Source: a bacterium
GTDB taxonomy: Bacteria > Patescibacteriota > Minisyncoccia > Phycocordibacterales > Phycocordibacteraceae
DNA length: 64,000 bases
Assembly: GCA_021778295.1 (NCBI GenBank)
Contig: JAJYCP010000001.1
Span: 66,513 to 130,512 of the forward strand
Reading direction: 5' to 3'
In this document: positions 1 through 64,000 of the stretch, piece by piece
Position numbering within the stretch: the first letter of the stretch is position 1
How the letters are laid out: the number at the start of each line of letters is the position of its first letter
Translations under genes and position numbers: made by a program
The notes under the pieces: model-generated
What the model saw: the letters and a program-made list of their open reading frames with translations, nothing else
The model's database searches: none
What the model was told of the DNA's origin: nothing

Positions 1-180
1 AAGGCTGATGATGCGGTGGTGATACCGGAAGGCACGCGGCACAATGTCATCAACACGGGCGCGGACGATTTGAAGCTCTACACGGTCTACGCGCCGCCGG
101 AGCACAAGGACGGCACGGTGGAGGCGACCAAGGCGGACGAGCACGAGGAGCATTTCGACGGAACGACGAGTGAGGCCTAA
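1..180 (+). CDS. Cupin-domain protein, C-terminal fragment (5' end outside the window).
   Basis: Frame 1 is open from the window edge to TAA at 178-180. It translates to ...VVIPEGTRHNVINTGADDLKLYTVYAPPEHKDGTVEA, a typical cupin beta-barrel C-terminus. Confidence 0.55.
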   Translation, partial: KADDAVVIPEGTRHNVINTGADDLKLYTVYAPPEHKDGTVEATKADEHEEHFDGTTSEA

Positions 181-194
181 GAGCGTAAAGACGT

Positions 195-596
195 ATGCGG
201 AGAAAACCGGTCTATCCGGAGAGCGTAGTCGTGAAGCGTTCACGCGCCGGACTCGGGCTTTTTGCGGCGCGTCCCTTCAAAAAAAGCGAGCGCATCATCG
301 AATACTTCGGCCGGACAATAACGAATGCCGAGGCGTACACGAGCCGCAGCAAATATCTCTTTGCAGTGCATAGTCGGAAAACGATCGATGGCATGACGCG
401 CCGGAATACCGCCCGCTATATCAATCACTCGTGCCGTCCCAATTGCACGCCGGAGATAGAACGCGGGCGTATCTTCATCGACGCGAAACGGAACATACAG
501 ACGGGAGAAGAGCTCACGTACGACTACGGAAAGGAATACGTTGACACGCATATCAAGCCGCGCGGCTGCCGGTGCGCAACGTGCGATATGAAATGA
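195..596 (+). CDS. SET-domain protein (putative lysine methyltransferase).
   Basis: 133 aa. Shows the SET signatures GLGLFA, NHSCRPNC and ELTYDY, plus a post-SET Cys cluster CRCATC. Confidence 0.8.
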   Translation: MRRKPVYPESVVVKRSRAGLGLFAARPFKKSERIIEYFGRTITNAEAYTSRSKYLFAVHSRKTIDGMTRRNTARYINHSCRPNCTPEIERGRIFIDAKRNIQTGEELTYDYGKEYVDTHIKPRGCRCATCDMK

Positions 597-630
597 GAAA
601 ACGTCCCGCCGAGGCGGGACGTTTTCTCGC
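597..630. terminator. Bidirectional rho-independent terminator between the convergent SET gene and csp.
   Basis: Hairpin ACGTCCCGCC-GAG-GGCGGGACGT, flanked by an A tract and TTTTCT. Coordinates are approximate. Confidence 0.5.
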
Positions 631-644
631 ACCGATCTAATCGC

Positions 645-854
645 TTAGATCTTGCTGACGTTGAGCGCGTTCGGGCCTTTCGGGCTGTCGCCGACCTCAA
701 AGGAGACCTTGTCTCCCTCCTGGAGCTCGTCGAACGAAATGTTCTTGAGCTCGTTGGAATGGAAGAACAGGTCCTTAGAACCATCCGGTGCTCCGTCAAC
801 TTTGATGAAGCCGAAGCCCTTCTCGTTCTTTTTGATTACTGTACCATTTTGCAT
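645..854 (-). CDS. cspA: Cold-shock protein (CspA family).
   Basis: 69 aa: MQNGTVIKKNEKGFGFIKVDG...FFHSNEL...GDKVSFEV. RNP1/RNP2-like motifs present. ATG at 854. Confidence 0.9.
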   Translation of the reverse strand: MQNGTVIKKNEKGFGFIKVDGAPDGSKDLFFHSNELKNISFDELQEGDKVSFEVGDSPKGPNALNVSKI

Positions 855-1000
855 GCTGCAGATAGATAGATTGTGTGACTAAGGTATCAAATCAGTAGCC
901 GAAGATAGAAGCTCGATCCCACTTCTTTGGATCCAGCGCTGGTTGACATGCATAGAGTAGCAGCTCTCCGGTTCGCTGTCAATACATCGCGATACTGTAT

Positions 1001-1750
1001 GTGTCCAAACAGGAAACACGTGCTACACTTGCGCGTATCAAACATAGTATGGACGCAGCTCACCAGGCCCCCTTTACCTACAGGGATCTTTTGAAGAAAG
1101 ACAGGTTGTATTCGCTCCTCACCGCTTTTCTGATGCTTGCTATCGCATTTGCATTCGAGCATATCGCTTCTGTATATGCGTATGCATATCTGGCACGCCC
1201 CACCTCCGTGTATGTGGGCGATATCCTTCTCGACAATCTTCCGGTCGTCAATCTGAATTTCCTCATCATAGAGGGCGCACTGAGCTGCATCGTTCTCGGG
1301 ACGCTGTTCGTATTTTCGAAGCCGCGCTATATCCTTTTTACTCTCAAGGCCGTAGCACTCTTTATCGCGATACGGGCCTTTTTCACCTCCCTGACGCACA
1401 TAGGCATCTACCCGGGCGCCATAAATCCCGGAGCGGGATTTCTCGACAGCATTTACATGTACCTTGATTTCCAAACCGGCTTCTTTTTCTCGGGCCACAC
1501 CGGCTTGCCATTTCTCATGGCTCTTATTTTTTGGCGCGAGTCGTTCCCGCGCGCCGTACTGTTATCGCTTTCTTTCATTTTCGCCGTTGCCGTGCTTTTA
1601 GCGCATGTCCACTATTCGATTGACGTATTCGCGGCGCCGTTCATGGCCTACGGCATATTTACGATTGCAAAAAAATTCTTCCCGCGCGATTACGCGCTCA
1701 TCGAGCCGGAGCTGCAGCATCCCGCTCCGCTTCCCCCGCCCGCGCTTTAG
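1001..1750 (+). CDS. PAP2_C-like (sphingomyelin-synthase/PAP2 superfamily) multi-pass membrane protein.
   Basis: About 6 TM segments. C-terminal motifs FFSGHTG and HVHYSIDV resemble the PAP2 C2/C3 boxes. GTG start at 1001, or ATG at 1049. Confidence 0.55.
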   Translation: MSKQETRATLARIKHSMDAAHQAPFTYRDLLKKDRLYSLLTAFLMLAIAFAFEHIASVYAYAYLARPTSVYVGDILLDNLPVVNLNFLIIEGALSCIVLGTLFVFSKPRYILFTLKAVALFIAIRAFFTSLTHIGIYPGAINPGAGFLDSIYMYLDFQTGFFFSGHTGLPFLMALIFWRESFPRAVLLSLSFIFAVAVLLAHVHYSIDVFAAPFMAYGIFTIAKKFFPRDYALIEPELQHPAPLPPPAL

Positions 1751-1768
1751 GTGAAAAGATAAGAAGAA

Positions 1769-1790
1769 GCTCCCATGCATGCATGGGAGC
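1769..1790. terminator. Perfect 22-bp palindrome GCTCCCATGCATGCATGGGAGC between convergent genes (bidirectional terminator).
   Basis: Read directly from the sequence. Lies between the end of the PAP2-like gene (1750) and the end of queC (1815). Confidence 0.5.
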
Positions 1791-1814
1791 TCATAATGGT
1801 TTATACGGCGGCGG

Positions 1815-2492
1815 TTACGCGCTGCGCCGGTTTTCCAACGGAAATAATGCGGCATCTCTTGCGAGGCACTGGCCGCATTTTCCGCAGGCCTGCCCGCCCT
1901 TCGGATCCGAGCAGCTGAAAGTCTCGGCCACGTTGATCCCGTACTCGGGAGCCAGTATACGTACAATCTGCGGCTTGGTGTACCTGATGAGCGGCAGAAT
2001 AATCTGCGGGCGTACCTGCGCTTGCAGTTCCGCGAGGTCTTGATGGAGCGTGATGAGCCGAAACACCTTGCGGCGATGCGGCTCGCTCGGCAGGTCGTCC
2101 GCGTGCAACGCCCAGGCGACCTTTCCGATGTCGGCCGTGCACGCGTGCATCAACGCCATGCTAAGCATGATCGACACACTCATCGGCGCGCCCTGCGTTT
2201 TGCTACCCGGGCAGTTATTGATAGATCCGCCAAACGACAGCCGCAGGTCCGGCATGTGCCGGATCAGCTCGTCGGCCGACGTGAGATCCACTTCGATATG
2301 CCGTGTAGCGAATCGCTTCGCAAAGGCTCGCGCACACAGGACTTCAGGCATATTGTTCAGGCGAGATTCTTGCCGGAACGAAAGCGTGGTCACTTCAAAT
2401 CCTTGTCTTTGAAGCATCAAGAGGCAAACAGCCGAATCGATACCGCCGGAGAGCATGAGGAGCGCTTTCTTTAACCGCGTGACGTTTTTCAT
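1815..2492 (-). CDS. queC: 7-cyano-7-deazaguanine synthase QueC-like PP-loop ATPase.
   Basis: 225 aa. N-terminal SGGIDS PP-loop. C-terminal CSDPKGGQACGKCGQC zinc motif typical of QueC. Confidence 0.7.
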   Translation of the reverse strand: MKNVTRLKKALLMLSGGIDSAVCLLMLQRQGFEVTTLSFRQESRLNNMPEVLCARAFAKRFATRHIEVDLTSADELIRHMPDLRLSFGGSINNCPGSKTQGAPMSVSIMLSMALMHACTADIGKVAWALHADDLPSEPHRRKVFRLITLHQDLAELQAQVRPQIILPLIRYTKPQIVRILAPEYGINVAETFSCSDPKGGQACGKCGQCLARDAALFPLENRRSA

Positions 2493-2610
2493 CGGTTTTC
2501 TCCCAAAGAAAAAGAGCAGTGGGGCTTTGCGACATGCATCCCCACGAGAATGAAAGTACTCCGCGCAAGAATAATGTCAACTGCGCACGAAAGAGTCATC
2601 TGTACTGAAA

Positions 2611-2653
2611 CATACAAACACACCCGCGCTTGATTCGCGGGTGTGTTTGTTTG
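2611..2653 (-). terminator. Rho-independent terminator downstream of the secreted-protein gene.
   Basis: Hairpin ACAAACACACCCGCG-cttgatt-CGCGGGTGTGTTTGT with T-rich flanks on both strands. Confidence 0.5.
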
Positions 2654-2665
2654 ATGGCGGCTAGA

Positions 2666-3535
2666 TTAATTTCCTTCCGAATGAACCGTCGTTGTGGAAG
2701 ACCACGTAGGACCGGTAGAGCCTTCACTGTTTTGCACGCAGGTGCCACCCTCATCGACAATCGGACCGAGCTGGCAGTGGAGACCTTCGGCGCACTGCGG
2801 CGCATTTTGGATAAAGCCGCCGCAATGCGCGCCTACGCCCACTTTCGCGTTCTCTCCTCCGCTGACGTCACCGGTCGAAGAGGCTGTGGAGTCGGAAGAC
2901 GAGGAAGAAGAAGAACCGATATCACCGGTCGAAGAGGCTGTGGAGTCAGGAGACGAGGAAGATGAAGAAGAATCTCCCATCTCGCATTCCATCTCCAATT
3001 CCTTATTTATGTCTTCGCGGGTCAGCGGTCCGACATTTCCATAGCCCGTGGACTCGGAATTACCTGAAGAAACGATGCCTTGAGCGGCCTGCCAGCGTTG
3101 TACCGCCGCTAACGTCGACGAACCGAAATAGCCGGTGATGGCGTCTTCGGGGTAGATACTCTTATCCTTCCCGAGGAACGCTTGCAGACGCGAAACTTCA
3201 CCTTCCGTGGTCCGATCGGTAGAACCGATGCTCATATTAGTAGAAAGCAGGGTGCAATTACCGTTACTATTTGAGGTCGGCGTAGTATTGCTCGAAGGAT
3301 TCGAGCCATTCGATGTCGAAGTTTGCGTTGAAGTCGCCGTATTTTCGAGCGCAGCCTGCACATTTGCAATCGTTGCCGTATCGGCGCCAAATGCTTGCAG
3401 GAGATTAAGTATGGCCTGAATCTGAATCGTACTCAGGGATGCGGCTTGGGCAAAAGAAGCGCCGCCTAAAAGGCTGACGGCGAATGCCGCGCCGGCCGCT
3501 AGGGAAAGAAAACGATGATTTCTAAAGAAGTGCAT
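2666..3535 (-). CDS. Secreted protein with a peptidoglycan-binding (PG_binding_1-like) domain, an acidic Ser/Asp/Glu-rich repeat linker and a Cys-rich C-terminal domain.
   Basis: Signal peptide MHFFRNHRFLSLAAGAAFAVSLLGGASFAQAA. PG-binding-like motif LQAFLGKDKSIYPEDAITGYFGSSTLAAVQRWQAAQGI. Repeats (SSSSSS..DSTASSTGD) x2. C-terminal 8-Cys domain. Start chosen at the in-frame ATG at 3535. Confidence 0.6.
   Translation of the reverse strand: MHFFRNHRFLSLAAGAAFAVSLLGGASFAQAASLSTIQIQAILNLLQAFGADTATIANVQAALENTATSTQTSTSNGSNPSSNTTPTSNSNGNCTLLSTNMSIGSTDRTTEGEVSRLQAFLGKDKSIYPEDAITGYFGSSTLAAVQRWQAAQGIVSSGNSESTGYGNVGPLTREDINKELEMECEMGDSSSSSSSPDSTASSTGDIGSSSSSSSDSTASSTGDVSGGENAKVGVGAHCGGFIQNAPQCAEGLHCQLGPIVDEGGTCVQNSEGSTGPTWSSTTTVHSEGN
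2868..2975. repeat. Tandem 54-bp repeat x2 inside the CDS (encodes the duplicated Ser/Asp-rich segment).
   Basis: The unit tcaccggtcgaagaggctgtggagtc(g/a)g(a/g)agacgaggaagaaga... occurs twice in tandem with a few mismatches. Confidence 0.7.
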
Positions 3536-3625
3536 TGTTACATAAGCTAGCCAGTAATAACTCGAGAGACCCACCCATAATAGCACGGAACAGGAACCTG
3601 CTTCGAAGGGCTTTTGGGGAAAACT

Positions 3626-4765
3626 TTATAGCCCAAACGGGAGATTCTGCCCTTTTTTCTCGGGAGAAAGCACACGCGGAAGGTGCACTGTATCTCTTGC
3701 ATCCGCCGGAGATCCTCCAAGCGCGCCGCTGGAAGTCGTCGATGCGGAAGTCGTAGCAAAGACCTGCACTCCAAGCGTCGCGGCGGCGCGCGTGAGCACA
3801 TCGAGACGCGCCGTAGCGGAGAGGGAATCTTGGAATGCGCGCGCGGCGCCATTTTCGTCATGCCGCTTGAGCAGTACGCGCCCCTGTTCGACGAGCGCGG
3901 AAGCGCGTTGCAGTTCGCGGCGCGCATCAGCCGAACTCGAGGCATCGAGGGTGCTTGATGCCGCCCCGATGATGCCCGCGGAAACGCGCAAGGCCGTATC
4001 CGCTGCATTCTGCAGATGAAGAACATTCTGGTCGGCGATGGTCGACTGCTCTTGCGGTGGGATACCGTCCGGCAAAGTCGACGAGGCATCGCCGCTCGTC
4101 TGCGCGCTTGCGATCAAAGCAAGTTGCGTCTGGATAGCCGCCTGGAGATGCTCGGTCGCACCCTTGTTTCGCGAGTGCGCCACTACGGCGAGCACATTTT
4201 CGTAGGCCGCGAGGCGGGCCGCAAATCCCGCCGAGAGCATATCTGCGGCGGTCGGGTTGCGCATACGTTCCTGTGCCACGGCGATCGCCGCGCCGCTGGC
4301 GTTTTCGGTGAAGTTTGCGGCAAGTGCGGCCTCCGTCGTTGTACCGAGCTTCCCGTCGTTTGCCAGCAGTGCCGCTTCATCAATACGATACCCCGCAAAT
4401 GTCATCTGCAACGCCGCTTTCGCTTCGGGCGAAACCGCAAGAGCAAGTTGGACAGGCTCAATGACATTCACTTTTATCGGATACAAGATATCGCCGGGAA
4501 GTGTTCCTTCGGCGGCGTACGCAACGCCACTCGAAGAGAGCGCGAGTATAAGCACAGCAACGACGACTATGCCAATCGGCCGTCGCACATAGGCAACCCA
4601 TGCGTCAAAAAACGTCGCATGCACAGGCAAGGGCGCAACCGGTTCCCGAACAGGTTTCATCGTCGCGTACTCGCGCAGCAAAGCACGCATTTTTTCGCGC
4701 TCGGCTTCAGTGAGCGTTATATGAGCTCCCGCTTTTTTTATTCGTTTTTCAAAATCGTTTTTCAT
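3626..4765 (-). CDS. Membrane-anchored anti-sigma-factor-like protein (single TM; Ala/Thr-rich extracytoplasmic domain).
   Basis: ATG at 4765 overlaps the TGA of the upstream ECF sigma gene (ATGA overlap). N-terminal cytoplasmic segment, TM VVVAVLILALSS, and a long periplasmic low-complexity domain. Confidence 0.55.
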   Translation of the reverse strand: MKNDFEKRIKKAGAHITLTEAEREKMRALLREYATMKPVREPVAPLPVHATFFDAWVAYVRRPIGIVVVAVLILALSSSGVAYAAEGTLPGDILYPIKVNVIEPVQLALAVSPEAKAALQMTFAGYRIDEAALLANDGKLGTTTEAALAANFTENASGAAIAVAQERMRNPTAADMLSAGFAARLAAYENVLAVVAHSRNKGATEHLQAAIQTQLALIASAQTSGDASSTLPDGIPPQEQSTIADQNVLHLQNAADTALRVSAGIIGAASSTLDASSSADARRELQRASALVEQGRVLLKRHDENGAARAFQDSLSATARLDVLTRAAATLGVQVFATTSASTTSSGALGGSPADARDTVHLPRVLSPEKKGQNLPFGL

Positions 4766-5295
4766 ATATCCATAGATCCGCAAAGTTTCTTCAAATGCGC
4801 AAGCGCTCGATGAATGCGGACTGCGGCGACATTTTCCGATATGCCGAGCGCTCCGGCAATCTCTTTCGCCGAAAGTCCGTCGCTATAACGCATCGTAAGC
4901 GCCGCGCGATACGCATCCGGCATGAGAGAGATGAATGTCCGTATCTTTTCCAACATGAACTCATCGTCCAGTTTCTCTTCTTTTTCTGCGCGGCTTCCCG
5001 CGGCGACGAGCGTATTCGCCCATGCAGATGAGTCTTCAAGCAAGGAATCGAGAGATTCTTCCTTCGTTCGTCGGTACTCATCAATAATAAGGTTATTGAG
5101 CACTCGGTAGAGAAAACTCTTCCAATTGCGCACTTCATTGCCTTCGCGCACATAATCCCATGCTTTCAGAAATGTATCCTGAGTGAGATCGATCGCCCGG
5201 TCGCGGCCCTTAATGCGAAAGGAAGCATGCCGAAACAAAGCGTCGGCGTATTCGTCAAAAGCTTCAAGAAATGCGTTTTCGTAAGGGCGAGTCAT
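4762..5295 (-). CDS. RNA polymerase sigma-70 ECF-family sigma factor.
   Basis: Region 2 (DLTQDTFLKAWDYV) and region 4 HTH (LSAKEIAGALGISENVAAVRIHRALAHLKK). Start assigned to ATG at 5295; ATGs at 5328 and 5361 are also possible. Confidence 0.8.
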   Translation of the reverse strand: MTRPYENAFLEAFDEYADALFRHASFRIKGRDRAIDLTQDTFLKAWDYVREGNEVRNWKSFLYRVLNNLIIDEYRRTKEESLDSLLEDSSAWANTLVAAGSRAEKEEKLDDEFMLEKIRTFISLMPDAYRAALTMRYSDGLSAKEIAGALGISENVAAVRIHRALAHLKKLCGSMDI

Positions 5296-5623
5296 GCGAT
5301 GCGCTCTTGGGAGGGCTTCCTGCATCATACGCCAGTGCAAAGATGTTGTTATGGAGGGCATGCGTAGCTGTTCGCGTTGCTCGCTGACTTCGGGAATGTT
5401 TCCCCTCGGGCGTTCGTTCGAAATTTCCTTTCCAAACTCACTTCTGAGGACGCACCAGACCCTTTTTTCTTACCGGTCGTATAACGGTCTTGTCTCGAGC
5501 AGGGAAGCATCCCGTGCTCCTGCTATTTGTATTTTTAGACTTACGTGGTATAACCCCTAACGGTTAGCCAAAGATTTTTGGCGGCCAGGACGTTCCTTTC
5601 ACTTTGTTCTTGAGAGGTGAAGC

Positions 5624-5797
5624 ATGAACACGAATAAGAAACCGAAGTCAGACCCTTCCTCCGGACCCTACGCGGCAATCCGTGCCATGAATCGGGAAGC
5701 GGTGCAAACCTTCCTCAAAGGGGAGAGCACCGATCCCGCTCAGATTATCGAGCGGCTCGAAGAACGAGCTGAACTCGAGAAAAGGGAAGAAGGGTAA
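5624..5797 (+). CDS. Small hypothetical protein (57 aa), not in the ORF track.
   Basis: RBS GAGAGGTGA precedes ATG at 5624. Translates to MNTNKKPKSDPSSGPYAAIRAMNREAVQTFLKGESTDPAQIIERLEERAELEKREEG*. Followed by a clean terminator. Confidence 0.4.
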   Translation: MNTNKKPKSDPSSGPYAAIRAMNREAVQTFLKGESTDPAQIIERLEERAELEKREEG

Positions 5798-5813
5798 AGC
5801 AATTTCCTCTGAT

Positions 5814-5848
5814 CAAAAGGGTACCTACGGGTACCCTTTTTGTTTTTT
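5814..5848 (+). terminator. Rho-independent terminator.
   Basis: AAAAGGGTACC-TACG-GGTACCCTTTTTGTTTTTT. Confidence 0.65.
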
Positions 5849-5903
5849 CGCTGCTACTGTTGTATAGTGCCGCCCAGCACGTTCCTTAGAAAAGGATACC
5901 GAC

Positions 5904-6155
5904 ATGCGACCTGCGACCGTTCTGCAAACGCTCCAGTGGATGAAAAGAGACAATCGATTCCAGACGTCGACCCTCCTCAAGCTTTTCGATCTGGCATACT
6001 TTTACCAGCACAGGGAGCTGAACGACATGCGGATAATCCAAGACGCACGCCGTATGAGGCAGGAGGGATATGTACCGTCGTACGTCACTCACTTCCTCCG
6101 CGAACGCGTGTATCCCAAAATGCTGATCGTGAATAATGACCAGAAGGTAAAATGA
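5904..6155 (+). CDS. Hypothetical protein (83 aa).
   Basis: RBS AAAGGAT lies upstream of ATG. Followed by a strong terminator. No recognisable domain. Confidence 0.5.
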   Translation: MRPATVLQTLQWMKRDNRFQTSTLLKLFDLAYFYQHRELNDMRIIQDARRMRQEGYVPSYVTHFLRERVYPKMLIVNNDQKVK

Positions 6156-6158
6156 AAA

Positions 6159-6197
6159 GGAGCTGCTGATAGGACATCAGCAGCTCCTTTCTTTTCG
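6159..6197 (+). terminator. Rho-independent terminator.
   Basis: GGAGCTGCTGAT-AGGAC-ATCAGCAGCTCC followed by TTTCTTTTCG. Confidence 0.7.
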
Positions 6198-6219
6198 TCT
6201 CTCCCGAAGCAATTCAAGC

Positions 6220-6996
6220 CTAACCGCCGACCACGGGACTCGGTACTGCAAACGGCTGCACCGTACCGATGGCGGTTATGGTAAAACTAGCTCCTATATT
6301 TTTGTTTCCGCTTATCGCATTACTGAGACCAGCGAGCAACTGCAGCAATGCGCCGCTCTGATCCGCGATGCAAGCCGACATCGGCACGATGGTTTCAGCA
6401 CCTCCGTTGGCCCTCACGACAGTCCATACGTGGCCGGCAGTGTTGGCAAAATTACAGGTGCCGTCCTCGCGCAAACGTACTGTCGGATTCGTCGCCATTC
6501 CCCAGAATTGTTGTGCAAATCCCAGCAAAGGAGGGGTACTCCTCCCCTGCGAGGCATACCACTTCCCGAGTTTTACGTAGGTGTGGGTACCGATATACCT
6601 TTCCACCCATGGCGTAGTCGTTTCCCAATTGTCCGCACTGTACACATTGCCGGAAATCGTCATTGATCGCCCTCCGCCATGGGTAACTTCGGTGTAACTG
6701 TAGTTAGTGAGCGATTCCAATCTGGCGAGCGAAATATTACCCGGAAGAACCGCAGTGCTCGGCGCAGTGCCTGAGGATCCGTTTTGTACGCCGATCGCGC
6801 TCGTGCCGGATTGCACGGCGTTCTGTGCGTTTTTAAGAAAGAGACCCAGAAAGACGACGAATAAAATACCGAAAATGACCGATAAAGGCTGACGTACTGC
6901 CGTCCCAAATCCGGTCCCTTTCCGCATTTGGCTGACGAGCGTCGTGATGAGCAGCACCACAGATATCGTGCTCGCGGCAAGAAAAGAATATTGCAT
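6220..6996 (-). CDS. Hypothetical membrane-anchored extracytoplasmic protein.
   Basis: N-terminal TM (ISVVLLITTLV...FGILFVVFLGLFL), then a Gly/Ser/Thr-rich soluble domain. ATG at 6996 (the track ORF begins at TTG 7005). Confidence 0.5.
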   Translation of the reverse strand: MQYSFLAASTISVVLLITTLVSQMRKGTGFGTAVRQPLSVIFGILFVVFLGLFLKNAQNAVQSGTSAIGVQNGSSGTAPSTAVLPGNISLARLESLTNYSYTEVTHGGGRSMTISGNVYSADNWETTTPWVERYIGTHTYVKLGKWYASQGRSTPPLLGFAQQFWGMATNPTVRLREDGTCNFANTAGHVWTVVRANGGAETIVPMSACIADQSGALLQLLAGLSNAISGNKNIGASFTITAIGTVQPFAVPSPVVGG

Positions 6997-7133
6997 GAAT
7001 CGCAAAAAGAATACGGGTAAGCCTCCAGTATATCAAAACTCCATTCCCACTTCATGTCTGTGCACTGTCTAGTAAACCAATTCGACGCTGACGGGTGGCC
7101 ATAGTGGACAATTCGGCATACCATAGGCGACAT

Positions 7134-7385
7134 ATGAAAATCGTCATTTGGGCGGTCCTGGGCGCGCTCGTCGGGTGGGTAGCCACCATGCTCGTCGGGG
7201 GCGGGGGAGGATTATTCTGGGATGTCATCGTCGGCGTTGCCGGAGCTGTCATCGGCGGATTTGTCATGAACCTGATCGGGTATCACGGTATCGGCGGACT
7301 CGATATTCTCATAGCGCTTTCAAGTGCGCTCGTGCTCATCGCCACGGTACGAGCGGTGCGTAAGGCGGGAAGCAGACCGAATTGA
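7134..7385 (+). CDS. GlsB/YeaQ/YmgE-family small membrane protein.
   Basis: MKIVIWAVLGALVGWVATMLVGGGGGLFWDVIVGVAGAVIGGFV..., the typical family sequence. 83 aa from ATG 7134. Confidence 0.75.
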   Translation: MKIVIWAVLGALVGWVATMLVGGGGGLFWDVIVGVAGAVIGGFVMNLIGYHGIGGLDILIALSSALVLIATVRAVRKAGSRPN

Positions 7386-7574
7386 AATAATGAAGAAGCC
7401 CCGCAAGAAGCCCTGCTTTTTGCGGGCCTTCTTGCGGGGCTTGCGTTTGATTGAGTCCCAAAGGGATCTCCAACATTTTTGACAAAGGTCGTGATTTTTG
7501 TCGGGAGTGCCACGCCACCCCTTGCGTCTCGACCTCACTTTGATCCGTCGCCCGCATTCGCACCATTTGCTCAT
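7320..7574 (-). CDS. Possible small zinc-ribbon protein (84 aa) with a basic tail.
   Basis: Strong SD GGGAGG sits 7 nt before ATG 7574. Translates to MSKWCECGRRIKV...(21)...CQKCWRSL (CxC...CxxC). The 3' third is translated through the yeaQ terminator hairpin and overlaps the yeaQ 3' end, so the true extent is uncertain. Confidence 0.3.
   Translation of the reverse strand: MSKWCECGRRIKVRSRRKGWRGTPDKNHDLCQKCWRSLWDSIKRKPRKKARKKQGFLRGFFIISIRSASRLTHRSYRGDEHERT
7393..7450 (+). terminator. Long GC-rich hairpin terminator after the yeaQ-like gene.
   Basis: GCCCCGCAAGAAGCCC-tgctttttgc-GGGCCTTCTTGCGGGGC followed by TTGCGTTTG. Confidence 0.55.
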
Positions 7575-7660
7575 GAGAGCCTCCCAAGGAAGTATCCGTT
7601 TAGAACATACAACTTTCACTGCGGTAGTCAAACTCCTCAAGCGCGGCACTGCTCGTGCAG

Positions 7661-9112
7661 TCAGCCCTTGTTTGTATCGTGTGGCGGCGGTCGTTCTCTC
7701 CAGATGAAGGGTCCGAGATTCAAAAGTTCCGGCAGACGGTTCAGATAGGGGATATAGGGGAAGAGGATAAATGTGAGCATGATGAACCCGAGGATGAACG
7801 CGGCATCCCGATCGCCGTATAAGTTGTTCGGCAGATTGAAAACGCTGTTGACCACGGCAAGCGGCAGGAGCCACCACGAGCCGGGCGGAAGCTTCCATAC
7901 GCTTCCGGTCTCATCTTTAGTCATACCCCATTGGGCGGTATCCATGTTGAGTGTTGCGGCTTTCGCTTCCGGAATGCCCATATCCACCAAAAAGCGCAGA
8001 GTATACGTGTTGTTGATGCTCGGATTTTCTTGATCGAGAAGCGACTCATATAGCCCGCTTTGCGCTATCGGCATGAGCGTATCGAGCATCGCAATGACGG
8101 GGTTCGTCGTGCTTGCAGAGAAATCCATACTCGTGGCACTAACGTACTGTTGTGCCCCCTGGATATCGGCGTTTTGAAGAGCGGTTGACGCGCTGATAAA
8201 CGCGGTCCACGCGTTTGGTTTTTTGCTGTTTGCCAGGTACTGCTCGTAGGGCGTCACGACATAAACTTCTCTGGTATCGAATGTGTAGGGATCGATGGAG
8301 TCGAAATAGGTTGCGGTGTCTGATGTGTGGGTAAATTCTTGCAGAAGCGTCGTCGCGACAAGACTCGGGTCTTGCCGAGCGATATCCGCAATGCGCACTG
8401 CCGGCACGTACGGCGAATGGAAGAAGAACGCGAGTGCGAGAATGAGCGCAACGAGCGCCCCGCCGCGGATAAAGAGGATGCGATGATCCGCGGGAACCAT
8501 GGTGTAAGAAATGTCTTTGCGGTAGGGGCGCGCGATGCCGTAGGTGCGCTCAAGCACGTAGTGGGCGAGGAAGAGTGCGAGTATCGTGAGCGGAATAATA
8601 GCAATATGGATCACGAGCGTTTGCGTGTAGTTGAGCGGGTTAAGCCAGTAGCCGAGATAGGCGCCGTTCCAAAAGTCTGCTCCGGAAACTGCCCGGAATT
8701 GAGAAGAAAAATCACCGCGCAAGCCGTAGCCGAATTCAGTCTGGATAAGCACCAGACAAAAAATAATCGCTCCGAAGACCCACACCATCCTGCGCGGCGC
8801 GCGGAAGCCGCTTGTCGTAAATCCGACGAGAACGTGGAGTAGGAGGATGAATATGAAAGCCTGCACCGTCCACAGATGCACGCTCCGGAGGAAAATGCCC
8901 CATGGATTCGTAAGCCACCACGTCTGACCCATGAATGCCATCGTGATGCCGGTAACGGCGAGTAGTACCAGGCACGTAAGCGCCAGGAAGCCGAGCGAAT
9001 AGAATATCTTGTTGCCGTAGGAGGGCAGCCGGTGGAAATACACCTTGTCCCGAAGCGTTTTGAGAGCGTTGGTATGCGGACCGTATTGCGGAGACTCTGG
9101 TCCCTCGTCCAT
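7661..9112 (-). CDS. Cytochrome b/b6-like (N-terminal di-haem domain) membrane protein with a ~230-aa C-terminal extension and a terminal TM.
   Basis: Aligns with cyt b6 by eye. IFYSLGFLALTCLVLLAVTG matches IFYCLGGITLTCF. LRSVHLWTVQAFIFILLLH carries a His pair 14 residues apart, as in helix B. PRRMVWVFGAIIF... matches PRELTWVTGV. LVIHIAIIPLTILALFLAH carries the helix-D His pair. Start at ATG 9112 (the track ORF starts at GTG 9166). Confidence 0.7.
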   Translation of the reverse strand: MDEGPESPQYGPHTNALKTLRDKVYFHRLPSYGNKIFYSLGFLALTCLVLLAVTGITMAFMGQTWWLTNPWGIFLRSVHLWTVQAFIFILLLHVLVGFTTSGFRAPRRMVWVFGAIIFCLVLIQTEFGYGLRGDFSSQFRAVSGADFWNGAYLGYWLNPLNYTQTLVIHIAIIPLTILALFLAHYVLERTYGIARPYRKDISYTMVPADHRILFIRGGALVALILALAFFFHSPYVPAVRIADIARQDPSLVATTLLQEFTHTSDTATYFDSIDPYTFDTREVYVVTPYEQYLANSKKPNAWTAFISASTALQNADIQGAQQYVSATSMDFSASTTNPVIAMLDTLMPIAQSGLYESLLDQENPSINNTYTLRFLVDMGIPEAKAATLNMDTAQWGMTKDETGSVWKLPPGSWWLLPLAVVNSVFNLPNNLYGDRDAAFILGFIMLTFILFPYIPYLNRLPELLNLGPFIWRERPPPHDTNKG

Positions 9113-9200
9113 GGCTCTACCATAGCACGTGCACCAAGAGCAGGAATGATCCGTGATACACTTCACAGCTATAGCAGCTACCTAAAACGATTAGTCACCC

Positions 9201-9926
9201 ATGGTTCACTCGCATATCTACATCAAAAAACTGGATGAGCAGGACGGGTATACCGTCTGGCTCGTAAATGGCGCACTGGTTCGCAAAGAACTCGATGAGA
9301 ACTTCGTCGAATATGACTACCACGGTCACTTTCGTTTTATTCCGGAAAAAGAATTTTGGATCGATGATGAAATGTCCGGAAAAGAATACCACCTGTACAT
9401 CAAACGCCTCCTCAAGGAAGTCTCTTTTCTAAAAGAGGGAATTACTGTCGCGGAAGCCGCTCATAAGGCCGACGCTTTTGAGGAAACGCTCCGACAGAAC
9501 GGGAAACGCATGCAAAAGATTCTCACTTCTCAAAACCAAGAGATGCTCCGCCGCTCTCTCAAGAAAGAGAAGCTTAAGGAATACAGCAGCGCGGTAAGCG
9601 TGTGGCTCGTCGACGGGCCTCTCGTCAGGAGCGTATACATGCTCGGGTACGCCGAAGGGGGACACGACGTAGTGTATGCATGGATTCCAAAAAATGAGAT
9701 TTGGCTCGAAGAATCTCTCAAGACGGAGGAGCGTGCCTTTATCGTGCTGCATGAATTGCATGAGCGGTACCTCATGCTCTCGCAAAAAATGTCCTATGCG
9801 AACGCGCACCACGGAGCGACTATCATCGAAGATCATTACCGGGAGAACAGGAAAGGGCTCGAGGAACGCATCCGTGAAGAAATAAAAAAGAACGATTCGG
9901 TCTCGGGTGATGCGTTGGACAAGTAA
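9201..9926 (+). CDS. Hypothetical protein with an internal domain duplication.
   Basis: Two repeats of about 80 aa share VWLV(N/D)G(A/P)LVR...GH...IP..E.W. No assignable family. Confidence 0.5.
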   Translation: MVHSHIYIKKLDEQDGYTVWLVNGALVRKELDENFVEYDYHGHFRFIPEKEFWIDDEMSGKEYHLYIKRLLKEVSFLKEGITVAEAAHKADAFEETLRQNGKRMQKILTSQNQEMLRRSLKKEKLKEYSSAVSVWLVDGPLVRSVYMLGYAEGGHDVVYAWIPKNEIWLEESLKTEERAFIVLHELHERYLMLSQKMSYANAHHGATIIEDHYRENRKGLEERIREEIKKNDSVSGDALDK

Positions 9927-9983
9927 CACGATATAAAACAATAACGGGAGCATAAAGCTCCCGTTAGAAATGTACTCTCTTTG

Positions 9984-10205
9984 TTATTTGAACTTGAAAC
10001 TTAACTGCCGCTGCAGGTGTCGCGTTCCGCGGGATTTCCTGCCGCTCCGGAGCCCGCATTCTCGCAGCACGCTTGCGCGATGCGCGAGATACTCGCTCGT
10101 CCCAAGACTGTATTGCTTTAATACGTCATCAACGGCTTTCTGCATCGTCCCGCCGTTCTTACGGCGTCGCCTCGCAGCTTCTGTCGCAAGTGCTTTGATG
10201 TCCAT
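9984..10205 (-). CDS. Small hypothetical protein (73 aa).
   Basis: Strong SD GAGGAGG sits 5 nt upstream of ATG 10205. Co-oriented downstream of the membrane protein gene. Confidence 0.4.
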   Translation of the reverse strand: MDIKALATEAARRRRKNGGTMQKAVDDVLKQYSLGTSEYLAHRASVLRECGLRSGRKSRGTRHLQRQLSFKFK

Positions 10206-10280
10206 ACGAACCTCCTCACCAGTGGGTGCGTCGGATTATACCGCAGTAACCTGCGTTTGCCACGCGTCCTACACGAGCGT

Positions 10281-10805
10281 TTAGCAGGTGACGCAGAGTC
10301 CGGCAGCGCGGCGCGCTGAAAAGTACAAGCCGATCGCCACGATAACGAGCATGACGGCGATAATTCCGGACTGATTCGCGGCGACAAAAAGCGCGCCCCC
10401 GCCAAGGCCGAGTACGCCGAGCAGGATGCCGATACCGCATCCGCAGGAAGCGGCTGCGAGCACACCGCCGGTGAGCGAGGCGATGAGGCCGATGCCGCTT
10501 TCTCCGGCGGCACGGAGGCCTTGCGTCCGGGAGCGTCGAAATGCAAAAAGCTCAAATGACAGCAGCACGCCGGTCATAAGCGCAAGAGTGACAAGCAAAG
10601 CGTAGTTGAGCACAGTCATTCGGGAAAGTTCGAATGCGAGCGTGTTGCCGGGGACAAGCCACACAGGCACGAGAAGATACACGCCGAAAAACACGAGTGC
10701 GCCGCCCGCTGAGATAATCCCGTATGACGGGTTCCGAAACACGCTCACACTGGTGCGGAGCACCGTACGCATTTCAAGTCCGTATCTTTTGCATTTTTCT
10801 AACAT
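10281..10805 (-). CDS. Polytopic membrane protein with conserved Cys pairs (SCGCG...C-terminal CVTC).
   Basis: 4-5 TM helices. TATATAAT -10 element and GAAGGG RBS upstream. Family not assignable. Confidence 0.5.
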   Translation of the reverse strand: MLEKCKRYGLEMRTVLRTSVSVFRNPSYGIISAGGALVFFGVYLLVPVWLVPGNTLAFELSRMTVLNYALLVTLALMTGVLLSFELFAFRRSRTQGLRAAGESGIGLIASLTGGVLAAASCGCGIGILLGVLGLGGGALFVAANQSGIIAVMLVIVAIGLYFSARRAAGLCVTC

Positions 10806-10833
10806 GAAACTACGTGCCCTTCATTATATATGC

Positions 10834-11442
10834 TCACCATATAAACAAGATAAGATTCCAAGTTTTTTTAGTATATTCCGTATACGCGCTTCCAAAGCGC
10901 TTTTTCAAAGCGATTTCCTCGACGTGTATACGCCAACGATACCCGATACATACGGTCGAGAGTATGAAAAGCAGACCCATCCAATTTCCGAGCGCGAGGC
11001 CCACGCCGAGAACGGAGATCATCGATCCGGTGTAGGACGGGTGGCGAAGATACCGGTACGGTCCGGACGTGATGAGTTTGTGGTCGTCTTGGATGAGGAC
11101 AACGGTTCGAAAGTATTTCCCCAGCGTTTGAATCGACCAGAGGCGGAACAGAATACCCACCCAGATTAAGATGATTCCGGAAGTGAAAAGTAAAGAATTC
11201 AAACCACCATTATCGATACGGAATGCCGGTACCAAGAAGGCAAAAGCAAAAGCGAGGAAAATTCCTGTATACAGCATGGCCCAAAAAAATAATGCGCTAT
11301 AACCGTCCGTATTGTCGGTGGTCGTTTTTGCGCGCACGTCGCGCATGCTTACCCAGGTTTCAAAGACAAAGAACCATGAATAAAAACTAACCCAAAAAAG
11401 AATTGCCCAAATGGGATTATTCGTAATTGAGACTGCATTCAT
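10834..11442 (-). CDS. Isoprenylcysteine carboxyl methyltransferase (ICMT)/phospholipid methyltransferase-family membrane protein.
   Basis: Conserved motif YRYLRHPSYTGSMI and C-terminal EE..L...FG..Y..Y. Confidence 0.75.
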   Translation of the reverse strand: MNAVSITNNPIWAILFWVSFYSWFFVFETWVSMRDVRAKTTTDNTDGYSALFFWAMLYTGIFLAFAFAFLVPAFRIDNGGLNSLLFTSGIILIWVGILFRLWSIQTLGKYFRTVVLIQDDHKLITSGPYRYLRHPSYTGSMISVLGVGLALGNWMGLLFILSTVCIGYRWRIHVEEIALKKRFGSAYTEYTKKTWNLILFIW

Positions 11443-11458
11443 GGTGTGTCAACGGACG

Positions 11459-12130
11459 TCAGGAAAGGATCGGGACGACATACATCTTCCTGAAAAGGAT
11501 GGAATAGATACTGATGTCCGTGACCACGATACACCAGATGATGAGGGTAAGCTGAGCATATCCGAAAAATACTCCGAGAAAGGCGAATAAAGCGAGCAAT
11601 GCTTCCACAGTATTTATTTTTATCTTTCGGAAGACGGTCGCCGGGTTTTGCATGGACGGGAGCTTCAGCGTATAGGTAAGCATCTCAAACAGAAGGAATG
11701 CCAGTATAAGGATGCTGAAATACTCGGGATGGGAAAAAGAGAACACAAGAGAGAGGTGAAGGAAAAGTAAAAGCCCATGGAGCATTCTTTGGATAATGGT
11801 ATGAGCAGGTATGACTTTTGAAACGAAAGAATGAGAAGCGTACTCTTTCCACGTCAGTGTTCCATAGATGATGACCAAGGGCCATACGAGCATCAAGTGC
11901 TGTACAGCAATAACCACGCCGATAACACCGAATACAACGAACAACGCGATTTTTGCCGCCGCCCTTTTTTGGAAACTCATAAAAACGTATTTCGCCAGTG
12001 TATCATAGAGTTTGATTATGCTCGCATACCCAAGATGAAATCGAGATGAAGCAGGCGTGAAGTAAAAATGGTGGTTGTCCCCATTACGGTCACGTATAGA
12101 AAAAGCCGCCTCCCGAGGGAGGACGGCCAA
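11459..12130 (-). CDS. Hypothetical membrane protein.
   Basis: Multiple TM helices. Track ORF starts at TTG 12130; an ATG at 11980 is an alternative start. Confidence 0.45.
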   Translation of the reverse strand: MAVLPREAAFSIRDRNGDNHHFYFTPASSRFHLGYASIIKLYDTLAKYVFMSFQKRAAAKIALFVVFGVIGVVIAVQHLMLVWPLVIIYGTLTWKEYASHSFVSKVIPAHTIIQRMLHGLLLFLHLSLVFSFSHPEYFSILILAFLLFEMLTYTLKLPSMQNPATVFRKIKINTVEALLALFAFLGVFFGYAQLTLIIWCIVVTDISIYSILFRKMYVVPILS

Positions 12131-12133
12131 AGA

Positions 12134-12787
12134 TCATGATTCGCTCGTCTCTTTCCGTAGCACCGTGCGCTGCTCCTCGGTGAGTCGTGGCGGGCTTCCC
12201 GTTTCCTGGTAGGTATGCCAGGTCTGCTCCCACGCGTCGCGAAAGATCTCGAACAGGACACTGTCGACGAACGTACCATTGTAGAAATGGTGAGCCGCCC
12301 GACGACCGACTTGCCGGTAGCCGCAGGCAAGCAAGTGGCCCCAACTATTGTCGTTGAAGACCTTGACCTCCGAACAGACTTTCCGGAGGCCCCGGTTGCG
12401 AAACGCTTCATAGAGGAGTAGCAGTTTCGCTTCGGTCCCGTAGCCTTTTCCGAAACACGACTTGTCGGCGATGATGGTACCGCTCGTCGCGTGGCCGTCG
12501 GGATAGGTGATGCTGTGCAGACCAGTGTGCCCGATGTAGCGGTAGCCGGTCATCGTACCCATCTCGTCGCGCTCGTGAAGCAGAATAGCGAAGGTGACGT
12601 TGCCAGTCCTGCTCGCCATACCGTCGTACCACGCGAACTCCGCTTCGAGCGTAACGGGCGGGCGCAAGGTGACGCCGCGCATCACGTCTGGGTCGTTGGC
12701 CCCCTGCATGAAGAGGGGGATGTAATCACGGCGCATCGCGCCGAGTGAGACGTTATAGCCTTGATGAATGGGCGAATGGTCGCTCAT
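12134..12787 (-). CDS. GNAT-family N-acetyltransferase (RimJ/RimL-like).
   Basis: 217 aa. Acetyl-CoA-binding region ...DKSCFGKGYGTEAKLLLLYEAF.... Confidence 0.75.
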   Translation of the reverse strand: MSDHSPIHQGYNVSLGAMRRDYIPLFMQGANDPDVMRGVTLRPPVTLEAEFAWYDGMASRTGNVTFAILLHERDEMGTMTGYRYIGHTGLHSITYPDGHATSGTIIADKSCFGKGYGTEAKLLLLYEAFRNRGLRKVCSEVKVFNDNSWGHLLACGYRQVGRRAAHHFYNGTFVDSVLFEIFRDAWEQTWHTYQETGSPPRLTEEQRTVLRKETSES

Positions 12788-13030
12788 GATAATTTCCTTT
12801 CAATGAACATGCTCTGCTCCAGAAAACGAGAAACCTCGGCTTCCGCAGAGCCGAGGTCTTTCTTGAGGGTTTGGGAGGGGAAGAAAAATCGCGGCTATGC
12901 GCAAGCGGTAACGTCGAGATCGAAGATCTCATTCGTCATCGGTGCGACATAACCACAATTTCGATTCATACCGCTATAGTAGCGCGTTAGCGCTGTTTGT
13001 CAAGTTCATGTACTGGACTCGTACAGAACC

Positions 13031-13125
13031 TTGACAACACAATATTTTTTATTAAACTAATTACAGACTGTTCTTTGCTGCGGATTAACTGCACGCAGAG
13101 GTAACGGTTATTTTGTGATAAGGAG
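13031..13125 (+). promoter_or_regulatory. Promoter plus conserved 5' leader, module copy A.
   Basis: TTGACA(13031)-N16-TAAACT-N6-AGACTGTTCTTTG...GGTAACGGTT...AAGGAGATG. Near-identical in architecture to 19781..19876. Confidence 0.5.
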
Positions 13126-13518
13126 ATGAGACAAATGAACGACATCATGTCCTCATGTATGCAACCCGATATCATCCAATCGGATCCACTCCCTGATTTG
13201 AAGAACGTTCCTCTGTTTGGGGCAGAAGACCAGACGTGCTTAGAGGAGATTGCAACGGTGCTGAAAAAGCACGGACGGCTAGACCGATTTGGCGTCACGT
13301 TGCTGCATCAGCACTTTCCAGTCGGCGACAACGAAATACTGCTGGAAAAGAACGATCCAGCCTCGCGTACCCTCGAAATGCGTCCATGTAATCGGGCAGA
13401 GCTCGAAGGTATGGACGCCAGGATCACCAGCTGGCGGTTGGATTCGGGGAAACCGCAGATGGCCTGCGTCTGCATCAATTTCGGTGGAGGCGAGCATCAA
13501 CATCTTTCTCGTGGATAA
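13126..13518 (+). CDS. Hypothetical protein (130 aa).
   Basis: Good SD AAGGAG. Lies in a low-GC island. No recognisable domain. Confidence 0.5.
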   Translation: MRQMNDIMSSCMQPDIIQSDPLPDLKNVPLFGAEDQTCLEEIATVLKKHGRLDRFGVTLLHQHFPVGDNEILLEKNDPASRTLEMRPCNRAELEGMDARITSWRLDSGKPQMACVCINFGGGEHQHLSRG

Positions 13519-13562
13519 CTCTCCAGCTATACCTACGACCGGAGCCTTGCTCCGGTCGTTTT

Positions 13563-14051
13563 CTATAATTTAATAGTGTAGAGGTACGTAGGTGTTGGTG
13601 AATCAGGTACGGATACTTTTTTTTCAAAAACACCTCGGTTATGCTCGATGATTTTCCGCGAAGCAACATTCGTTTCATCGGAGGCAATGATAAGTTTGTC
13701 CATACCGAGATCTCGAGCCTTCTCAATGCCCAGTGCAAGTATTTTGGTCCCGTATCCTTTGCTTTGTTCAGAGGGGCGTATTTCGTAATACACATGACTT
13801 GCAATATCGGAAAACCTCCCGCTCGGGTTTTTTCTGATTTGAATTCGACCAAGATACTTTTCATTTTCTTGAAGCCAATATTCCGTGCGAGCAACTTCGC
13901 CAAGGCGTAGGTTTATTCCAAACGATGCATCTTTACTGTGTGTTATGTATTCTGAAATCTCATCATTACCTAAATAGATAGCTTGCTCTTCGAGAGCTTT
14001 TTGAAACGAAGCTGCCAACGTTTGAGAGGGTTCCACGAGGAATGCGGCCAT
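13563..14051 (-). CDS. GNAT-family acetyltransferase.
   Basis: Q/R-x-x-G-x-G/A-like motif SKGYGTKILALGIEKARDLG. ATG at 14051. Low-GC island. Confidence 0.7.
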   Translation of the reverse strand: MAAFLVEPSQTLAASFQKALEEQAIYLGNDEISEYITHSKDASFGINLRLGEVARTEYWLQENEKYLGRIQIRKNPSGRFSDIASHVYYEIRPSEQSKGYGTKILALGIEKARDLGMDKLIIASDETNVASRKIIEHNRGVFEKKVSVPDSPTPTYLYTIKL

Positions 14052-14279
14052 CAATACATATCATACTTGAGATCTCAATTACGTGGAACTGGGAGGGGAT
14101 TTCTCCAAATCAACAACCTTGTTCTGACACAAAAGAAATCCAATCTTCAGATGTATTATATTATCAACAGTAAATTCTCAATAATGTAATGCCATACTCT
14201 ATGCATGCCATGAGTCGTTCGAGAAAAATGGCGGCTGACCCCATTTCTCCCGCTAGGTTTTGCGTGCTATAGTCTTTGC

Positions 14280-15365
14280 ATGACGGCGGAAACTCGCCCG
14301 GTCATCCTCACAGGCGACAGCGAAGTCGCCAAGCTTCGGGCGTCGCATTCGGAACTCACTGAAGTCGACGCATTCTCCCGCCAGATCAAAGAGCTTTTCT
14401 TTATCGATAATCATGCGTTCATTGGTACGCCGAAAGAAGAGGCCTATGCGACCGAGGATTTCAAGAAGTATGCGTCTTCGAAAGAGGGCGCATTTGTCTA
14501 TGTATATTTCCCCTGGAACAATACGCTCGTAAAGACTGTAGATGCCGGGGATTACTACCAGCTCAAGACGAACCGCAATCAGGACCTTATCACTGCCGAA
14601 GAACAGAAGAAACTGCGCGACTACAAAGTGGCCGTGCTTGGCATGAGCGTCGGGTCAAACGTGGCCTTTGTATTGACGCAGGCGGGTATCAGCAACGACA
14701 TCATTCTCGCCGACTTCGACGAGCTCGATACCACAAATCTTAATCGCATCCTTGCGGGCGTTCATGAAGTTGGCTTGAACAAGACCGTCATTGCGGCGCA
14801 CCGCATTTATGAAGATAATCCGTTTGCGAACGTTACCTTGCTCCAGGGAGGCGTGAATGAAACCAATCTCGAAGAGCTCATCAAAGCCGGCAAGATAGAC
14901 TGTATTCTCGAAGAGATCGACGACATGCCGTTCAAGATTCACGCGCGCCTGCTCGCGATGAAATACAAGATTCCTGTTGTGATGGTGACCGACAATGGCG
15001 ACGGCGTCGTACTCCACGTCGAGCGGTATGATCTCGGCCATGACAAAATCTGGGGCAAGCCGCACGAATACTACGAGGAAAAGCTCGCCGACGGCCCAAT
15101 GACGAAAGAGAAGGCGGGCGACGTCATCATCCACGACATCGTCGGCGGCGTGCATCGGGTCGATCCGAAAATGATTGCAAGCGTGAAGCGCGTGCTTGCT
15201 AAAGAACTGGTGTCGTGGAGCCAGCTCGGTTCGGCAGCCATTCTTGGCGCAGTCGTCGCGACCTACGCGATTAAAGAAATCGCGCTCGGGAAGGGTACCG
15301 AGAAAGACATTCGCGCCTGGATCTCTCCGGAAAGCGTCGAAAAAGGTACGCATTCCCACTCATAA
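14280..15365 (+). CDS. E1-like ThiF/MoeB-family adenylyltransferase with a ~115-aa N-terminal extension.
   Basis: Rossmann motif KVAVLGMSVGSNVAFVLTQAGI...ILADFDELDTTNLNRIL has the ThiF/TcdA-like architecture. No CxxC zinc motif. TATAGT sits 6 nt before ATG. Confidence 0.7.
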   Translation: MTAETRPVILTGDSEVAKLRASHSELTEVDAFSRQIKELFFIDNHAFIGTPKEEAYATEDFKKYASSKEGAFVYVYFPWNNTLVKTVDAGDYYQLKTNRNQDLITAEEQKKLRDYKVAVLGMSVGSNVAFVLTQAGISNDIILADFDELDTTNLNRILAGVHEVGLNKTVIAAHRIYEDNPFANVTLLQGGVNETNLEELIKAGKIDCILEEIDDMPFKIHARLLAMKYKIPVVMVTDNGDGVVLHVERYDLGHDKIWGKPHEYYEEKLADGPMTKEKAGDVIIHDIVGGVHRVDPKMIASVKRVLAKELVSWSQLGSAAILGAVVATYAIKEIALGKGTEKDIRAWISPESVEKGTHSHS

Positions 15366-15371
15366 AAATCT

Positions 15372-16478
15372 ATGCTTGGCTTTTCAGATACCGGAGACAT
15401 CACAAGCATCGAAGCTTTGAAAGAGTTCGATAACCACCCGCTCGTCTCCTTTGCACACGACAAAGAATCCGGCTTGTCTGCAGTCATCGCTATCCATCGT
15501 GCCAACCCGGACGTCCCGTCTTTCGGCGCGACGCGTTTTTGGCACTACGCTTCCTCGCTTGAGGGCGTCAAAGATGCGCTTCGCCTCTCCCGACTCATGT
15601 CCTACAAAGCGGCGCTCGCAGGTCTTAATTGCGGTGGCGCAAAGGGCGTGATCATTGCGCAGAGCGATCCTCAAAAAATGGAGAACACCGTCCGTGACTC
15701 CATTTTGGGGGCGTATACAGCGCGTGTGAATCTCCTTGGCGGCCGTTTCGTGACAGGCAGCGATGTGGGCATCCGGCAGGTAGATCTTGATGCCATGCGT
15801 AAAGTTTCGCGGCATGTCATCGGCTTTAATGACAACTCAACGGAGTTTACGGCACTTGGCGTTTTCGAAGCGCTCAAAGCGGCCCTTATGGAAGTGTTTG
15901 GCTCAAGTGAACTCAAAGGCCGCGCCTTTGCGATTCAGGGCCTTGGAAAGATCGGTGAAGGGTTCCTCTCGTATATTTATGAGCCGGTTGGAACGGCGGG
16001 AAAGATTTTTGTATCAGACATTGACGCAAATCGCGTGGAAGAGATCAAACGCAAATATCCGCGTGTCATGGCGGTTGCGCCATCAGAAATTGATCGCCAG
16101 GAAGTAGACGTGTTTGCCCCCTGCGCGCTTTCAGGCGCTGTGAATAAACGCAACGCATCCCGCCTTGCGTGCAAAATTGTTGTGGGGGGCGCAAACAACC
16201 AGCTTGAAACAGAATCGGCAGGCGATGCATTGTTTGAGCGCGGCATTCTCTATGCGCCAGACTACGTGGTAAACGCAGGGGGGCTCATTGCGGTATTCGA
16301 TGAATACAAAAATCCGGCGTATGACCGTACTCGCGTCGAGCGTGCGGTACTTCACATTCCCGAGACTTTGCGAAAGATTTTTGCTGAAAGCCGCGCGGAG
16401 AAAATAGCGCCGAGCCGCATCGCAAACCGCATGGCAGAAAAGATTTTCAATGGATATGGAAATATCACATCGCGCTAA
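15372..16478 (+). CDS. Glu/Leu/Phe/Val-family amino-acid dehydrogenase (Leu/Phe/Val dehydrogenase-like).
   Basis: Catalytic Lys in GGAKGVI. NAD Rossmann motif GLGKIG. C-terminal VVNAGGLI. 368 aa. Confidence 0.8.
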   Translation: MLGFSDTGDITSIEALKEFDNHPLVSFAHDKESGLSAVIAIHRANPDVPSFGATRFWHYASSLEGVKDALRLSRLMSYKAALAGLNCGGAKGVIIAQSDPQKMENTVRDSILGAYTARVNLLGGRFVTGSDVGIRQVDLDAMRKVSRHVIGFNDNSTEFTALGVFEALKAALMEVFGSSELKGRAFAIQGLGKIGEGFLSYIYEPVGTAGKIFVSDIDANRVEEIKRKYPRVMAVAPSEIDRQEVDVFAPCALSGAVNKRNASRLACKIVVGGANNQLETESAGDALFERGILYAPDYVVNAGGLIAVFDEYKNPAYDRTRVERAVLHIPETLRKIFAESRAEKIAPSRIANRMAEKIFNGYGNITSR

Positions 16479-16502
16479 ATATTCTTTTACCCCTCCTAAA
16501 AC

Positions 16503-18044
16503 ATGAAATACCCTCTGCAAGAGATACGCACGCTCGAACTCCCGACCGCCTTGCGCAATATAGAGCACCTCGAAAAACGGCTGCGCGAGGACGCTCCGCG
16601 CCTCTGGGAACGTCGCGGCGAAATACAAGCGCTCAAACTCTTCCACGCCATGGCCGAACGAGTTCCCGCGTACAAGGATGTGCTGAAGAAAAACCGCATC
16701 CGCCCCGATTCCGTCCGCTCAATGCAAGATTTCAAACAGCTCCCACTTTTGGATAAGACCAGCTACCTGCGCGCCTATCCTCTGAAGGAGTTGTGCTGGG
16801 ACGGTGAGTTCTCCGAACGCGCATGGACCGTTTGCACGACTTCCGGCTCGACCGGCGAGCCGTTCTATTTTCCACACGGAGCGATGCAAGATGCGCAGTA
16901 TGCGCTCTTCGCCGAACTCTATCTGCGCACCAACTTTCAAATTCATAAGAAGCGCACGCTCTACGTCAACGGATTCCCAATGGGTGCGTGGATAGGCGGT
17001 GTCTTTACCTATAAAGCGATAACCATGCTCGCCGAGCGCGGCGATTATCCGCTCAGCATCATCAATCCGGGCATCAATAAAATCGAGATTATCAAAGCGA
17101 TTCGCAAGCTTGGCGACGACTTCGATCAGGTCATCATCGGCGGTTACGGTCCGTTCGTCAAAGATACGCTCGACGACGGCATTCGGGAGGGGATGGATTG
17201 GAAGAAATACAATCTCGGCTTCATCTTCTCGGCCGAAGGATTTTCCGAAGGTTTCAGGGATTACGTACTTGAGATGGCGGGGAAGAAAGACGATATCACC
17301 GCGACCCTCAATCACTACGGCACAGTTGACCTCGGGACGATGTCGTACGAAACGCCGCTTGCGGTGCTCGCGCGCCGCCGCGCGGTGGAGCATCCGGAAC
17401 TGTACCGGAAGCTGTTTGACAATTCCATCCGGCTGCCGACGCTGACGCAATTCCTCCCGAGCCTCTTTTTCTTTGAGGAAGTGGACCGGACGCTCGTGTG
17501 CTCCGCGGCGGCCGGCCTTCCGCTTGTACGATACGATTTAAAAGATGTCGGCGGCGTGTACCGGTACGACGAACTAACCGACGCGTTCCATGCGGCCGGC
17601 GTCGACCTCGAGAAGGAGCTCTCCGGCCGGGGTCTTGCGCAAACACGATGGAGCCTGCCGTTCGTATACGTCTACGAGCGGAACGATTTCTCGGTCAGTT
17701 TCTATGCATTCCAGATTTATCCGGCGACTATCCGGCGCGCGCTCGAGCAGACGTCGCTTCGCTCGAAGCTGACGGGGAAGTTCGCAATGCGCGTGGAGTA
17801 TGACCGCAACCAGAACCAGCGGTTTGAAGTCAATGTCGAACTCAAGAGCGGTGTGGTGCGTACCGATGCGCTGAAAGAGAAGGTGACGAAACTGGTGACT
17901 GAACAGTTGCTCAAAGAAAGTTCCGAGTACCGCGAGACACATCGCATGAAAGGACGTCGCGTCTTCCCACATGTAGTGTTCTGGCCATACGAGCACGAGC
18001 GCTTTTTCCGTTCGGGCATCAAGCAGAAGTGGGTAGTACGTTAG
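16503..18044 (+). CDS. PaaK/coenzyme F390 synthetase-family adenylate-forming enzyme (phenylacetate-CoA ligase-like).
   Basis: AMP-binding P-loop TSGSTGEP near residue 110. Has the size (513 aa) and layout of the PaaK/CapK family. Confidence 0.7.
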   Translation: MKYPLQEIRTLELPTALRNIEHLEKRLREDAPRLWERRGEIQALKLFHAMAERVPAYKDVLKKNRIRPDSVRSMQDFKQLPLLDKTSYLRAYPLKELCWDGEFSERAWTVCTTSGSTGEPFYFPHGAMQDAQYALFAELYLRTNFQIHKKRTLYVNGFPMGAWIGGVFTYKAITMLAERGDYPLSIINPGINKIEIIKAIRKLGDDFDQVIIGGYGPFVKDTLDDGIREGMDWKKYNLGFIFSAEGFSEGFRDYVLEMAGKKDDITATLNHYGTVDLGTMSYETPLAVLARRRAVEHPELYRKLFDNSIRLPTLTQFLPSLFFFEEVDRTLVCSAAAGLPLVRYDLKDVGGVYRYDELTDAFHAAGVDLEKELSGRGLAQTRWSLPFVYVYERNDFSVSFYAFQIYPATIRRALEQTSLRSKLTGKFAMRVEYDRNQNQRFEVNVELKSGVVRTDALKEKVTKLVTEQLLKESSEYRETHRMKGRRVFPHVVFWPYEHERFFRSGIKQKWVVR

Positions 18045-18061
18045 CCATAAGCTTAATTATC

Positions 18062-18847
18062 TTATTCTCCCTCTACTTTTTTTGTTTCGTTAGCATCGAG
18101 TCGTCCAGCTTCTTCCCATGCAAGATTGAAGAGACTCTCTATAACATCTGCAATATCCTGACTCTGAATAATCACACCGAATTCCTCGCTTGTTGAAATG
18201 AATACGATTTTGTCCGCATATATACGCAGTTCAGAAGAAAATGGGTATATATCGGCTGGTACACTTCGTACTCTTGAGGCGTCATTCGCATTTAACAGCG
18301 CGCGCTCGACAGTTTTTTCGTAAGGGAAAATAATCTTCGTTTTATACTTGCGTTGCAAATTTTGATTATCCCAAAAGGAAAATGATGATCCGAATGTAGT
18401 TTTTGATATAGGTAAAAATGTATACACTTGCGTCCCAGGCGGGTAGGCTAGTAGGTCATTACTAACAGTTTGTATTCCGCCAACTCCTTCGTAAAACAAC
18501 ACGTGTGGTTGGCTCTTTAATTTCTTCGATACTGAAAGAAGTTCGGAAAGTAATAAACTCATTTCATTTTCCTGTCGAGCCGAGTCCTGAGCCAACTTAT
18601 CAGCTCGTTCCACAAGTTTTTCTGGAGAGACAGCATGATATTTAAGAATCCCATTCTGTTGTGTTTTCTCGACAAATCCCTGTTCCACAAGCGTAGCAAG
18701 TAACATATAGGCCGACGATCGATTGAGTTTTGCTTCTCTTGCGGCCTCGTGCGCGCTTGCCGGACCCATAGTAAGTAATTCCTGATAAAGAACCGCCGCT
18801 TTTTGTGAAAGCCCAAATTCTTGGAGGTGTGACAGTAAAGTATTCAT
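18062..18847 (-). CDS. TrmB-family transcriptional regulator (paralog 1).
   Basis: N-terminal TrmB winged HTH: LQEFGLSQKAAVLYQELLTMGPASAHEAAREAKLNRSSAYMLLATLVEQGFV. Low-GC island. Confidence 0.65.
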   Translation of the reverse strand: MNTLLSHLQEFGLSQKAAVLYQELLTMGPASAHEAAREAKLNRSSAYMLLATLVEQGFVEKTQQNGILKYHAVSPEKLVERADKLAQDSARQENEMSLLLSELLSVSKKLKSQPHVLFYEGVGGIQTVSNDLLAYPPGTQVYTFLPISKTTFGSSFSFWDNQNLQRKYKTKIIFPYEKTVERALLNANDASRVRSVPADIYPFSSELRIYADKIVFISTSEEFGVIIQSQDIADVIESLFNLAWEEAGRLDANETKKVEGE

Positions 18848-19623
18848 GGAAATTCATCACCTATCCTCCGCGCTTCTCCGATCGCAAGGTCAAAAATTGT
18901 CTTCATTAATTCCGCAATTTTCTTACTTCTAATGAACGCTGTAAAAAGGAATGTGTGCGACATAAAAATCGTCTTATCATCGTAGACAGCAAAATCAGCA
19001 GGGAATCGATACCTGTCTTCTGAGATAAAAAAATGTGTATCCAAATCCTTAGACACAGGCATATTCTTAAATGCATTCATACTGTGAGGCTCTGCCGGAT
19101 GAATCCCAACCATACCGATGTTTCTTTCCATCCGTTTCTGGACATAGGGAGGTAGATAATCGGGTAAGGTTCTAAAAATTTCAGGACCGGAGGAAATAAC
19201 CCGCATATATCCCTCTTTTAGAGAAAGACTATCATCAAATCCGTCTATTAACCCCTGCCGTCCTTCAAGTATAGTAACTTTGGGCCTGTAACGTGCCCCC
19301 CGATGTTTCGAGGAAAGTGTCGGAAGCATGGTCCGCAGGTTTTTACTAAGCAGCTCATGCTTTTCAGTCTTTTCCTTTGCTAGTTGCAGAAGATGTTCGG
19401 GTGGGGCAGCCACATATTTTCTGACCCCATGAGTAGTTCCGATGCTTATGAGCCCTTGTTTAATAAGCCGTTCAATGACTACGTACATTGAGCTACGGTT
19501 GATACCTGTCTCCTTACTAGCCAACTGAGCTGTAGCTCCATCGAGGGACAAAAGTGCAAGGTAGACCTGAGCATCCTTTTCGGGAAGCCCTAGTGCAGAG
19601 AGTCGTTTTGCGAGGGGTGTCAT
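18844..19623 (-). CDS. TrmB-family transcriptional regulator (paralog 2).
   Basis: LSALGLPEKDAQVYLALLSLDGATAQLASKETGINRSSMYVVIERLIKQGLI. Overlaps paralog 1 by 4 nt. Confidence 0.65.
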   Translation of the reverse strand: MTPLAKRLSALGLPEKDAQVYLALLSLDGATAQLASKETGINRSSMYVVIERLIKQGLISIGTTHGVRKYVAAPPEHLLQLAKEKTEKHELLSKNLRTMLPTLSSKHRGARYRPKVTILEGRQGLIDGFDDSLSLKEGYMRVISSGPEIFRTLPDYLPPYVQKRMERNIGMVGIHPAEPHSMNAFKNMPVSKDLDTHFFISEDRYRFPADFAVYDDKTIFMSHTFLFTAFIRSKKIAELMKTIFDLAIGEARRIGDEFP

Positions 19624-19780
19624 ATTGGCACAACAGGCGGAAACTCACTTCGCCCATTTGTTGTCACATACTAGCAACAGTATTCAATATAAGCAAGCAA
19701 CTACGGGCTTAGAGGTGAGGCAGTCCATTCTGACATTTTTACCCTCATTTCGATCTTCTTTCGAAAATAGTTGTTAATTG

Positions 19781-19876
19781 TTGACAACATTCTCCTCTTG
19801 GACAAACTACCCATAGACTGTTCTTTGTCATGGATTGTCCGTGACCAGGGTAACAGTTGCTTTGTGGAGATGTGTG
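19781..19876 (+). promoter_or_regulatory. Promoter plus conserved 5' leader, module copy B.
   Basis: TTGACA(19781)-N16-CAAACT-N6-AGACTGTTCTTTG...GGTAACAGTT...GGAGATG. Same spacing to the ATG as copy A. Confidence 0.5.
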
Positions 19877-20461
19877 ATGAAACACATTCATCATGAATTA
19901 CCGTGGGGTAGCAATTCTTCTCCAGTCCTTGCAATCGGCGGCGGTGATGGCGGTTGTTATCAGAAAATCCAGGCGCTCGATTTGGAACCCATCATGGTCA
20001 AACTCATGGATCCGGTCGAGGGTGAAGGATGGACCCTTGAGCAGGTGCGCGAGACGGAGGTCTGGTACAAGCGGTTTCTGTACCTCAACGCCGTCTATCC
20101 AGATCGCTCAATCGTGCCGACTCATGCTATTGACTCGTTCTGGCACTACCACATCCTCGACACGCTGAAGTATGCTGAGGACTGCCAGATCGCGTTCGGC
20201 TACTTCCTGCACCATTTCCCGTACTTCGGTATGCGCGGTGACGAAGACCAACAGAACCTCCTGGATGCGAGCGAGCAGACTTGGGATCTGTTTCGCGAAC
20301 ACTTCAACGAAGAACCGGTAATCCTGCACGGAGATGTGAGCAAATGCGTTAAATCGTGCACTGGCAAAACATGTTCTCATTGCAAGGCTCCAACCTGTTC
20401 CAGTGGTCCGAAGGTGCGGAGCAACGAACGTCCGCGACTGGCTGTTGCGGTGGCCGTGTAG
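19877..20461 (+). CDS. Glycine-rich-domain-protein-like (DUF1399-like) protein with a Cys-rich C-terminal tail.
   Basis: Motif AIDSFWHYHILDTLKYAEDCQIAFGYFLHHFP. Tail CVKSCTGKTCSHCKAPTCSS. SD GGAG lies before ATG 19877. Confidence 0.45.
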   Translation: MKHIHHELPWGSNSSPVLAIGGGDGGCYQKIQALDLEPIMVKLMDPVEGEGWTLEQVRETEVWYKRFLYLNAVYPDRSIVPTHAIDSFWHYHILDTLKYAEDCQIAFGYFLHHFPYFGMRGDEDQQNLLDASEQTWDLFREHFNEEPVILHGDVSKCVKSCTGKTCSHCKAPTCSSGPKVRSNERPRLAVAVAV

Positions 20462-20522
20462 CTATACCGCTAAGTGGCGCGGCAAGACTCAATGAGAGGC
20501 CGGAGATTTTTCCGGCCTCTTT

Positions 20523-21404
20523 TTATTTTAGAAAAGCATCGAACCAGTTAACAATTTCTTGATCCACTTGTGTCTCGTATTCTTCTAATGCATGTGTACC
20601 CCGTGGATATGCTATGAGCTTGAAATCACGGAAATGTCCAGCTGCTTTTTCTGCAAACCGAAATGCTTCGCGTGAGTCAACGCGCCAATCTGCCATTCCA
20701 CACAACACTAAAAGTGGCACAGCACGCGGAATCTCTTTATACCAATAGATGACTGAACGTTTTTTCTTTTCTTCACGTGAACCACCAAACATTTTCTGAA
20801 AATGTTTTCTCATTTCTGGACGGTATGTCTCCTGGAAAAACAAATCGGTAGGGCCAGATACAACAACCGCAGCGCGTACCCATCTTGTTTTCTGAAGCGT
20901 GCGATACGTCATAATACCTCCGCGGCTAAAGCCATACATGCCGATTTTCTTTGTATCGCAAAAAGATAGTCCTGCGATAATTTTTTTTAGATTTATCACA
21001 TCATGAAGATCCAAACCACCCATCTCATCAACGCCTTCACCTCCAGCAACACCAGAATATTGAGATGCGATAACGACATAGCCAGCGCGCGCGAGCGCGG
21101 CAATAGTGCCAGTAAATAACCATCCGATTCGAATTGCGCCAAATTCACCACTACCGCCACGGTTGTACACTACAGTCGGTGCGCGAGCAGTATGTTTCTT
21201 TGGTACAACTATATAGCCCACAACCGCATGGCCTTGAGAAGTGTAAGTGAATCGGTAAGCGGTCATATACTTCTGGTTCTTTTTCACTTCAACGGAAAAG
21301 TCTTGACCGAATCGAGCCCGGAGTTCTCTGGTTATAACGATTTTTCTTACCTCGCGCACGATTGGGACTTTCATAAGATCGCGCAACACAAGATCATCTT
21401 TCAT
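20523..21404 (-). CDS. Alpha/beta-hydrolase of the S9 peptidase/dienelactone-hydrolase type.
   Basis: Nucleophile elbow GFSRGG with downstream Asp and His. 293 aa. TATAGT sits 6 nt before ATG. Low GC. Confidence 0.65.
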   Translation of the reverse strand: MKDDLVLRDLMKVPIVREVRKIVITRELRARFGQDFSVEVKKNQKYMTAYRFTYTSQGHAVVGYIVVPKKHTARAPTVVYNRGGSGEFGAIRIGWLFTGTIAALARAGYVVIASQYSGVAGGEGVDEMGGLDLHDVINLKKIIAGLSFCDTKKIGMYGFSRGGIMTYRTLQKTRWVRAAVVVSGPTDLFFQETYRPEMRKHFQKMFGGSREEKKKRSVIYWYKEIPRAVPLLVLCGMADWRVDSREAFRFAEKAAGHFRDFKLIAYPRGTHALEEYETQVDQEIVNWFDAFLK

Positions 21405-21449
21405 AATAACTATATGCTAGCAGGGTATAAAATCAGTGTCTATCTCCGG

Positions 21450-21480
21450 TAATTACTACTACTAATAGTAGTAGTAATTA
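21450..21480. promoter_or_regulatory. Perfect 31-bp palindrome TAATTACTACTACTA-A-TAGTAGTAGTAATTA (candidate operator).
   Basis: Read directly from the sequence. Lies about 45 bp upstream of the hydrolase start, in a 400-bp AT-rich intergenic region. Confidence 0.35.
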
Positions 21481-21803
21481 ATAGGAACAGGAGTCCAAAA
21501 ATGGATCCGCCAAGCTGTATTCTCCAAGGACTAGGGAGTTTGAGAATCATTGAGAAAAGTTTTAACCGTATACTACACAGGTAGCAGTATCCGACGATCA
21601 GTGTAGTGGTCACGAAGGTTCAACAGGCGGCGGTAACGGAACAAGGGGCAAATAATCTGATGTTCCCATTAGGCTGGTAGTTGAAAAATCAACTACTCAT
21701 ACCCCGAGTGTTTCCGAATAATGAAACACCTGAGGATTAACGAGGTTAGCATTTCTTAAATCAGTTATAATGGAACTATGGGGGTTTTCTTAACCCAACG
21801 AAT

Positions 21804-22865
21804 ATGGTTCCCGATAACACAATTCTTCTTGAAATTCTGCGAGATGCTTGTCGAGCTCCCTCTGGTGATAATGTTCAGCCGTGGCGTTTCCGGTGGGACG
21901 GCTTGACACTATCCCTCTACAACATCCCTGGCATCCATAACTCATACCTTGATTTTGAAGAACGTGGCGCATATATCGCACATGGTGCGCTCCTCGAGAA
22001 CCTCGCGATTGCCGCCCCACATTACGGCTACAACGTCTCGATAATGCTCTTCCCGGATCAGGGGATGCCCGACCTTGTCGCACGCGTCGCCTTTGCGCCT
22101 AGCGCTACATATGACGACCCGCTGTATGCGAGCATTCAGAGACGCGCAACAAACCGTCGACCGTATGCATCACGCGCACTTGCGTCCGATGCACGTGCCG
22201 CGCTCAAGGACGTTGCGATGCCTGAGGGTATGACGCTCGTTCTCATTGAAGATGCTGCAAAAAGAGAGACGCTCGCGCCGCATATAAGCGCAATCGAGCA
22301 GCTCTTGCTCGGCCATGCGGCTCTGTCGAGCGCATTTTTCGCTCATATCGTGTGGACGAAGCGTGAAGAACGTGCGAGACGTAGCGGATTCTACGTAAAA
22401 ACCATGGAGTTCAATCCAGTGCAGGCATTCGTATTCAAGCTCGCGAGTAAGCCCTGGCTTATGCGCGCGTTCCGCAAACTTGGGCTCCCCGCACTCATTG
22501 CGAGTGAAGATGCTAAGATATATGGGGGAGGCTCGGCACTCGGGGGACTGTATGCGCCAGACTTTTCCAAAACCAGCGCACTTGCGCTCGGACGTGCACT
22601 TGAGCGCGTATGGCTTACTGCGACGACGCACGGACTCGCGTTCCAACCACTCTTCGGTACCACCATGATGGGGTACAAGTCGCGCCGCGGCGAAGCGATG
22701 TTCCTCTCGGATGCGGAACGTGCCGCCATTGAAGTAAGCGCGCTCTCTCTTGAGACGGCATTCAGAAATACGCGCGATACACCGACGCTCATCTTCCGTG
22801 TCGGCTATGCCCAGGAACCGAGTGCGTATACGTCTCGGAAGGAACCGAACATAGTTTATAATTAG
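21804..22865 (+). CDS. Nitroreductase-family protein (tandem/large form).
   Basis: N-terminal SGDNVQPWRF nitroreductase motif. A second nitroreductase-like half gives 353 aa in total. Confidence 0.65.
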   Translation: MVPDNTILLEILRDACRAPSGDNVQPWRFRWDGLTLSLYNIPGIHNSYLDFEERGAYIAHGALLENLAIAAPHYGYNVSIMLFPDQGMPDLVARVAFAPSATYDDPLYASIQRRATNRRPYASRALASDARAALKDVAMPEGMTLVLIEDAAKRETLAPHISAIEQLLLGHAALSSAFFAHIVWTKREERARRSGFYVKTMEFNPVQAFVFKLASKPWLMRAFRKLGLPALIASEDAKIYGGGSALGGLYAPDFSKTSALALGRALERVWLTATTHGLAFQPLFGTTMMGYKSRRGEAMFLSDAERAAIEVSALSLETAFRNTRDTPTLIFRVGYAQEPSAYTSRKEPNIVYN

Positions 22866-22872
22866 GGCACCC

Positions 22873-24471
22873 ATGGGTGCCCTTGCGAATTTTGATCTCT
22901 TGTCGGTGGGCGTTGCCATCGCGGGCACGCTTGTGCTCGGGTTCGTCATTTATTTCACAGACCAGAAGAGCAGTACGAACCGCATTTTCTTCGCGTTCGC
23001 ATTCGTCACCGCAATATGGGGCTTGCTCAACTATCTCAGTTATCGCGTCGAAGATCTATCCATCGCGTTCGCACTCCTACGCTTCGAACTCGCGCTCGCC
23101 GTGTGGCAAACGTTCATAATTTTTCGACTCCTGCTCATCTTTCCGGATCACAACGACACGCTTCCACGGCGCTATCTGCTCGCGCTTGTCGTGTACACGG
23201 GCGTCATATCCGTGCTGTGCCTTACGCCGTTCGTCTTCGAGCGTATCACTGCAGTTACCGCCACTGGGTATATCAAAGACATAGCCGTCGGGCCGGCAAT
23301 CGCGCTCTTCGGCGTCACAAGTATAGGGTTCGTCCTTGCAGGATGGGTAGTGTGCGCCCGAAAGACGTTCCGCCTCATGGGCACACAGCGTGCGCAAACG
23401 GGATTCTTCCTGCTCGGAGCGATTACGATGTTCTTGCCAATCATCATCCTGAACTTCATCTTCCCAGCATTCTTGCGGGATTCGAGGTTCGTTCCGTACG
23501 GTGCGGTCTCGATATTCCCGTTCGTACTGTTCACGTCCTACGCAATCCTGCGTTTCCATTTGTTCAACATCAAGGTCATCACGACTTCCATACTCGTATT
23601 CGTGCTTTCCGTCGTTTCATTTGGCCAGGTCCTTTTCTCGGATACGTTGCCTACGATGCTGTTCCAGACAAGCGTTTTCGTCCTCGTCCTCGTCTTCGGC
23701 ATCAATCTGATACGGAGCGTCATACGCGAAGTAGAGCAACGAGAGAAAATACAGAAGCTCGCCGAGGAGCTCGCGGCGACCAACGAGCGACAGGAGACGC
23801 TGATTCACTTCATCGGGCACGAAGTCAAAGGGTTCCTGGCCAAGGACGCAGGCGCGTTCACTTCGCTTGTTGACGGCGATTTTGGCGTATTGCCCGGGGA
23901 ATTGAAACCGCTTGTGGAACGCGCGCTCGTTGAGACGCGGCAGGGCGTTGCGTCGGTGGAGGCTCTCCTAAAGGCGGCAAACTTGAAGAAAGGGACCGTA
24001 ACGTATACAAAAGCGCCGTTTGACCTCAAAGAGCTCGTTGCGGGGGCCGTAGAGAAAGAGAGGCCTGCGGCTGAGAACAAAGGGCTCGCGCTCTCGTTTA
24101 CAGCCGACGACGCGTCGTACCAAATGACGGGGGATAAGGGGCAAATCAACGACCACGTCCTGCGCAACCTCATAGATAACGCTGTCAATTACACGCCATC
24201 GGGCTCGATTGCAGTATCGCTCAGGCGCGAGGGCGACAAGCTCGTGTTCGCAGTGAAAGACAGTGGCGTCGGCATCACCGACGAAGACAAGCAGCGTCTT
24301 TTCACCGAGGGCGGCCACGGCAAGGATTCGCAGAAGGTGAATGTCCATTCCACCGGCTATGGTCTTTACATCGCAAAGCAGATAGTCGAGGCGCACGGCG
24401 GCACCATCCGCGCCGAGTCTGAAGGGCAGGGCAAGGGCTCGACGTTTATCGCAGAATTTCCGGCCCAGTAA
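22873..24471 (+). CDS. Sensor histidine kinase with a multi-TM N-terminal sensor.
   Basis: About 7 TM helices. H-box HFIGHEVKG. N box NLIDNAVNYT. G1 DSGVGI. G2 GYGLYIAKQIVEAHGG. No response regulator adjacent. Confidence 0.8.
   Translation: MGALANFDLLSVGVAIAGTLVLGFVIYFTDQKSSTNRIFFAFAFVTAIWGLLNYLSYRVEDLSIAFALLRFELALAVWQTFIIFRLLLIFPDHNDTLPRRYLLALVVYTGVISVLCLTPFVFERITAVTATGYIKDIAVGPAIALFGVTSIGFVLAGWVVCARKTFRLMGTQRAQTGFFLLGAITMFLPIIILNFIFPAFLRDSRFVPYGAVSIFPFVLFTSYAILRFHLFNIKVITTSILVFVLSVVSFGQVLFSDTLPTMLFQTSVFVLVLVFGINLIRSVIREVEQREKIQKLAEELAATNERQETLIHFIGHEVKGFLAKDAGAFTSLVDGDFGVLPGELKPLVERALVETRQGVASVEALLKAANLKKGTVTYTKAPFDLKELVAGAVEKERPAAENKGLALSFTADDASYQMTGDKGQINDHVLRNLIDNAVNYTPSGSIAVSLRREGDKLVFAVKDSGVGITDEDKQRLFTEGGHGKDSQKVNVHSTGYGLYIAKQIVEAHGGTIRAESEGQGKGSTFIAEFPAQ
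24398..24461. repeat. 64-bp direct repeat, copy 1 (last 21 codons of the HK gene).
   Basis: Identical to 26573..26636 (gcggcaccatccgcgccgagtctgaagggcagggcaagggctcgacgtttatcgcagaatttcc). Confidence 0.85.
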
Positions 24472-24568
24472 ACGACCCATCTTGATATTTTTTAATTTTG
24501 TGATATACAAAGGTCAGAAATGACTTTCGAAAGTAGTTCTTTTCCACCCAGCCTGTGGGAGTCAAGTC

Positions 24569-25495
24569 ATGTCTCAGAAAAACGTTTTGATCGTTAGTAA
24601 CACTGACGATGCACATGCTACGGCAGTCCAGGATCGACTTAGGGAACGCTCAATACTGGTGGGCCGTTTGGACAGCGACACGTTCACTTTTGGACAGCAT
24701 GTATGGCGCATCCGCTCAGACACAAACCTGGAATCAAGCTCCTCCTGGTATGTTCCAGATGTGAATGTCATCTGGTATCGGAAAGTGAGGTTCCCAGAAC
24801 CAACTAATGCAGTCCGATCCTTTCTAAATCAGGAAGCTCAAGGGTTGTTTGACTGTATCCTCGCCGATTATCACGACTGTAGATGGGTCAACCCGCGTGA
24901 TCGACTTGCTGAAGCAAGGTCCAAGATCGTGCAGTTGCAACGCGCTAAAGGTGCAGGACTGCGTATTCCCGATACAATCGTCACCACCAGCGTGGAAGCA
25001 TTAGGAGAATTTTCGGCTCGCCACAATGGTCAAATCGTTGCAAAACCAATCCAAGCACAAATTGTGGGTTCAGGCGACGATGCCCTAGTCATTGGGACCA
25101 GGCAGTTAAGCTTGGGGCATTTCGAATCAGCGGTCAGATTCTCTCCCTGTTATGCGCAAGAGCGGTTGTCATTGAAGTCAGAGATCAGGGTCGTTGCTTT
25201 CGGAGACCGGCTCCATTCTTTTCGGCTTACTGCGAAAGAAAAAGCCGATGATCTCAAGCAGCTCAAGTTGAGCAAAATTGATCATGAGCGATGCGAATTG
25301 GATGAAAGCACCTCACGAAAGATTCGCTCAGTCATGTCGCTCTACGGTTTGGAGTTCGCTGCAATTGATCTCGCCGTCATCGACGATGAGGAGCCCGTGT
25401 TTTTAGAGCTCAATCCGAACGGTCAGTGGCTGTGGCTGCAGTATATGACCGGTGAGAACCTAATCGACCCGTTCATAGACCTGCTATGTCCTTAA
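24569..25495 (+). CDS. MdnC/MvdD-like graspetide (microviridin-type) ATP-grasp macrocyclase.
   Basis: SD GGGAG. Matches MdnC block by block: VLIVS..DD, VIWYRKVRF (compare VWYRRMRY), and the C-terminal FAAIDLAVIDDEEPVFLELNPNGQWLWLQ (compare YGAIDMIVTPDERYIFLEINPVGEFFWLE). Confidence 0.8.
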   Translation: MSQKNVLIVSNTDDAHATAVQDRLRERSILVGRLDSDTFTFGQHVWRIRSDTNLESSSSWYVPDVNVIWYRKVRFPEPTNAVRSFLNQEAQGLFDCILADYHDCRWVNPRDRLAEARSKIVQLQRAKGAGLRIPDTIVTTSVEALGEFSARHNGQIVAKPIQAQIVGSGDDALVIGTRQLSLGHFESAVRFSPCYAQERLSLKSEIRVVAFGDRLHSFRLTAKEKADDLKQLKLSKIDHERCELDESTSRKIRSVMSLYGLEFAAIDLAVIDDEEPVFLELNPNGQWLWLQYMTGENLIDPFIDLLCP

Positions 25496-25559
25496 CGTGT
25501 TGCTTCCGAGCCCATTACCCCAGCGGGTAGTGGGCTCCTCTGTTAGTATAATCAGACGC

Positions 25560-26303
25560 ATGATAAAAGTTGCATCTAACAAATTGACAGCATTGACCAA
25601 AGTATTGCCACAACCGCTTGATTTTATAGTCGTTGGAGAAATGCACGGTTCCAGACAAAATGCGCCTCTCGTACAAGAATTGTTATTGACCGTTCTTACA
25701 GAACAGAAACCAGTAACCGTCGCTTTTGAATGGCTGCTCACCGATCCCGAACTCGATGCGTTGCGAAGATATGTATGTGGTGGCGAGACACCAGCGCAAC
25801 TATCAACTTTCTTTCTGGACTCCGATGGACGTTTTACTTTGGAACACATCGCCTTATTGAAGTGGATTCGCGCCTATAATGCTACGCACCATAATCTTAT
25901 TGATCTATACGCATTCGATAAGCCAAGCAAGAGCGGGGCATCAGATCAAGTCATGGCTGACTCATTACGTACTTATAAAAAGCGCCACCCCGAGTCACTA
26001 ATTCTGATTGAGACTGGCAATATGCACGCAAGAAATTCAATCGATATGTCTATAGGCGCCGGGCAGGTATCAATGGCTACGATATTGAAAAAAGACTATC
26101 TTGTGTTTTCCATTTTCTTGCACTATATACAGGGCAAGATATTGGTAGAAGGAGAAAATAGAGATGTAATGGAGGCGACGTCACAACAAGAGGGTCCGAG
26201 AACTTATTTTGATGCCATGATTGAGATACCTGTTTCGGAGCCAGCTCGAAATCCTAATGACTTGACGGAGATTTTTCAATTGCTACAATCCCGGCCAGCG
26301 TGA
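25560..26303 (+). CDS. ChaN/TraB/Tiki-superfamily protein (putative metalloprotease-like).
   Basis: Motif FIVVGEMHGSRQNAPLVQELL resembles the GxxH core of PF04187. TATAAT sits 7 nt before ATG 25560 (the track ORF begins at GTG 25497). Confidence 0.45.
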   Translation: MIKVASNKLTALTKVLPQPLDFIVVGEMHGSRQNAPLVQELLLTVLTEQKPVTVAFEWLLTDPELDALRRYVCGGETPAQLSTFFLDSDGRFTLEHIALLKWIRAYNATHHNLIDLYAFDKPSKSGASDQVMADSLRTYKKRHPESLILIETGNMHARNSIDMSIGAGQVSMATILKKDYLVFSIFLHYIQGKILVEGENRDVMEATSQQEGPRTYFDAMIEIPVSEPARNPNDLTEIFQLLQSRPA

Positions 26304-26333
26304 ATCCCACGCTGCCTTGATACGGAGAAACGT

Positions 26334-26477
26334 ATGTTGCCATTCCTTTTGGAGTTTGCCAACAAACCAGATCTCGAGCCGGAGCTTCTCCAGCGAAAGG
26401 ATCTTTCCCACGAAGAGGTGGTCGATATGAGCACCTTCCACACCCGTTGCGGTCACCCTCGCCACATCGACGACTGA
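26334..26477 (+). CDS. Candidate graspetide precursor peptide (47 aa), not in the ORF track.
   Basis: GGAG lies 6 nt before ATG. Translates to MLPFLLEFANKPDLEPELLQRKDLSHEEVVDMSTFHTRCGHPRHIDD*. The LPFLLEFA leader resembles the PFFARFL recognition helix of microviridin precursors. The C-terminus is rich in Ser/Thr and Asp/Glu. Followed by a terminator. Confidence 0.55.
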   Translation: MLPFLLEFANKPDLEPELLQRKDLSHEEVVDMSTFHTRCGHPRHIDD

Positions 26478-26495
26478 TTGTATTCGGCCGCGCCA

Positions 26496-26532
26496 GAACC
26501 CTCGCAATCAAATGCGAGGGTTTTCTTTTTAT
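26496..26532 (+). terminator. Rho-independent terminator after the precursor gene.
   Basis: AACCCTCGCA-atcaaa-TGCGAGGGTT followed by TTCTTTTT. Confidence 0.65.
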
Positions 26533-26572
26533 GCGTAACCGAGGAAGTGTCGGTCCTGATGTGGAACACACA

Positions 26573-26636
26573 GCGGCACCATCCGCGCCGAGTCTGAAGG
26601 GCAGGGCAAGGGCTCGACGTTTATCGCAGAATTTCC
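26573..26636. repeat. 64-bp direct repeat, copy 2 (orphan HK 3'-end fragment).
   Basis: Identical to 24398..24461. In the HK frame it encodes GTIRAESEGQGKGSTFIAEFP followed by AG*. Confidence 0.85.
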
Positions 26637-26732
26637 TGCGGGATAGATTCAAAGAATCTCGTGCCCCGGCCTGATTCAGGCGCTTTTGATTTGCAAAACA
26701 AAATAGTGCTACAGTATGGGAATTAGCAGATA

Positions 26733-27023
26733 ATGATTGAGAATACGCACATGGAAAAGGCACTTGTGGGCGTCGCGGCAGGAGTAGCGCTCTTTGCCGC
26801 CACAGCGGTTCCGGCATTTGCAGCAGCGAATCAAGGATATGCGTCCGGTTATCCTCACGCAATCGCGAATACTATCTGTGCAAACCATGGGGCTTTCGCA
26901 GCATTTGCAGGGAGTCCGGGAATTATAGAGGAATACGTTGATGCCGATCAGGCAGCCGGCATTTCGCTCGGCTCGGAGACGGGTCCGGCAAACAGCGGAC
27001 TTTGCGGCAATCCGCAAAACTGA
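26733..27023 (+). CDS. Small secreted hypothetical protein.
   Basis: Signal peptide VGVAAGVALFAATAVPAFAAA. TTGATT-N18-TACAGT promoter upstream. Strong terminator downstream. Confidence 0.5.
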   Translation: MIENTHMEKALVGVAAGVALFAATAVPAFAAANQGYASGYPHAIANTICANHGAFAAFAGSPGIIEEYVDADQAAGISLGSETGPANSGLCGNPQN

Positions 27024-27030
27024 TTCTGTT

Positions 27031-27078
27031 TCTTTAAAGCACAACACCCGCCAAGTGGCGGGTGTTGTGCTTTAAAGC
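27031..27078. terminator. Bidirectional rho-independent terminator.
   Basis: AAAGCACAACACCCGCC-AAGT-GGCGGGTGTTGTGCTTT. Confidence 0.7.
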
Positions 27079-27116
27079 CATCTACCAAGTGCGCCTTTCG
27101 GCGTTATACTTTGTGC

Positions 27117-27341
27117 ATGAATCGAGTGAAATATCGAGGTTCTACAGGTCTCACCCTGCTCATTATCGGGGCGATTATCGTTCTTGCGTTTATCTTCTTC
27201 GGCCCTGGTTCCGGGTCCAGCTCGTCCTCAGGCGTAAGCAGCGTCTCAACGTCGACTCAACTGGTAGGCACGAGCACCGTTTCGCAGGCGCTCCAATTTA
27301 GCAGCTGGCTCGCAAAAGAGTACGCACCAGCGAAGCACTAA
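27117..27341 (+). CDS. Small membrane protein with a Ser-rich tail (74 aa).
   Basis: TATACT sits 6 nt before ATG 27117. N-terminal TM LTLLIIGAIIVLAFIFF. Confidence 0.4.
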   Translation: MNRVKYRGSTGLTLLIIGAIIVLAFIFFGPGSGSSSSSGVSSVSTSTQLVGTSTVSQALQFSSWLAKEYAPAKH

Positions 27342-27539
27342 AGGAGGATGCATCTGCTCCGGGAGCAGGACCATGAGTACATTCCTCGAAGCTTACAGCT
27401 TCAGTACACCTTGCGGATATTTTGCTCCAAATCTTCGCAAAATATGCTCGCAAGGTCTTCGAGTCCTGCACGGAAGCGCCCTGCGCTTCCTTCCCGTCGC
27501 AGTAACAAAAAACACCCGAAGGGGTGTTTTCTCGTTCTG

Positions 27540-27611
27540 CTCCGGGAGCAGGACTCGAACCTGCAACCAACGCCTTAACAGGGCGCTGCTCTACCATTGA
27601 GCTATCCCGGA
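27540..27611 (-). tRNA. tRNA-Asn (anticodon GTT).
   Basis: Cloverleaf folded by hand: acceptor TCCGGGA/TCCCGGA, D-arm GCTC-AATGGTA-GAGC, anticodon arm GCGCC-CTGTTAA-GGCGT, T-arm GCAGG-TTCGAGT-CCTGC, discriminator G. No encoded CCA. Terminator hairpin AAACACCCCTTCGGGTGTTTTTT lies downstream. Confidence 0.85.
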
Positions 27612-27686
27612 ATGTGTCTCTAACGAACCTTCGCATTCTATCGTAAACATCCTGCGTCGCAAAGTAGCATGAGGTATACTCTCCCT

Positions 27687-28169
27687 ATGGCACTAACCCT
27701 TACAAGCACTGCATTTGCGGATAATGAGAAGATTCCTGCGAAATATACCTGCGATGGCGAGCGTTTCCTCGCGCCGCCGCTCGCCATTTCCGGCATACCG
27801 GCGGGGACAAAATCGCTCGCGCTCATCATGGATGATCCCGATATCCCCACGGTGGTGAAAGAGGCGCGTGGCATCGAAGAACTCAATCATTGGGTGCTCT
27901 ATAACATTCCCGCTACTGCGACGGAAATTCCGGAAGGCGGTGCTGTAGAAGGCGACACCGGTATCAACGGCATCGGGACCGCCATGTACATAGGCCCTTG
28001 TCCGCCGCCCGAACACGAACCGTCCGAGCATCGCTATGTTTTTACGCTTTATGCGCTTTCGGGAACGGTTAATTTTGCCACGCCGCCGGCGAAAGCAGAG
28101 CTCGTCACGGCAATTACGCCGCTCCTGATTGAAAAAACAACGCTCATCGGCCGTTACTCCCGCAAATAA
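27687..28169 (+). CDS. YbhB/YbcL-family PEBP (Raf-kinase-inhibitor-like) protein.
   Basis: Conserved motif CPPPEHEPSEHRYVFTLYAL. TATACT sits 6 nt before ATG 27687. Confidence 0.8.
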   Translation: MALTLTSTAFADNEKIPAKYTCDGERFLAPPLAISGIPAGTKSLALIMDDPDIPTVVKEARGIEELNHWVLYNIPATATEIPEGGAVEGDTGINGIGTAMYIGPCPPPEHEPSEHRYVFTLYALSGTVNFATPPAKAELVTAITPLLIEKTTLIGRYSRK

Positions 28170-28171
28170 CC

Positions 28172-28411
28172 ATGCTGATCCTCTACTGGCGACCGACGTG
28201 TCCCTTTTGCCACAGAGTGCTCGACACAGCCGGGGAACTCGGGCTTACCTTTGAGAAAAAAGATATTGCCGACCCGGTAGTCGCCGCCGAACTTGTCAAA
28301 CGAGGCGGTAGGCAGCAGGTGCCGTATCTCGTTGATACGGAGCGCGGCGTGGAAATGTATGAATCGATGGATATCGACGCCTATCTGCGCGCACAGTATG
28401 CGAAATCCTGA
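28172..28411 (+). CDS. Glutaredoxin-family protein.
   Basis: Active site CPFC. C-terminal QVPYLVD...G. 79 aa. Confidence 0.75.
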   Translation: MLILYWRPTCPFCHRVLDTAGELGLTFEKKDIADPVVAAELVKRGGRQQVPYLVDTERGVEMYESMDIDAYLRAQYAKS

Positions 28412-28629
28412 TGTACCTTAAGGTATTCGTCACACCGGGTGCCAAACGCGAGCGCGTCGAAGAAAAAGGCGAAATACTCGCAATCTCGGTGCGGGAACCG
28501 GCGCAAGGGAATCAGGCGAACACGCGTGTGCGCGCGATCGTCGCTTTGCGATTTAGCGTACCGTTCGGGAAAGTACGAATTCTCGCCGGGCACCGTTCGC
28601 GTTCGAAGATGCTCAGCATTGACCGATAA
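28411..28629 (+). CDS. YggU/DUF167-family protein.
   Basis: Family pattern VFVTPGAKRERV...LAISVREPAQGNQANTRV...VRILAGHRSRSK. ATGA overlap with the grx-like gene. Confidence 0.65.
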   Translation: MYLKVFVTPGAKRERVEEKGEILAISVREPAQGNQANTRVRAIVALRFSVPFGKVRILAGHRSRSKMLSIDR

Positions 28630-28630
28630 A

Positions 28631-28662
28631 GAAATCGCCGCAGCTCCGCTGCGGCGATTGTC
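28631..28662. terminator. Bidirectional terminator between convergent genes.
   Basis: AATCGCCGCAG-ctccg-CTGCGGCGATT. Confidence 0.55.
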
Positions 28663-28678
28663 TCATACTTTCTTTCCG

Positions 28679-29227
28679 CTACCGCGCGCCCTTGAGGTAC
28701 GCGAGCATCGTATCCGCATCCGATACCTCAAAAGGATCATCAGGACAGTCATCGGAGAATCCCGGCTCGATGAAAAGTTTTTTGATGAGGCCGTCCTCCA
28801 CAAACATGCTGTAGCGCCAGGAGCGCTCGCCGAAACCGAGATTTTCTTTTTTCACGAGCATACCCATGCCGCGCGCGAATTCGCCATTGCCGTCGGGAAG
28901 CATCTTCACTTTCTTCACGCCGAGCTTGTCAGCCCACTGCTTCATGACGAACGCGTCATTTACCGAGAGGCAATAGACCTCGTCGATGCCGAGCGCTTTA
29001 AATTCGTCATATCTCGCTTCAAAGCCGGGAAGATGCGTCGACGAGCAGGTCGGCGTAAAGGCGCCCGGGAGCCCGAAGACGACGATTTTCTTGCCATTAA
29101 ATATTTCGCCCGCGGAAACATCCTGCCAGCGATAGGGATTATCGCCACCGACAGACTCGTCGCGCACGCGGGTCTTGAAAGTCACTTCCGGCACTCGCGC
29201 CCCTTCTTTCTGTGGTTCATGAGCCAT
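28679..29227 (-). CDS. Peroxiredoxin (Prx5-like, AhpC/TSA family).
   Basis: Peroxidatic Cys motif GAFTPTCS. 182 aa. Confidence 0.85.
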   Translation of the reverse strand: MAHEPQKEGARVPEVTFKTRVRDESVGGDNPYRWQDVSAGEIFNGKKIVVFGLPGAFTPTCSSTHLPGFEARYDEFKALGIDEVYCLSVNDAFVMKQWADKLGVKKVKMLPDGNGEFARGMGMLVKKENLGFGERSWRYSMFVEDGLIKKLFIEPGFSDDCPDDPFEVSDADTMLAYLKGAR

Positions 29228-29361
29228 AGTTATGTGAGGTTACATCGATTGCAATTAGTAATAGTGTGCAAACAGCATAGCAAAAGCCTCGGGTGAGGCA
29301 AGATTCTTTCTCTGAGCGGCGTACTAATGCGTGATACCATTGAGCTGTAATAGAATATGCT

Positions 29362-29724
29362 ATGAACATCATCATCAAATCGGCCAAGTATGAGCTCACA
29401 CCCGAGACCGAAACTCTTCTGAAAGAAAAGCTTGCGGCGCCGCTACGGCTTCTCGGAGAAGAAGCCGATGGAGCATTGCTCGAAATAGAAATAGAACATG
29501 CGCCGCCGGAAGGGCGTTCGGCCGAGCCGGCGCGCCTTGTCGCACGGCTGAGCGCCGGCGGTAAAGTCTTCCACGCCGAAGCGGTGAAGCCGACGCCCGA
29601 AAGCGCGGCCGACAGAGTGCGGAGCGAGCTCGAAGCGGAAATACGCCGCTCGCGCGGCCGCACGCGCCGCCTGATGCGCGCGGGAAGCGCAAAGATAAAA
29701 AAGATGCTGCGCTTTGAACGCTAA
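29362..29724 (+). CDS. hpf: Ribosome hibernation-promoting factor (HPF/RaiA).
   Basis: Family pattern MNIIIKSAKYELTPETETLLKEKL...EIEIEH. TAGAAT sits 6 nt before ATG. Confidence 0.75.
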   Translation: MNIIIKSAKYELTPETETLLKEKLAAPLRLLGEEADGALLEIEIEHAPPEGRSAEPARLVARLSAGGKVFHAEAVKPTPESAADRVRSELEAEIRRSRGRTRRLMRAGSAKIKKMLRFER

Positions 29725-30551
29725 GTGCTCTGCCGGTAGGGCATCTCGCGTTTACCCTCGGGGATAATGCGTTCGATGATGAATCGTCCATCCTTGAAAG
29801 ATGCTTGCGTTATTTTTATGCGTTTCTCATGCTCAAAGAAATACGTGCCGATGGTGTCGGCGTAGGCGCGATACTTGTTCCAATTCTCTTCCGCCGGAGC
29901 ATCGAGCGAAAGCAATCCATCCTCTTTCTTCCGTTTCGGCGCGCGCGTGGCGCGCGACGCGTCCTGCGGGGTGAGCGTGATCTCGCCGCGTAGAAATGCG
30001 GGGAGAATATCGGCGAGCATCTGCGCGCCCAGGGCGATAAGCCGGGGACGAAGCTCGCGCGCCGTTTCCTCGGGCGCTATGGCCGTCTCTTTTTGCGCGA
30101 GGATGGCACCGGCATCGAGTTCGTACGCCATCTTTTGAATGGTGACGCCGGTCACTGCGTCGCCTGCAAGAAGCGCCGCCTCAAGCGGCGCCGCGCCGCG
30201 GTATTTCGGCAAAAGCGAATAATGGATATTCAGTACGCCCTTGGGGAAAGCGGCTATGAGCGATTCGGGAAATATTTTGCCGTACGCAACAACAACCGCA
30301 TAGTCGCATGCGAGGGCGCGTATCGCCGCAACCGCCGTATCATCAAGTTTCTCCGGCGTCATCACACTGATGTCCCGCTTAAGCGCCGTCGTCTTTACCG
30401 GCGAGGGCGTAAGCGTGAGGCCGCGCCCTTGCGGCGCGTCCGGAGAAGTCACTACGGCACGGGGAATGAAGCCGCGCTCGATGAGAATCGCGAGCGTGTC
30501 GCGCGCGACTTCCGGCGTGCCGAAATAGACAAAATTATGCGTCGGGTTCAT
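29721..30551 (-). CDS. fmt: Methionyl-tRNA formyltransferase.
   Basis: FVYFGTPEVA, HYSLLPKYRGAAP, and a C-terminal domain. ATG at 30551. Confidence 0.85.
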   Translation of the reverse strand: MNPTHNFVYFGTPEVARDTLAILIERGFIPRAVVTSPDAPQGRGLTLTPSPVKTTALKRDISVMTPEKLDDTAVAAIRALACDYAVVVAYGKIFPESLIAAFPKGVLNIHYSLLPKYRGAAPLEAALLAGDAVTGVTIQKMAYELDAGAILAQKETAIAPEETARELRPRLIALGAQMLADILPAFLRGEITLTPQDASRATRAPKRKKEDGLLSLDAPAEENWNKYRAYADTIGTYFFEHEKRIKITQASFKDGRFIIERIIPEGKREMPYRQST

Positions 30552-31065
30552 GGGGGATACGGACGAGGTTCTCGGCATGGTCAATAAAGAGCGTACCATT
30601 CAAATGATCCATTTCGTGCTCGAATATCTGCGCCAGGAGGCCGCTTGCGCCGCGTTCAAACGAGGAACCGTCCGGGCGCCGTGCGCGCACGGTGACCCGC
30701 TCATGCCGCAGTGCTGTGCCGTACACCCCGCGGACCGAGAGACATCCTTCCTCAGCATGCGCGCGTTTGCGCGAAGTCTTTACGATTTTAGGATTGATGT
30801 ACACCGCTACCTCTGCGGCAGGGCGGGGAGAAGATTCGCTCGGTTGAACGGGGGAGGGAAGCGTGCGGTCGTTGCGTACGATAAAAAGACGATAGGAAAC
30901 GCCAATTTGCGGGGCGGCGAGCGCAACGCCCTCAGGCTCGCGGTCGAGAGATTCCTCCATGTCGGCGATAAGGCGTGTGAGTTCTGCGCTGCCGAACAGC
31001 TCCTCTGGCACCGGCGCGGCCGTTTCGCGCAGCACCGGCGCTCCGTCCTGTACGATTTCTTTCAT
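30535..31065 (-). CDS. def: Peptide deformylase.
   Basis: Motifs GVALAAPQIG, EGCLS, QIFEHEMDHLNG. ATG at 31065. Overlaps the fmt start (def-fmt operon). Confidence 0.85.
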   Translation of the reverse strand: MKEIVQDGAPVLRETAAPVPEELFGSAELTRLIADMEESLDREPEGVALAAPQIGVSYRLFIVRNDRTLPSPVQPSESSPRPAAEVAVYINPKIVKTSRKRAHAEEGCLSVRGVYGTALRHERVTVRARRPDGSSFERGASGLLAQIFEHEMDHLNGTLFIDHAENLVRIPHEPDA

Positions 31066-31169
31066 ACGACTGCGCAGAATCGTGCCGCGCAATTGTCCAT
31101 TGAACGGCTCCCTTCTGAATTATTCATCATGCGTACATCATACACTCCGAGACGGATTTCGTGCGATTA

Positions 31170-31320
31170 GAACCCGTTTCAAACCCCCGCCTCCCCTGCG
31201 AAGGGTGTGCGGCGGAAAGAGGCTTACGGAGCCCGACGGGGCGAGTACGAGCCGCTTTTCGAGCACGAAAAGACGGCGTACTCCTTTCCGTTGCATACCC
31301 TTCGCAGGGGCTTGATGTGG
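31170..31320. repeat. MITE/REP-like palindromic element, copy A.
   Basis: Starts GAACCCGTTTCAAACCCCC. Has the internal imperfect palindrome GAGTACGAGCCGCTTTTCGAGCACGAAAAGACGGCGTACTC shared with the copies at 41527, 53103 and 62789. Abuts the stop of the 31322 gene. Confidence 0.7.
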
Positions 31321-31321
31321 C

Positions 31322-31615
31322 CTAGTGTTTTTTCGGGTCAAGCTCCCACCAGAATTTTTTGCTGAAATTTTTTGCCTGGCTACACACGCTCTTGAGGTAA
31401 TAAAGATCCGCAGTCGGGATGCCCTCAATTTCGGCGCCGAGGCGCGCCATCGTAAGCGGAGCCAGGCCGTCCTGCTTGCGGGAATAATTCAAATGACGAA
31501 GAAAAAAACGCATCAATTCTCCACGCTCTGTCTCGCGTTTCCGTCCTTTCGGCGCCGCCGCCGCTTTTTTCTCGATGTCGGGGAGAATATCGCGGATGGG
31601 TTTCATCCCGTTCAT
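31322..31615 (-). CDS. Hypothetical protein (97 aa), co-oriented between murA and def.
   Basis: ORF with codon usage like its neighbours. No recognisable domain. Confidence 0.4.
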   Translation of the reverse strand: MNGMKPIRDILPDIEKKAAAAPKGRKRETERGELMRFFLRHLNYSRKQDGLAPLTMARLGAEIEGIPTADLYYLKSVCSQAKNFSKKFWWELDPKKH

Positions 31616-31645
31616 TCTAAACCAGGCGCGCCACTACCGCGACGG

Positions 31646-32956
31646 TCAGTCCGTATGCGCTTCGATAGACGCGCCGAGATGTTGAAGGCGCAGGACGATG
31701 TCCTCATATCCTCGGTTGATGCTGTAGACATTCCGGAGCGTCGAGCGGCCTTTTGCGGCGAGCATCGCGACGAGGATGATGGTTGCGGGCCGCAGCGCCG
31801 GCGGACAGATGACCTCAGCGGCTTTGAGCCGGGACGGGCCTTCAATTGAGATGCGGTGCGGATCATGGAGGATGGTCGTCGCGCCCAGCCGGTCAAGCTC
31901 GGTGTAATAAATCGCGCGTTTTTCGTATACCCAGTCGTGGATGAGCGTCGTGCCTTTGGCTTGCGTGGCAATGACCGCAAAGAAGGGGAGATTATCGATA
32001 TTGAGGCCCGGGTACGGTCGCGCATGAATCTTTTCGGGGAACGCGATGAGCACGGATGCTAGAACAGTTATGTCGACGAGCTTCGTAATGCCGTTTTCTG
32101 AAACGCGCTGATTGGAAAGCGAGAACACAAGACCCATTTTTTCAAGCACGAGCAATTCTACTTCGAGAAATTCAATCGGAGCGGCAGCAATGGTGATGGC
32201 GGAACCGGTTACCGCCGCCGCCGCAAGAAAGAACATTGCATCAGTCGGGTCCTCGGCAACGCTGTAGGAGACATCCCGGTTGATATCAGCGATACCCTCG
32301 ATGCGAAGCGTTGTCGAACCGACGCCCTCGACTTTGACGCCGAGCGCGCGTAAAAAGCCGCACACTTCCTGCACCTGGTAATTCGCCGAGGCGTATTTAA
32401 TGACGCTCGCGCCCTCGATGCGCGCGGCGGCAAAAATCGCATTGATAGTCGCCGTGTCGCTCGATTCATACAGGATGACTTCTGCCGGACGGAGCGTCGC
32501 GTACGTGACATGGTAGTTATCCGAGCGCGCTTCTATTGCGACGCCGAATTTCTCAAGCGCCATGAGGTGCGGGCGCACGGAACGCAGTCCTAATGTGCAG
32601 CCGCCCGATTGCGGCAACTCAAACTCTTTCAGAGCGTGGAGCAGGGGACCGATGAACATCAAGATGCTGCGCGTCTTAGTCGCGGCGGCGCGGTCGATCG
32701 TCTCGAGCGAAAATTTCTGCAGAGGTTGTAGGGAGACGCTCGTTCCCTGCCACTCGACCGCGACGCCGATTGAACGAAGAACTTCGATGAGGCGGTTGAC
32801 TTCTTCGATTTTCGGCACGTGATTGAGAATCGTTCGTCCACGATTGAGGAGGGAAGCGGCCAGAAGCGCGACCGCGCCGTTTTTCGAGCGGCTCGTCTCG
32901 ACGCGGCCGTGCAGTTTCCCTCCGCCCTCGATGATAAAGTTCATTCCTTCCTGCAT
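31646..32956 (-). CDS. murA: UDP-N-acetylglucosamine 1-carboxyvinyltransferase.
   Basis: MNFIIEGGGKLHGRVETSRSKNGAVALLAASLL... is a MurA N-terminus; full length about 430 aa. Candidate ATGs at 32965, 32956 and 32944. Confidence 0.85.
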   Translation of the reverse strand: MQEGMNFIIEGGGKLHGRVETSRSKNGAVALLAASLLNRGRTILNHVPKIEEVNRLIEVLRSIGVAVEWQGTSVSLQPLQKFSLETIDRAAATKTRSILMFIGPLLHALKEFELPQSGGCTLGLRSVRPHLMALEKFGVAIEARSDNYHVTYATLRPAEVILYESSDTATINAIFAAARIEGASVIKYASANYQVQEVCGFLRALGVKVEGVGSTTLRIEGIADINRDVSYSVAEDPTDAMFFLAAAAVTGSAITIAAAPIEFLEVELLVLEKMGLVFSLSNQRVSENGITKLVDITVLASVLIAFPEKIHARPYPGLNIDNLPFFAVIATQAKGTTLIHDWVYEKRAIYYTELDRLGATTILHDPHRISIEGPSRLKAAEVICPPALRPATIILVAMLAAKGRSTLRNVYSINRGYEDIVLRLQHLGASIEAHTD

Positions 32957-33022
32957 GCGGGACATAGTACCACTCGCGCCAGGGCTTTGCGCGAGTACGG
33001 AGAGCGCGATACTATACGCGCA

Positions 33023-34048
33023 ATGCCTCTCTTTTCTCCAAAGCTCGGTATCGACCTCGGGACGACCAATGTCCTCGTGTTCGTGCCGGGCAAGGGCGTC
33101 GTGATAAACGAGCCTTCGGTTGTCGCGGTGAGCAAGGCACATGGCAAGCACGGTGGCAACAAGATCCTTGCCATCGGTGCGGAAGCGAAACGGATGGTGG
33201 GCCGCACGCCCGACGACATCATCGCGTATCGTCCCATGAAAGACGGCGTCATCGCCGATTACCGCGTGACTGAAGCGATGCTGCGCTATTTCATGCGCAA
33301 AGCGCTCGGCAAAAACCCGTTCAAACCGACCGTGCTCGTTTCGGTTCCGGCGGGCGTGTCTTCAACCGAGAAACGCGCCGTCATCGAAGCGGCGATGAAA
33401 GCGGGCGCAAAAAACGCATTCGTGGTGAAAGAGCCGATACTCGCGGCTATCGGCGCGGGCATCCCCATTCATGAACCTATGGGGCGGATGGTGGTGGATA
33501 TCGGCGGCGGTACGATAGACGTCGCGGTGATCTCGCTTGGCGGCATCGTCGCTTCGACGTCCGTGAAATGCGCCGGCGATCGCCTCGACCGTGCGATTAC
33601 CGATCACGTCAAGAAGCAATACAATCTCGCCATCGGCGATAAAACTGCGGAAGAGATGAAGATAAAAATCGGCGCGGCGGTGCCGCTGAACGAAGAACTC
33701 ACGCTTGCGGTCAAGGGGCGTGACCTTATTTCCGGCTTGCCGCGCACCGTCGATGTCTCAACCAATGATCTCGTGCAGGCGATGGCGCGGGAATTGCGCG
33801 AAATGACGCAAGCGATACGCAAGGTCCTCCAGGATACGCCGCCGGAACTCGCCGCCGACATCATCGATAACGGCATCATCCTTACCGGCGGCTCCTCGCA
33901 GCTGCGCCAGATGCCGGAACTTGTGTACCGCCGCACGGGCGTCGTCGCCAAACTCGCGCAGGATCCTTACTACTGCGTCGCGCGCGGCACTGGTATCGCG
34001 CTCAAACATTTGAATACGTATCAGAAAAGCATTTTGGCAAAAAAATAG
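33023..34048 (+). CDS. mreB: Rod-shape protein MreB (copy 1).
   Basis: Actin-fold motifs LGIDLGTTN, VVDIGGGTIDVAV, ILTGGSSQL. Divergent from murA. Confidence 0.85.
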   Translation: MPLFSPKLGIDLGTTNVLVFVPGKGVVINEPSVVAVSKAHGKHGGNKILAIGAEAKRMVGRTPDDIIAYRPMKDGVIADYRVTEAMLRYFMRKALGKNPFKPTVLVSVPAGVSSTEKRAVIEAAMKAGAKNAFVVKEPILAAIGAGIPIHEPMGRMVVDIGGGTIDVAVISLGGIVASTSVKCAGDRLDRAITDHVKKQYNLAIGDKTAEEMKIKIGAAVPLNEELTLAVKGRDLISGLPRTVDVSTNDLVQAMARELREMTQAIRKVLQDTPPELAADIIDNGIILTGGSSQLRQMPELVYRRTGVVAKLAQDPYYCVARGTGIALKHLNTYQKSILAKK

Positions 34049-34071
34049 GCGCGCCGCGGTATACTCACCTC

Positions 34072-34767
34072 ATGCGGCATCATGCATTCGTTGTCGAAGC
34101 GGAGGCGGAAGAGGGGATTAAGATCGCGCAGGAATGGGCGGCGCGAGAGCTTGGGATGCAGGTACCGGGGAATCCGGACATCATCACGCTGCGCCACAGT
34201 CTTTTTTCGGTTGAAGACGCGCGGCGCGTCACGGAGCTTGCCGCGTCTGCGCCGTTTTTAGGCGAGTCCAAAGTCCTCATCGTAAGCGCACACCGCGCCT
34301 ATCACGAGGCGCAGAACGCGCTCCTGAAGCTTTTTGAAGAACCGCCGGAGGGCGTCTATCTTTTTCTCATTCTGCCGAGTCTGGGCGGGCTTCTGCCGAC
34401 GTTGCGTTCTCGCGTGCATGTCCTCGGCACCCCTGCGGCATTTCCGGCGGCCCGCAAAGCGGCCCGCAAAGCGGAAGGTGCCGCTGCGTTTATGACAGCG
34501 GGGAAAGAAGCGCGCAGCGCGCTCATCAAGAAACTTGCAAGCGGGAAAGACGAAGAGGCGCGGCGCGAGAATCGTGAAGAGGCCCTGCGCATCATAAATG
34601 GCATGGAGGCCGCCGCCTATGCCGCATTGAAAAAGTCCGGCGACGCGTCCGTCACCGCGTTTCTCTCGGATATTGCGACAGTACGCGGGTACCTCTACGA
34701 TCGGAGCGCCCCCGTGCGCATGATCCTGGAACACCTTTCGCTCGTCCTGCCGAAGAATTTGCTATGA
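34072..34767 (+). CDS. holB: DNA polymerase III delta'-like subunit (short form).
   Basis: Motifs LLKLFEEPPEG and LPTLRSR. Only 231 aa. TATACT sits 6 nt before ATG. Confidence 0.6.
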   Translation: MRHHAFVVEAEAEEGIKIAQEWAARELGMQVPGNPDIITLRHSLFSVEDARRVTELAASAPFLGESKVLIVSAHRAYHEAQNALLKLFEEPPEGVYLFLILPSLGGLLPTLRSRVHVLGTPAAFPAARKAARKAEGAAAFMTAGKEARSALIKKLASGKDEEARRENREEALRIINGMEAAAYAALKKSGDASVTAFLSDIATVRGYLYDRSAPVRMILEHLSLVLPKNLL

Positions 34768-34774
34768 TGCGCGT

Positions 34775-35326
34775 ATGGCATACGATTTCTCCGCGCTGAA
34801 AAAGAACATTAAAGAAACCGAAGAATGGCTCCTGCGTGAGCTGTCGGGAGTCCGCACCGGCCGCGCGGCGCCGGCCCTGCTCGATGGCGTGAAAGTCGAA
34901 GCATATGGCGCGCGCACGCCGCTTGCGCAACTCGCTTCCGTTTCTATCGAGGACGCGCGCACGCTCCGCGTCATTCCCTGGGACAGCGCGCTTCTGAAAG
35001 CGATCGAGAAAGGCATTACGGAAGCGGATCTCGGCGTCGGCGTTGCGACCGATGATCAAGGCCTGCGGATATCATTCCCCGAGCTCACGAGCGAGCGGCG
35101 CACGCAGCTTTTGAAGATTGCGGGCGATAAAACCGAACAAGCGAAAGTGACACTTCGCTTACACCGCACCGATGCGCTGCATGCGCTCGATGCGCTTTCG
35201 AAAGACGGGGGGACCGGCAAGGACGAAATCGCGCGGCTGCGGAACGAGGTTCAAAAACTCATCGACGCAGGCACCGATACACTTGGCGAAGCCCTCAAGA
35301 AAAAAGAGGCCGAAATCGCCCGCTAG
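34775..35326 (+). CDS. frr: Ribosome recycling factor.
   Basis: 183 aa: ...LSGVRTGRAAPALLDGVKVEAYGARTPL... A canonical RRF. Confidence 0.9.
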   Translation: MAYDFSALKKNIKETEEWLLRELSGVRTGRAAPALLDGVKVEAYGARTPLAQLASVSIEDARTLRVIPWDSALLKAIEKGITEADLGVGVATDDQGLRISFPELTSERRTQLLKIAGDKTEQAKVTLRLHRTDALHALDALSKDGGTGKDEIARLRNEVQKLIDAGTDTLGEALKKKEAEIAR

Positions 35327-35330
35327 CCCG

Positions 35331-36419
35331 ATGGAGGTACTTATTTTTATCGCCGTTATCGTTGCACTCATCGTGGTGCACGAATTCGGACATTTCATCG
35401 TCGCGAAACTTTCAGGGATGCGCGTCGATGAATTCGGACTCGGCTACCCTCCGCGCGCCGCGGTCATCGGGAAGATAGGCGAGACCGTATACACGCTCAA
35501 CTGGCTTCCGTTTGGCGGTTTTGTAAAAATTTACGGCGAAGACGGCGGCGGGAGCGGTTCGCGCGCATTCTCCGCGCGGCCGCGCGTGCTGCAGGCATTG
35601 GTGCTTATCGCCGGCATCGCAATGAACCTCCTTTTCGCGTATGTGCTTATCACCGGCGCTCTCGTGTCCGGGACTCCTCGTGCACTCTCCGCAAGCGAAG
35701 TCGCGCATGCGCGGGACGTCTCGCTCGCAGTGGCGGATGTGCTTCCCGGCACGCCTGCCGCACGTGCGGGGCTTCTCCCCGGCGATTCCATTTTAAGCGC
35801 GAAAGACGCGGCGGGAGAATGGCACGCCACGGATCCTGCGAGCTTCTCGGCGTTTATTGCCGCGAGTGGCGGGGGAAAAGTCGCATTGTCCATAAACCGC
35901 GCTGGCAGCGATCTCTCAGTTTTAGCGACGCCCTCAAACGGTATCGTCCCCAACGATCCCGCACGCTACGCGCTCGGCATCGAAGTCGCCACCATCGGTA
36001 CGGTACCGCTTTCTTTTGGTGCGGCGGTCACGCAAGGCGCTTCGCTTACCTGGGGTGCGACCGTTCTCACTGCGCAAGGACTGTGGCATTTTTTCTACGG
36101 CATCTTTACGTTCCGGGCGAATCTCTCGCAGGTGGCGGGCCCTATCGGCATCGCGAGCGCGGTCGGTTCCGCATCGGCGCAAGGACTCGGCGACCTCCTT
36201 TCGCTCATGGCGATTATCTCGATCAATCTCGCGCTCATAAATCTCATTCCCATTCCCGCTCTTGACGGCGGACGGCTGCTTTTCGTTCTCATCGAAAGCG
36301 TCATCCGCCGGCCCATCAAACCGAGCGTTGCGCGCACGGTGAATGCGATCGGTTTCGTATTTCTCATCCTGCTCATGGTCGTTGTGAGCGCTCACGATAT
36401 CTTCAGGATCGTCGGCTAG
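35331..36419 (+). CDS. rseP: RIP metalloprotease RseP (site-2 protease).
   Basis: HEFGH zinc motif in TM1. PDZ-like segment. LDGG motif near the C-terminus. Confidence 0.85.
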   Translation: MEVLIFIAVIVALIVVHEFGHFIVAKLSGMRVDEFGLGYPPRAAVIGKIGETVYTLNWLPFGGFVKIYGEDGGGSGSRAFSARPRVLQALVLIAGIAMNLLFAYVLITGALVSGTPRALSASEVAHARDVSLAVADVLPGTPAARAGLLPGDSILSAKDAAGEWHATDPASFSAFIAASGGGKVALSINRAGSDLSVLATPSNGIVPNDPARYALGIEVATIGTVPLSFGAAVTQGASLTWGATVLTAQGLWHFFYGIFTFRANLSQVAGPIGIASAVGSASAQGLGDLLSLMAIISINLALINLIPIPALDGGRLLFVLIESVIRRPIKPSVARTVNAIGFVFLILLMVVVSAHDIFRIVG

Positions 36420-36468
36420 CGAGGGCTCTTTTGCGCTTACTGCACGGGCAGCATATACTGCGTTGCAT

Positions 36469-37719
36469 ATGCGCCAATCGAAACTCTTCACCAAAACGCG
36501 CCGCGAGGCGCCCGCGGGCGAGGTCGCGAAGAATGCGCAGCTTCTCGTGCGTGCGGGCTACATCCATAAGGAGATGGCGGGCGTGTATTCCTATCTCCCG
36601 CTCGGCCGTCGGGTCCTCACGCGTATCGAGAACATCGTGCGCGAAGAAATGGATGCCATCGGCGGACAAGAAATCCGCATGGCGACATTGCACCCTTCAG
36701 AAAATTGGAAAACGACCGGCGGGTGGGATGGCGTGGATGTGCTCTTCAAGATCCAGAGCCGTACCGAAAAAGAGTACGCGCTCGGCCAGAGCGAGGAAGA
36801 GATCGTGACGCCTATCGCGCAAGAATTCGTTACTTCCTATAAAGATCTGCCCGTCGCGTTGTATCAGATAGGGCAGAAGTATCGCGACGAATTGCGTGCG
36901 AAGTCCGGCATCATGCGCGGTCGGGAGTTCGGTATGAAAGATATGTACAGTTTCCACCAGACGCAGGAGGACTTCGAGCGTTTCTACCAGATCGTAAAAG
37001 ATGCGTATTTCAGGATTTATAAACGCTGCGGACTGACCGCGAAAGTGACCGAGGCCTCCGGAGGAAATTTCAGCGAAAAAATCTCATACGAGTTCATGGT
37101 GCTTACGGATGCGGGCGAGGACGATATTGTCTTTTGCAATGCATGCGAGTTCTGTGCGAATGCCGAAGTCGCGCAGGTGAAGGCAGGCGACGTATGTCCT
37201 CGGTGCGGGAAAGAGAACGTACAAGCGGCGCGCGCAGTTGAAGCGGGCAACGTGTTCGATCTCGGGCAGAAATATCCGAAAGCGTTCGGATTTACGTATA
37301 AAGACAAAGAAGGGAAGGCCCAAACGCCTATCATGGGCTGTTACGGGATTGGCACTACGCGGCTTATGGGCACTCTCGTGGAGGTCTTTGCGGACGAGAA
37401 GGGTATCGTATGGCCGGAGAACGTAGCGCCATTTGCGGTGCACCTGGTCTCTTTGGGCCAGTCGGGAGATGAAGTAGCAAAGACAGCCGATGCGCTCTAT
37501 GAGGATCTGACGAAAGCCGGAGTTGAGGTCCTGTACGATGATCGCGACGTGCGCGCCGGAGAAAAGTTCGCGGAGAGCGACTTGCTCGGCATCCCGCAGC
37601 GCATCGTCGTGGGGAAAGACGCGGCGACAACCGGAGTTTTTGAAGTGGTATCTCGTGCGACCGGGGTAGCGACGAACATGCCACGCGCAGAGCTCCTCGC
37701 TTCGTATATAAAAAAATAA
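36469..37719 (+). CDS. proS: Proline--tRNA ligase, short form lacking the INS editing domain.
   Basis: MRQSKLFTKTRREAP... class II motifs. Zn-ribbon insertion CNACEFC...CPRCGK. C-terminal anticodon-binding domain. 416 aa from ATG 36469. Confidence 0.85.
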   Translation: MRQSKLFTKTRREAPAGEVAKNAQLLVRAGYIHKEMAGVYSYLPLGRRVLTRIENIVREEMDAIGGQEIRMATLHPSENWKTTGGWDGVDVLFKIQSRTEKEYALGQSEEEIVTPIAQEFVTSYKDLPVALYQIGQKYRDELRAKSGIMRGREFGMKDMYSFHQTQEDFERFYQIVKDAYFRIYKRCGLTAKVTEASGGNFSEKISYEFMVLTDAGEDDIVFCNACEFCANAEVAQVKAGDVCPRCGKENVQAARAVEAGNVFDLGQKYPKAFGFTYKDKEGKAQTPIMGCYGIGTTRLMGTLVEVFADEKGIVWPENVAPFAVHLVSLGQSGDEVAKTADALYEDLTKAGVEVLYDDRDVRAGEKFAESDLLGIPQRIVVGKDAATTGVFEVVSRATGVATNMPRAELLASYIKK

Positions 37720-37720
37720 T

Positions 37721-38773
37721 ATGGCACGATTTTCAAAAAATTCGCTCTTCAGCAGTGATATCGCGATCGATCTCGGAACGGCGAATACGCTTGTGTACGT
37801 ACGCGGGCGCGGCGTGGTCATAAACGAGCCCTCGGTGGTTGCGGTCAACGATAAGACCAATCAGGTCGTCGCAGTGGGGAAGGAGGCGAAAACGATGCTC
37901 GGCAAAACGCCCGCGCACATCCGTACCGTGCGTCCGTTGCTGCACGGGGTCATCTCCGACTTTGAAGTCACCGAGGAACTTCTCACATACTTCATCAATA
38001 AAGCGCATGGCGGCCACGCGCGGCTATTTGGCCCACGGGTCGTTATCGGCGTACCGACCGGAGTGACCAATGTGCAAAGCCGCGCCGTACGTGATGCGGC
38101 ACGGAATGCCGGCGCGCGCGAAGCGATTATCATTGAAGAAACGGTTGCTGGGGCTATCGGCGCAAAGCTGCCGGTCGCCGAGGCGACCGGCACGATGGTG
38201 CTCGACATCGGCGGCGGCACCACCGATATCGCCGTCATCGCGCTCGGCGGTACGGTTGCAAGCAAGAGTTCGCAGGTTGCCGGTGACAAGCTGAATGAGA
38301 ATATCATCGATTTTGTGCGCAGCGAGTTCAAGCTCGGCATCGGCGAACGGACCGCCGAGGATATAAAAATAGCCATCGGCGCAGTCACGCCGCTTACGGA
38401 AACCCTCACCAAAAGCGTGCGCGGGCGCGACTACGCGACGGGACTTCCGCGCGAAGTGACGCTCACCGACGTACATATCCGCGAAGCCATCGCGCCCTCT
38501 CTTGATGCGCTCATGGACACGATAAAAGAGGTGATAGAAGCAACGCCGCCCGAGCTCCTCTCCGATGTCCTTCAGCATGGCGTCACCGTCTTTGGCGGCG
38601 GAGCGCTCCTGCGCGGTCTGCCGCAGATACTCGCAAAAATGCTCGGTGTGCCGGTAAAAGTGACCCCCGATCCTTTGACTACGGTCGTGCGCGGGGCAGG
38701 CATCGTGACCGAAAATCCGATGCCCTATGTAGATTTTTTCATCGATGAAGAAGATATTCTCAGCGAAGCGTAA
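37721..38773 (+). CDS. mreB: Rod-shape protein MreB (copy 2).
   Basis: Motifs IDLGTANTLVYV, MVLDIGGGTTDIAV, VFGGGALLRGL. Immediately upstream of mreC. Confidence 0.85.
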   Translation: MARFSKNSLFSSDIAIDLGTANTLVYVRGRGVVINEPSVVAVNDKTNQVVAVGKEAKTMLGKTPAHIRTVRPLLHGVISDFEVTEELLTYFINKAHGGHARLFGPRVVIGVPTGVTNVQSRAVRDAARNAGAREAIIIEETVAGAIGAKLPVAEATGTMVLDIGGGTTDIAVIALGGTVASKSSQVAGDKLNENIIDFVRSEFKLGIGERTAEDIKIAIGAVTPLTETLTKSVRGRDYATGLPREVTLTDVHIREAIAPSLDALMDTIKEVIEATPPELLSDVLQHGVTVFGGGALLRGLPQILAKMLGVPVKVTPDPLTTVVRGAGIVTENPMPYVDFFIDEEDILSEA

Positions 38774-39584
38774 CGCGCTCCTATCGTCCGCGACGATTTC
38801 ATGGGGCGGGGGCGCGCTCGCGCTCGTTCTCATCATCCTTTTGGTGCGATTCGCCGCACCAAATATCTTTTGGCGCGCCTTCGCGCCGGTATTCCATGCG
38901 GCGGATACGCTCGCTCTCGCGAGCCATACCTTTGCCGCAAGTTTCGGTACTGCCGCGGCACTTACCCTCCAGAACGAACGACTAACGAGCGAAAACAGCG
39001 CTCTTGCGAGCGAGAATCAAGCGCTTTCCCAGAAAATAGTGAACATTTCCGCGCTTTCCGGTTTTTCCGTACCGCAACAGCATGCTTCCGGAATTTTAGC
39101 CGGCGTTCTCGCTCATCCGCCCGTGAGCCCGTACGACACACTCGTGCTTTCCGCCGGCTCGACTGCGGGAGTGCGCAAAGGCATGGAAGTATTCGGAGCC
39201 GGCGGTGTGCCGCTTGGCGTCGTCGAAACGGTCCTCGCCGACTTTTCGCGTGCGGTGCTTTTTTCAGCGCCCGGCATGTCGACGTACGGCTGGGTCGGGA
39301 AGGCAAGCAGCCCGGTGACGCTTGTGGGCGAAGGAGCGGGTACCATGAGCGCATTGATGCCACGATCCGCAAACATCATTGTCGGCGACAGCGTTTTTGT
39401 CCCCGGGCCGGGCATGCTCCCCATCGGAAGCGTCGTGCGCATCGACGACGAGCCCTCGTCGCCTTCGGTAACGCTGCGCATCATGCTTTCGCAAAATATT
39501 TTTTCAATTCCTTGGGTACTCGTGCGCGATAGCGGTACGGCACTTCAGGGTCCGCTCTTTTCGGCGACTTCGACACTGCCATGA
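38745..39584 (+). CDS. mreC: Rod-shape protein MreC.
   Basis: N-terminal TM and coiled coil (LTSENSALASENQALSQK), then a beta-rich domain. Sits between mreB and mreD/PBP2. The start overlaps mreB by 29 nt, so the exact start is uncertain. Confidence 0.65.
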   Translation: MKKIFSAKRNALLSSATISWGGGALALVLIILLVRFAAPNIFWRAFAPVFHAADTLALASHTFAASFGTAAALTLQNERLTSENSALASENQALSQKIVNISALSGFSVPQQHASGILAGVLAHPPVSPYDTLVLSAGSTAGVRKGMEVFGAGGVPLGVVETVLADFSRAVLFSAPGMSTYGWVGKASSPVTLVGEGAGTMSALMPRSANIIVGDSVFVPGPGMLPIGSVVRIDDEPSSPSVTLRIMLSQNIFSIPWVLVRDSGTALQGPLFSATSTLP

Positions 39585-39835
39585 TGCGCGGCGCGTTCAC
39601 ACTCGCCACGCTCGCTTCGGTCATATTTTTCCCCTGGCCGCTTACCGCCGTCCTCATGCTTGTCTCTTCCCTCGTCGAGCCGCTCGTACCGCTCGCTGCC
39701 GGAATTTTTACCGATACGCTTTATTACACGCCGAAAGCCGGAGTACTACCGTTCTTCACCCTTTTCGGGGCATTGGTAACCGTTGTGGCGCTTCTCGTGC
39801 GTAGTCGGCTTCGAACGGGTATCATCAGAGGATGA
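39581..39835 (+). CDS. mreD: MreD-like small membrane protein.
   Basis: 84 aa, 3 TM helices. ATGA overlaps with mreC and PBP2. Assignment rests on position. Confidence 0.45.
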   Translation: MMRGAFTLATLASVIFFPWPLTAVLMLVSSLVEPLVPLAAGIFTDTLYYTPKAGVLPFFTLFGALVTVVALLVRSRLRTGIIRG

Positions 39836-41526
39836 AATGGCGGCGTACGCGGCGGCGAGATCCTGAGATCGCTCCCGATGAAATATTTCTTGATGCGTCG
39901 AATGCGCCGGATTTTGACCGCGCGCGATTCGAGGGGCGGCTCGAGAAACCGCTTTCGCGCGGAACGTTTCTGACGCTCTCGCTCACGCTCGCGTTTCTGC
40001 TTGGCATCCTCATCATCCGTTCATGGAATCTTGAAATTACCAATGGCGCCGCTTTTGCCGCCGAGAGCGCCCATAACAGCCTCGAAGTGACGACATTGTT
40101 CGCGTCGCGTGGCGTCATCACCGATCGTTACGGAAATATACTTGCCAACAATGTTGCCAAAGCGGACGGCAGCACGATACGCAATTACCCGGTACCTTCT
40201 CTCGGTCAGATCATCGGGTATGTCTCGTATCCGAAGAAAGATTCGCATGGTGTGTATTACGATACGCGCGAAACCGGCATTGCCGGACTTGAAGCGGAGT
40301 ACGATTCATTCCTCGCCGGCACAAACGGCCACATTCTCACCGAGCGGGACGCGTTCGGTAATATCCGTTCAGAAGGAGGTATCATTCCCGCAAAAGACGG
40401 AGGGACGCTCAAACTGTCGATCGACGCGCCGCTTGAACAGCTTTTCGCGCGCGCCATTACGGATGTCGCGCGCAAACAGCACTTTATGGCCGGCGCCGGC
40501 GTCATCATGGACGTACACTCCGGCGCGATACGCGCTATTTTTTCCTATCCGAGCTATGACCCGAACGTCATGGCGAACGGGGGTCCCGCGGCCACCATCA
40601 ACGCCTACAACACCGATCAAGGCTATCCTTTCCTCGACCATGCGGTGCAGGGCGTGTACGCGCCCGGTTCCATTGTGAAGCCGTTTATCGCTTCCGGAGC
40701 GCTCACCGACGGAATCATTACGCCGAGTACCACTATTGACGATCCCGGCTTCCTTTCGCTGCCTGACCCTTATCATCCCGGCAAGACGTTTATCTACAAA
40801 GGGTGGAAAGCGCTCGGCATAGTCGATGTGAGAAAAGCAATCGCCTGGTCCTCGGATGTTTTCTTCTACACGGTCGGCGGCGGCTTCGGAAAACAAAAAG
40901 GCCTTGGCATCGACCGGCTCGACTACTGGTATCGGCAATTCGGTTTCGGGCGGCCGACCGGCATTGATTTGCCGGAAGAGGCAAGCGGACTGGTCCCCAG
41001 TCCCGCATGGAAGGAAAAAACGCTCGGCGAACCGTGGTATCTCGGCGATACATACTTCACGGCAATCGGACAATACTCAATGCAGGTAACGCCACTCCAG
41101 ATAGCGCGCGCCACCGCTGCGATAGCCAACGACGGGAAGCTCTATACTCCGACCTTGCTCGCGGGGCAGACGCCCTCGTATGTGACCGTACCGGTAGCCA
41201 CTTCGACGTTTGCCGTTGTGCGCGAGGGGATGCGCGAAGGTGTGACCGGTGCGCTCGCGCAGGCGATCAACCTCCCGTACGTGAGCGTGGCGGCAAAGAC
41301 CGGTACCGCGCAAACAGGCGTACACAACCAGTATGACAATGCGTGGGTTGAAGGATTTTTCCCATACCATAATCCGCAATACGCCTTTTCGGTCGTACTT
41401 GAACGGGGGCCAAACGGCGCAGGCGAACAGGCGGTGAATGTCATGCGTGAACTTTTCGACTCCCTTCACGCTGCCAACTCGCCCTACGTCGGCGGAACTG
41501 CCACCACCACAGCGCTCGCGCCCTAA
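39832..41526 (+). CDS. mrdA: Penicillin-binding protein 2 (elongation transpeptidase).
   Basis: SxxK GSIVKP, SxN SSD, KTG AKTGTA. N-terminal TM and dimerisation domain. 564 aa. Confidence 0.85.
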   Translation: MKWRRTRRRDPEIAPDEIFLDASNAPDFDRARFEGRLEKPLSRGTFLTLSLTLAFLLGILIIRSWNLEITNGAAFAAESAHNSLEVTTLFASRGVITDRYGNILANNVAKADGSTIRNYPVPSLGQIIGYVSYPKKDSHGVYYDTRETGIAGLEAEYDSFLAGTNGHILTERDAFGNIRSEGGIIPAKDGGTLKLSIDAPLEQLFARAITDVARKQHFMAGAGVIMDVHSGAIRAIFSYPSYDPNVMANGGPAATINAYNTDQGYPFLDHAVQGVYAPGSIVKPFIASGALTDGIITPSTTIDDPGFLSLPDPYHPGKTFIYKGWKALGIVDVRKAIAWSSDVFFYTVGGGFGKQKGLGIDRLDYWYRQFGFGRPTGIDLPEEASGLVPSPAWKEKTLGEPWYLGDTYFTAIGQYSMQVTPLQIARATAAIANDGKLYTPTLLAGQTPSYVTVPVATSTFAVVREGMREGVTGALAQAINLPYVSVAAKTGTAQTGVHNQYDNAWVEGFFPYHNPQYAFSVVLERGPNGAGEQAVNVMRELFDSLHAANSPYVGGTATTTALAP

Positions 41527-41736
41527 AACCCATTTCAAACCCCCGCTCGGGTATGCGACAGAAAGGAGTACGCCGTCTTTTTCTGCTGAAAAAGCGGCTC
41601 GTACTCGTCCCCGTTACCACAGAGAGTACTTCCACGTTTCTAACTCGCTCCGCTCGTAAGAAACGTGTAGTCGCGGGCTCCGAGAGCCTCTTTCTGCCGC
41701 ATACGCCTCGCGGGGAGGTTGGGGTTTGAAATGGGC
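41527..41736. repeat. MITE/REP-like palindromic element, copy B (longest, with terminal inverted repeats).
   Basis: AACCCATTTCAAACCCCC...GGGGTTTGAAATGGGCC termini are reverse complements. The interior carries the family hairpin. Starts at the nucleotide after the mrdA stop. Confidence 0.75.
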
Positions 41737-41801
41737 CTTACCACATTGGCTTGCGCTTCGGACGCCCTCGCGTACAATGTGCGCACCGAGCCCACCTACT
41801 T

Positions 41802-42275
41802 ATGGCAGATGTACAAGATTCCGTCGTCTCACGGGAGAAATTCGATGAGATGGTAAAAGAACTCGAACACCTCAAGACGGTGCGTCGTACCGAGATCGCA
41901 AAAAATCTGGAGTATGCTCGCGCGCTTGGCGACCTTTCGGAAAACGCGGAGTATCAAGAAGCGCGCGACCTGCAGGCCGCAACCGAGGAGCGCATCAAAA
42001 AGCTTGAGGAACTGGTGAAGTACACGAAGATCGTCACTGAAGGCAAAAAGAAAAGCGAAGTCAGTTTCGGTTCGAAAGTGGCGATTAAAAAAGAAGGAAG
42101 TACGGAAATACATGAATACACCATCGTCGGCAGCGAAGAAGTCGACATGCGCGTAAAAAAGCTCTCGCATATTTCACCGCTCGGCGCCGCTCTGATGGGA
42201 AAGAAAAAAGGCGATGTATTCACATTCCAAACCCCCGCCGGCAAGCAGACCTACATCATTGAGAAAGTGAGCTAA
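41802..42275 (+). CDS. greA: Transcription elongation factor GreA.
   Basis: N-terminal coiled coil (LGDLSENAEYQEARD) and a C-terminal FKBP-like domain. ATG at 41802. Confidence 0.85.
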   Translation: MADVQDSVVSREKFDEMVKELEHLKTVRRTEIAKNLEYARALGDLSENAEYQEARDLQAATEERIKKLEELVKYTKIVTEGKKKSEVSFGSKVAIKKEGSTEIHEYTIVGSEEVDMRVKKLSHISPLGAALMGKKKGDVFTFQTPAGKQTYIIEKVS

Positions 42276-42313
42276 GATTTTTCGCCGGCAGGCCGGATGC
42301 TATAGTGATGCGT

Positions 42314-43765
42314 ATGACTTTGCTTGAAACGGTGCGCGCCGAAAGGATCGCAAAAATAGGCCGCCTTAAGGCGGCAGGTATGGATGCGTATCCGGCTCGC
42401 ACGCTCCGCTCGCATGCGATACAGCAGTTTCTCGGGCAGCACGGAACTCTGGAGAAGAATGGCGAGCAGGTTACGCTTGCTGGGCGCGTGCTCTCAATGC
42501 GCGAGCACGGAGGGTCGCTCTTCATTGATCTTTTTGACGGAACAAAAGGGCAGTGTTACGTACAGCGCGATAAGCTCGGGGATTCTGCCTACGACCTTTT
42601 CGGTGGTACGGTCGATATTGGCGACATAATCGAGTGCACGGGAGTTGCATTCACGACAAAACGCGGCATGCCGTCGTTGGACGCGACCGGATGGCGCATG
42701 CTCGCGAAATCGCTTCGGCCTCTGCCGGACGAGTGGTACGGCATCAAGGACGAAGATGAGCGCTATCGAAAACGCTATCTCGATATTTTGCTTTCGAAAG
42801 ATTTGGCAGACCGCTTCCGCCGGCGTTCCGCGTTCTGGAATACCATCCGTTCGTACCTTCTCGAGAAGGATTTTATCGAAGTGGAAACGCCGGTGCTCGA
42901 AACGACGACCGGCGGCGCTGAAGCGCGTCCGTTTGTCACGCACCACAATGCACTCGCTCTGGACGCGTACTTGCGCATTTCGGTCGGCGAACTGTGGCAG
43001 AAACGGCTCATGGTTGCCGGCCTTCCGAAGACCTTCGAGATAGGTCGCGTGTTCCGCAATGAAGGCATGTCGGCCGAACACGCTCAGGATTACACCGCGG
43101 TCGAGTTCTATGAAGCATTCAAAGACTATGAAGCGGGTATGGCCATGATCGTTGATCTGTATCGCACCATTGCCGATACGGTGTACGGCACGCAGGTTTT
43201 TTCGATCAAGGATTTTACTATCGATTTAAGCAAGGAATGGGAGAAATATGATTTCTGCGCGCTCCTGCAGAAAGAATACGGCCTCGACCCGCTCGATGAA
43301 GATGCGGACTGGGCGCCGGTTCTTACGCAGAGAAATATTTCATTTGAGAGTGGCGCCGAGAGAGGGCGTTTGGTTGATACCGCATGGAAGCAGATCCGGA
43401 GGACTCTCGCGGGGCCCGGATTTCTTGTAAACGTACCGGTCTATATGGAGCCGCTCGCGAAAAGGAGCTCGAAAGACTCGCGCGTCGTTGAGCGTTTCCA
43501 GGTCGTGCTTGCCGGAAGCGAGAACGGCAAGGGTTTCAGCGAATTAAACGATCCGATCGATCAGGCGGAACGTTTTGCGCGCCAGCAGAGACTGCGCGAA
43601 GCGGGAGATGAGGAGGCGCAAATGCCGGATGCCGAATTCGTCGAGGCCCTCGAATACGGTATGCCGCCGGCATTCGGCTTCGGCGTATCCGAACGCCTCT
43701 TCAGTTTCCTCGAAGGGGTGTCAATACGGGAAGGGCAGCTTTTCCCCCTTTTGCGGCCCCGATAA
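42314..43765 (+). CDS. lysS: Lysine--tRNA ligase (class II).
   Basis: OB-fold N-terminal domain. Class II motifs FEIGRVFRNEG and GFGVSERL. TATAGT sits 7 nt before ATG 42314. Confidence 0.9.
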   Translation: MTLLETVRAERIAKIGRLKAAGMDAYPARTLRSHAIQQFLGQHGTLEKNGEQVTLAGRVLSMREHGGSLFIDLFDGTKGQCYVQRDKLGDSAYDLFGGTVDIGDIIECTGVAFTTKRGMPSLDATGWRMLAKSLRPLPDEWYGIKDEDERYRKRYLDILLSKDLADRFRRRSAFWNTIRSYLLEKDFIEVETPVLETTTGGAEARPFVTHHNALALDAYLRISVGELWQKRLMVAGLPKTFEIGRVFRNEGMSAEHAQDYTAVEFYEAFKDYEAGMAMIVDLYRTIADTVYGTQVFSIKDFTIDLSKEWEKYDFCALLQKEYGLDPLDEDADWAPVLTQRNISFESGAERGRLVDTAWKQIRRTLAGPGFLVNVPVYMEPLAKRSSKDSRVVERFQVVLAGSENGKGFSELNDPIDQAERFARQQRLREAGDEEAQMPDAEFVEALEYGMPPAFGFGVSERLFSFLEGVSIREGQLFPLLRPR

Positions 43766-43786
43766 CAAGCGATTCTCTCATTGCGA

Positions 43787-43812
43787 CGCGGGCTTTGCCC
43801 GCGCCATTTTTG
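43787..43812 (+). terminator. Terminator after lysS.
   Basis: CGCGGG-ctttg-CCCGCG followed by CCATTTTTG. Confidence 0.45.
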
Positions 43813-43859
43813 CATAAAAGCGAGACTTGACCTCCAGGGTCGTTGCGCGGCGATGTGGG

Positions 43860-43900
43860 GATAACTCAAATATGAGAAGTGGGGGAAAGTGGTATATAAT
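43860..43900 (+). promoter_or_regulatory. Putative mraZ/dcw promoter.
   Basis: Strong -10 element GGTATATAAT ending near 43900, about 70 nt upstream of mraZ. Confidence 0.4.
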
Positions 43901-43971
43901 CCAGTAATGGTTAGCAGAGTGGGAAACGGGAGTGGTGGCCTTTTTCTCTCTCGCGCAGCCTGACCCGCACT

Positions 43972-44406
43972 ATGTTTCTCGGAGAATACCTACATACTTT
44001 CGATTCCAAGAATAGGATTTCGATCCCTTCGAAATTCCGAAAGGATTTGGGCCGCGTCGTCGTCGTGACGCGCGGCCTCGATCATTGTCTGTACGTCTAT
44101 TCCCGAAAGGCATGGGAGAAAGAGGCGCGGACGTATGCGGAGGCGGTGAATGGAAGCGCGGCGCGCCGCGGCCTCGCGCGTCTTTTCCTCGCCGGTTCTT
44201 CCGAAGCTGAGGTCGATAAGTCGGGCCGCGTGCTGATCCCCGAACACCTGAAATCATTCGCGTCCATACGGGAGATGGCAGTCATCGCCGGCGTTGCCGA
44301 CCGGGTCGAGATCTGGGAAGAGGGCGCGTGGAAAAAATACACGGCCGCTATTGAACGAGATGCCGATGCTTTTGCGGAAACGCTTGGCGCGGGTGTTCGA
44401 AACTGA
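43972..44406 (+). CDS. mraZ: Transcriptional regulator MraZ.
   Basis: MFLGEYLHTFDSKNRISIPSKFRKDL plus a second MraZ repeat. Confidence 0.85.
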   Translation: MFLGEYLHTFDSKNRISIPSKFRKDLGRVVVVTRGLDHCLYVYSRKAWEKEARTYAEAVNGSAARRGLARLFLAGSSEAEVDKSGRVLIPEHLKSFASIREMAVIAGVADRVEIWEEGAWKKYTAAIERDADAFAETLGAGVRN

Positions 44407-44407
44407 T

Positions 44408-45353
<946 letters not shown>

Positions 45354-45364
<11 letters not shown>

Positions 45365-45698
45365 TACGATCGCACACAAGCATCCTCTTCACGCGCGCCG
45401 CGCCGCTCGAGCGTTTCATTTCCATCTCCCGTTTTCTCCCGTATCGCTTTGTTTCGGGACGGTTGCGGTCCTTGCCATCACTTATATCGGTCTCATCGCG
45501 GTCGTCATGAGCTATGCGGTGCTCACCGTTGAATTTTCCCAATCGGTCAGAAATGACGAGGCAACGGTTGCCACGCTTGAGTCGCAGTATCTCGCGGCCG
45601 TTGCGCAGATTACGGATACGAACTACGTTGCAGCGGGTTACGCGAAGCCGATCGCGAAAATCTTCGTACCGACGCAGAGTGCGACCGCGTTGCGCTAG
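45354..45698 (+). CDS. ftsL: FtsL-like cell-division protein (single TM).
   Basis: Sits between rsmH and ftsI. TM VAVLAITYIGLIAVVM followed by a short coiled coil. Confidence 0.45.
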
Positions 45699-45704
45699 TA
45701 CGTC

Positions 45705-47456
45705 ATGCGAGCACAGTTCCGTATTCGCATTCGCATTGTCCTCGCTTTTGTCGTTTTCATCGCTTTTCTCATACTCGCGCGTCTTTATTTCATTCAGATA
45801 CTGCAAGGGCAGGATTATGCGCAAAAAGCAGACCAGCAATTCGCTTCAAACAGTAGCGGGCTTTTCGATAGAGGCTCGATCTATTTTACACGCAAGGACG
45901 GCACGCTCATTTCCGCGGCAACGCTCGCAAGCGGTTATCTCGTGGCGATAAATCCGCAAACGCTCGTCGATCCTGAAGCCGCCTATGCCGCAATAACTTC
46001 CGTCGCCTCGTCATCGCTTACTCATGCGGCATTTCTTGCCGCCGCCGCAAGGAAGACTCAGGTCTACATTGAAGTCGCGCAGCATCTTTCGGATGCGGAA
46101 GGGACGGCGCTCACCGCCATGGGAATTCCCGGCGTACAGGTACTGCGCGAACGCTGGCGTTACTACCCCGGCAATACGCTTGCCGCGCAGACCATTGGCA
46201 TCGTTTCGTACGGTTCCGGGGCCACCCTTACCGGCCAAACCGGTCTCGAGGCGACCTATGACAGCACGCTCTCACGTTCAGGGGATGTATTGTATAAAAA
46301 CTTTTTTGCCGAACTTTTCTCGAACGTCGGCCGGCTACTGGTAAATACGCAAGACGCGCACCAGGGCGATATCGTAACAACGATCGAACCGGAGGTGGAG
46401 ATGCGACTCGCCGCCGATCTCGCAAAAGTGAACACGAAGTATTCGAGCATAGGTTCCGGCGGCATCATCATGGATACGAAAACCGGCGCCATACTGGCGC
46501 TCGCAAGCTACCCGACTTTTAATGAGAACGATCTCCAGAACATCAATCCGCAAATCCTCAGCAATCCGTTAGTTGAGCACGTCTTTGAATACGGTTCGAT
46601 TATGAAGCCAATAACGATGGCCTCGGCGCTTACTGCCGGCGTCGTAACGCCGCAGACGACGTATAACGACACCGGCTGTATTCACGTCGATGGAAATCGC
46701 ATTTGCAATTGGAATTACAGATCGCACGGAGCGTATGGCATCATCCCCATGCAAACGATCATCGAACAGTCGCTCAATGTGGGCGCTTCGTGGGTAGCGG
46801 AGCAGCTCGGCCAAGAAAAATTTAGAGCATATTTCACGAAAATCTTCGGACAAAAGACCGGTATCGATCTCCCGAATGAGACCGATGCACTCATTGGGAA
46901 CCTTTATAAACCTCAGCAGATTTATTACGACACGGCTGCATTCGGAGAAGGGATTGCGGTGACGCCGATACAAATGATCCGCGCACTCGGCGCAATCGCC
47001 AATCATGGCGTGATGGTGAACCCGCACCTTGTGAGTGCGATACGGCTCAATTCAGGCGTCGTTCAACAGTTGAACTGGGGTCAGGGCACTCGGATTTTTT
47101 CCGCCGCGGCCGCGCGTGAGACAACCGTCATGATGGATGCGCTTTGGGACAAGGCGCTCATCGTCGATGGCGTATCAGCGCGGATCCCGACTATGTCCGT
47201 TGCGGCAAAAACCGGTACGGCGCAATTGCCGACACCCACCGGCGGGTATTATAACGATAAGTTTTTTAACTCCGAGGTTGCTTTTTTCCCGTCGTTTGAT
47301 CCGCGGTTCATCATTCTCCTCTACACCGATGATCCCCAGCACGTCATCTATGCGGAGCAATCGCTCTCAACGTCGCTGCTTGACCTCGTGCATTTTCTTA
47401 TAAATTATTATAACGTGCCACCTGATCGCGGCTTTGCGACCACGACATCTTCATGA
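45705..47456 (+). CDS. ftsI: Penicillin-binding protein FtsI-like (class B transpeptidase).
   Basis: SxxK SIMKPIT, SxN SLN, KTG AKTGTAQ. N-terminal TM. Confidence 0.8.
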   Translation: MRAQFRIRIRIVLAFVVFIAFLILARLYFIQILQGQDYAQKADQQFASNSSGLFDRGSIYFTRKDGTLISAATLASGYLVAINPQTLVDPEAAYAAITSVASSSLTHAAFLAAAARKTQVYIEVAQHLSDAEGTALTAMGIPGVQVLRERWRYYPGNTLAAQTIGIVSYGSGATLTGQTGLEATYDSTLSRSGDVLYKNFFAELFSNVGRLLVNTQDAHQGDIVTTIEPEVEMRLAADLAKVNTKYSSIGSGGIIMDTKTGAILALASYPTFNENDLQNINPQILSNPLVEHVFEYGSIMKPITMASALTAGVVTPQTTYNDTGCIHVDGNRICNWNYRSHGAYGIIPMQTIIEQSLNVGASWVAEQLGQEKFRAYFTKIFGQKTGIDLPNETDALIGNLYKPQQIYYDTAAFGEGIAVTPIQMIRALGAIANHGVMVNPHLVSAIRLNSGVVQQLNWGQGTRIFSAAAARETTVMMDALWDKALIVDGVSARIPTMSVAAKTGTAQLPTPTGGYYNDKFFNSEVAFFPSFDPRFIILLYTDDPQHVIYAEQSLSTSLLDLVHFLINYYNVPPDRGFATTTSS

Positions 47457-48727
47457 AAAATTTCTTAAAATCAATCGTTGCGATCGTACTCTGGCTTTTC
47501 GCACGCGCCGTGGTGCGCCGCTACCGGCCGCATATCGTAATGGTTACCGGCTCGGTGGGGAAGACGTCGACGAAAGACGCCGTTGCGGCGGTCCTCGCCG
47601 CGCGCTTTTTTGTCCGCAAGAGCGAAAAGAGTTTCAATAGCGAATTCGGCGTTCCATTCACCATTCTCGGGGTAGGGAACCCATGGGGTAATCCTCTGGC
47701 GTGGATAGCGCTTGTGAAGAGCGCTATCGCGCTTCTCATTTTGCCGAATCATTACCCGAACATGCTTGTACTTGAAACGGGCGCGGACCGGTCCGGCGAT
47801 CTCGCCCGAATATTGCGTATCGCAACGCCGGACACGGTCGTGGTAACGCGCCTACCCGAGATACCGGTGCACGTCGAGGCGTATGCTTCGCCCGAAGCCG
47901 TTCGAGAAGAAGAGTTTTCTCCCGCATACGCGCTCCCTCCCACGGCGCCGCTCATCATCCCAGCCGATGATCCCTATGCACCCGATATGGCGATGCGCAC
48001 CCAGGCGCACGTCATCTCCTACGGCGTCGCGGATGATGCCGCCGTGCGCATCAGCAACGCTGATTTCTATGAATATGAAGGAAATGTCGTCGGCATGCGC
48101 GCGGACGTCTTCGTGGGAGACGAACAGGGCAGCCTGTGCGTACGCGGCTCAGTCGGAAAAACACAGCTTCTTCCGGCCGCCGCCGCGCTCGCGGTCGCGC
48201 GCGCATTCCTCATCCCGCTTCCAGAGGCATTAGGAGCACTTGAGAACTACGAACCCCCACCGGGCCGCGGTCGGCTTCTTGCGGGGAAAAACAATTCCAT
48301 CATCATCGATGATTCCTACAACGCATCACCAGCGGCGGTTGAGGAAGCGCTCGCTACCTTGAGAGCGTTTCCGCGTGCGCGCCGACGCATCGCTGTGCTC
48401 GGCGACATGCTTGAACTCGGACGCTATTCGGTGATGGAACACGAACATATCGGCACAGTGGCGGATGCCGCAGCCGACCTGATCGTTGCAGTGGGTATTC
48501 GCGCTCGCGCGTTCGCGCACGCTTCCGGAGATTCGAACGTATTATCATTTGATAACTCCCGCGCCGCCTCGCTTGCTCTTGCTGATATCGTACGCGCCGG
48601 CGATGTCATTCTCGTAAAAGGTTCTCAATCCATCCGCACCGAACGAATCGTAGAGGCGCTTCTCGCCAATTCCGCTGATGCCTCACGTCTCGTCCGTCAG
48701 GAGAAAAAATGGAAACAAAAAGCATAA
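47453..48727 (+). CDS. murF: UDP-N-acetylmuramoyl-tripeptide--D-alanyl-D-alanine ligase.
   Basis: Mur ligase P-loop VTGSVGKTSTKD, DDSYNASP motif. ATGA overlap with ftsI. Confidence 0.75.
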   Translation: MKNFLKSIVAIVLWLFARAVVRRYRPHIVMVTGSVGKTSTKDAVAAVLAARFFVRKSEKSFNSEFGVPFTILGVGNPWGNPLAWIALVKSAIALLILPNHYPNMLVLETGADRSGDLARILRIATPDTVVVTRLPEIPVHVEAYASPEAVREEEFSPAYALPPTAPLIIPADDPYAPDMAMRTQAHVISYGVADDAAVRISNADFYEYEGNVVGMRADVFVGDEQGSLCVRGSVGKTQLLPAAAALAVARAFLIPLPEALGALENYEPPPGRGRLLAGKNNSIIIDDSYNASPAAVEEALATLRAFPRARRRIAVLGDMLELGRYSVMEHEHIGTVADAAADLIVAVGIRARAFAHASGDSNVLSFDNSRAASLALADIVRAGDVILVKGSQSIRTERIVEALLANSADASRLVRQEKKWKQKA

Positions 48728-48766
48728 TCCGTTTACGGGCAGGTATCCTATTTTATGCGAAGTGTG

Positions 48767-48838
48767 TGACCCTACAGAGAATCGAACTCTGATTTGATCC
48801 TTGAGAAGGATCCGTCCTAGCCGTTAGACGATAGGGCC
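48767..48838 (-). tRNA. tRNA-Glu (anticodon CTC).
   Basis: Hand-folded: acceptor GGCCCTA/TAGGGTC (G-U at 2-71), 3-bp D-stem GTC/GAC typical of tRNA-Glu, anticodon arm GATCC-TTCTCAA-GGATC, T-arm CAGAG-TTCGATT-CTCTG, discriminator A. No encoded CCA. Confidence 0.8.
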
Positions 48839-48941
48839 CAGGTGCACGATCGTTACAGAGTGTGCCTGTATGTGTTTTATAACAAAAAAAGACAGGGGAG
48901 GAAAGTATGAAGATGCGCGAGCGGTTTTAGCCGTTCGCGCA

Positions 48942-49229
48942 TCAGTGCCGTGCATGTGGATCAGGCGGGAGGATGTCACCCTCTTCCGATTCGGTATACA
49001 AGTCCGCAGTCTCAACGGCGACTTTCTTTGCATCTTCTGTAAGTATCTCCGCCCGCAACGCGTTCTCTTGCTCCTGCTGTTCCCGTTTGAGGCGGTTTGA
49101 TTCTGCTGCCGCCTTGCCGCCCTTGCGGGACATGTTCCGGTGTCGTTGTATGGCATCGGGGTTGTCTCTCGCCGCTTCCTGTATAAGTCTCCGTACCGCT
49201 GACGGTCTTCCTTCTGCTGGATTTTTCAT
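48942..49229 (-). CDS. Hypothetical charged protein (95 aa).
   Basis: ATG at 49229. Lys/Arg/Glu-rich. No recognisable domain. Confidence 0.35.
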   Translation of the reverse strand: MKNPAEGRPSAVRRLIQEAARDNPDAIQRHRNMSRKGGKAAAESNRLKREQQEQENALRAEILTEDAKKVAVETADLYTESEEGDILPPDPHARH

Positions 49230-49275
49230 ACGGGTTCTCTGCGTTTAAGTCCGTCTCCATTACACACTAATTCTG

Positions 49276-49731
49276 CTAAGAAAGCAAGCTATCCACAACG
49301 GCTTTCACTTCGCTGCCCTCGGCCTTGCCCTTAAGTTCTTTCATGAGAGCGCCGGTGAATGCACCCGCATCGGCTTTCGACGTGACGCCACGCTCTGCCA
49401 TTTTTGCCCGTGCGAACGCCGTAATCTCTTCGCGACTCATCTGGACGGGAAGATAGGTTTCAAGCAGGGCGAGCTCGGCTTTTTCCGGTTCAGCAAGATC
49501 GGTACGTCCTGCGTTCTCGAATTGCTCGATAGAGTCTTTACGCTGGTTTGCCGCGCGCTTGATGACGACGATCGCTTCTTCATCGGTCAGGACTTCTTCG
49601 GGTTTGCGTTTTTTGGCGACCACTTCATTGGTCATCGCGGTAACAAGCGAACGAAGCGTCCTCAGGCGCACTTCGTCCCGGGCGCGAAGCGCTTCGGGAA
49701 TCGACTGTTTTAAATTTTCGTGGATAGTCAT
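49276..49731 (-). CDS. GatB/YqeY-domain protein.
   Basis: 151 aa. Family pattern ...LRARDEVRLRTLRSLVTAM...EEAIVVIKRAANQRKDSIEQF.... ATG at 49731. Confidence 0.75.
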   Translation of the reverse strand: MTIHENLKQSIPEALRARDEVRLRTLRSLVTAMTNEVVAKKRKPEEVLTDEEAIVVIKRAANQRKDSIEQFENAGRTDLAEPEKAELALLETYLPVQMSREEITAFARAKMAERGVTSKADAGAFTGALMKELKGKAEGSEVKAVVDSLLS

Positions 49732-49752
49732 ACGGCAGAGTATACTATACGC

Positions 49753-50811
49753 ATGAATCCGCTTGCGATAGCCCTCGCCGTCCTCGCTCTGCTGTTTATG
49801 CAGGGCATCGGCCTGTATGTGATACTGCGCCGCCGCGAGTCCCCGCAGGATGCGGGCGGCATGGTGCTTCTCCAGCAACAGATGCAGGAGCTTGCGCGTA
49901 CCCTCGATGCGCGCGTTTCGGAATCTTCGAGAGCTATGCAGGAGAATTCCCACCGCCAATTCTCCGAGTCCGCGCGGCTCATCAAAGAAATTACTCAGGA
50001 AGTAACTTCCGTGAAAGAAATCGGCCGGCAGACGCAGGGGTTCGCCGAACAACTGCAGAATCTCCAGGACATCCTGAAGAACCCGAAACAGCGCGGCATC
50101 CTCGGCGAGTACTACCTCGAGACCGTACTGAAGAACGTCTTGCCGCCCGGCATGTACCGGATGCAATACCCGTTCAAAAATGGCGAGATCGTCGATGCGG
50201 CGGTTTTCGTGAACGATAAGATTGTCCCCATTGACTCCAAGTTCTCGCTCGACAATTACAATCGCATGGTGCATGCGTCCGAAGCCGAGCGGCCCGTTCT
50301 CGAAAAAGCGTTCATAAACGATCTCAAGCTGCGCATCCAGGAAACCGCAAAATATATCCGTCCGGAAGAAGGGACGATGGATTTCGCCTTCATGTTCATC
50401 CCCTCTGAAGGAATTTACTACGATCTTCTGACCAACCAGGTCGGCGGCGCACAGGGATCAGACGGCGAGGAGAACCTCATTCAGAGAGCGGCAGGCAAGC
50501 ACAAGGTCATCATCGTCTCGCCCACGTCGTTTCTCGCATACCTCCAGACGGTCATGCAAGGCTTAAAGGCGCTTCAGATAGAACAAAAAGCGGTTGAGAT
50601 CGGGCAGCGGGTCGGGGAACTCGGGAAGCACATAGGAGCGTATGAAGAACTCTATCGCAAGCTTGGTACTTCGCTTACAACTTCCATAAACCACTACAAC
50701 AATGGCTATAAAGAGCTTGGGAAGATAGACAAAGACGTCTACCGCATCACCCAAACAAAAGCGGGCATCGAGCCGGAACTTCTTGAAAAGCCGCTCGCAG
50801 GTATTGACTAA
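49753..50811 (+). CDS. rmuC: DNA recombination protein RmuC.
   Basis: N-terminal TM, a long coiled coil, and a C-terminal RmuC nuclease-like domain (IVDAAVFVNDKIVPIDSKF). Confidence 0.75.
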   Translation: MNPLAIALAVLALLFMQGIGLYVILRRRESPQDAGGMVLLQQQMQELARTLDARVSESSRAMQENSHRQFSESARLIKEITQEVTSVKEIGRQTQGFAEQLQNLQDILKNPKQRGILGEYYLETVLKNVLPPGMYRMQYPFKNGEIVDAAVFVNDKIVPIDSKFSLDNYNRMVHASEAERPVLEKAFINDLKLRIQETAKYIRPEEGTMDFAFMFIPSEGIYYDLLTNQVGGAQGSDGEENLIQRAAGKHKVIIVSPTSFLAYLQTVMQGLKALQIEQKAVEIGQRVGELGKHIGAYEELYRKLGTSLTTSINHYNNGYKELGKIDKDVYRITQTKAGIEPELLEKPLAGID

Positions 50812-50886
50812 AATAGCTTCTCATGCTATAAGAGACGAGGAAAGGATCTCGTGGTGAGATCTTTGTCAATCGCGGGAGAACGTGAA

Positions 50887-51312
50887 ATGAATCTGAGTTT
50901 CCACAACATCATTGCCCTCGTCGGGCTTCCAATCCTCGGATTGGTTTGCTTGTGGGTATCCGCTTCGAAAGATCGCGACAAAGAGGAGAGAGTGGCGAGT
51001 TTCGTCATCGCTCTATTTTGTTTCGGAGCCTTCGCGTTCATCTGCGTGTACGCAGGGCACGGGTATGCCCAGGACAGAGTCGAGACCCTTTCGGGCCTAC
51101 TCTCGAATGGACATGCCTACGAAGTCGTCGCGGTCCGCCAGGATGGGAAAGACAAAGTGCTGACCATCATGGGTGAAAAGAAAAGCGCCCGTGGCACCCA
51201 TAACTTCTACATCCTGCGCGTGCAAGGACCGGTGCCGCCAAGGTATTTTCAGATGGACCGCGGGGAACCGGTAGCCTATCTACCCAGTACCCAATCGCAA
51301 TTGACATACTGA
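50887..51312 (+). CDS. Hypothetical membrane protein.
   Basis: SD GGGAG lies 9 nt before ATG 50887. Two TM helices. Terminator follows. Confidence 0.45.
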   Translation: MNLSFHNIIALVGLPILGLVCLWVSASKDRDKEERVASFVIALFCFGAFAFICVYAGHGYAQDRVETLSGLLSNGHAYEVVAVRQDGKDKVLTIMGEKKSARGTHNFYILRVQGPVPPRYFQMDRGEPVAYLPSTQSQLTY

Positions 51313-51326
51313 ATTGCACTGTACTT

Positions 51327-51362
51327 TCAGGCCGCGCTCTCGTAGCGCGGCCTTGTCTTTTA
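51327..51362 (+). terminator. Rho-independent terminator.
   Basis: AGGCCGCGCT-ctcgta-GCGCGGCCT followed by TGTCTTTT. Confidence 0.6.
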
Positions 51363-51390
51363 CGGCCACAAATGCTACAGTGAAAAGACT

Positions 51391-51708
51391 ATGGAAGTGG
51401 CCGTAATCAAGACCGGCGGGAAGCAGTATGTCGTCTCAAAAGGCGACACTATTTCGATAGAAAAGCTCCCGGGAGATTTGAAAAAAGGCGACACAGTTGT
51501 CTTCGGCGAGGTGCTCCTCGTTGACAACGGCTCGGACACGACCATCGGTGCGCCCTTTATCACGGGCGCAGAGGTCAAGGGCACCGTTGTTCTCGCCGGG
51601 AAGGGGAAGAAAGTCGAAGTAGTGAAGTACAAACCGAAGAGCCGCTACTATAAACGCCGCGGACATCGTCAGCCGCTTCTCAAGGTGAAAATCGACTCGA
51701 TTTCTTAA
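51391..51708 (+). CDS. rplU: 50S ribosomal protein L21.
   Basis: MEVAVIKTGGKQYVVSKGDTI...KYKPKSRYYKRRGHRQ. Confidence 0.9.
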   Translation: MEVAVIKTGGKQYVVSKGDTISIEKLPGDLKKGDTVVFGEVLLVDNGSDTTIGAPFITGAEVKGTVVLAGKGKKVEVVKYKPKSRYYKRRGHRQPLLKVKIDSIS

Positions 51709-51755
51709 GCCTCTCATTCCCCGGAGCGAGCTTCTTTGAGAGCTTTCGCTCTCAT

Positions 51756-53102
51756 TTGTCTTATTTATTTGTCCTAGCAAATTACTCTATGCAAGTAGGG
51801 CGTTGGAATCATCAATCGACAGGCGCGCATTCGCCAAGCGGCGGACGCCCATATTCGCCGCGTCCCTCAAGGCGCGACGGGCCGAGCGGCTCTGGGCGTT
51901 TTGACAATCACGGCGGTTCCGGTCGCGGCGGCTACGGTCGTCGTGGCCGTGCTCCGGTGCGGCGCAAGGGTTTCGGCTCTTTCGGCGAGACGGAGTCTGA
52001 AATCTCAAAGTTCATGAATAAAACGGTCGTCACGACCGAAGAGCCGGTGTTCGTCCCCGAACACAAATTCTCAGATTTTGCGGTACATGAAAGGTTGCAG
52101 AAGAACATAGCCGCAAAGGGCTACGATCTCCCGACGCCTATCCAGGATAAAGCCATCCCGCACGCTCTTTTGGGCCAGGATGTCGTCGGTCTTGCAGAAA
52201 CGGGAACCGGGAAGACGGCTGCCTTCCTCATTCCGCTTATCGATAAGGTTATGAGGCAAAAAGGGGAGCGCATTCTCATTATGGCACCCACCCGCGAGCT
52301 TGCGGTGCAGATTGAAAAAGAGCTTGCCGGTTTCGCAAAAGGTCTCGGGTTCCGCGGCATGGTCGCGGTCGGCGGCGCGAATATCGGACCTCAAATCTCG
52401 ATGCTTCGATATGAACCGGCGTTCGTCATCGGTACCCCCGGGCGCTTGAAGGATCTCATGGAACGCCGTGCGCTCGATCTTTCCGGTTTCGGCACGGTTG
52501 TCCTCGACGAAGCGGATCGCATGCTCGATATGGGTTTCATCGACGATATGCGCGCTATCCTCGGGATGATGCGCAAAGAACGCCACACGCTCTTTTTCTC
52601 CGCAACGATGTCGAAAGATATCGAACGGCTTATCGGCGATTTTCTTTCAAGTCCGGTCATCATCTCGGTAAAAAGACGTGATACTCCTTCAAGCGTCGAT
52701 CAAGATGTCGTCCGCATCCCGCGTGGGAAAGACAAGTTCGATGTGCTTGTCGAACTTCTTAAAAATTCCGACTTCAGCCGCGTGCTTGTCTTCGGCCGTA
52801 CCAAGTTCGGCGTGGAGAAGCTCGCCAAGGCGCTCTCGCGCCTCCACATCCACGCGGAGAGCATCCACGGCAATAAGACGCAGGGCGCGCGCCAGAGAGC
52901 ATTGGAGGCCTTCAAGGCAGGGAAGGTGAGCGTGCTCGTCGCGACCGACGTCGCGGCACGCGGCATTGATATCCCTGCCGTCTCGCACGTCATCAACTAC
53001 GACCTTCCGTCCACCTACGAGGACTACGTGCACCGCATCGGCCGCACCGGCCGCGCGGACAAGAAAGGGAAGGCTCTGACCTTCGTCCAGGAGCGCTACT
53101 AA
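51756..53102 (+). CDS. DEAD-box ATP-dependent RNA helicase with an N-terminal Arg/Gly-rich extension.
   Basis: Q-motif PTPIQ, motif I AETGTGKT, DEAD, SAT, HRIGRTGR. The in-frame upstream RGG-rich region spans 51789-52013. Alternative start at ATG 52014. Confidence 0.85.
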   Translation: MSYLFVLANYSMQVGRWNHQSTGAHSPSGGRPYSPRPSRRDGPSGSGRFDNHGGSGRGGYGRRGRAPVRRKGFGSFGETESEISKFMNKTVVTTEEPVFVPEHKFSDFAVHERLQKNIAAKGYDLPTPIQDKAIPHALLGQDVVGLAETGTGKTAAFLIPLIDKVMRQKGERILIMAPTRELAVQIEKELAGFAKGLGFRGMVAVGGANIGPQISMLRYEPAFVIGTPGRLKDLMERRALDLSGFGTVVLDEADRMLDMGFIDDMRAILGMMRKERHTLFFSATMSKDIERLIGDFLSSPVIISVKRRDTPSSVDQDVVRIPRGKDKFDVLVELLKNSDFSRVLVFGRTKFGVEKLAKALSRLHIHAESIHGNKTQGARQRALEAFKAGKVSVLVATDVAARGIDIPAVSHVINYDLPSTYEDYVHRIGRTGRADKKGKALTFVQERY

Positions 53103-53196
53103 AACCCACCTCAAACCCCCGCTCGGGTATGCGACAGGAAGGAGTACGCCGTCTTTTTCTGCCGCATACGCCTCGCGGGGAAATGTGGGTTTGAGA
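53103..53196. repeat. MITE/REP-like element, copy C (short, internally deleted form).
   Basis: AACCCACCTCAAACCCCCGCTCGGGTATGCGACAG...CTGCCGCATACGCCTCGCGGGGAAATGTGGGTTTGAG. It is copy B with the middle removed. Begins right after the helicase stop. Confidence 0.7.
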
Positions 53197-53209
53197 TGAG
53201 TTCTAGTCT

Positions 53210-53252
53210 ATTTCGCAAAAAAACAACAAGCACCCCGCAGAGGTGCTTTTTG
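53210..53252 (-). terminator. Rho-independent terminator for recR.
   Basis: On the minus strand: AAGCACC-tctgcgg-GGTGCTT followed by GTTGTTTTTTTG. Confidence 0.6.
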
Positions 53253-53267
53253 CGTATCGTACGGCGG

Positions 53268-53870
53268 TTAGGTTTCTTTACGATTCGTGAGCGCGGCGCG
53301 GAGTGTCTCGGCATCGGAGTATTCCAGCTCACTGCCGGTCGCAAGACCGCGGCCGAGCTCTGAGACCTTCACATGATCGCGATAGGACTGGAGGAGTTCT
53401 CGCACACGATCAGTCGTGTGCTCGCCCTCGCTCGTTGCTGAAAGCGCGAGCACGACTTCTTTCAATCCTGTTTTCAAACGTTTCTCAATGCTCCGTAGAA
53501 GCTCTTTTTCCCTGATGACGCCCCTCCCGGAGAGGGTGAGTACGCCGCCGAGCACGAAGTAACGGCCCTTATAAGTTCCGGCGCGCTCTACGGCCGCGAG
53601 GTCCTGATCTTTTTCTACGAGCATCAGAAGCGAATCATCCCGCTTCCCCTCGGAACAATAGTCACAGACAGTCGCCGTCGTGCCATTGTAGAAACGCAAA
53701 CACTCGGGGCACTGTCGTACGTTTTTACCCAGTGACACGATCAATTCCGCGAGTTTCGCGCGCTCCGCAGGAGGAGCCGCAAGAAGGTAAAAAACGAAAC
53801 GCTTGCCCTGGCGCGGCCCGATGCCGGGAAGGCGGGAAAGTGCCTGTGCGAGTTCATCAATTTTGTCCAT
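53268..53870 (-). CDS. recR: Recombination protein RecR.
   Basis: HhH LPGIGPRQGKRF, C4 zinc finger CPECLRFYNGTTATVCDYC, Toprim domain. ATG at 53870. Confidence 0.85.
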   Translation of the reverse strand: MDKIDELAQALSRLPGIGPRQGKRFVFYLLAAPPAERAKLAELIVSLGKNVRQCPECLRFYNGTTATVCDYCSEGKRDDSLLMLVEKDQDLAAVERAGTYKGRYFVLGGVLTLSGRGVIREKELLRSIEKRLKTGLKEVVLALSATSEGEHTTDRVRELLQSYRDHVKVSELGRGLATGSELEYSDAETLRAALTNRKET

Positions 53871-53896
53871 ACGTATAGACCACACGCGCCATATAG

Positions 53897-55255
53897 TTAG
53901 AACTCTGCCGCGAGTTCGCCGTATCCCGACTTATCAACCGGTTGGAAGGTGGCGCGCTTCTCGTCGAAATAAAGCTCGGTCATGCCGGTCGGCCCGTTTC
54001 GGTGCTTCTCGATGAGGATCTCCGCAATGTTCGGACGGTCACTTTCAGGATTGCGCTTGTCTTCGCGATGAATAAAAAGTACGACGTCCGCGTCCTGTTC
54101 GATGGAACCGGAGTCGCGTAAATCGCTCAAGCGCGGCTTTCCGCCGCGCTGCTCCACCGCGCGGGAGAGTTGCGAGAGCGCGATGACCGGTACGGAAAGC
54201 TCGCGCGCAAGCGATTTGAGCGAACGGGAAATCTCGGTTACCTGCTGGACAAGCGAGTCGGAAGCCTTGGTCGACGTCGGAGCCATGAGTTGGAGGTAAT
54301 CGACAATGATAAGCCCGATGCCGCGCTCCCGTTTGAGCCTCCGCGCGACCGCGCGCATCGAGAGGATATTATTCCCCGGCTTGTCATCGATAAAAATAGG
54401 CGCTTTTGAAAGCGATTCGAGCGCGTCGCGGATACGGCCAAAATCTTCTTCTTCTTTCACCTGTCCGGTGCGCAATTTCCACGAGTTGACGAAGGATTCC
54501 GCGGCGAGCATACGGTCGATGAGTTGTTCGGAACTCATTTCGAGCGAGAAGATGCCGACGGGGACGTTGTGGCGTACGGCGGCGTTTCGTGCGATATCAA
54601 GAGCGAGCGATGTTTTCCCCATCGAGGGCCGGGCGGCGATGATGACGAGATCGGAAGGGTGGAAGCCCGAAAGGAGGTTGTCGAGAGCGGGGAAACCCGA
54701 GGGAACGCCGCGTATACCGTCCTCTTTCTTCGAAAGCGCCTCGATGCGATCCCATGCTTCGTGAATTTTATCGCCGATCGCGGTGAATTTATGTGCGGCG
54801 GACGCATTGCCGATGGCGTATATGCTTTTTTCAGCTTCATCGAGAACTTCCATCGTCTCGCGCGCATCGTCATACGCGGATTCGGTAATACCGTATGCCG
54901 CATCGATCAAGGAACGCATCAGGAACTTGCGCGAGACAAGTTCGGCGTAGTAAGAGAAATTTCCCGGTGCGGGCGCGGAGCCGGCAAGCTCGGCAAGATA
55001 ACTGCGCCCTCCGGCGCGCTCCAAAGTACCCTGGCCCTGCATACGCTCGGAAAGCGACAAGAGATCGATTGGTTCGCCGCGTTCCGCAAGCTCACGCATA
55101 GAGCCGAATATGAGGCGATGTTTTTCCGCATAGAAAGAATCGGGACGGATAAGATCTGAAATATCATGAATAGCCTCGGGTTTCAGGAGCAGGGCGCCTA
55201 AAAGCGCGCGCTCGGACTCGAGAGACTGGGGCGGGATGCGGTCAGCGGCAGCCAT
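53897..55255 (-). CDS. dnaB: Replicative DNA helicase DnaB.
   Basis: N-terminal PPQSLESERALLGALL. Walker A GFHPSDLVIIAARPSMGKT. RecA-like C-terminal domain. Confidence 0.85.
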   Translation of the reverse strand: MAAADRIPPQSLESERALLGALLLKPEAIHDISDLIRPDSFYAEKHRLIFGSMRELAERGEPIDLLSLSERMQGQGTLERAGGRSYLAELAGSAPAPGNFSYYAELVSRKFLMRSLIDAAYGITESAYDDARETMEVLDEAEKSIYAIGNASAAHKFTAIGDKIHEAWDRIEALSKKEDGIRGVPSGFPALDNLLSGFHPSDLVIIAARPSMGKTSLALDIARNAAVRHNVPVGIFSLEMSSEQLIDRMLAAESFVNSWKLRTGQVKEEEDFGRIRDALESLSKAPIFIDDKPGNNILSMRAVARRLKRERGIGLIIVDYLQLMAPTSTKASDSLVQQVTEISRSLKSLARELSVPVIALSQLSRAVEQRGGKPRLSDLRDSGSIEQDADVVLFIHREDKRNPESDRPNIAEILIEKHRNGPTGMTELYFDEKRATFQPVDKSGYGELAAEF

Positions 55256-55269
55256 TACGGCCAATTGTA

Positions 55270-56703
55270 TCAAAAAGAAGCTCGAGTCAACACCGGCCCC
55301 TGCGGCCCGTCATCCACACGATATCCCCTGTGCAAAATAGCATCTCGGATGCGGTCAGCTTCTGCGAAGTTTCCGGATACACGCGACGCCTCGCGCTGAG
55401 CGAGCATTTTCAGAATATCTTCCGGCGCATCCTTCGTTGATACGTCCAGTGGAGGCGGTGCAAGAAGCGAGAGGCCGAAGTGTGCGTCAGCATCCTCAAG
55501 GAGCCCCCATTTTTCCTCCGGCGCGTATTCTTCGCTCCGGAGCGTGTCCCAAAGGATGCTGAGAGCCTGAGGTGTCGCGAGATCGTCACGCATTGCGGCC
55601 AGAAAACGTTCACGCGCCTCCGATCGCGCGCTGTGGCGCTTTGATTCATGTGCGATATCGTTTGCGAGTCTCCACAGTCGTTCAAGCGCGCTCGAAGCGC
55701 CCGCAAGCGCCTCGAAGGAAAAGGAGAGGGGCGTCCGATAATGCGCCTGGAGGAAAAAGTAACGCACGGCAAGCGGGGAGAATCCTTTTTCAATGACCTC
55801 CGACAGGTAGACGACATTTCCCAATGACTTCGAGGCTTTATCGCCTCCCATCGTAAGGAAAGCGCCATGCATCCAATAGCGGACGAACGGCCGTCCGTTT
55901 GCCGCCTCTGATTGTGCGATTTCATTATTGTGATGAATAGCGATATGGTCTTCACCACCGGTGTGGATGTCTATTTCTTGTCCAAGGAGAGCGCGAATCA
56001 TGGCCGAGCATTCGATATGCCAACCGGGATTGCCGCGGCCCCACGGGCTATCCCATTGCTGGAGATCTCCCGGTCGCGCGGTACGCCAGAGGACAAAATC
56101 GGCAGGGGAGCGCTTTCCGGCCGCCACCGCGACGCGCGCGCCCGCCTCAAGTCGGGCATGCGCCAGGCCGCCGAGCTTTCCATACCCGGGAAATTTCTGC
56201 ACATCGAAATAGAGGCCATCGGGCAGGCGGTAGGCGAAACCTTTTTCTTCGATCGTCTTCGCCAATGCTATCTGTTCCTTGATGTAGCCGGTTGCTCGCG
56301 GGAAAAGGATGTCGTCGGTGGCGATATTCAGTTCAACGAGATCATCCATGAAGAGCTTCGTATAGCGAGCCGCAAGCGCGTCAGGCGTCGTGTGTTCGCG
56401 CAACGCCCCCACCGTCATCTTGTCCTCGCCTCCATCGGCATCGTTCACGAGATGGCCGACGTCGGTGATATTGATGACGCGCCGTACGCGATAGCCGGCG
56501 GCCTCCAACACGCGCGCGATCGTATCGGAGAAGACATAGGCGCGCAGATTTCCTATATGGGCGCGGTTGTAGACCGTCGGGCCGCAGGAGTAGATCAGCG
56601 CGATGCCGGGTTTGAGCGGTACGAAAAGCTCTTTCGAGCCCGAAAGAGTGTTCGTAAAAAACACGCGCGCCAACGAACGGTCGTCTAAAGCGGCGGCATG
56701 CAT
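55270..56703 (-). CDS. cysS: Cysteine--tRNA ligase.
   Basis: HIGN (HIGH-type) motif CGPTVYNRAHIGN. KMSKS-type KASKSLGN. Candidate ATGs at 56703 and 56736. Confidence 0.85.
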   Translation of the reverse strand: MHAAALDDRSLARVFFTNTLSGSKELFVPLKPGIALIYSCGPTVYNRAHIGNLRAYVFSDTIARVLEAAGYRVRRVINITDVGHLVNDADGGEDKMTVGALREHTTPDALAARYTKLFMDDLVELNIATDDILFPRATGYIKEQIALAKTIEEKGFAYRLPDGLYFDVQKFPGYGKLGGLAHARLEAGARVAVAAGKRSPADFVLWRTARPGDLQQWDSPWGRGNPGWHIECSAMIRALLGQEIDIHTGGEDHIAIHHNNEIAQSEAANGRPFVRYWMHGAFLTMGGDKASKSLGNVVYLSEVIEKGFSPLAVRYFFLQAHYRTPLSFSFEALAGASSALERLWRLANDIAHESKRHSARSEARERFLAAMRDDLATPQALSILWDTLRSEEYAPEEKWGLLEDADAHFGLSLLAPPPLDVSTKDAPEDILKMLAQREASRVSGNFAEADRIRDAILHRGYRVDDGPQGPVLTRASF

Positions 56704-56739
56704 CTGCTTTTTAAGGATACGCCGGAGCCATTCCATGGG

Positions 56740-57660
56740 CTAGAAAATCCAACGCTTCCGCGCAAAGAAGAGCATCATAATGCCCACGATGGCGAACATA
56801 AGCGCAATAATGATCCCAAACGCATCCGGATTCTGCTCGAGCGGCGTCCCGGGAACGTGCATACCAAAAACAAGCGCGATAAGCTCGAGAGGAAGAACGC
56901 TGAACGTTATTACGGTAAGCGTTTTCATTATTTCATTTTGGCGCGCTTCAAGCAGCGTGCTATTGGTCTCGCGCAGTTCGGTCGCGACCGCACGGTTTGT
57001 ATTGACAAGGCGTGCGACTTGCGTGCGTTCGGCCAGGATGCGTGCTACGCGCTCGGCGAACGAACTGTCGAAAAAGTTACGTTCCGCGAGCGTCTGCAGG
57101 AAACGGTCGAGCGGTTCTTCTTGGTTTGCAAGCATTGCTTCCAGGTGCAAGAATTCGCGGCTGATATTTGAAATCAAGCGCACGGTCGTGCGCTCACGAC
57201 CGTCGAACATGTCTTGCTCTACGCGAGCGAGGCGGCCTGCAACGTGATTAGCGTGGTCGCGCACCGATGCGTACAGGTGAGCGAAAAGAATCTCAAGCAG
57301 GACGTCGGTGGTGATGGCGGCATGTCCGTTAACGAGCTTTTGCGCCTCAAGGATTTTTTTTAGGTGATGCAAAGGTGCGACAACTTCATAGCGTACGGTC
57401 AAGATGAATTGATTGCCAATGACAAAATCGATTTCCTGGTTTTTTGTCTCGCCTTCTGTCGCGCCTTGAGCCGGGAAATGGAGTACCAGGAAGGTGGCAC
57501 CAGCATCGCTTGCGACAAGCGGCGCGGGGGTGGGATAGAGCAGCTCCGTCTCGATACGTTCGCTGATTGAAAATTCATGCGCCAGGTCCCGTATCTCGCT
57601 TTCGTTCGGTTGTTCGAGGTCCACCCAGACGCCACCTCGGTACTCATGCCGGGATATCAT
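56740..57660 (-). CDS. corA: CorA-family divalent-cation transporter with a GMH variant of the GMN motif.
   Basis: Cytoplasmic N-terminal domain plus two C-terminal TM helices. The signature reads ALVFGMHVPG. Confidence 0.7.
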   Translation of the reverse strand: MISRHEYRGGVWVDLEQPNESEIRDLAHEFSISERIETELLYPTPAPLVASDAGATFLVLHFPAQGATEGETKNQEIDFVIGNQFILTVRYEVVAPLHHLKKILEAQKLVNGHAAITTDVLLEILFAHLYASVRDHANHVAGRLARVEQDMFDGRERTTVRLISNISREFLHLEAMLANQEEPLDRFLQTLAERNFFDSSFAERVARILAERTQVARLVNTNRAVATELRETNSTLLEARQNEIMKTLTVITFSVLPLELIALVFGMHVPGTPLEQNPDAFGIIIALMFAIVGIMMLFFARKRWIF

Positions 57661-57722
57661 GCATGTAGGATACCATGCGTGCTGTACACCGCTCCACTTG
57701 CAGTGCTACACTGTGCGCTACG

Positions 57723-58976
57723 ATGGAACCCTCGAAAACCTATAGCCGCGGGCGCAGTATCGCAGTGCGCGGCATCTCGTTCGCGCTTGTCGCCGCTGTC
57801 GCTTTCGGTGCGGGGATCTTTATGGGCGCAAACGGTTCCGCAGCGTCCGTCGTTACGCACATCCCGCTTCTCGGCGATGGGCTCGATCCGACACCGGCCC
57901 CAGGGGTCGATCTCACTGATTTTTGGGAGGCATGGAACGCGCTGCAAGCGAACTATGTCGTTACCCATGCTTCTTCAACGCTCCCTTCGGTTCAAGACAG
58001 AATCTTCGGCGCAATCCAAGGTCTTGCCGCCTCCTATGGCGACCCGTACACGGTCTTCTTTCCCCCTGCGCAAGCGAAGGCGTTCGCCGAAAATATTTCA
58101 GGAAGTTTTGCAGGTGTCGGTATGGAAATTGATATAAAAAATAATGTTCTGACCGTTATCGCACCGCTGAAAGGAACGCCCGCTGAAAGAGCCGGCATCA
58201 AAGCGGGGGATATCATCGCAGCCATTGACGGCGCATCAACCAATGGTCTTTCAATCGATGCGGCAGTGAACGAAATCCGCGGTCCTGTCGGTACGACGGT
58301 CGATTTCACCATCATCCGCGGCAGCGAAACGCTTGATATCAAAGTGGTTCGCGCCATCATTCAGGTGCCCGAGATCGAAGACGGTTACGATGCAAAGACC
58401 GGCGTGTATCATATCGCGCTCTATGAATTTACCGCCAATTCCGCAAGTCTCTTTGACCAGGCTTTCGCGCGCTTCAAGGCCTCAGGCTCACGGAAGCTCG
58501 TCATCGACTTGCGCGGCAATCCGGGCGGCTATTTGGATGCCGCAGTCGATATCGCAAGTCATTTTCTCCCCAAAGGCGCGACCGTCGTGACCGAAGATTT
58601 CGGCGGCAAGGAACCGAACCGCGTGCATACCAGTCTCGGCTATAACGACTTGCCTGCGGGCACAAAAGTCGTGGTGCTCATCGACGGCGGATCCGCCTCC
58701 GCCTCCGAAATACTCGCCGGCGCCCTGCAAGATACGCATAGAGCGACACTGATCGGTACGCGTTCTTTCGGCAAGGGTTCCGTGCAGACGCTGATGAATC
58801 TCGATGGTGGTTCGCTCAAAATAACAGTTGCACGCTGGATTACTCCCGCCGGGCATTGGATTATGGGCAACGGTATCACGCCGGACATTGTCGTACCGAT
58901 TACAAAGGCGGACATCGCCGCAAAAAAAGATCCGCAAATGGCGCGTGCGGTCCAGTTTTTGACTACGGGTTCCTGA
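57723..58976 (+). CDS. ctpA: Carboxyl-terminal processing protease (S41 family, PDZ-containing).
   Basis: N-terminal TM. PDZ (GIKAGDIIAAIDG). Catalytic GGSASASEI...SFGKGS. Confidence 0.8.
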   Translation: MEPSKTYSRGRSIAVRGISFALVAAVAFGAGIFMGANGSAASVVTHIPLLGDGLDPTPAPGVDLTDFWEAWNALQANYVVTHASSTLPSVQDRIFGAIQGLAASYGDPYTVFFPPAQAKAFAENISGSFAGVGMEIDIKNNVLTVIAPLKGTPAERAGIKAGDIIAAIDGASTNGLSIDAAVNEIRGPVGTTVDFTIIRGSETLDIKVVRAIIQVPEIEDGYDAKTGVYHIALYEFTANSASLFDQAFARFKASGSRKLVIDLRGNPGGYLDAAVDIASHFLPKGATVVTEDFGGKEPNRVHTSLGYNDLPAGTKVVVLIDGGSASASEILAGALQDTHRATLIGTRSFGKGSVQTLMNLDGGSLKITVARWITPAGHWIMGNGITPDIVVPITKADIAAKKDPQMARAVQFLTTGS

Positions 58977-58995
58977 TAGCGTAGGATGGTCCTCT

Positions 58996-59442
58996 ATGAA
59001 AGTCATCCTGACGAAAGATGTAAAAGGCATCGGGCGCGCTCACGAAACGGTTGAAGTTTTGGGCGGTTACGCGCTCAACTACCTCATCCCGAAAAAACTT
59101 GCGGTTTCCGCGACAAAAAGTGCTGCAAAAGAGGCACACGAAAGGGAGAAACAATCGTTGGCCCGTAAGGAACTTACGGCGAAGCTCATCGAACAGAATC
59201 TTGCGGCGCTTGCCGCGGCGCGTGTCGTTATCAAAGCAAAAGCGAACGAAAAAGGCCACCTCTACGATGCAGTAGGGGAGTCTGAAATCATACAAGCGAT
59301 AAAAGAACAGGTGCGCGTGGAACTTCCCGAACATGCTCTGAAGCTCGAGAAGCCGATCAAGGAGCTTGGCACGTTCGCCGTTCCCGTTGCCACCGGGGAT
59401 TCATTCGGTACGTTTTCCATCCTCATCGAGGCTGACGCGTAA
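58996..59442 (+). CDS. rplI: 50S ribosomal protein L9.
   Basis: MKVILTKDVKGIGRAHETVEV..GYALNYLIPKKLAV. Confidence 0.85.
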   Translation: MKVILTKDVKGIGRAHETVEVLGGYALNYLIPKKLAVSATKSAAKEAHEREKQSLARKELTAKLIEQNLAALAAARVVIKAKANEKGHLYDAVGESEIIQAIKEQVRVELPEHALKLEKPIKELGTFAVPVATGDSFGTFSILIEADA

Positions 59443-59485
59443 CGTATGGGCATCGTGCTCGTTTCCGGTACCGTACGCACTGAGC

Positions 59486-59998
59486 ATGAGTCTTGACGAG
59501 GCCCTCGCCGGGAAAGAAATCCCGGATAAAATCAGAGAGACGCTCGTACTCGTAAGCGTCCCCTATCTCTCTTTCGAGAAAGAAATTCGTGAAGGGCAGT
59601 TAGTCGTGCACGCGGAAGTCGCCGCGGAAGTGCAACAGCTCTTCATGAGATTGCTCGAGATACGTTTTCAAATCGAACAGGTTATTCCCATCGTCGCCTA
59701 CGGATGGGACGATGCGGTTTCCATGGCCGCAAACAATACGTCGGCATTCAATTACCGGCTCATACACGGAACAAATCGCCTCTCAAATCATTCGTATGGG
59801 TTGGCGCTTGATATCAATCCCGCCCTCAATCCATATACCCAATACGATGGGGAAGTCGTTCCTCCCGGCGCCCGCTACGATGTCGGAAGACCGGGAACGA
59901 TAACCGAGGAAATTGCTGCACTTTTCAAATCGCGCGGCTGGCAGTGGGGCGGCGACTGGCTCCGTAAGGACTGGCAGCATTTTCAGAAGCCGATGTAA
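59486..59998 (+). CDS. M15-family peptidase (VanY/D-Ala-D-Ala carboxypeptidase-like).
   Basis: Zinc-ligand motif SNHSYGLALDINP. ATG at 59486. Confidence 0.65.
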   Translation: MSLDEALAGKEIPDKIRETLVLVSVPYLSFEKEIREGQLVVHAEVAAEVQQLFMRLLEIRFQIEQVIPIVAYGWDDAVSMAANNTSAFNYRLIHGTNRLSNHSYGLALDINPALNPYTQYDGEVVPPGARYDVGRPGTITEEIAALFKSRGWQWGGDWLRKDWQHFQKPM

Positions 59999-60053
59999 AC
60001 CGGTCGTGCTGCCATCAGCCCGAAGCGGGCGGTTCTGAACGATTCCAGTAACG

Positions 60054-60329
60054 CTACGAGACGACGTCAGCTACTTTTTTGCTGATGAGACGGCCGTCAA
60101 AGCATCTTTTACGGCGCGTGCGGAAAGCAACGGTGCCGGCGGTGAGCGCAAAGAGGGTATGATCGCGGCCGACCTTTACGTTTTTGCCCGCCTCAATCTT
60201 TGTGCCGCGTTGGCGGACGATGACCATGCCGGGACGGGCAGCGGCACCGTCAGCAAGCTTCACTCCGAGATATTTCGGGTTTGAATCGTTGAGGTTTTTC
60301 GCCGATCCGCCAGCTTTGGTTGATGCCAT
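60054..60329 (-). CDS. rpmA: 50S ribosomal protein L27.
   Basis: [28 protein letters not shown]...[13 protein letters not shown]. Confidence 0.9.
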
Positions 60330-60349
60330 AATGGTATAGTTAAGACCCG

Positions 60350-60703
60350 ATGACTATAGCAGAAACACGCCAGATATGCAAAGGCCTCCTTGCACGCATA
60401 CCGCGAGATGTGCTCATTATCGTTATTCTCATACTTGCTTCGCTTTTGAGTTTCGGTCTTGGATATCTGACCGGCGTGGACGCGGCTGCGCAAAGGAGCA
60501 GCGCGACGCTTCAGGCATCCTCGTTCGTTGCTTCGACCACGTCCGGACAACAAGTGATCGCTTCGAAAAACGGGACAAAATATTATTTCCCTTGGTGCGC
60601 GGGCGCGGAGCGTATCGCGGAAACGCATAAAGTCTGGTTCGCCTCCGCCGCATCCGCACGCTCAGCGGGTTATACGCCTTCGGCAAATTGCGCCGGTCTT
60701 TAA
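60350..60703 (+). CDS. Membrane-anchored protein with an Ada-like metal-binding (Ada_Zn_binding-like) domain.
   Basis: N-terminal TM, then [37 protein letters not shown]. Confidence 0.45.
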
Positions 60704-60721
60704 TTTGTTACACTACGACAT

Positions 60722-61489
60722 ATGAACGAGGATCTTACGCGCGATACGCCCGTCGTGCACACTTCCGGGCAACAACACCGGGAGACGGCCGAACGGCTTA
60801 CGAAAGCGATACATGAGGGACAGCGTACGATGCCCGAAGATCGTCCGCTGCTCGTCTGTAAGCCGAATAAAATAGAATCGTGGCGCGTCTTTAAAATAAT
60901 GTCAGAATTCGTTGAAGGATTCGACGTTATCAGCCGTTGCGGACTCGCTGCGTCTTTTTTCGGCAGCGCCCGCGCCTCTTTTGAAGACGAGGTTTATAAA
61001 GATGCGACCGAGCTGGCCGGCCGCCTTGCGAAAAAAGGTTTCGCTGTCGTTACCGGCGGAAGCGCCGGGGTCATGCAGGCCGCAAATAAAGGAGCTTTTG
61101 AAGCGGGGGGAACTTCAGTCGGGCTCAATATCAATCTGCCGGACGCGCAGACCTACAACCCCTATCTCACCACCCGATTCAGTTTCGACCATTTTTTCGT
61201 GCGCAAAGTCATGCTCGCATACGCTTCCGAGGTTTACGTCTATTTCCCGGGAGGTTTCGGTACCCTTGATGAATTTTTTGAGATCGTAACACTCGTGCAA
61301 ACAAAAAAAATCCGCAAAGTACCCATCATCCTTTTCGGGAAGCACTATTGGGAACCGCTTCTCGCATTCATTGCCGAGACGCTCTATCGGCAGCATAAGG
61401 CAATCAATAAGGAGGATATGGAACTGTACCGGCTCGTTGATTCGGTCGACGAAGCGTACGATTACATTATTGCGAACGTTTCCTGCTAA
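60722..61489 (+). CDS. LOG-family protein (cytokinin riboside 5'-monophosphate phosphoribohydrolase-like).
   Basis: Motifs VVTGGSAGVMQAANKGA and PGGFGTLDEFFE. Confidence 0.8.
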   Translation: MNEDLTRDTPVVHTSGQQHRETAERLTKAIHEGQRTMPEDRPLLVCKPNKIESWRVFKIMSEFVEGFDVISRCGLAASFFGSARASFEDEVYKDATELAGRLAKKGFAVVTGGSAGVMQAANKGAFEAGGTSVGLNINLPDAQTYNPYLTTRFSFDHFFVRKVMLAYASEVYVYFPGGFGTLDEFFEIVTLVQTKKIRKVPIILFGKHYWEPLLAFIAETLYRQHKAINKEDMELYRLVDSVDEAYDYIIANVSC

Positions 61490-61493
61490 GGAC

Positions 61494-61655
61494 ATGTCCG
61501 GTCTTGATTACAGCCAAAAGCGCCTTCTTGGGAAGGCGTTGAAAAGCAGAAAGCGCGATGCGCGCACTCGGCAGCTCCAGATTTACGCAGTCTTAACCGG
61601 TTTTCTTTCCATGCTTATTTCTTTTGCGACGTTAGTTGTTTGGATATTGAAATAA
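61494..61655 (+). CDS. Small membrane peptide (53 aa), paralog 1.
   Basis: C-terminal TM IYAVLTGFLSMLISFATLVVWILK. AAGGA lies before the ATG. Confidence 0.35.
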   Translation: MSGLDYSQKRLLGKALKSRKRDARTRQLQIYAVLTGFLSMLISFATLVVWILK

Positions 61656-61724
61656 GCAGGGAAGTGAGGAAGAAAGCGGGCAAAACTTTTCCATAGGCCG
61701 GTTCCTCGTGATACCCTATTTTAT

Positions 61725-61838
61725 ATGAAAAGGAACAAACATTTTGTCGAACGTCTTGAAATCTACGCATTCTGGACCGGATTCATGAGCACAATCATCA
61801 GCCTTCTTCAGGTTATCATTATCGCGCTCAAGAAATAG
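61725..61838 (+). CDS. Small membrane peptide (37 aa), paralog 2 (not in track).
   Basis: MKRNKHFVERLEIYAFWTGFMSTIISLLQVIIIALKK*. Shares IYA..TGF.S.IS with paralog 1. Confidence 0.3.
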   Translation: MKRNKHFVERLEIYAFWTGFMSTIISLLQVIIIALKK

Positions 61839-61909
61839 GGAATATCTCTTTTGTTGGATATATGTATGTCGCACAATGTATCTTTTGCGACTTCCTCCCT
61901 CTATCCTAT

Positions 61910-62101
61910 TCATATACTGCGCACGGCAGAGGTAAGACGCTGGAGGTATACGGCAAGCCACTGCCAGGCCTGGGTGAGTATCTGCACAATGTAAGCAAGA
62001 TTCGCCTGTCCGGCGGGTGAATCGATTATCTTCTGAATGGAGATACCGAAAAATGATAGAGCGAGGAACAATACGAACATCCAGAAAATGAGTTTGAACA
62101 T
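61910..62101 (-). CDS. Small membrane protein (63 aa).
   Basis: ATG at 62101 with TATAAT about 10 nt upstream. TM FKLIFWMFVLFLALSFFGI. Confidence 0.35.
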   Translation of the reverse strand: MFKLIFWMFVLFLALSFFGISIQKIIDSPAGQANLAYIVQILTQAWQWLAVYLQRLTSAVRSI

Positions 62102-62149
62102 GGACGGTTCTATTATACAGCGGGTTACGTCCGGTGCTAGTATCTCGGC

Positions 62150-62773
62150 ATGACGAGAAAAGCCGCCGCGCTCCGGCACTTAAAGCAAGCCGATCCTTAT
62201 TTCTACAGGGTGACGAGGTTCCACCATCGTTCCCTCCCGGCGCGTCTTCCTGAGAAGCGTACTCGTGCCGCGCTGTTTGCAGCGCTTGTCTCGATCGTCA
62301 TCGCACAACAGTTGGGGACCGCCGCCGCCGACACTATCCTTGCACGCGTACGGGCGGCATGTCGGGGTCGCCTGACTTCCCTTTCGATCCTCAAAATGAA
62401 GCCCTCGCTTTTTCGTCAAGCCGGGCTTTCGGGTGCGAAGACGAAAACGCTCAAAGCAATCGCCAGCGCAATTGAAAGTGGCACGCTTGATTTACTCGCA
62501 TTGAAAGCACTTCCCGAAACGGAAGCGGCGCGTACGCTTATGAACCTATGGGGTCTCGGTCCGTGGTCAGTTGATATGTTTATGATGTTTGCGCTCGGTC
62601 GCGAAGATGTCTTTTCATCGGGCGATCTCGGCCTCGTCCGCGCGATGGAGGCGATCTATCACCTGCCAAAAGATTCCCCGCGCGGCACGCTCCTTGCAAT
62701 CGCGGGGAAATGGTCCCCGTACCGAACCTACGCGTGCCTCCTCCTTTGGAGAACTCGGGATACGAAGTTTTGA
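62150..62773 (+). CDS. HhH-GPD-family DNA glycosylase (AlkA/3-methyladenine glycosylase II-like).
   Basis: Helix-hairpin-helix LWGLGPWSVDMFMMFALGREDVFSSGDLGL, with the catalytic Asp region. Confidence 0.75.
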   Translation: MTRKAAALRHLKQADPYFYRVTRFHHRSLPARLPEKRTRAALFAALVSIVIAQQLGTAAADTILARVRAACRGRLTSLSILKMKPSLFRQAGLSGAKTKTLKAIASAIESGTLDLLALKALPETEAARTLMNLWGLGPWSVDMFMMFALGREDVFSSGDLGLVRAMEAIYHLPKDSPRGTLLAIAGKWSPYRTYACLLLWRTRDTKF

Positions 62774-62788
62774 TATGAATTTATTAGA

Positions 62789-62938
62789 GAACCCCTCTCA
62801 AAACTCCAGACGACGCGAGGGGTATGCCGCAGGAAAGGGCTCTCGGAGCCTGACGAGGCGAGAGCGAGACGCTTTTTCAGCAGAAAAAGACGGCGTACCT
62901 TTCCTGCGGCATACCCGAGCGGCGTTTTGAAATGGGTT
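62789..62938. repeat. MITE/REP-like element, copy D (inverted orientation relative to copy B).
   Basis: Ends ...GGCGTTTTGAAATGGGTTC, the reverse complement of the GAACCCATTTCAAA terminus. Its interior is the reverse complement of copy B's left half. Fills the gap between the alkA-like stop and the C39-like gene stop. Confidence 0.7.
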
Positions 62939-63952
62939 CTAACGAATAATCACTTTCTCGACTGCATAAATGTTTCTGACGGCATAGTGGCTTGAAAAAC
63001 TGATGTCGTTGCCGTTTGCGACGTACGGATCGCGCATAATGTAATTGCCTCTTTGGCCGCTGACTAAGACCACAAAATGAGTGCCGCCATATGCTCGGAG
63101 TCCGACGATGACCGGATTACCGGTTGAAAGCGTCGCGTCGATCGTCGAGGCTATGCGAGTTGCGGAAATACCGTCCACATACGTCGTGAAAAGGAGGAGT
63201 GCCGGATAATAGGCCGCAAAATTGCTGGGATTTGAATTTATCGTAAGAGGCGTCACATTGCGATACCCATAGTGCGTCAAGACCATTGCCATGGCGGTCA
63301 CAAGACACCCGTCGCTCGCAAAGCGGTATTTCGTACCGTTGATAGGAATATTGCCCCAGAGCGCATCGCGCTGGTTGTAGTAACATCCCCACGCATCGCA
63401 CACGGTTTGATTCGTGAGAAGTTTCGAACCGCCGGCGGCCGTGACGAAAGTCGAAAAGCTTTCCAGTTCCGCTTGCGCTGCTGCAAGAAGTCTTTGGTAA
63501 TTTGATTCGCTGTTTTTTGTCTGCGCGAGCAATTGCTGCTGCGCAATTTTGCTTTCGGTAAGCGATCTGTTTTGGGCGGTCAATTGCGATTGCAAGGACA
63601 GGAGGTTCGTTTTCATCGCGGTTATTTGGCTGCGATTCGCCGCAAGCGTCGTGCGTACGGCGCGTAAATTGCTGATGTTGTTTGCAAGCGCTCTATTGAA
63701 CTGGACGGCGTCATCAACGGCCTGCCACGCATCGCGCAAGGAATTCGAGGAAATGATCATGGCGATGAAAGAAGATTGGTCGTTCTCCGCGACGTTCTGG
63801 AGCGCCTTCCCGATCGCGATCTGATCGGCGGCGATGGACGTTTCCTTGTCGCCCATAGAAAGCGTAAGTTCCCGTATCCGTAAATTAGCGGAATCGATTT
63901 CGTTCTGGGTCATCCTGATTTTTATGGCGAGCTGTTTTTGAGAGAGGGCCAT
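62939..63952 (-). CDS. Coiled-coil protein with a C-terminal C39-like (Peptidase_C39_2) cysteine-peptidase domain.
   Basis: N-terminal 200-aa coiled coil. The C-terminal domain carries the candidate catalytic Cys in DGCLVTAMAMVLTHYGY. The true N-terminus may lie beyond the window end. Confidence 0.6.
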   Translation of the reverse strand: MALSQKQLAIKIRMTQNEIDSANLRIRELTLSMGDKETSIAADQIAIGKALQNVAENDQSSFIAMIISSNSLRDAWQAVDDAVQFNRALANNISNLRAVRTTLAANRSQITAMKTNLLSLQSQLTAQNRSLTESKIAQQQLLAQTKNSESNYQRLLAAAQAELESFSTFVTAAGGSKLLTNQTVCDAWGCYYNQRDALWGNIPINGTKYRFASDGCLVTAMAMVLTHYGYRNVTPLTINSNPSNFAAYYPALLLFTTYVDGISATRIASTIDATLSTGNPVIVGLRAYGGTHFVVLVSGQRGNYIMRDPYVANGNDISFSSHYAVRNIYAVEKVIIR

Positions 63953-64000
63953 CGAGCTGATAGTCGATTGCAGTGTATTTTTCTTCGCAGCGAGTATGTT

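Follow-up and report, generated by a model that had tools for sequence, protein, structure and literature searches.

The window analysed here, a stretch of 64,000 nt from a Patescibacteria genome, carries the 3' end of a histidine kinase (HK) gene twice, on either side of a small gene cassette, which raises the question of how the second end arose. Nucleotides 24398–24461 and 26573–26636 are direct repeats identical at 64/64 nt, and near-identity of the pair spans 71 nt with 2 mismatches (24394–24464 / 26569–26639). This pair was the only long near-perfect direct repeat found by a scan of the whole window, and exact 64-mers are expected by chance in 64 kb about 6e-30 times. The HK gene (22873–24471, + strand; Pfam) encodes a 532-aa 7TM histidine kinase with HisKA_7TM and HATPase_c domains, ending in ...EFPAQ*. 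Sequence comparison showed that copy 1 (+ strand) is the attached, functional 3' end of this gene and corresponds to codons ~509–530 (GGTIRAESEGQGKGSTFIAEFP), the final part of the HATPase_c match (residues 427–531). The original prediction described the repeat as the last 64 nt of the HK coding sequence recurring exactly; the recurrence is indeed exact, but copy 1 ends 7 nt short of the TAA stop (24469–24471) with which the coding sequence closes. By the same comparison, copy 2 (+ strand) was assigned as what remains of an earlier HK 3' end after its displacement; it is non-coding and reads ...EFPAG, and beyond it the HK frame continues A-G-stop (TAG at 26643–26645), just as predicted. A weak terminator-like hairpin 3' of copy 2 (26669–26681, + strand; pattern match only) is possibly the old HK terminator. 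The architecture is accordingly that of a cassette bracketed by two copies of HK C-terminal coding sequence with an intact HK terminus upstream of it, and a repeat of 64 nt is not an ordinary short target-site duplication; on all of these points the prediction stood. No inverted repeats were found at the cassette ends.

The cassette between the copies appears, from its gene content, to be a self-contained graspetide-type operon with a promoter and a terminator of its own. The HK tail ‘G’ (GGCCCAGTAA; last codons A-Q-stop) and the cassette leader (24462–24568, + strand) follow copy 1; to locus L183 the tail and promoter region are 87–97% identical, whereas the HK end just upstream is only 78–80% identical. 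A promoter-like motif in the leader (TTGATA-N16-TGaTATACA, ~24482–24509), conserved in L183, L005 and L092, would act as the cassette's own promoter. It is followed by an MvdD/MdnC-type ATP-grasp ligase (graspetide maturase; 24569–25495, + strand), assigned from sub-threshold Pfam matches (PF21068, PF14397) and PDB matches to MdnC, MdnB, AMdnB, CdnC and PsnB (E down to 4e-18), and by a 247-aa ChaN/Tiki-superfamily-like protein (25560–26303, + strand; weak Pfam match PF04187), for which a sequence search of PDB gave no match. These two genes occur together in L005, L008, L094–L099, L172 and L174. A 47-aa candidate precursor peptide with N-terminal LPFLxxFA and C-terminal FHTRCGHPRHxDD (26334–26477, + strand), recognized by its conservation, lies beside both enzymes in 8 other loci (9 with the window), and an intrinsic-terminator-like hairpin (26495–26524, + strand; hairpin pattern) closes the cassette, with equivalent hairpins 3' of the peptide gene in L005, L008 and L094. 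The hallmark of graspetide clusters is therefore present, namely an MdnC/MvdD-type ATP-grasp ligase adjoining a small precursor with conserved leader and core, for which cross-links are predicted. In other genomes the graspetide cassette is found in unrelated contexts, without repeats and without a tie to the kinase; the hotspot property lies with the HK 3' end, not with the cassette.

Upstream of the HK gene the locus is conserved. A nitroreductase-like gene (21804–22865, + strand; Pfam PF00881) precedes it as a conserved partner, and 46 of 80 species-level loci have a homolog of it upstream of HK in the same orientation (among the 40 nearest listed, at ≤80 nt in 26 and at 0.8–1.6 kb in 14); the upstream genes, read from gene tables with precomputed Pfam, are nitroreductase-like, Peptidase_S9, UCP032817-like and two TrmB genes. 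This conserved synteny ends at the HK 3' end, and the window's downstream genes were found in L012 only, two of them also in L032. A strain-variable island was also seen at the neighbouring tRNA-Asn.

The locus was compared with its closest relative, L001/L012, whose HK is 87% identical. The identity between the window and L012 is 0.92 in the 5' half of HK and 0.77 in the 3' half (91–94% over the first ~700 nt, 67–84% over the remainder), and over the 3' part the window and L012 resemble each other no more than either resembles distant relatives, whereas family-wide the 3' half is normally more conserved than the 5' half. The resulting mosaic tract of ~850 nt sits upstream of the repeat. Judged from these comparisons, the 3' half appears to have a history different from that of the 5' half and to be foreign, and HK itself would be the recombination anchor. 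A homologous tract from a donor, flanking the insert on one side, is what homology-facilitated illegitimate recombination leaves; the tract found here probably dates from the insertion event, but the breakpoint could also stem from a separate recombination event.

L001/L012 carries three stacked HK ends, separated by a HicAB pair and by a 158+533-aa pair. The third copy, with its tail and flank, matches the attached end of the window (copy 1, tail G) and is followed by a decayed remnant of the window's ChaN-like gene; conversely, the tail of copy 2 and ~12 nt of its flank match the attached HK tail of L001/L012. The correspondence thus holds both ways, an end attached in one genome being dissociated in the relative. 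The expectation that relatives without the cassette have a single HK terminus was correct for L002 (72%) but not for L001/L012, which has three HK ends, two cassettes of other kinds and a decayed vestige of the window cassette. The attached tail of L012 is, moreover, similar to the oldest tail of the window.

Next to unrelated cargo, the same kind of repeat was found at other cassette-like loci, a check that the original prediction had proposed. When the last 150 nt of HK from each locus served as the query for that locus (a tblastn version was also run), 14 HK 3'-end relics were detected in 11 of 79 species-representative orthologous loci. Their polarity is uniform: all 14 lie downstream of HK on the same strand (566 kb searched), and none was found upstream (637 kb searched) or on the opposite strand. 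The relics are 39–209 nt long, their left boundaries range from −74 to −218, i.e. over ~140 nt, and none keeps upstream HK domains. Aligned relics extend to the gene end, except two truncated ones (L033b, L078), and in most aligned HK cases similarity ends within ~10 nt of the stop-codon end. Left boundaries are non-random, in that at least 5 (5–7) of ~16, in 4 species, start 3–8 nt from the GGCGGCAC motif and 4 more start 34–44 nt upstream of it, hinting at a preferred site. As a control, 1074 other ORFs of the same loci yielded ~2 clear cases; scars of the same kind occur at two unrelated genes, TrmB and an rpoD-like gene, and at the TrmB scar of L023 repeats of ~125 nt extend beyond the stop codon and into flanking sequence.

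Attached ends and relics bear different lineage-typical tails, 1–4 codons apart, and carry a selection signature: 69 codon differences are synonymous and 26 nonsynonymous (~25% synonymous expected at random), and divergent pairs include TCG/AGC serine switches. Since the differences are mostly synonymous, the copies diverged while they were functional gene ends in separate lineages. The cargo of scarred loci comprises the graspetide operon, HicAB (the only toxin-related cargo), NUDIX, GT2, HAD, methyltransferase, aminoacyl-tRNA-synthetase-like proteins, LD-carboxypeptidase, hydrolases and a citrate-synthase-like protein. Several cassettes stop neatly a few nt past a stop codon or terminator; in L069 an in-frame fusion joins a hydrolase ORF to a relic, and in L082 a minus-strand gene begins 7 nt from one. 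A donor-like arrangement, with HicAB directly 3' of HK and no relic, is present in L088 and L067.

The prediction that no integrase or transposase lies nearby was upheld. Gene tables with precomputed Pfam showed none over ~10 kb upstream in all strains, over ~3 kb downstream in the window's own sequence, or over ~10 kb downstream in two sister strains, which diverge from the window at 27543/27551. No recognizable recombinase was found among the cassette ORFs of 8 scarred loci (Pfam or PHROGs), and no transposase in the cassettes. Likewise, phmmer with four recombinase seeds gave no match in flank ORFs of ~100 loci (up to ~10 kb on each side). A recombinase may be encoded elsewhere in the genome; the Pfam summary of the whole window listed 25 of 57 families.

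We consider it rather likely that copy 2 is the scar of a 3'-end (C-terminal) displacement by recombination anchored in conserved kinase sequence. Incoming DNA, consisting of the 3' part of a related kinase gene and whatever lay downstream of it (here the graspetide operon), would recombine into the resident kinase, with conserved catalytic-domain coding sequence as the anchor, while its other end would be joined inside or just before the last ~70–210 nt of the resident gene, either illegitimately (homology-facilitated illegitimate recombination), by way of a repeat-generated circle or with the help of the relic that the donor itself carried. The kinase would keep an intact end from the donor, and the former end would be shunted downstream as a silent fragment; thus a replacement HK 3' end probably arrived together with the cassette, copy 2 being the displaced older end. 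Repeated events would stack cassettes, the newest beside the gene, and no dedicated recombinase would be needed, as RecA-type recombination and DNA uptake would suffice. The roles of RecA and competence, as well as the sub-route behind each junction, are what we infer from these patterns. Conservation of com genes extends across CPR phyla, and Saccharibacteria have been shown to undergo ComEC-dependent transformation with homologous integration (PMC10633639), so that the biology is compatible with displacement by uptake and recombination. The searches turned up no donor sequence. To account for the perfect 64-nt identity in the window, this model has to assume something more, presumably gene conversion or a near-identical donor; the L012 tail needs a donor with the ancestral tail or reshuffling within the array, and the clustering of boundaries at GGCGGCAC is not predicted by it.

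The original prediction left homologous and site-specific capture, either regenerating an intact HK terminus, side by side. The homology-driven form fits much better, and site-specific integration is in our judgement unlikely. It would treat the HK 3' end as the attB of a recombinase (tyrosine or serine) whose gene lies elsewhere, with the cassettes as integrase-less, cis-mobilisable units whose attP includes the replacement gene end, and with arrays built by tandem accretion (integron-like, CIME-like or tycheposon-like). Compact cassettes, each bracketed by direct repeats with the gene end regenerated, arrays up to three deep and the clustering at GGCGGCAC in 4 species all agree with it, as does the strain-variable island at tRNA-Asn, which suggests that island integration is active in this lineage. 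On the other hand, no recombinase was found in any cassette or in the flanks of the window's locus, nor by the four seeds across ~100 loci, and the left boundaries spread over ~140 nt and the repeat lengths from 39 to 209 nt, even though some of the boundaries cluster. Some junctions fuse or truncate cargo genes, the repeat shows no attC-like folding (z-scores −1.2 to +0.7, both strands), the ~850-nt mosaic tract upstream of the repeat is not what a core-site crossover produces, and like scars occur at TrmB and the rpoD-like gene. Transposon insertion was rejected because of the variable repeat lengths, the lack of terminal inverted repeats and the lack of a transposase.

Duplication in situ, in which the HK 3' end suffered a staggered break that took up foreign DNA by ligation and whose fill-in generated the 64-nt repeat (40–210 nt elsewhere), is less likely than displacement and on the whole very unlikely. 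The identity of the two copies in the window and the L023 TrmB repeats that pass the stop codon would suit it, but in most aligned HK cases similarity ends within ~10 nt of the stop end, with tails that differ by lineage, and the relic tail of the window matches the attached tail of another species; for divergent pairs, with their mostly synonymous differences and TCG/AGC switches, it is disfavoured. Descent of the relics from a second tandem kinase paralog that lost its 5' part has a model in L089, where two complete tandem HK genes are 84% identical over their last 141 nt. Such an origin is nevertheless highly improbable, as it leaves unexplained the three stacked ends with unrelated cargo, the attached-dissociated correspondence between the window and L012, and the shortness of relics that constantly include the very gene end; moreover, no relic keeps upstream HK domains, and no intermediate with a long 5'-truncated second kinase was seen in 79 loci. 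Finally, the sequence is metagenome-derived, and a chimeric join at the repeat could be imagined; its probability is negligible, because the repeat pair recurs at ~100% identity and in identical architecture in contigs of at least five independent samples/assemblies (L176–L180), and because a related species holds a remnant of the same cassette beside the corresponding repeat copy. The exact HK and ATP-grasp proteins are carried by 15–17 contigs.

Under the displacement model, the HK 3' end is a gene-gain hotspot, scarred in about 1/7 of related ultra-small bacteria, and an essential-looking sensor kinase would have been repeatedly rebuilt with foreign 3' ends. How Patescibacteria, with their tiny genomes, acquire accessory genes is poorly understood; the scars would be direct, datable footprints of such gain beside a conserved operon, apparently without mobile-element enzymes. 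If this is general, stacked relics at conserved gene ends could point to cargo of recent acquisition (the graspetide operon being one example), put acquisition events in time order and gauge cross-species recombination in uncultured lineages. A bolder proposal, which we regard as quite unlikely, is that cargo flanked on both sides by a gene end makes up self-propagating, integrase-free mobile cassettes in Patescibacteria, or else that an undiscovered recombinase acts at the GGCGGCAC motif. Recombination between the repeats would then set the cargo free or pass it on, host recombination after DNA uptake could capture it wherever a homologous kinase (or TrmB or sigma-factor) end is present, and the conserved gene end would be a RecA-dependent counterpart of the integron attI site.

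Several known systems resemble parts of this picture. In E. coli, the integrative elements e14 and phage 21 target the 3' end of icd and bring a replacement end. As proposed here, the gene end is present twice, incoming DNA supplies the attached end and the native end becomes a pseudogene fragment; however, these elements encode an integrase with a fixed crossover site, whereas the HK loci yielded no integrase and have variable boundaries. Integron arrays likewise consist of small stacked cassettes with the newest beside the insertion point and with toxin-antitoxin cargo, but no IntI was detected near HK in the loci examined, the repeat has no attC-like fold, the cassette has its own (predicted) promoter and the ‘site’ belongs to the coding part of a working gene. 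[quoted passage not shown] 2017, PMC5361080). There too, a new module is inserted beside a gene with a conserved upstream anchor, older genes and effector 3' ends move back and arrays accumulate with no integrase; the difference is that selection for retained immunity genes explains those arrays, whereas the relics here are non-coding and a benefit of keeping them is not apparent.

A close parallel in form is given by the C-terminal displacement arrays of Rhs loci, for which the recombination model put forward needs no dedicated recombinase (Jackson et al. 2009, PMC2935791). In both cases an intact gene is followed by same-orientation strings of its own 3' fragments as direct repeats, each fragment retains a conserved core of varying length, and the incumbent end is pushed downstream by the incoming one. 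In contrast to Rhs, the host here belongs to the Patescibacteria, the core fragments are much shorter (39–209 nt), and the replaced end is functionally equivalent, with a tail that differs by 1–4 codons; the variable part is the unrelated cargo downstream, not a toxin tip with its immunity gene, and variable toxin tips with cognate immunity genes, a trait of Rhs, CDI and T6SS loci, are absent at the HK loci. The gene concerned is a two-component histidine kinase and not a polymorphic toxin, and ‘C-terminal displacement’, known from polymorphic toxin loci, would thereby be extended to an ordinary signalling gene.

The exact 64-nt match between positions 24398-24461 and 26573-26636 of the window was reproduced as originally predicted, with a chance expectation of ~6e-30, and it extends to 71 nt with two mismatches (24394-24464 and 26569-26639). 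Scanning of the whole window revealed this pair as the sole long near-perfect direct repeat. Copy 1 lies within the coding sequence of the 7TM histidine kinase (22873-24471, + strand) and encodes GGTIRAESEGQGKGSTFIAEFP, the final stretch of the HATPase_c domain match; the original prediction had described it as the last 64 nt of the gene, which is right as to its place at the end of the coding sequence but not literally, as 7 nt remain before the TAA stop. Copy 2 is located outside any long ORF, and the kinase frame there reads on through A-G-TAG as had been stated, with the stop codon at 26643-26645. Contigs from at least five samples or assemblies (L176-L180) showed ~100% identity to the window across both copies, by which an assembly artefact, named at the outset as one refuting possibility, is ruled out. 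An attC-like structure was also rejected, since no attC-like fold was obtained for the repeat in a folding test, and an Rfam search for RNA in or near the repeat returned two tRNAs and nothing else. Hereafter, the intact gene's own 3' end is referred to as the attached end, the dissociated fragment downstream as the relic, and the kinase end, cargo and relic together as a scar.

Recurrence of such relics was evaluated in 80 species-representative loci of the orthologous kinase, each of which was searched with the last 150 nt of its own gene. The nucleotide search, alongside which a protein-level search was run, gave 14 relics in 11 of 79 loci, and a twelfth locus (L089) bears a complete second kinase in place of a relic. 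All relics are on the same strand and downstream of the kinase, and no upstream or inverted relic was found in the 566 kb of downstream and 637 kb of upstream sequence searched. They are 39-209 nt long with 78-98% identity to the attached end, and the aligned relics extend to the gene end except for two truncated ones (L033b and L078), similarity fading within ~10 nt of the stop-codon end, where lineage-specific tails start. The same test applied to 1074 other ORFs of these loci gave about two clear cases, a TrmB-family regulator (L023) and an rpoD-like gene (L058), indicating that the kinase 3' end is a strong hotspot and that other sites exist (scar rate in the sample: 14% for the kinase versus ~0.2% for other genes). 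At the TrmB locus, ~125-nt direct repeats comprising the TrmB 3' end and intergenic flank (L023 2080-2203 and 4175-4300) flank a Peptidase_S9 gene (around 2378-4180); tandem gene duplication was rejected as the origin of this insert, the two neighbouring proteins being unrelated to one another. At the other locus, the last 46 nt of the rpoD-like gene recur 1.3 kb downstream (L058 1467-1512 and 2830-2875) and enclose two unknown ORFs. No recombinase was found at these two non-kinase scars.

Conserved synteny, moreover, stops at the kinase end. In 46 of 80 loci the kinase is preceded by a nitroreductase-like gene, at a distance of 80 nt or less in at least 26, and the window's downstream genes are shared with the closest relative L012 alone, apart from two that also occur in another locus, L032. 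The pair of nitroreductase-like gene and 7TM histidine kinase (window 21804-24471) is itself a widespread adjacent pair, often 6-80 nt apart, in Paceibacteria-like genomes, and no response regulator was noticed next to it.

Judging by the names of homologs, the organism belongs to Patescibacteria, near Paceibacteria / Kaiserbacteria / Minisyncoccota. In the window, the 2.1-kb insert has a G+C content of 0.475 versus 0.555 in the kinase and reads as a compact transcription unit, running from a promoter-like element conserved in relatives (TTGATA-N16-TGaTATACA) to a predicted terminator at the cassette 3' end. Its genes specify an ATP-grasp ligase akin to ligases of microviridin/graspetide biosynthesis (MdnC, MdnB, AMdnB, CdnC and PsnB), a ChaN/Tiki-like protein of 247 aa and a 47-aa candidate precursor peptide; eight other loci preserve both ends of this peptide, LPFLxxFA at the N-terminus and FHTRCGHPRHxDD at the C-terminus. 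This three-gene graspetide-like unit (window 24569-26477; L005, L008-L011, L094-L099, L172-L175 and L183) is widespread in Patescibacteria, each comprising an MdnC-like ATP-grasp, a 247-260-aa ChaN/Tiki-like protein and a 44-49-aa peptide with an invariant FH(T/S)RCGHPR..DD; one possibility is that the ChaN-like partner acts as leader peptidase. Our literature search found no report linking graspetides with CPR bacteria. Elsewhere the unit stands in various unrelated genomic settings and usually lacks flanking repeats: it lies between rluA-like and ABC-F genes in L008-L011, adjoins cysS in L172 and lies between GNAT and L25 in L174, all free of repeats, while in L005 it is behind a different kinase with a long relic. 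The cassette is thus not intrinsically tied to kinases, and specific targeting of kinases by it was rejected.

Various other genes occupy the space between copies, namely HicAB (twice), NUDIX, a glycosyltransferase, a HAD hydrolase, methyltransferases, aminoacyl-tRNA-synthetase-like proteins, an LD-carboxypeptidase, alpha/beta hydrolases, a CYTH protein, a citrate-synthase-like protein and a cytidylyltransferase, in addition to the graspetide operon. Neither Pfam nor PHROGs detected an integrase, resolvase or transposase in the cargo, and PHROGs gave no matches to the unknown cassette ORFs. In gene tables with precomputed Pfam assignments, no recombinase appeared in ~10 kb upstream in all strains, nor downstream in ~3 kb past the relic in the window sequence and ~10 kb in two sister strains. 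A phmmer search of 4938 ORFs from the window and ~100 loci with XerD, Cre, gamma-delta resolvase and Hin gave no hit below E=0.01, the sensitivity of this four-seed search being limited. Pfam on 44 further window ORFs gave housekeeping functions alone among the 25 of 57 families listed.

The junctions appear imprecise, and some fuse or truncate cargo genes: left boundaries of relics spread over ~140 nt, a hydrolase reads into the relic in L069, and a gene starts 7 nt from the relic in L082. At least five relics from four species start 3-8 nt ahead of a common GGCGGCAC motif, and four others start 34-44 nt upstream of it. This clustering, which falls where the best-conserved block of nucleotides begins on the left, speaks against purely random left boundaries.

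Another site of variation in the window is tRNA-Asn (27539-27611, − strand), the 3' end of which is duplicated 183 nt away as a 19-nt exact direct repeat (27353-27371 and 27536-27554). Sister strains (L176, L177, L181 and L182) are ~100% identical to the window until 27543/27551, inside the tRNA 3' end, beyond which one island carries an AlwI-type restriction enzyme with two Dam-like methylases and another a type I R-M system. The same tRNA site in L012 (16212-19550) holds a 3.2-kb insert (an IucA/IucC-like gene and two hydrolases) with a 74-nt duplication at its flanks. The sequence covered at these islands showed no integrase. An interspersed intergenic repeat family of ~45-85 nt, with copies 79-90% identical in both orientations (31198-31281, 62815-62898, 41523-41595, 53099-53171, 41688-41733 and 53153-53198), shares GAAAAAGACGGCGTAC-like cores with palindromic stretches; it has no Rfam match, and we raise only as a query whether it is REP- or MITE-like. 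ORF 26733-27023 is followed at 27032-27077 by a 22-nt inverted repeat without mismatches and with a 2-nt loop (CTTTAAAGCACAACACCCGCCA / TGGCGGGTGTTGTGCTTTAAAG), which probably terminates transcription in both directions. Within gene 2666-3586 (− strand), an acidic stretch is encoded by two tandem 54-nt units with 94% identity (2868-2969).

The closest relative (L001, equivalent to L012; kinase 87% identical) has three kinase 3' ends: the genuine one, copy 2 downstream of a HicB-like/HicA pair, and copy 3 downstream of a pair of genes for 158 and 533 aa. The window's attached end, with the tail ...PAQ*, is matched by copy 3 including the tail and ~20 nt of flank, and the tail and flank of the window relic, ...PAG* (TGCGGGATAG ATTCAAAGAA), match the attached tail of L012, showing that one genome retains as a dissociated fragment what serves the other as its attached end. 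Downstream of copy 3 is a window-type ChaN-like remnant, deletion-fused to the end of the window's ORF 26733-27023. Decay of the graspetide cassette in this relative (L001 10441-10601 = L012 14441-14601, versus window 24485-26993) comprises two deletions, one of which took the ATP-grasp gene and most of the ChaN-like gene, while the other ran from the peptide gene across terminator and relic and took the greater part of ORF 26733-27023; ~100 nt of the ChaN-like 3' end survives. The window cassette appears to be older than the split from L012.

The first ~700 nt of the kinase, which encode the fast-evolving 7TM sensor part, are 91-94% identical between the window and L012, whereas identity drops to 67-84% thereafter, the reverse of the family-wide norm of a more conserved 3' half (medians 0.60 versus 0.47 for 5'). 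In the 3' part these two genomes resemble each other no more than they resemble genomes with 5' halves only 40-50% identical. Most likely, the 3' half of L012 is the replaced one, because the L012 relics are window-like. Between the window and L183, whose ATP-grasp is 89% identical, the kinase end shows 78-80% identity versus 87-97% for tail, promoter and cassette, with the step near the stop codon; the kinase end and the cassette appear to have different histories. Codon differences between attached ends and relics were 69 synonymous and 26 nonsynonymous, including TCG/AGC serine switches, versus a random expectation of ~25% synonymous, indicating that the copies were genuine kinase ends under selection while they diverged in different lineages. 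Simple fill-in duplication is thereby ruled out for the divergent pairs, and there is evidence that the attached end would be the imported one and the relic an older, once-functional end. A donor-like arrangement, HicAB directly behind the kinase without a relic, was found in two loci (L088 and L067). For the window cassette itself no donor was found: L183 shares its tail, promoter and cassette on a contig ending before the relic position, and L094 has an unrelated downstream flank. Nor was an empty-site allele, a kinase ending PAG* at >90% identity, found; the kinase cluster has one member sequence.

These data are best fitted by 3'-end displacement through homology-anchored recombination. 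Incoming DNA of the order kinase 3' part, tail and cargo would pair with the resident kinase, and its far end would join up inside the resident 3' end or immediately ahead of it, so that the gene is rebuilt with the donor's end and the resident end persists downstream as the relic. The original prediction of an insertion regenerating the kinase end without a recombinase was largely right, but the signature fits an older gene end pushed aside at a recombination hotspot better than a duplication of target sequence caused by the cassette. Three routes, homology-facilitated illegitimate recombination of linear DNA, a circle formed by recombination between two copies followed by single crossover as in the Rhs model (PMC2935791), and conventional double crossover with pairing between the donor's own relic and the intact end of the recipient, would yield an identical product and are not separable here. 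The long foreign tract in the kinase favours the first or the third for at least one event, and reshuffling of the second type would neatly explain the L012 tail order. Since the cassette apparently predates the L012 split and yet the window relic and attached end are identical at 64/64 positions, we infer either gene conversion between the copies or a recent renewed acquisition from an almost identical donor. Conservation of Com genes extends across the CPR phyla, and Saccharibacteria have been shown to undergo ComEC-dependent transformation in which linear DNA integrates by homology (PMC10633639).

[quoted passage not shown] On the other hand, the scars differ from both systems in that they sit at an ordinary two-component kinase gene and exchange functionally equivalent ends, with unrelated cargo as the variable part and Patescibacteria as hosts. 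A combination of C-terminal displacement with histidine kinases was not found in our literature search. The scars would gain in significance should the cassettes turn out to propagate themselves by means of the gene-end repeats around them, or should a hidden recombinase be at work at the motif where junctions cluster. In e14 and phage 21 at icd, integrase-mediated insertion takes place at the gene 3' end and a replacement end is supplied. The kinase scars resemble these systems, although no integrase was found for them and no fixed core is apparent.

Follow-up and report, generated by a model that had tools for sequence, protein, structure and literature searches.

The open reading frame at positions 26334-26477 of the window, that is, of the whole 64,000-nt stretch of bacterial DNA analysed here, is a protein-coding gene under strong purifying selection, and its 47-residue product is probably the precursor of a graspetide that is processed by an ATP-grasp enzyme encoded in the same operon, 838 nt upstream. 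The two genes and that of an erythromycin-esterase (Ere)/TIKI/ChaN-fold hydrolase travel together as a mobile cassette of about 2.1 kb, the hosts of which are Patescibacteria. Rather tentatively, and with somewhat less than even confidence, we propose that the product would be the first natural omega-thioester graspetide, an 11-residue 'mini-microviridin' with Arg at P1, served by an Ere-fold enzyme as dedicated leader peptidase or (thio)lactone hydrolase. The assignment to the graspetide class is made on genetic grounds. The elements of the region are the following.

22873-24471, + strand: 7TM-receptor histidine kinase gene, upstream of that for the ATP-grasp protein.
24394-24464, + strand: direct repeat, copy 1, 71 nt, at the end of the 7TM histidine-kinase gene before its final two codons; left cassette border.
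24482-24509, + strand: promoter-like site preceding the ATP-grasp gene (TTGATA, 16 nt, TGaTATACA), read from the sequence and of putative function.
24557-24561, + strand: GGGAG 5' of the ATP-grasp gene, 7 nt before its ATG.
24569-25495, + strand: gene of the ATP-grasp peptide macrocyclase (graspetide synthetase), 308 aa, assigned by NCBIfam, PDB profile search and AF2/Foldseek.
25560-26303, + strand: gene of the Ere/TIKI/ChaN-fold hydrolase, 247 aa; alternative starts GTG 25530 and GTG 25497.
26262-26289, + strand: promoter-like site (TTGACG, 16 nt, TG-TACAAT), from a consensus scan, 10/12 matches.
26324-26327, + strand: Shine-Dalgarno GGAG, followed by 6 nt (AAACGT) and the ATG of the precursor gene.
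26334-26477, + strand: precursor peptide gene, 47 aa, MLPFLLEFANKPDLEPELLQRKDLSHEEVVDMSTFHTRCGHPRHIDD.
26495-26534, + strand: intrinsic terminator with a 12-pair stem, a 6-nt loop and a T-rich tail.
26569-26639, + strand: second copy of the direct repeat, an orphan of the kinase 3' end with a frame that would close on …EFPAG and a stop; right cassette border.

The sequence-only reading had described this frame with its GGAG-N6-ATG start, and both the start and the translation are present exactly as quoted there; in homologues, too, the start has a GGAG or AAGGAG at the equivalent place before it. The strong terminator that it had placed downstream is also found, as a hairpin (stem 26495-26524, then CTTTTTAT) that begins 17 nt past the precursor stop codon. 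Its description of the gene as unannotated holds for the NCBI assembly copy of the locus (L004, GCA_021834265.1), in which the gene is uncalled, but not for several ENA and Logan contigs (L003, L005, L006), on which it is called with a length of 47 aa. As to the promoter-like site at 26262-26289, it is contained in the 3' part of the hydrolase gene and ends 45 nt 5' of the precursor ATG, its TTGACG hexamer coincides with conserved Leu-Thr codons of that gene, and sites of this kind are no more numerous in the region than in shuffled sequence; that it is a promoter is only a possibility. The same consensus scan did not report the site at 24482-24509, and the 97-nt spacer before the ATP-grasp gene is 93% identical in a related locus, L010. 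Other readings of the region were considered as well: an antisense 202-aa frame (26254-26862) was rejected as a gene, being not conserved and carrying stops in relatives, and the Rfam matches between 24000 and 29000 were only a tRNA-Asn and chance miRNA-model matches on a palindrome.

Homologues of the peptide are scarce in protein collections, a word-indexed search of 5.8 billion proteins returning only two, both of 47 aa (94% and 70% identity), and most members of the family were recovered by six-frame scans of ATP-grasp loci and by a full HMMER scan. The latter, over 1.84 billion cluster representatives, added 12 homologues, all of 40-59 aa and ending in HTRCGHPRxxDD, while the former revealed the frame in every locus of the clade with sufficient flank. 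About 30 distinct homologues share the plan of leader, linker and core described below. At 25 loci, with 15 distinct core DNA sequences, the frame lies in the same position with an identical stop site. Within the 13-codon core, pairwise comparison of the 15 DNA versions gives 685 synonymous versus 139 non-synonymous codon differences, synonymous change being saturated whereas 9 of the 13 positions are invariant in amino acid; at such positions Gly and Pro are encoded by all four codons and Arg by six. In a further homologue (P0124) Met replaces F35, the first of these nine otherwise invariant positions. In agreement, the pN/pS ratio (six 47-codon versions) rises from 0.056 in the core to 0.16 in the leader motif and 0.33 in the linker, and stops interrupt each of the other five frames in relatives. 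Purifying selection excludes a chance ORF.

One could still suppose that the frame encodes an unmodified small protein, such as a regulator or an antitoxin, and that the ATP-grasp enzyme acts on another substrate. The peptide indeed belongs to no Pfam family and finds no NCBIfam model at E up to 0.1, and its modification is a prediction. However, the succession of a conserved leader, a variable linker and an invariant C-terminal core is the typical layout of a RiPP precursor, the linkage to a graspetide-synthetase homologue is strict in more than 20 loci, and the precursor switches side, from downstream to upstream, yet stays beside the ATP-grasp gene. We thus consider such an explanation, in any of its forms, barely credible. 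The graspetide-precursor reading is instead supported by the anatomy of the peptide, the relevant parts of which are given below.

26340-26360, + strand: leader recognition motif P3-F-L-L-E-F-A9; family consensus P-F-L-[LVMI]-x-x-A.
26436-26474, + strand: core F35-H-T37-R38-C39-G-H-P-R-H-I-D46-D47, with nine of 13 positions invariant across 15 DNA versions.
26442-26444, + strand: codon of T37.
26448-26450, + strand: codon of C39.
26469-26471, + strand: codon of D46.
26472-26474, + strand: codon of D47.

In the main clade, with about 26 distinct sequences, 0-12 variable N-terminal residues precede the P-F-L-[LVMI]-x-x-A motif, in which P3 and A9 never vary and at least 90% of 28 sequences keep F4 and L5. 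There follows an acidic linker of 20-30 residues, variable in both sequence and length, and then the core F-H-[T/S]-R-C-G-H-P-R-x-[I/R/V]-D-D with the stop codon immediately after it; no cleavage motif is recognisable before F35 in the family alignment. The leader of the window's peptide, PFLLEFA, is identical to the microviridin motif PFFARFL at 3 of 7 positions and has its hydrophobic residues in the same pattern, and the P-F-L-h-x-x-A form fits the graspetide leader signature Phhx(1,2)h (PMC8939145). Position 37 is Thr, but Ser in one lineage, and together with C39 it makes up the sole nucleophiles that the ATP-grasp enzyme could use in the main-clade core, which offers two invariant acceptors, D46 and D47; the Asp pair is never replaced by Glu and never reduced to a single residue. 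In this respect the candidate residues differ from those first put forward: the last 15 residues hold only two Asp and not three, D31 lying outside them, and S33, T34 and D31, which had been counted among the donors and acceptors, vary freely, the conserved set being Thr37, Cys39, Asp46 and Asp47. The core also holds three His residues instead of the two that had been mentioned.

More distant relatives, the ATP-grasp enzymes of which are 28-38% identical, carry the precursor upstream and not downstream of the ATP-grasp gene, and allow the essential features of the core to be narrowed down. Their peptides read …IPFLLANA…FWTKCKDKKGKSTDD in L101 and L023, …PLMLLQA…YKTRCSNGGNQTNPDD in L047, …PFLLEKA or PFLLQKA…T-[KR]-S-G-S-C-G-G-S-x-D-D-x-x in L022 and L183, and …PLLFEKR…TSCQTTFSPVDYGPDD, of a TSC…PDD type, in L181. 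Only the Thr, the residue at +1, a Cys or Ser at +2 and the terminal Asp-Asp survive among them, the residue after Thr being Arg or Lys in all hydrolase-linked relatives and Ser in L181. Within the main clade the Cys is almost never exchanged for Ser, which speaks for a thiol-specific role; the one case among about 26 sequences is L018, from a Kaiserbacteria MAG, which reads FHTRSGHPRSRDD through a single G-to-C change (TGT to TCT). This case is suggestive but weak, since its closest relatives carry Cys at that position, and it could be an error or a dead allele.

A thioester would account for the conservation of the Cys, as would a free thiol that serves as a metal ligand, as a warhead or in a disulfide. 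A metal site formed by the Cys and His residues had been suggested from the sequence, and within the main clade H36-x-x-C39-x-H41 is in fact invariant; the idea is nonetheless weakened, because in distant relatives the His are lost while Cys, Thr and Asp-Asp stay. The same observations bear on a monocyclic graspetide, with a single Thr37-Asp ester and a free Cys39 that would be a metal ligand with His36 and His41, a zinc-binding warhead or the site of an intermolecular disulfide. The near-absolute preference of Cys over Ser, pointing to thiol-specific chemistry, the invariant H-x-x-C-x-H of the main clade and the earlier prediction of single-ester graspetide precursors (PMC8939145) are all in its favour, but distant relatives keep T-x-C…DD without these His, two invariant Asp leave one acceptor unexplained, and Ser stands at the Cys position in one member and at T+2 in one subfamily. 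On balance we regard this monocyclic form as rather unlikely. The bicyclic reading, with both Thr37 and Cys39 as donors, is the more economical, as these are the sole usable donors and exactly two acceptors are invariant, although two rings closed on adjacent acceptors, D46 and D47, would be unusual, and one of the two Asp could instead have a part in recognition.

The association of the peptide with its two partner genes was analysed across the family. In tblastn searches with the window proteins, the order ATP-grasp, hydrolase, peptide was found in all main-clade loci with sufficient flank, and clustering of the neighbours of 18 family loci showed the ATP-grasp and hydrolase genes to be the only ones common to all 18; an S9 peptidase and a nitroreductase, considered as conserved neighbours, are sporadic only. 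Within the first 171 ATP-grasp loci retrieved, no T-[RK]-[CS]…DD peptide was found unless the hydrolase gene was there too, a regular-expression match in L071 being spurious. The frame stays beside the ATP-grasp gene in homologous loci down to about 30% ATP-grasp identity, and the sole exception is one locus represented on two contigs (L016, L093), in which the ATP-grasp gene is followed by an IS4-like transposase in place of the two downstream genes. Thus homologous loci devoid of the frame, the finding that would have spoken against the original proposal, are confined to this transposase-disrupted case. In the window itself, contrary to what had been stated, the ATP-grasp gene is not directly adjacent to the frame, since the hydrolase gene sits between them. 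Nevertheless the linkage, the leader signature and the conserved core together support the proposal made there of a precursor for the nearby ATP-grasp enzyme, which would yield a lactam-free graspetide from a peptide with a microviridin-like leader.

The ATP-grasp protein is a graspetide-synthetase homologue. Against NCBIfam it matches TIGR04187 (2.4e-50), MvdC (7e-34) and MvdD (9e-29), but all scores are below the curated cut-offs (for the SAV_5884-type TIGR04187, 171.5 bits against 350) and the protein thus falls in none of these named subfamilies; a test for the pre-ATP-grasp domain PF21068 gave a weak match. A profile of 44 sequences, in the alignment of which 39 columns are invariant, including ELNPNGQWLWL, matches every solved graspetide synthetase in the PDB, from AMdnB (6.6e-42), MdnB (8e-40), CdnC (1e-35) and MdnC (5e-35) to PruB (1e-26) and PsnB (4e-11). 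In agreement, the AlphaFold2 model (pLDDT 92) has MdnC, AMdnB, PruB, CdnC and PsnB as its best Foldseek matches, with TM-scores of 0.75-0.82, RimK, LysX and ArgX being lower at 0.60-0.67. Viral contigs contained a single distant ATP-grasp match (27% identity) and no cassette.

The hydrolase is more divergent from known families. It scores 27.4 bits against PF04187 (ChaN/TIKI), just under the gathering threshold of 27.7, and 22 of 27 homologues match this family at E below 0.01, while PF05139 (erythromycin esterase) is matched by one of the 27, weakly (E 0.0075). Its alpha/beta TIKI fold retains an intact 2His/2Glu catalytic set, the residues E27-x-H29 (GEMHGxxQN), E57 (AFEW) and H156 (GNMHA) being invariant; the set is essential in RRSP and common to Ere enzymes (PMC6254334). 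As these four residues correspond to the catalytic set of RRSP and Ere enzymes, the 247-aa protein is, by analogy with those enzymes, most likely active as a hydrolase on ester or peptide bonds. Regarding its role, we give an even chance to its being the leader peptidase, which is favoured by the fact that the cassette has no other protease and that site-specific endopeptidases are found among TIKI enzymes. A (thio)esterase that opens the ring, in immunity or editing, is less probable but a serious alternative: the protein is structurally closest to macrolactone esterases and not to proven proteases, and other graspetide loci contain an Ere-like gene in addition to a double-glycine peptidase (PMC8939145), both of which argue against leader removal. 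That it would be a non-catalytic partner seems improbable.

The borders and the mobility of the cassette emerged from the comparison of the window with L010. The two copies of the direct repeat are 97% identical and spaced by 2175 nt, and the same arrangement occurs in L010, where each copy matches L010's own kinase. Nucleotide identity between the two loci is 54% in the nitroreductase-like gene and 62% in the kinase gene, reaches 89-93% from the kinase stop to the precursor stop, non-coding spacers included, and falls to 77% in the second repeat copy and 50% beyond it; at the kinase stop codon it leaps from 62-80% to 89-93%. Between genomes, identity is thus about 90% in the cassette against only 54-64% in the flanking genes, which indicates that the cassette moves as a unit; its G+C content is 5-10 points below that of the flanks. 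Candidate origins for the repeat are a long target duplication, Campbell-type integration and gene conversion. An empty site, with the kinase but not the cassette, was not found among same-species contigs. No transporter or immunity gene is present in the cassette, and PADLOC matched none of its three gene products to a defence-system model.

In two diverged genomes the cassette adjoins the 3' end of a gene for a 7TM-receptor kinase, which raises another explanation, in which the product would be a cyclic signalling peptide of the AIP type, a thiolactone or lactone sensed by the adjacent kinase. Staphylococcal AIPs are Cys thiolactones, and natural Ser-lactone variants exist. Yet the histidine kinase adjoins the cassette only in the window and in L010 and is absent near the other family loci, which share only the ATP-grasp and hydrolase genes, and we have rejected the kinase link as a general feature. 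Moreover, the kinase and the cassette do not co-evolve, as the former is 62% identical in nucleotides while the latter is about 90% identical, and neither an AgrB-like gene nor an adjacent response regulator is found. An agr-type thiolactone system was rejected on the missing AgrB-like gene and on the kinase not being conserved with the cassette, and we judge the signalling explanation highly improbable.

For the preferred graspetide reading, the features described suggest an autonomous cassette of promoter, ATP-grasp ligase, Ere/TIKI-fold hydrolase, precursor and terminator, which might operate as follows. The ATP-grasp enzyme would be docked by the precursor through its PFLLEFA motif, in the way that MdnC is through PFFARFL, and would phosphorylate the side-chain carboxylates of D46 and D47 to acyl phosphates. 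The hydroxyl of Thr37 may then capture one activated Asp in an omega-ester and the thiol of Cys39 the other in an omega-thioester, to give a compact bicyclic cage of residues 37-47. The acidic leader would then be cut off, most likely by the Ere/TIKI-fold hydrolase. The cross-links in the mature peptide, and the residues they join, are inferred from the pattern of conservation, and to the Cys-Asp thioester in particular we give a little less than an even chance. Graspetide synthetases do form thioesters when Cys replaces a donor residue (PMC13097080; PMC12291112), but in the published material considered graspetide thioesters are described only as non-native products so far (PMC13097080).

If formed, the thioester could also be a reactive intermediate, resolved by the Ere/TIKI-fold enzyme or by a nucleophile of the target, with the acyl group passing to an amine to form a lactam or becoming covalently attached to a target protein or cell surface. 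A thioester is in general an activated acyl donor, in an engineered thioester graspetide an S-to-N acyl shift takes place (PMC12291112), and an enzyme of hydrolase or transferase type is strictly co-conserved; but the core has neither a conserved Lys nor a free amine, Ser variants retain the same hydrolase gene, and the suggestion is purely speculative. It appears to us very unlikely. In the proposed bicyclic product, the cage would display Arg38 between two cross-linked residues, in the way that microviridin J displays Arg5 between Thr4 (ester) and Lys6 (amide), which occupy the S1, S2 and S1' subsites of trypsin, respectively (PMC7823629). As T-R-C mirrors T4-R5-K6, the likeliest activity by this analogy would be substrate-like inhibition of a trypsin-type serine protease, although in absolute terms such an activity is doubtful.

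Several consequences follow if these predictions are right. The family supplies a putative precursor for a CPR/Patescibacteria ATP-grasp clade for which published surveys found some loci and missed many precursors, these frames being too short. It is a compact, testable system of three genes, in which the 13-residue core offers two acceptors and exactly two residues as candidate donors. Thioesters made by graspetide synthetases are known only with engineered Cys substrates, which makes their natural occurrence a sharp chemical question; a natural thioester ring, if true, would be a new RiPP linkage type and a reactive handle for peptide engineering. The obligatory partner of the erythromycin-esterase fold ties the chemistry of macrolactone hydrolases to macrolactone peptides, and if the peptide does inhibit proteases, its being encoded on a mobile cassette of episymbiotic bacteria could bear on host interaction.

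Against the background of described systems, we rate the precursor family and its core topology as new with respect to those parts of the published surveys that were accessible, the obligatory partner as unusual, and the linkage type as possibly new. A general review of 2016 reportedly mentions ATP-grasp enzymes with a thiolactone. A literature search returned nothing pairing graspetides with Patescibacteria; one paper does connect graspetides with the CPR. Makarova et al. 2022 described CPR ATP-grasp branches with the leader signature Phhx(1,2)h and, in branch 2, Tiki/TraB genes, noting many loci without identifiable precursor since small ORFs are missed (PMC8939145). Their branches 1 and 2 share with the present loci the kind of organism and the leader signature, but the branch 1 core signature, TxxxTx(6-10)Dx(1-4)D, differs from T-R-C…DD, all their loci contain a 'cluster 23' protein that is absent from the cassette loci, and the motif RCGHPR has no match in the 187 supplementary files of that study that were searched (PMC8939145). 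With RODEO groups 1-43 of Carter et al. 2026 the cassette shares, as far as that survey was consulted, the plan of an ATP-grasp enzyme, a short precursor and a further protein that strictly accompanies them; among the representative precursors given for groups 25-30 and 32-43 none resembles T-R-C…DD, and neither PF04187 nor the core motif appears among the co-occurring families and data of the survey that were examined, which does not prove their absence from it (PMC13097080). Membership in the NCBIfam SAV_5884 subfamily, in which TIGR04187 is paired with TIGR04186 target peptides, was rejected on the sub-threshold score and the unmatched peptide. The Ere enzymes (EreA/B/C, Bcr135/136), at about 400 aa, carry much extra sequence that the 247-aa hydrolase lacks, and whereas Ere, TIKI and RRSP act on a macrolide or on Wnt or Ras, the 247-aa enzyme would act on a peptide macro(thio)lactone or on the peptide bond of a leader.

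The reference system is microviridin J, Ac-ISTRKYPSDWEEW, made by MdnC and MdnB (graspetide group 1). The likeness lies in a partly similar leader helix motif, a Pro followed by an aromatic and hydrophobic residues (PFLLEFA vs PFFARFL), in the donor-P1-donor triplet that opens the core (T-R-C vs T-R-K), with Pro later and two acidic acceptors last, in the basic residue after Thr, comparable to the trypsin-directed Arg5 of microviridin J, and in an ATP-grasp enzyme that is nearest to AMdnB, MdnB and MdnC in profile and fold. The microviridin core T-x-K-x-P-S-D-x-[ED]-[ED] is unmatched, as the precursor core, FHTRCGHPRHIDD, has neither Lys nor PSD, and no microviridin precursor model was matched because the peptide is in no Pfam-A family. 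While microviridins employ two ligases, for the ester (MdnC/MvdD) and the amide (MdnB/MvdC), and a GNAT, the cassette has a single ATP-grasp enzyme and no GNAT, in the window as in all family loci. We have thus rejected the identification of the precursor as a microviridin, for want of the TxKxPSDx(E/D)(D/E) core, the second ligase, the GNAT and a Pfam match. Unlike microviridins, the peptide has no KYPSD motif and no third ring (Ser9-Glu12), places a Cys where the lactam Lys would stand and its Asp-Asp acceptors at the very C-terminus, and is encoded with no ABC transporter gene, with an obligatory Ere/TIKI-fold hydrolase and in patescibacterial hosts.

The three-gene cassette of ATP-grasp, esterase-fold hydrolase and precursor peptide genes is flanked on both sides by a 71-nt direct repeat in two genomes, those of the window and of L010 (like all L-numbered loci, a contig fetched around a homologue of the window's ATP-grasp protein), and the repeated sequence is that of the histidine-kinase 3' end.

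Window 24394-24464 and 26569-26639: 71-nt direct repeat at the cassette borders
L010, about 2964-3034 and 5144-5214: 71-nt direct repeat

In each genome the repeat copies agree with that genome's own kinase, and between the two the cassette is 89–93% identical, whereas the flanking genes reach only 54–64%. The G+C content of the cassette lies 5–10 points below that of its flanks. An empty site, with the kinase gene lacking the cassette, was not found in the same-species contigs searched. In the L016/L093 lineage the hydrolase and precursor genes are absent behind the ATP-grasp gene, which is directly followed by a transposase, and this locus is a decaying cassette.

L016 5062-6513 (-): IS4-like transposase, 483 aa; same lineage also represented by L093

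The island adjoining the cassette varies between strains: L001/L002 (the same as L173/L174) carry, downstream of about 8455, either an AlwI-type endonuclease with a D12 methylase or type I HsdR/HsdM.

Window 27032-27077: inverted repeat with perfect 22-nt arms, CTTTAAAGCACAACACCCGCCA tt TGGCGGGTGTTGTGCTTTAAAG, flanked by orf96 and the tRNA
Window 27539-27611 (-): tRNA-Asn(GTT), about 900 nt downstream of the cassette

The inverted repeat probably acts as a terminator in both directions or as a binding site; in Rfam it has only chance matches to miRNA models. Near the tRNA the window holds PBP and glutaredoxin genes, where closely related strains have different restriction-modification genes instead.

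Window 19835-20461 (+): UCP032817/GRDP-like protein, 208 aa (194 aa as called)
Window 20523-21404 (-): S9 (prolyl-oligopeptidase family) serine peptidase, 3 kb upstream of the cassette
L018 2933-3766 (-): S9 peptidase, second context
Window 21804-24471: two-domain nitroreductase-like protein (353 aa) and 7TM histidine kinase
L102 338-3009; L017 1990-3021; L108 367-609: nitroreductase-like/kinase region

The S9 peptidase, found near the cassette in these two contexts only, could serve as target, resistance determinant or processing enzyme; its GRDP-like neighbour, bordered on the other side by TrmB-type regulators, has a Cys-rich C-terminal tail (…CVKSCTGKTCSHCKAPTCSS…). The nitroreductase-like protein is found again in the vicinity of rather remote ATP-grasp homologues, at about 30% identity, mostly alongside a 7TM histidine kinase, and no response regulator was seen adjoining the kinase in the window.

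L181 encodes a relative of the ATP-grasp protein at 35% identity, with a phage-type integrase close by.

L181 2821-2994, 3001-3978, 3975-4865: locus of the precursor, the ATP-grasp protein and the APH-type kinase-like gene

Here the precursor, encoded upstream, ends in …TSCQTTFSPVDYGPDD and an APH-type kinase-like partner stands in place of the esterase-fold hydrolase; the T-x-C…DD core therefore reaches outside the hydrolase-linked family.

Follow-up and report, generated by a model that had tools for sequence, protein, structure and literature searches.

Why would a family of short palindromic repeats sit, to the nucleotide, on the stop codons of unrelated genes? The question arises from a 64-kb stretch of bacterial DNA (64,000 nucleotides, referred to here as the window), for which an earlier note had described four repeats resembling miniature inverted-repeat elements (MITEs), each beginning or ending within 0-2 nt of a stop codon, and had proposed selection for, or targeting to, transcript 3' ends, with the repeats acting as terminators or RNA-stability elements. 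All four clearly related stretches (copies A to D) are present where that note had placed them, and 25 further copies were found in two related metagenome-assembled genomes (MAGs).

A dispersed family of short non-coding repeats

The elements end in terminal inverted repeats (TIRs). An 18-nt TIR motif, AACCCATTTCAAACCCCC, allowing up to three mismatches, has six matches in the window against 0.04 expected, corresponding to both ends of copies A and C and to one end each of copies B and D. When the copies are aligned in a common orientation, the consensus reads CTAG-AACCC...GGGTT-CTAG, with a left end CTAG-AACCCATyTCAAAACCCCCGC and a right end GCGGGGGTTTTGAAATGGGTT-CTAG, and the consensus tips across the family are CTAGAACCC...GGGTTCTAG. 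The canonical unit is non-coding and about 160 bp long, with the length of copies across the family ranging from 106 to 232 bp.

Each window copy departs from this unit in its own way. Copy A (41524..41740, plus strand) carries the core in the reference orientation and has a degenerate right tip (GGGCCTTA); the TAA in its left tip (41524-41526) serves the PBP2/mrdA gene (39832-41526) as stop codon. This copy had been taken as the full-length form of about 210 bp, but it is instead enlarged by a 69-nt extra hairpin module (41608..41676, plus strand) that stands in place of a small GCGYCGTCRCGC hairpin, is not found in the orthologous copy of the MAG DBS1-3.bin101, and recurs at two other loci (L006 7853-8000 and L067). 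Copy B (31168..31324, minus strand) has a core inverted relative to A; the TAG of one tip (31168-31170) is the stop codon of an open reading frame on the plus strand (30550-31170), and the other tip is degenerate and ends in CTAG (31322-31325). Copy C (53100..53205, plus strand) is an internal-deletion derivative of about 106 bp that has lost the stretch separating two short direct repeats, CTTTTTCTGC and CTTTCTGC; its right tip reads GAGTTCTAG, and a DEAD-box helicase gene (51756-53102) has its native stop codon in the tip TAA (53100-53102). Copy D (62785..62941, minus strand) lies between convergent genes, with the TAG of one tip (62941-62939 on the minus strand) ending a minus-strand gene (62939 to 64000 and beyond) and an HhH-GPD gene (62150-62773) ending 12 nt before the other tip. 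Its core is inverted relative to A, as reported, yet this orientation is not peculiar to D, since the core of B is inverted too. A candidate fifth copy at 42211-42238 was rejected as a chance TTCCAAACCCCC match inside the greA coding sequence.

When one genome per species was scanned with an exact 22-nt core pattern, 19 stretches were returned for the MAG DBS1-3.bin101 (JAKBHL01) and one for the MAG WY4.bin53. A profile search of those loci and the window yielded 29 copies, most of them ascertained through this exact 22-nt pattern: four in the window, 24 in DBS1-3.bin101, and one in WY4.bin53. All-against-all BLAST of the 29 copies revealed no common flanks except at orthologous loci. Because the flanks are unrelated, a segmental duplication of flanking genes was rejected as the origin of the window copies, and the original description of a dispersed, MITE-like family with TIRs and a nested palindrome is borne out. 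In the stretches examined, the density is about one copy per 15-25 kb. Where the window and DBS1-3.bin101 are syntenic, their DNA is 84-94% identical, which identifies the window as a sister species, and ENA metagenome assemblies contain contigs 100% identical to the window.

The closest named relatives of the helicase beside copy C are from Candidatus Parcubacteria, Paceibacterota, Minisyncoccota, and Kaiserbacteria, so that the host is a bacterium of the candidate phyla radiation (CPR). The coding fraction is about 89% under a rough gene model, in agreement with the small, streamlined genome suspected earlier. Descriptions of CPR and Parcubacteria genomes usually stress streamlining and a scarcity of mobile DNA; here, an abundant MITE family is documented in one of them. 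A literature search found no direct precedent for a stop-codon-targeting MITE or for a MITE in Patescibacteria, and the best-ranked literature on Patescibacteria, the candidate phyla radiation, or Parcubacteria did not use the term "miniature inverted-repeat".

Insertion sites and a probable partner insertion sequence

Across the family, the TAG or TAA of a tip is the exact end of an open frame (125-573 codons) in 17 of the 29 copies, including all four in the window, and several further copies have a stop codon 3-18 nt from a tip. The association with stop codons thus stands, with one correction to the distance of 0-2 nt: the elements extend 3 nt beyond the ends given earlier, and the stop codon is inside the tip or the target duplication. 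The abutting gene is found at the "left" tip in nine copies and at the "right" tip in eight, i.e., without orientation preference. Counting independent copies, 16 of 28 (57%) are exactly on a stop codon, whereas among unoccupied tolerated sites (stop codons and intergenic positions) stop codons represent 20% of CTAG and 28% of YTAR sites, an excess with a P value of about 1e-3 to 2e-5. The enrichment at gene 3' ends is therefore beyond chance, and it holds in the 25 copies found outside of the window. Among the 25 copies with two recognizable neighbours, 16 are located between co-directional genes, nine between convergent genes, and none between divergent genes.

The flanks point to a preferred target. 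Most copies are bordered by YTAR at both ends, and a pyrimidine (C or T) precedes the tip TA at 37 of the 49 metagenomic ends. CTAG itself is under-represented in the window, with 26 occurrences observed for 56 expected. A comparison of left and right tips fits a duplication of TA or of CTAG alike, the copies being old and mutated. Insertion did not truncate the proteins encoded upstream: the helicase beside copy C ends in ...TFVQERY, with the same FVQERY terminus as its homologues. At the corresponding helicase codon, two distant relatives have empty sites that read tac-TAA-atacg (L075) and tat-TAG-tttc (L077), both in a YTAR context, in which the stop codon is followed by an ordinary 40-nt spacer.

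A before-and-after view of such an insertion is provided by a sister MITE of DBS1-3.bin101, 152 nt long, with a similar TIR (GAGCACGTTCAAAAACCCC...) and an unrelated interior (L003 7010-7169). The filled site consists of CTAG, the 152-nt element, and a second CTAG, while the empty syntenic site in WY4.bin53 (L013 3184) contains a single CTAG and reads cccattaCTAGaatcg. In both genomes this TAG terminates the upstream gene (frames of 220 and 301 codons), and the pair thus directly displays an insertion that hit a stop codon and left it in place. As CTAG is palindromic, the flanks of this sister MITE fit a 2-bp (TA) and a 4-bp duplication alike. The TIR of the sister MITE has no match in the window. 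For the family under study, the nearest filled and empty pair is L001 7464-7616 versus window positions 10262-10273, with blurred ends. At strain level, no empty site was found for copies A and D among the contigs reaching them: every metagenome contig reaching the copy A site carries the element, two of these contigs ending inside it, and the single contig extending past the copy D site carries the element as well.

In metagenomes, a search for the 21-nt tip TARAACCCATYTCAAMMCCCC identified 46 loci, and in two of these the tip TAGAACCCATCTCAAAACCCC (21 nt) is found in inverted orientation 835 bp apart (L043 281-1115 and L032 679-1513). In L043, the enclosed 835-bp insertion sequence (IS) includes two overlapping ORFs on the minus strand (564-1061 and 292-693), which match DUF4096 (2e-27) and DDE_Tnp_1 (8e-18) and cover the NCBIfam model transpos_IS5_3 over positions 4-103 and 132-258 (overall 4-258). 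The IS is flanked by TA on both sides, and about twenty other contigs break 120-140 nt inside it, a pattern typical of an IS present in many copies when assemblies are built from short reads. Members of the IS427 group are 832-865 bp long, with two frameshifted ORFs and mostly 2-bp duplications (PMC3281130). The 835-bp IS appears to fit this group of the IS5 family in size, ORF layout, domains, and TA flanks, an assignment made by size, architecture, and the NCBIfam transpos_IS5_3 match. The window elements differ from the IS427 group in that they carry no transposase. The closest homologue of the IS transposase (77% identity) is labelled Ca. Saccharimonadales, another CPR lineage, and the IS with identical ends comes from contigs of other organisms. 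A tblastn search for the partner transposase gave no match in the window or in loci L001-L019 (about 150 kb of sister genomes), and the partner in the host genome thus remains unseen.

The repeats are short, lack a transposase gene, are dispersed, and have TIRs in common with an autonomous IS of about 800-900 bp, which itself displays the two overlapping ORFs and the DDE_Tnp_1 domain with N-terminal DUF4096 of an IS5/IS427-type partner. The family is a prokaryotic MITE with IS5-family ends, i.e., a known kind of element, here in Parcubacteria. The reading we favour, with a probability of roughly 0.78, is that these are non-autonomous MITEs with IS427-group-like ends that have been moved in trans and have accumulated on stop codons. 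Under this scenario, an IS5/IS427-type transposase supplied in trans would cut and paste the element into (C/T)TA(G/A) sites, with a preference for CTAG, and either TA or the whole tetranucleotide would be duplicated; an IS5-related MITE inserting at CTAG or YTAA has been documented (PMC3189936). The duplicated target, or TA together with the first base of the element (G or A), would then re-create TAG or TAA, so that the upstream protein would stay intact when the element enters a stop codon at its TA. Other YTAR sites would be mostly in genes and promoter regions of this gene-dense genome, from which insertions would be purged, and copies would consequently accumulate exactly on stop codons, in either orientation.

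Target preference, regeneration of the stop codon, and purifying selection would together account for the placement of the family, and offer a mechanistic reason for its nucleotide-exact character: for a transposase preferring CTAG or YTAR in a gene-dense genome, TAG and TAA are the safest sites, and the insertion rebuilds them. It is likely that the same type of transposase as encoded by the 835-bp IS moved the family, and that purifying selection at other sites produced the pattern now observed. The remaining excess of about two-fold over tolerated sites is expected if insertions on the 5' side of genes were purged as well, an additional selection that this account has to assume.

A structured and conserved core

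On either strand, the predicted RNA folds of the elements are long hairpins of high stability. Copy A folds at -97.9 kcal/mol (z = -6.7), and the best-preserved copy (L001 2573-2747) folds at -98.8 kcal/mol (z = -10.7), with an about equal value for its other strand (z = -10.9). A terminator scan of positions 41000-42300 returned no site, and the element tip offers only GGGG-TTT(T)-GAAAT, with no intrinsic-terminator hairpin directly before the U-run. Downstream of copy C, and outside of the element, a hairpin followed by a T-run (gcaccccgcagaggtgc ttttt; 53230..53251, plus strand) represents a canonical terminator, so that here the MITE lies within a 3' UTR and the terminator is a separate structure. 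The core is in sense orientation in 10 and in antisense orientation in six of the 16 co-directional contexts, which, like the nine versus eight distribution of abutting tips, shows no orientation bias. Searches against Rfam 15 at the gathering score found only two tRNAs in the window, those with copy A at E<=10 found nothing, and those with a canonical copy returned noise only (best score of 19.8 bits versus a gathering score of 80). Since target preference, stop regeneration, and purging explain the placement, selection for terminators or RNA stability is not needed to account for the 3'-end enrichment, although such a role is possible as a side effect of the element.

The interior of the element evolves differently from its ends. 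Identity among DBS1-3 paralogues amounts to 90-92% over the 100-nt core (still 90% when the positions of the ascertainment pattern are left out), but to only 52-60% over the tips. Between species, orthologous cores are 95-96% identical versus 78-80% at third codon positions of adjacent genes, and orthologous tips are about 70-75% identical. Double compensatory changes are seen in nine of the 33 predicted core pairs, and few pairs are broken, whereas the two tips of one copy match each other only marginally better than they match the tips of other copies (-27.9 versus -26.2 kcal/mol, a value equalled or bettered in 840 of 20000 permutations). A core that changes about four-fold more slowly than synonymous sites is not predicted by a purely selfish, decaying MITE. 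The explanation of the stop-codon association is largely demonstrated, and the constrained, structured core is the one property that it leaves unexplained.

Gene conversion appears to contribute to this pattern. The core loop reads GAG in window copies A and D and in the L067 copy, and TAA in all DBS1-3 copies, so that orthologous cores carry the variant of their own genome, which points to conversion. Coalescent reasoning indicates that unbiased conversion alone cannot push between-species divergence below the neutral level, which implies some constraint on the core through selection, or through gene conversion combined with selection, at the level of the host or of the element. The core may represent a selected, structure-dependent module (GGGTATGCGACAGAAAGGAGTACGCCGTC...CTTTCTGCCGCATACC) kept by a Parcubacteria lineage at about 25-30 gene ends, although we consider this unlikely; candidate roles include a strand-symmetric 3'-UTR hairpin for stability or processing, or a DNA-level site for protein binding or recombination. 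If true, a selected core would explain its slow change relative to synonymous sites, the neutral decay of the tips, and the compensatory stems, and the conserved core provides a lead towards a possible lineage-specific structured element.

The alternative that survives best is a domesticated 3'-UTR element, in which the copies or their core would be kept by the host for mRNA stability, for attenuation or termination, or as an RNase III or protein site. We regard it as possible but improbable, and a domesticated role for the core specifically as doubtful; it would recall reports on REP, ERIC, and Correia/NEMIS elements and is compatible with a MITE origin, and both can be true together. The conserved core next to diverged tips, the orthologous core identity above that of third codon positions, the compensatory changes, the stability of the hairpins on both strands, and the location of all copies 3' of genes would each be expected from host use, and NEMIS hairpins are described in a review as RNase III substrates (PMC2229807). 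Several observations speak against it, including the lack of orientation preference of the core, the absence of Rfam matches and of a terminator-like site, and the separate terminator downstream of copy C. Copy C has in addition lost its core, and its sister-species orthologue has a different centre. Copy number is labile, as indicated by the single exact core match in WY4.bin53 versus 19 stretches in DBS1-3.bin101. Template switching in quasi-palindromes can also produce compensatory changes, and the sample was partly ascertained through the core pattern itself.

A two-layer origin, in which a younger, separately mobile or converting core with its arms would have colonized older IS5-type MITE shells, seems to us a good deal less plausible. 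It would make the tips older than the centres, consistent with the far greater divergence of the tips, and would allow orthologous shells to hold the core in opposite orientations. One such case is known: the orthologous copies at L003 5755-5909 and L013 1927-2086 have the same flanks and the same derived tip mutations, and the whole interior is inverted. Orthologous cores also resemble the paralogues of their own genome, as seen for the GAG and TAA loops, and different centres can occupy the same shell, with a distinct centre in L074 and modular inserts in L008, L012, L016, and L018. Yet searches of the window and the loci turned up no empty shell (a TIR pair without core), a core-only unit has no definable ends or target duplication, and inversion by recombination between the arms together with gene conversion accounts for these observations without invoking a second means of movement. 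The L003/L013 inversion fits either a flip by recombination between the arms or a replacement of the interior.

For the MITE family as we read it, orthologous copies also provide an estimate of relative age. Copy A is orthologous to L007 5511-5662, the copy C site is occupied in DBS1-3.bin101 as well (with another long hairpin as its centre and without the right TIR), and the L003 and L013 copies form a further orthologous pair. Because these insertion sites are common to different species, the family predates those species. Two DBS1-3.bin101 copies have no window counterpart: L001 7464-7616, and the best-preserved copy, L001 2579-2741, in place of which the window has 1.9 kb of other DNA (3636-5521). 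With tips decaying at an approximately neutral rate and sites shared between species, the family looks largely inactive.

The copies are nonetheless still recombining or converting among themselves, and appear to act as recombination substrates, with flipped cores and hybrid copies at synteny breaks. In contigs from other samples, the same PBP2 gene (99.8-99.9% identical) is followed by the left part of copy A and then by a different right arm. Downstream of this left part, one contig (L067) encodes a 310-aa gene, SerRS, and DprA, while another (L068) has a different flank resembling that of L018. These alternative junctions reflect either rearrangement at MITE copies or chimeric assembly at a repeat. 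Recombination at the copies bears both on how MAGs of these organisms assemble and on the plasticity of their genomes.

Comparison with known mobile repeats

Other transposase families were considered as the source of the ends. IS630-family elements likewise duplicate TA, and some favour CTAG. An IS630/Tc1-mariner-type MITE comparable to RUP, for which RUP and IS630-Spn1 offer a precedent (PMC2229807), would thus fit the TA and CTAG flanks, but is very unlikely because the sole autonomous element found with these exact ends encodes DDE_Tnp_1 and DUF4096 and not an IS630-type transposase (DDE_3). REP/REPIN-type palindromes moved by a RAYT (Y1, IS200/IS605-like) transposase, which would likewise be palindromic, extragenic, just after stop codons, and tipped by a tetranucleotide, can be dismissed almost entirely, given a tip of CTAG and not GTAG, true TIRs of 20 nt or more identical to those of a DDE IS, a target duplication visible in the sister MITE, and a unit of about 160 bp that is much larger than a REP.

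The closest known counterpart of the IS5-type MITE family described here is MITEPsy1 of Pseudomonas syringae, which is related to ISPsy2. Both are short and non-coding, have TIRs in common with an IS5-family IS, use a CTAG/YTAR-type target (CTAG or YTAA for MITEPsy1) with a short duplication, in the window family a probable one, and are dispersed as copies with unrelated flanks. Unlike MITEPsy1, the family resides in a CPR/Parcubacteria host, includes a 100-nt structured core unrelated to the IS, has most copies exactly on stop codons, combines decayed tips with a conserved core, and has no partner IS seen in the same genome. Palindromy over the whole length and a position at gene 3' ends are also typical of Correia/NEMIS (Neisseria), ERIC (enterobacteria), and RUP (pneumococcus). 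These are imperfect palindromes of 100-170 bp that insert at TA, are often co-transcribed as part of gene 3' ends, and have RNA hairpins that can be processed (PMC2229807). The window family differs from these in having no sequence similarity to them, a different transposase lineage (RUP being linked to IS630), and no identified IHF site or promoter, and its integration of the stop codon into the tip is far more systematic.

REP/BIME of gamma-proteobacteria are palindromes located just downstream of stop codons inside operons, for which mRNA-stabilizing roles have been proposed. They resemble the window family in this placement, and differ from it in their length of about 35 nt, their GTAG tip, their lack of TIRs and target duplications, and their mobilization by RAYT. 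Finally, in IS870, of the IS630 family, the transposase ORF acquires a complete stop codon only through the CTAG target. In both cases a CTAG target yields a TAG stop at the element border, but the stop codon serves a host gene in the window family, whose ends are of IS5 type, and the transposase gene in IS870.

Alternative junctions and inverted or extended copies of the main MITE

Alternative junctions at copy A, the MITE whose left tip provides the stop codon of the PBP2 gene, were found in two contigs from other samples, at L067 4805-4915 and L068 4845-4915 (compared with window 41640-41760). Both contigs carry a PBP2 gene 99.8-99.9% identical to that of the window, together with the left part of copy A, whereas the right arm and the downstream genes differ and, unlike in the window, greA does not come next. 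Downstream of the junction, one contig continues into a 310-aa gene, SerRS and DprA, and the other into a flank resembling that of L018, a sister-species locus. Either MITE copies have recombined with one another here, or the assemblies are chimeric at the repeat.

A change of orientation was observed between the two sister species. The copies at L003 5755-5909 (DBS1-3.bin101) and L013 1927-2086 (WY4.bin53) are orthologous, with common flanks and common derived tip mutations (TGAAAC in place of TAGAAC), and their entire asymmetric interior lies in opposite orientation between the species while still being ~96% identical.

Longer variants occur at four sister-species loci (L008 831-1009, L012 2237-2468, L016 7744-7928, and L018 3451-3630), with extra hairpin modules, one of them CTCCTAAGATGACATCTTAGGAG, located between the right arm and the right TIR; the L018 variant has an AT-rich insert. 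The family appears to grow via modular hairpin insertions. The best-preserved copy, each end of which has a perfect CTAG tip, is found in DBS1-3.bin101 (L001 2574-2752), at the position of a 1.9-kb window stretch (3636-5521) that is without counterpart in that genome and contains two minus-strand ORFs (3626-4783 and 4762-5361).

A second MITE family and the scarcity of CTAG

DBS1-3.bin101 also carries a second MITE family, represented by a 152-nt element (L003 7010-7169) with TIRs GAGCACGTTCAAAAACCCC / GGGGTTTCAGACAGGCTC and an interior unrelated to the main family. Its target is a CTAG that provides the upstream gene with its stop codon. The sister species WY4.bin53 has the corresponding empty site (L013 3184-3187), and a search of the window for this family returned 0 copies. 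CTAG is strongly under-represented in the window, with 26 occurrences against ~56 expected from trinucleotides and against 170-400 for other 4-nt palindromes, and about half of the 26 sites are intragenic.

An IS5-family element with the same TIRs

An 835-bp IS5-family IS with TIRs identical to those of the main MITE was identified in two metagenome contigs (L043 281-1115 and L032 679-1513). It is multicopy in some metagenomes, in which assemblies are broken ~120-140 nt inside its ends, as in many WNGL01 contig ends (L022, L024, L026-L030, L037, L038, L040, L048, L051, L053-L055, and L063). In L043, the upstream ORF stops on the TAG of the IS tip, and the flanks read tac-TA-c, which suggests that this insertion split a Tyr codon and would thus represent a gene disruption.

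Other repeats, paralogues and base composition in the window

The two copies of a 71-nt direct repeat (24394-24464 and 26569-26639; 97% identical, 2175 nt apart) resemble conserved 3' ends in a pair of paralogous genes, with a similarity far above that of the remaining paralogue pairs in the window. Two mreB-like paralogues (33045-33552 and 37761-38259, 4.7 kb apart) are ~73-74% identical in DNA, the second being a member of the mreBCD-PBP2 operon. An inverted repeat at 27032-27077, in which perfect 22-nt arms enclose a 2-nt spacer (CTTTAAAGCACAACACCCGCCA / TGGCGGGTGTTGTGCTTTAAAG), is unrelated to the MITE family. At 2868-2969, a 48-54-nt unit duplicated in tandem (94% identical) encodes an acidic repeat rich in Glu/Asp. 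G+C drops locally to 43-47% at 18001-22000, compared to 51-60% in the rest of the window.
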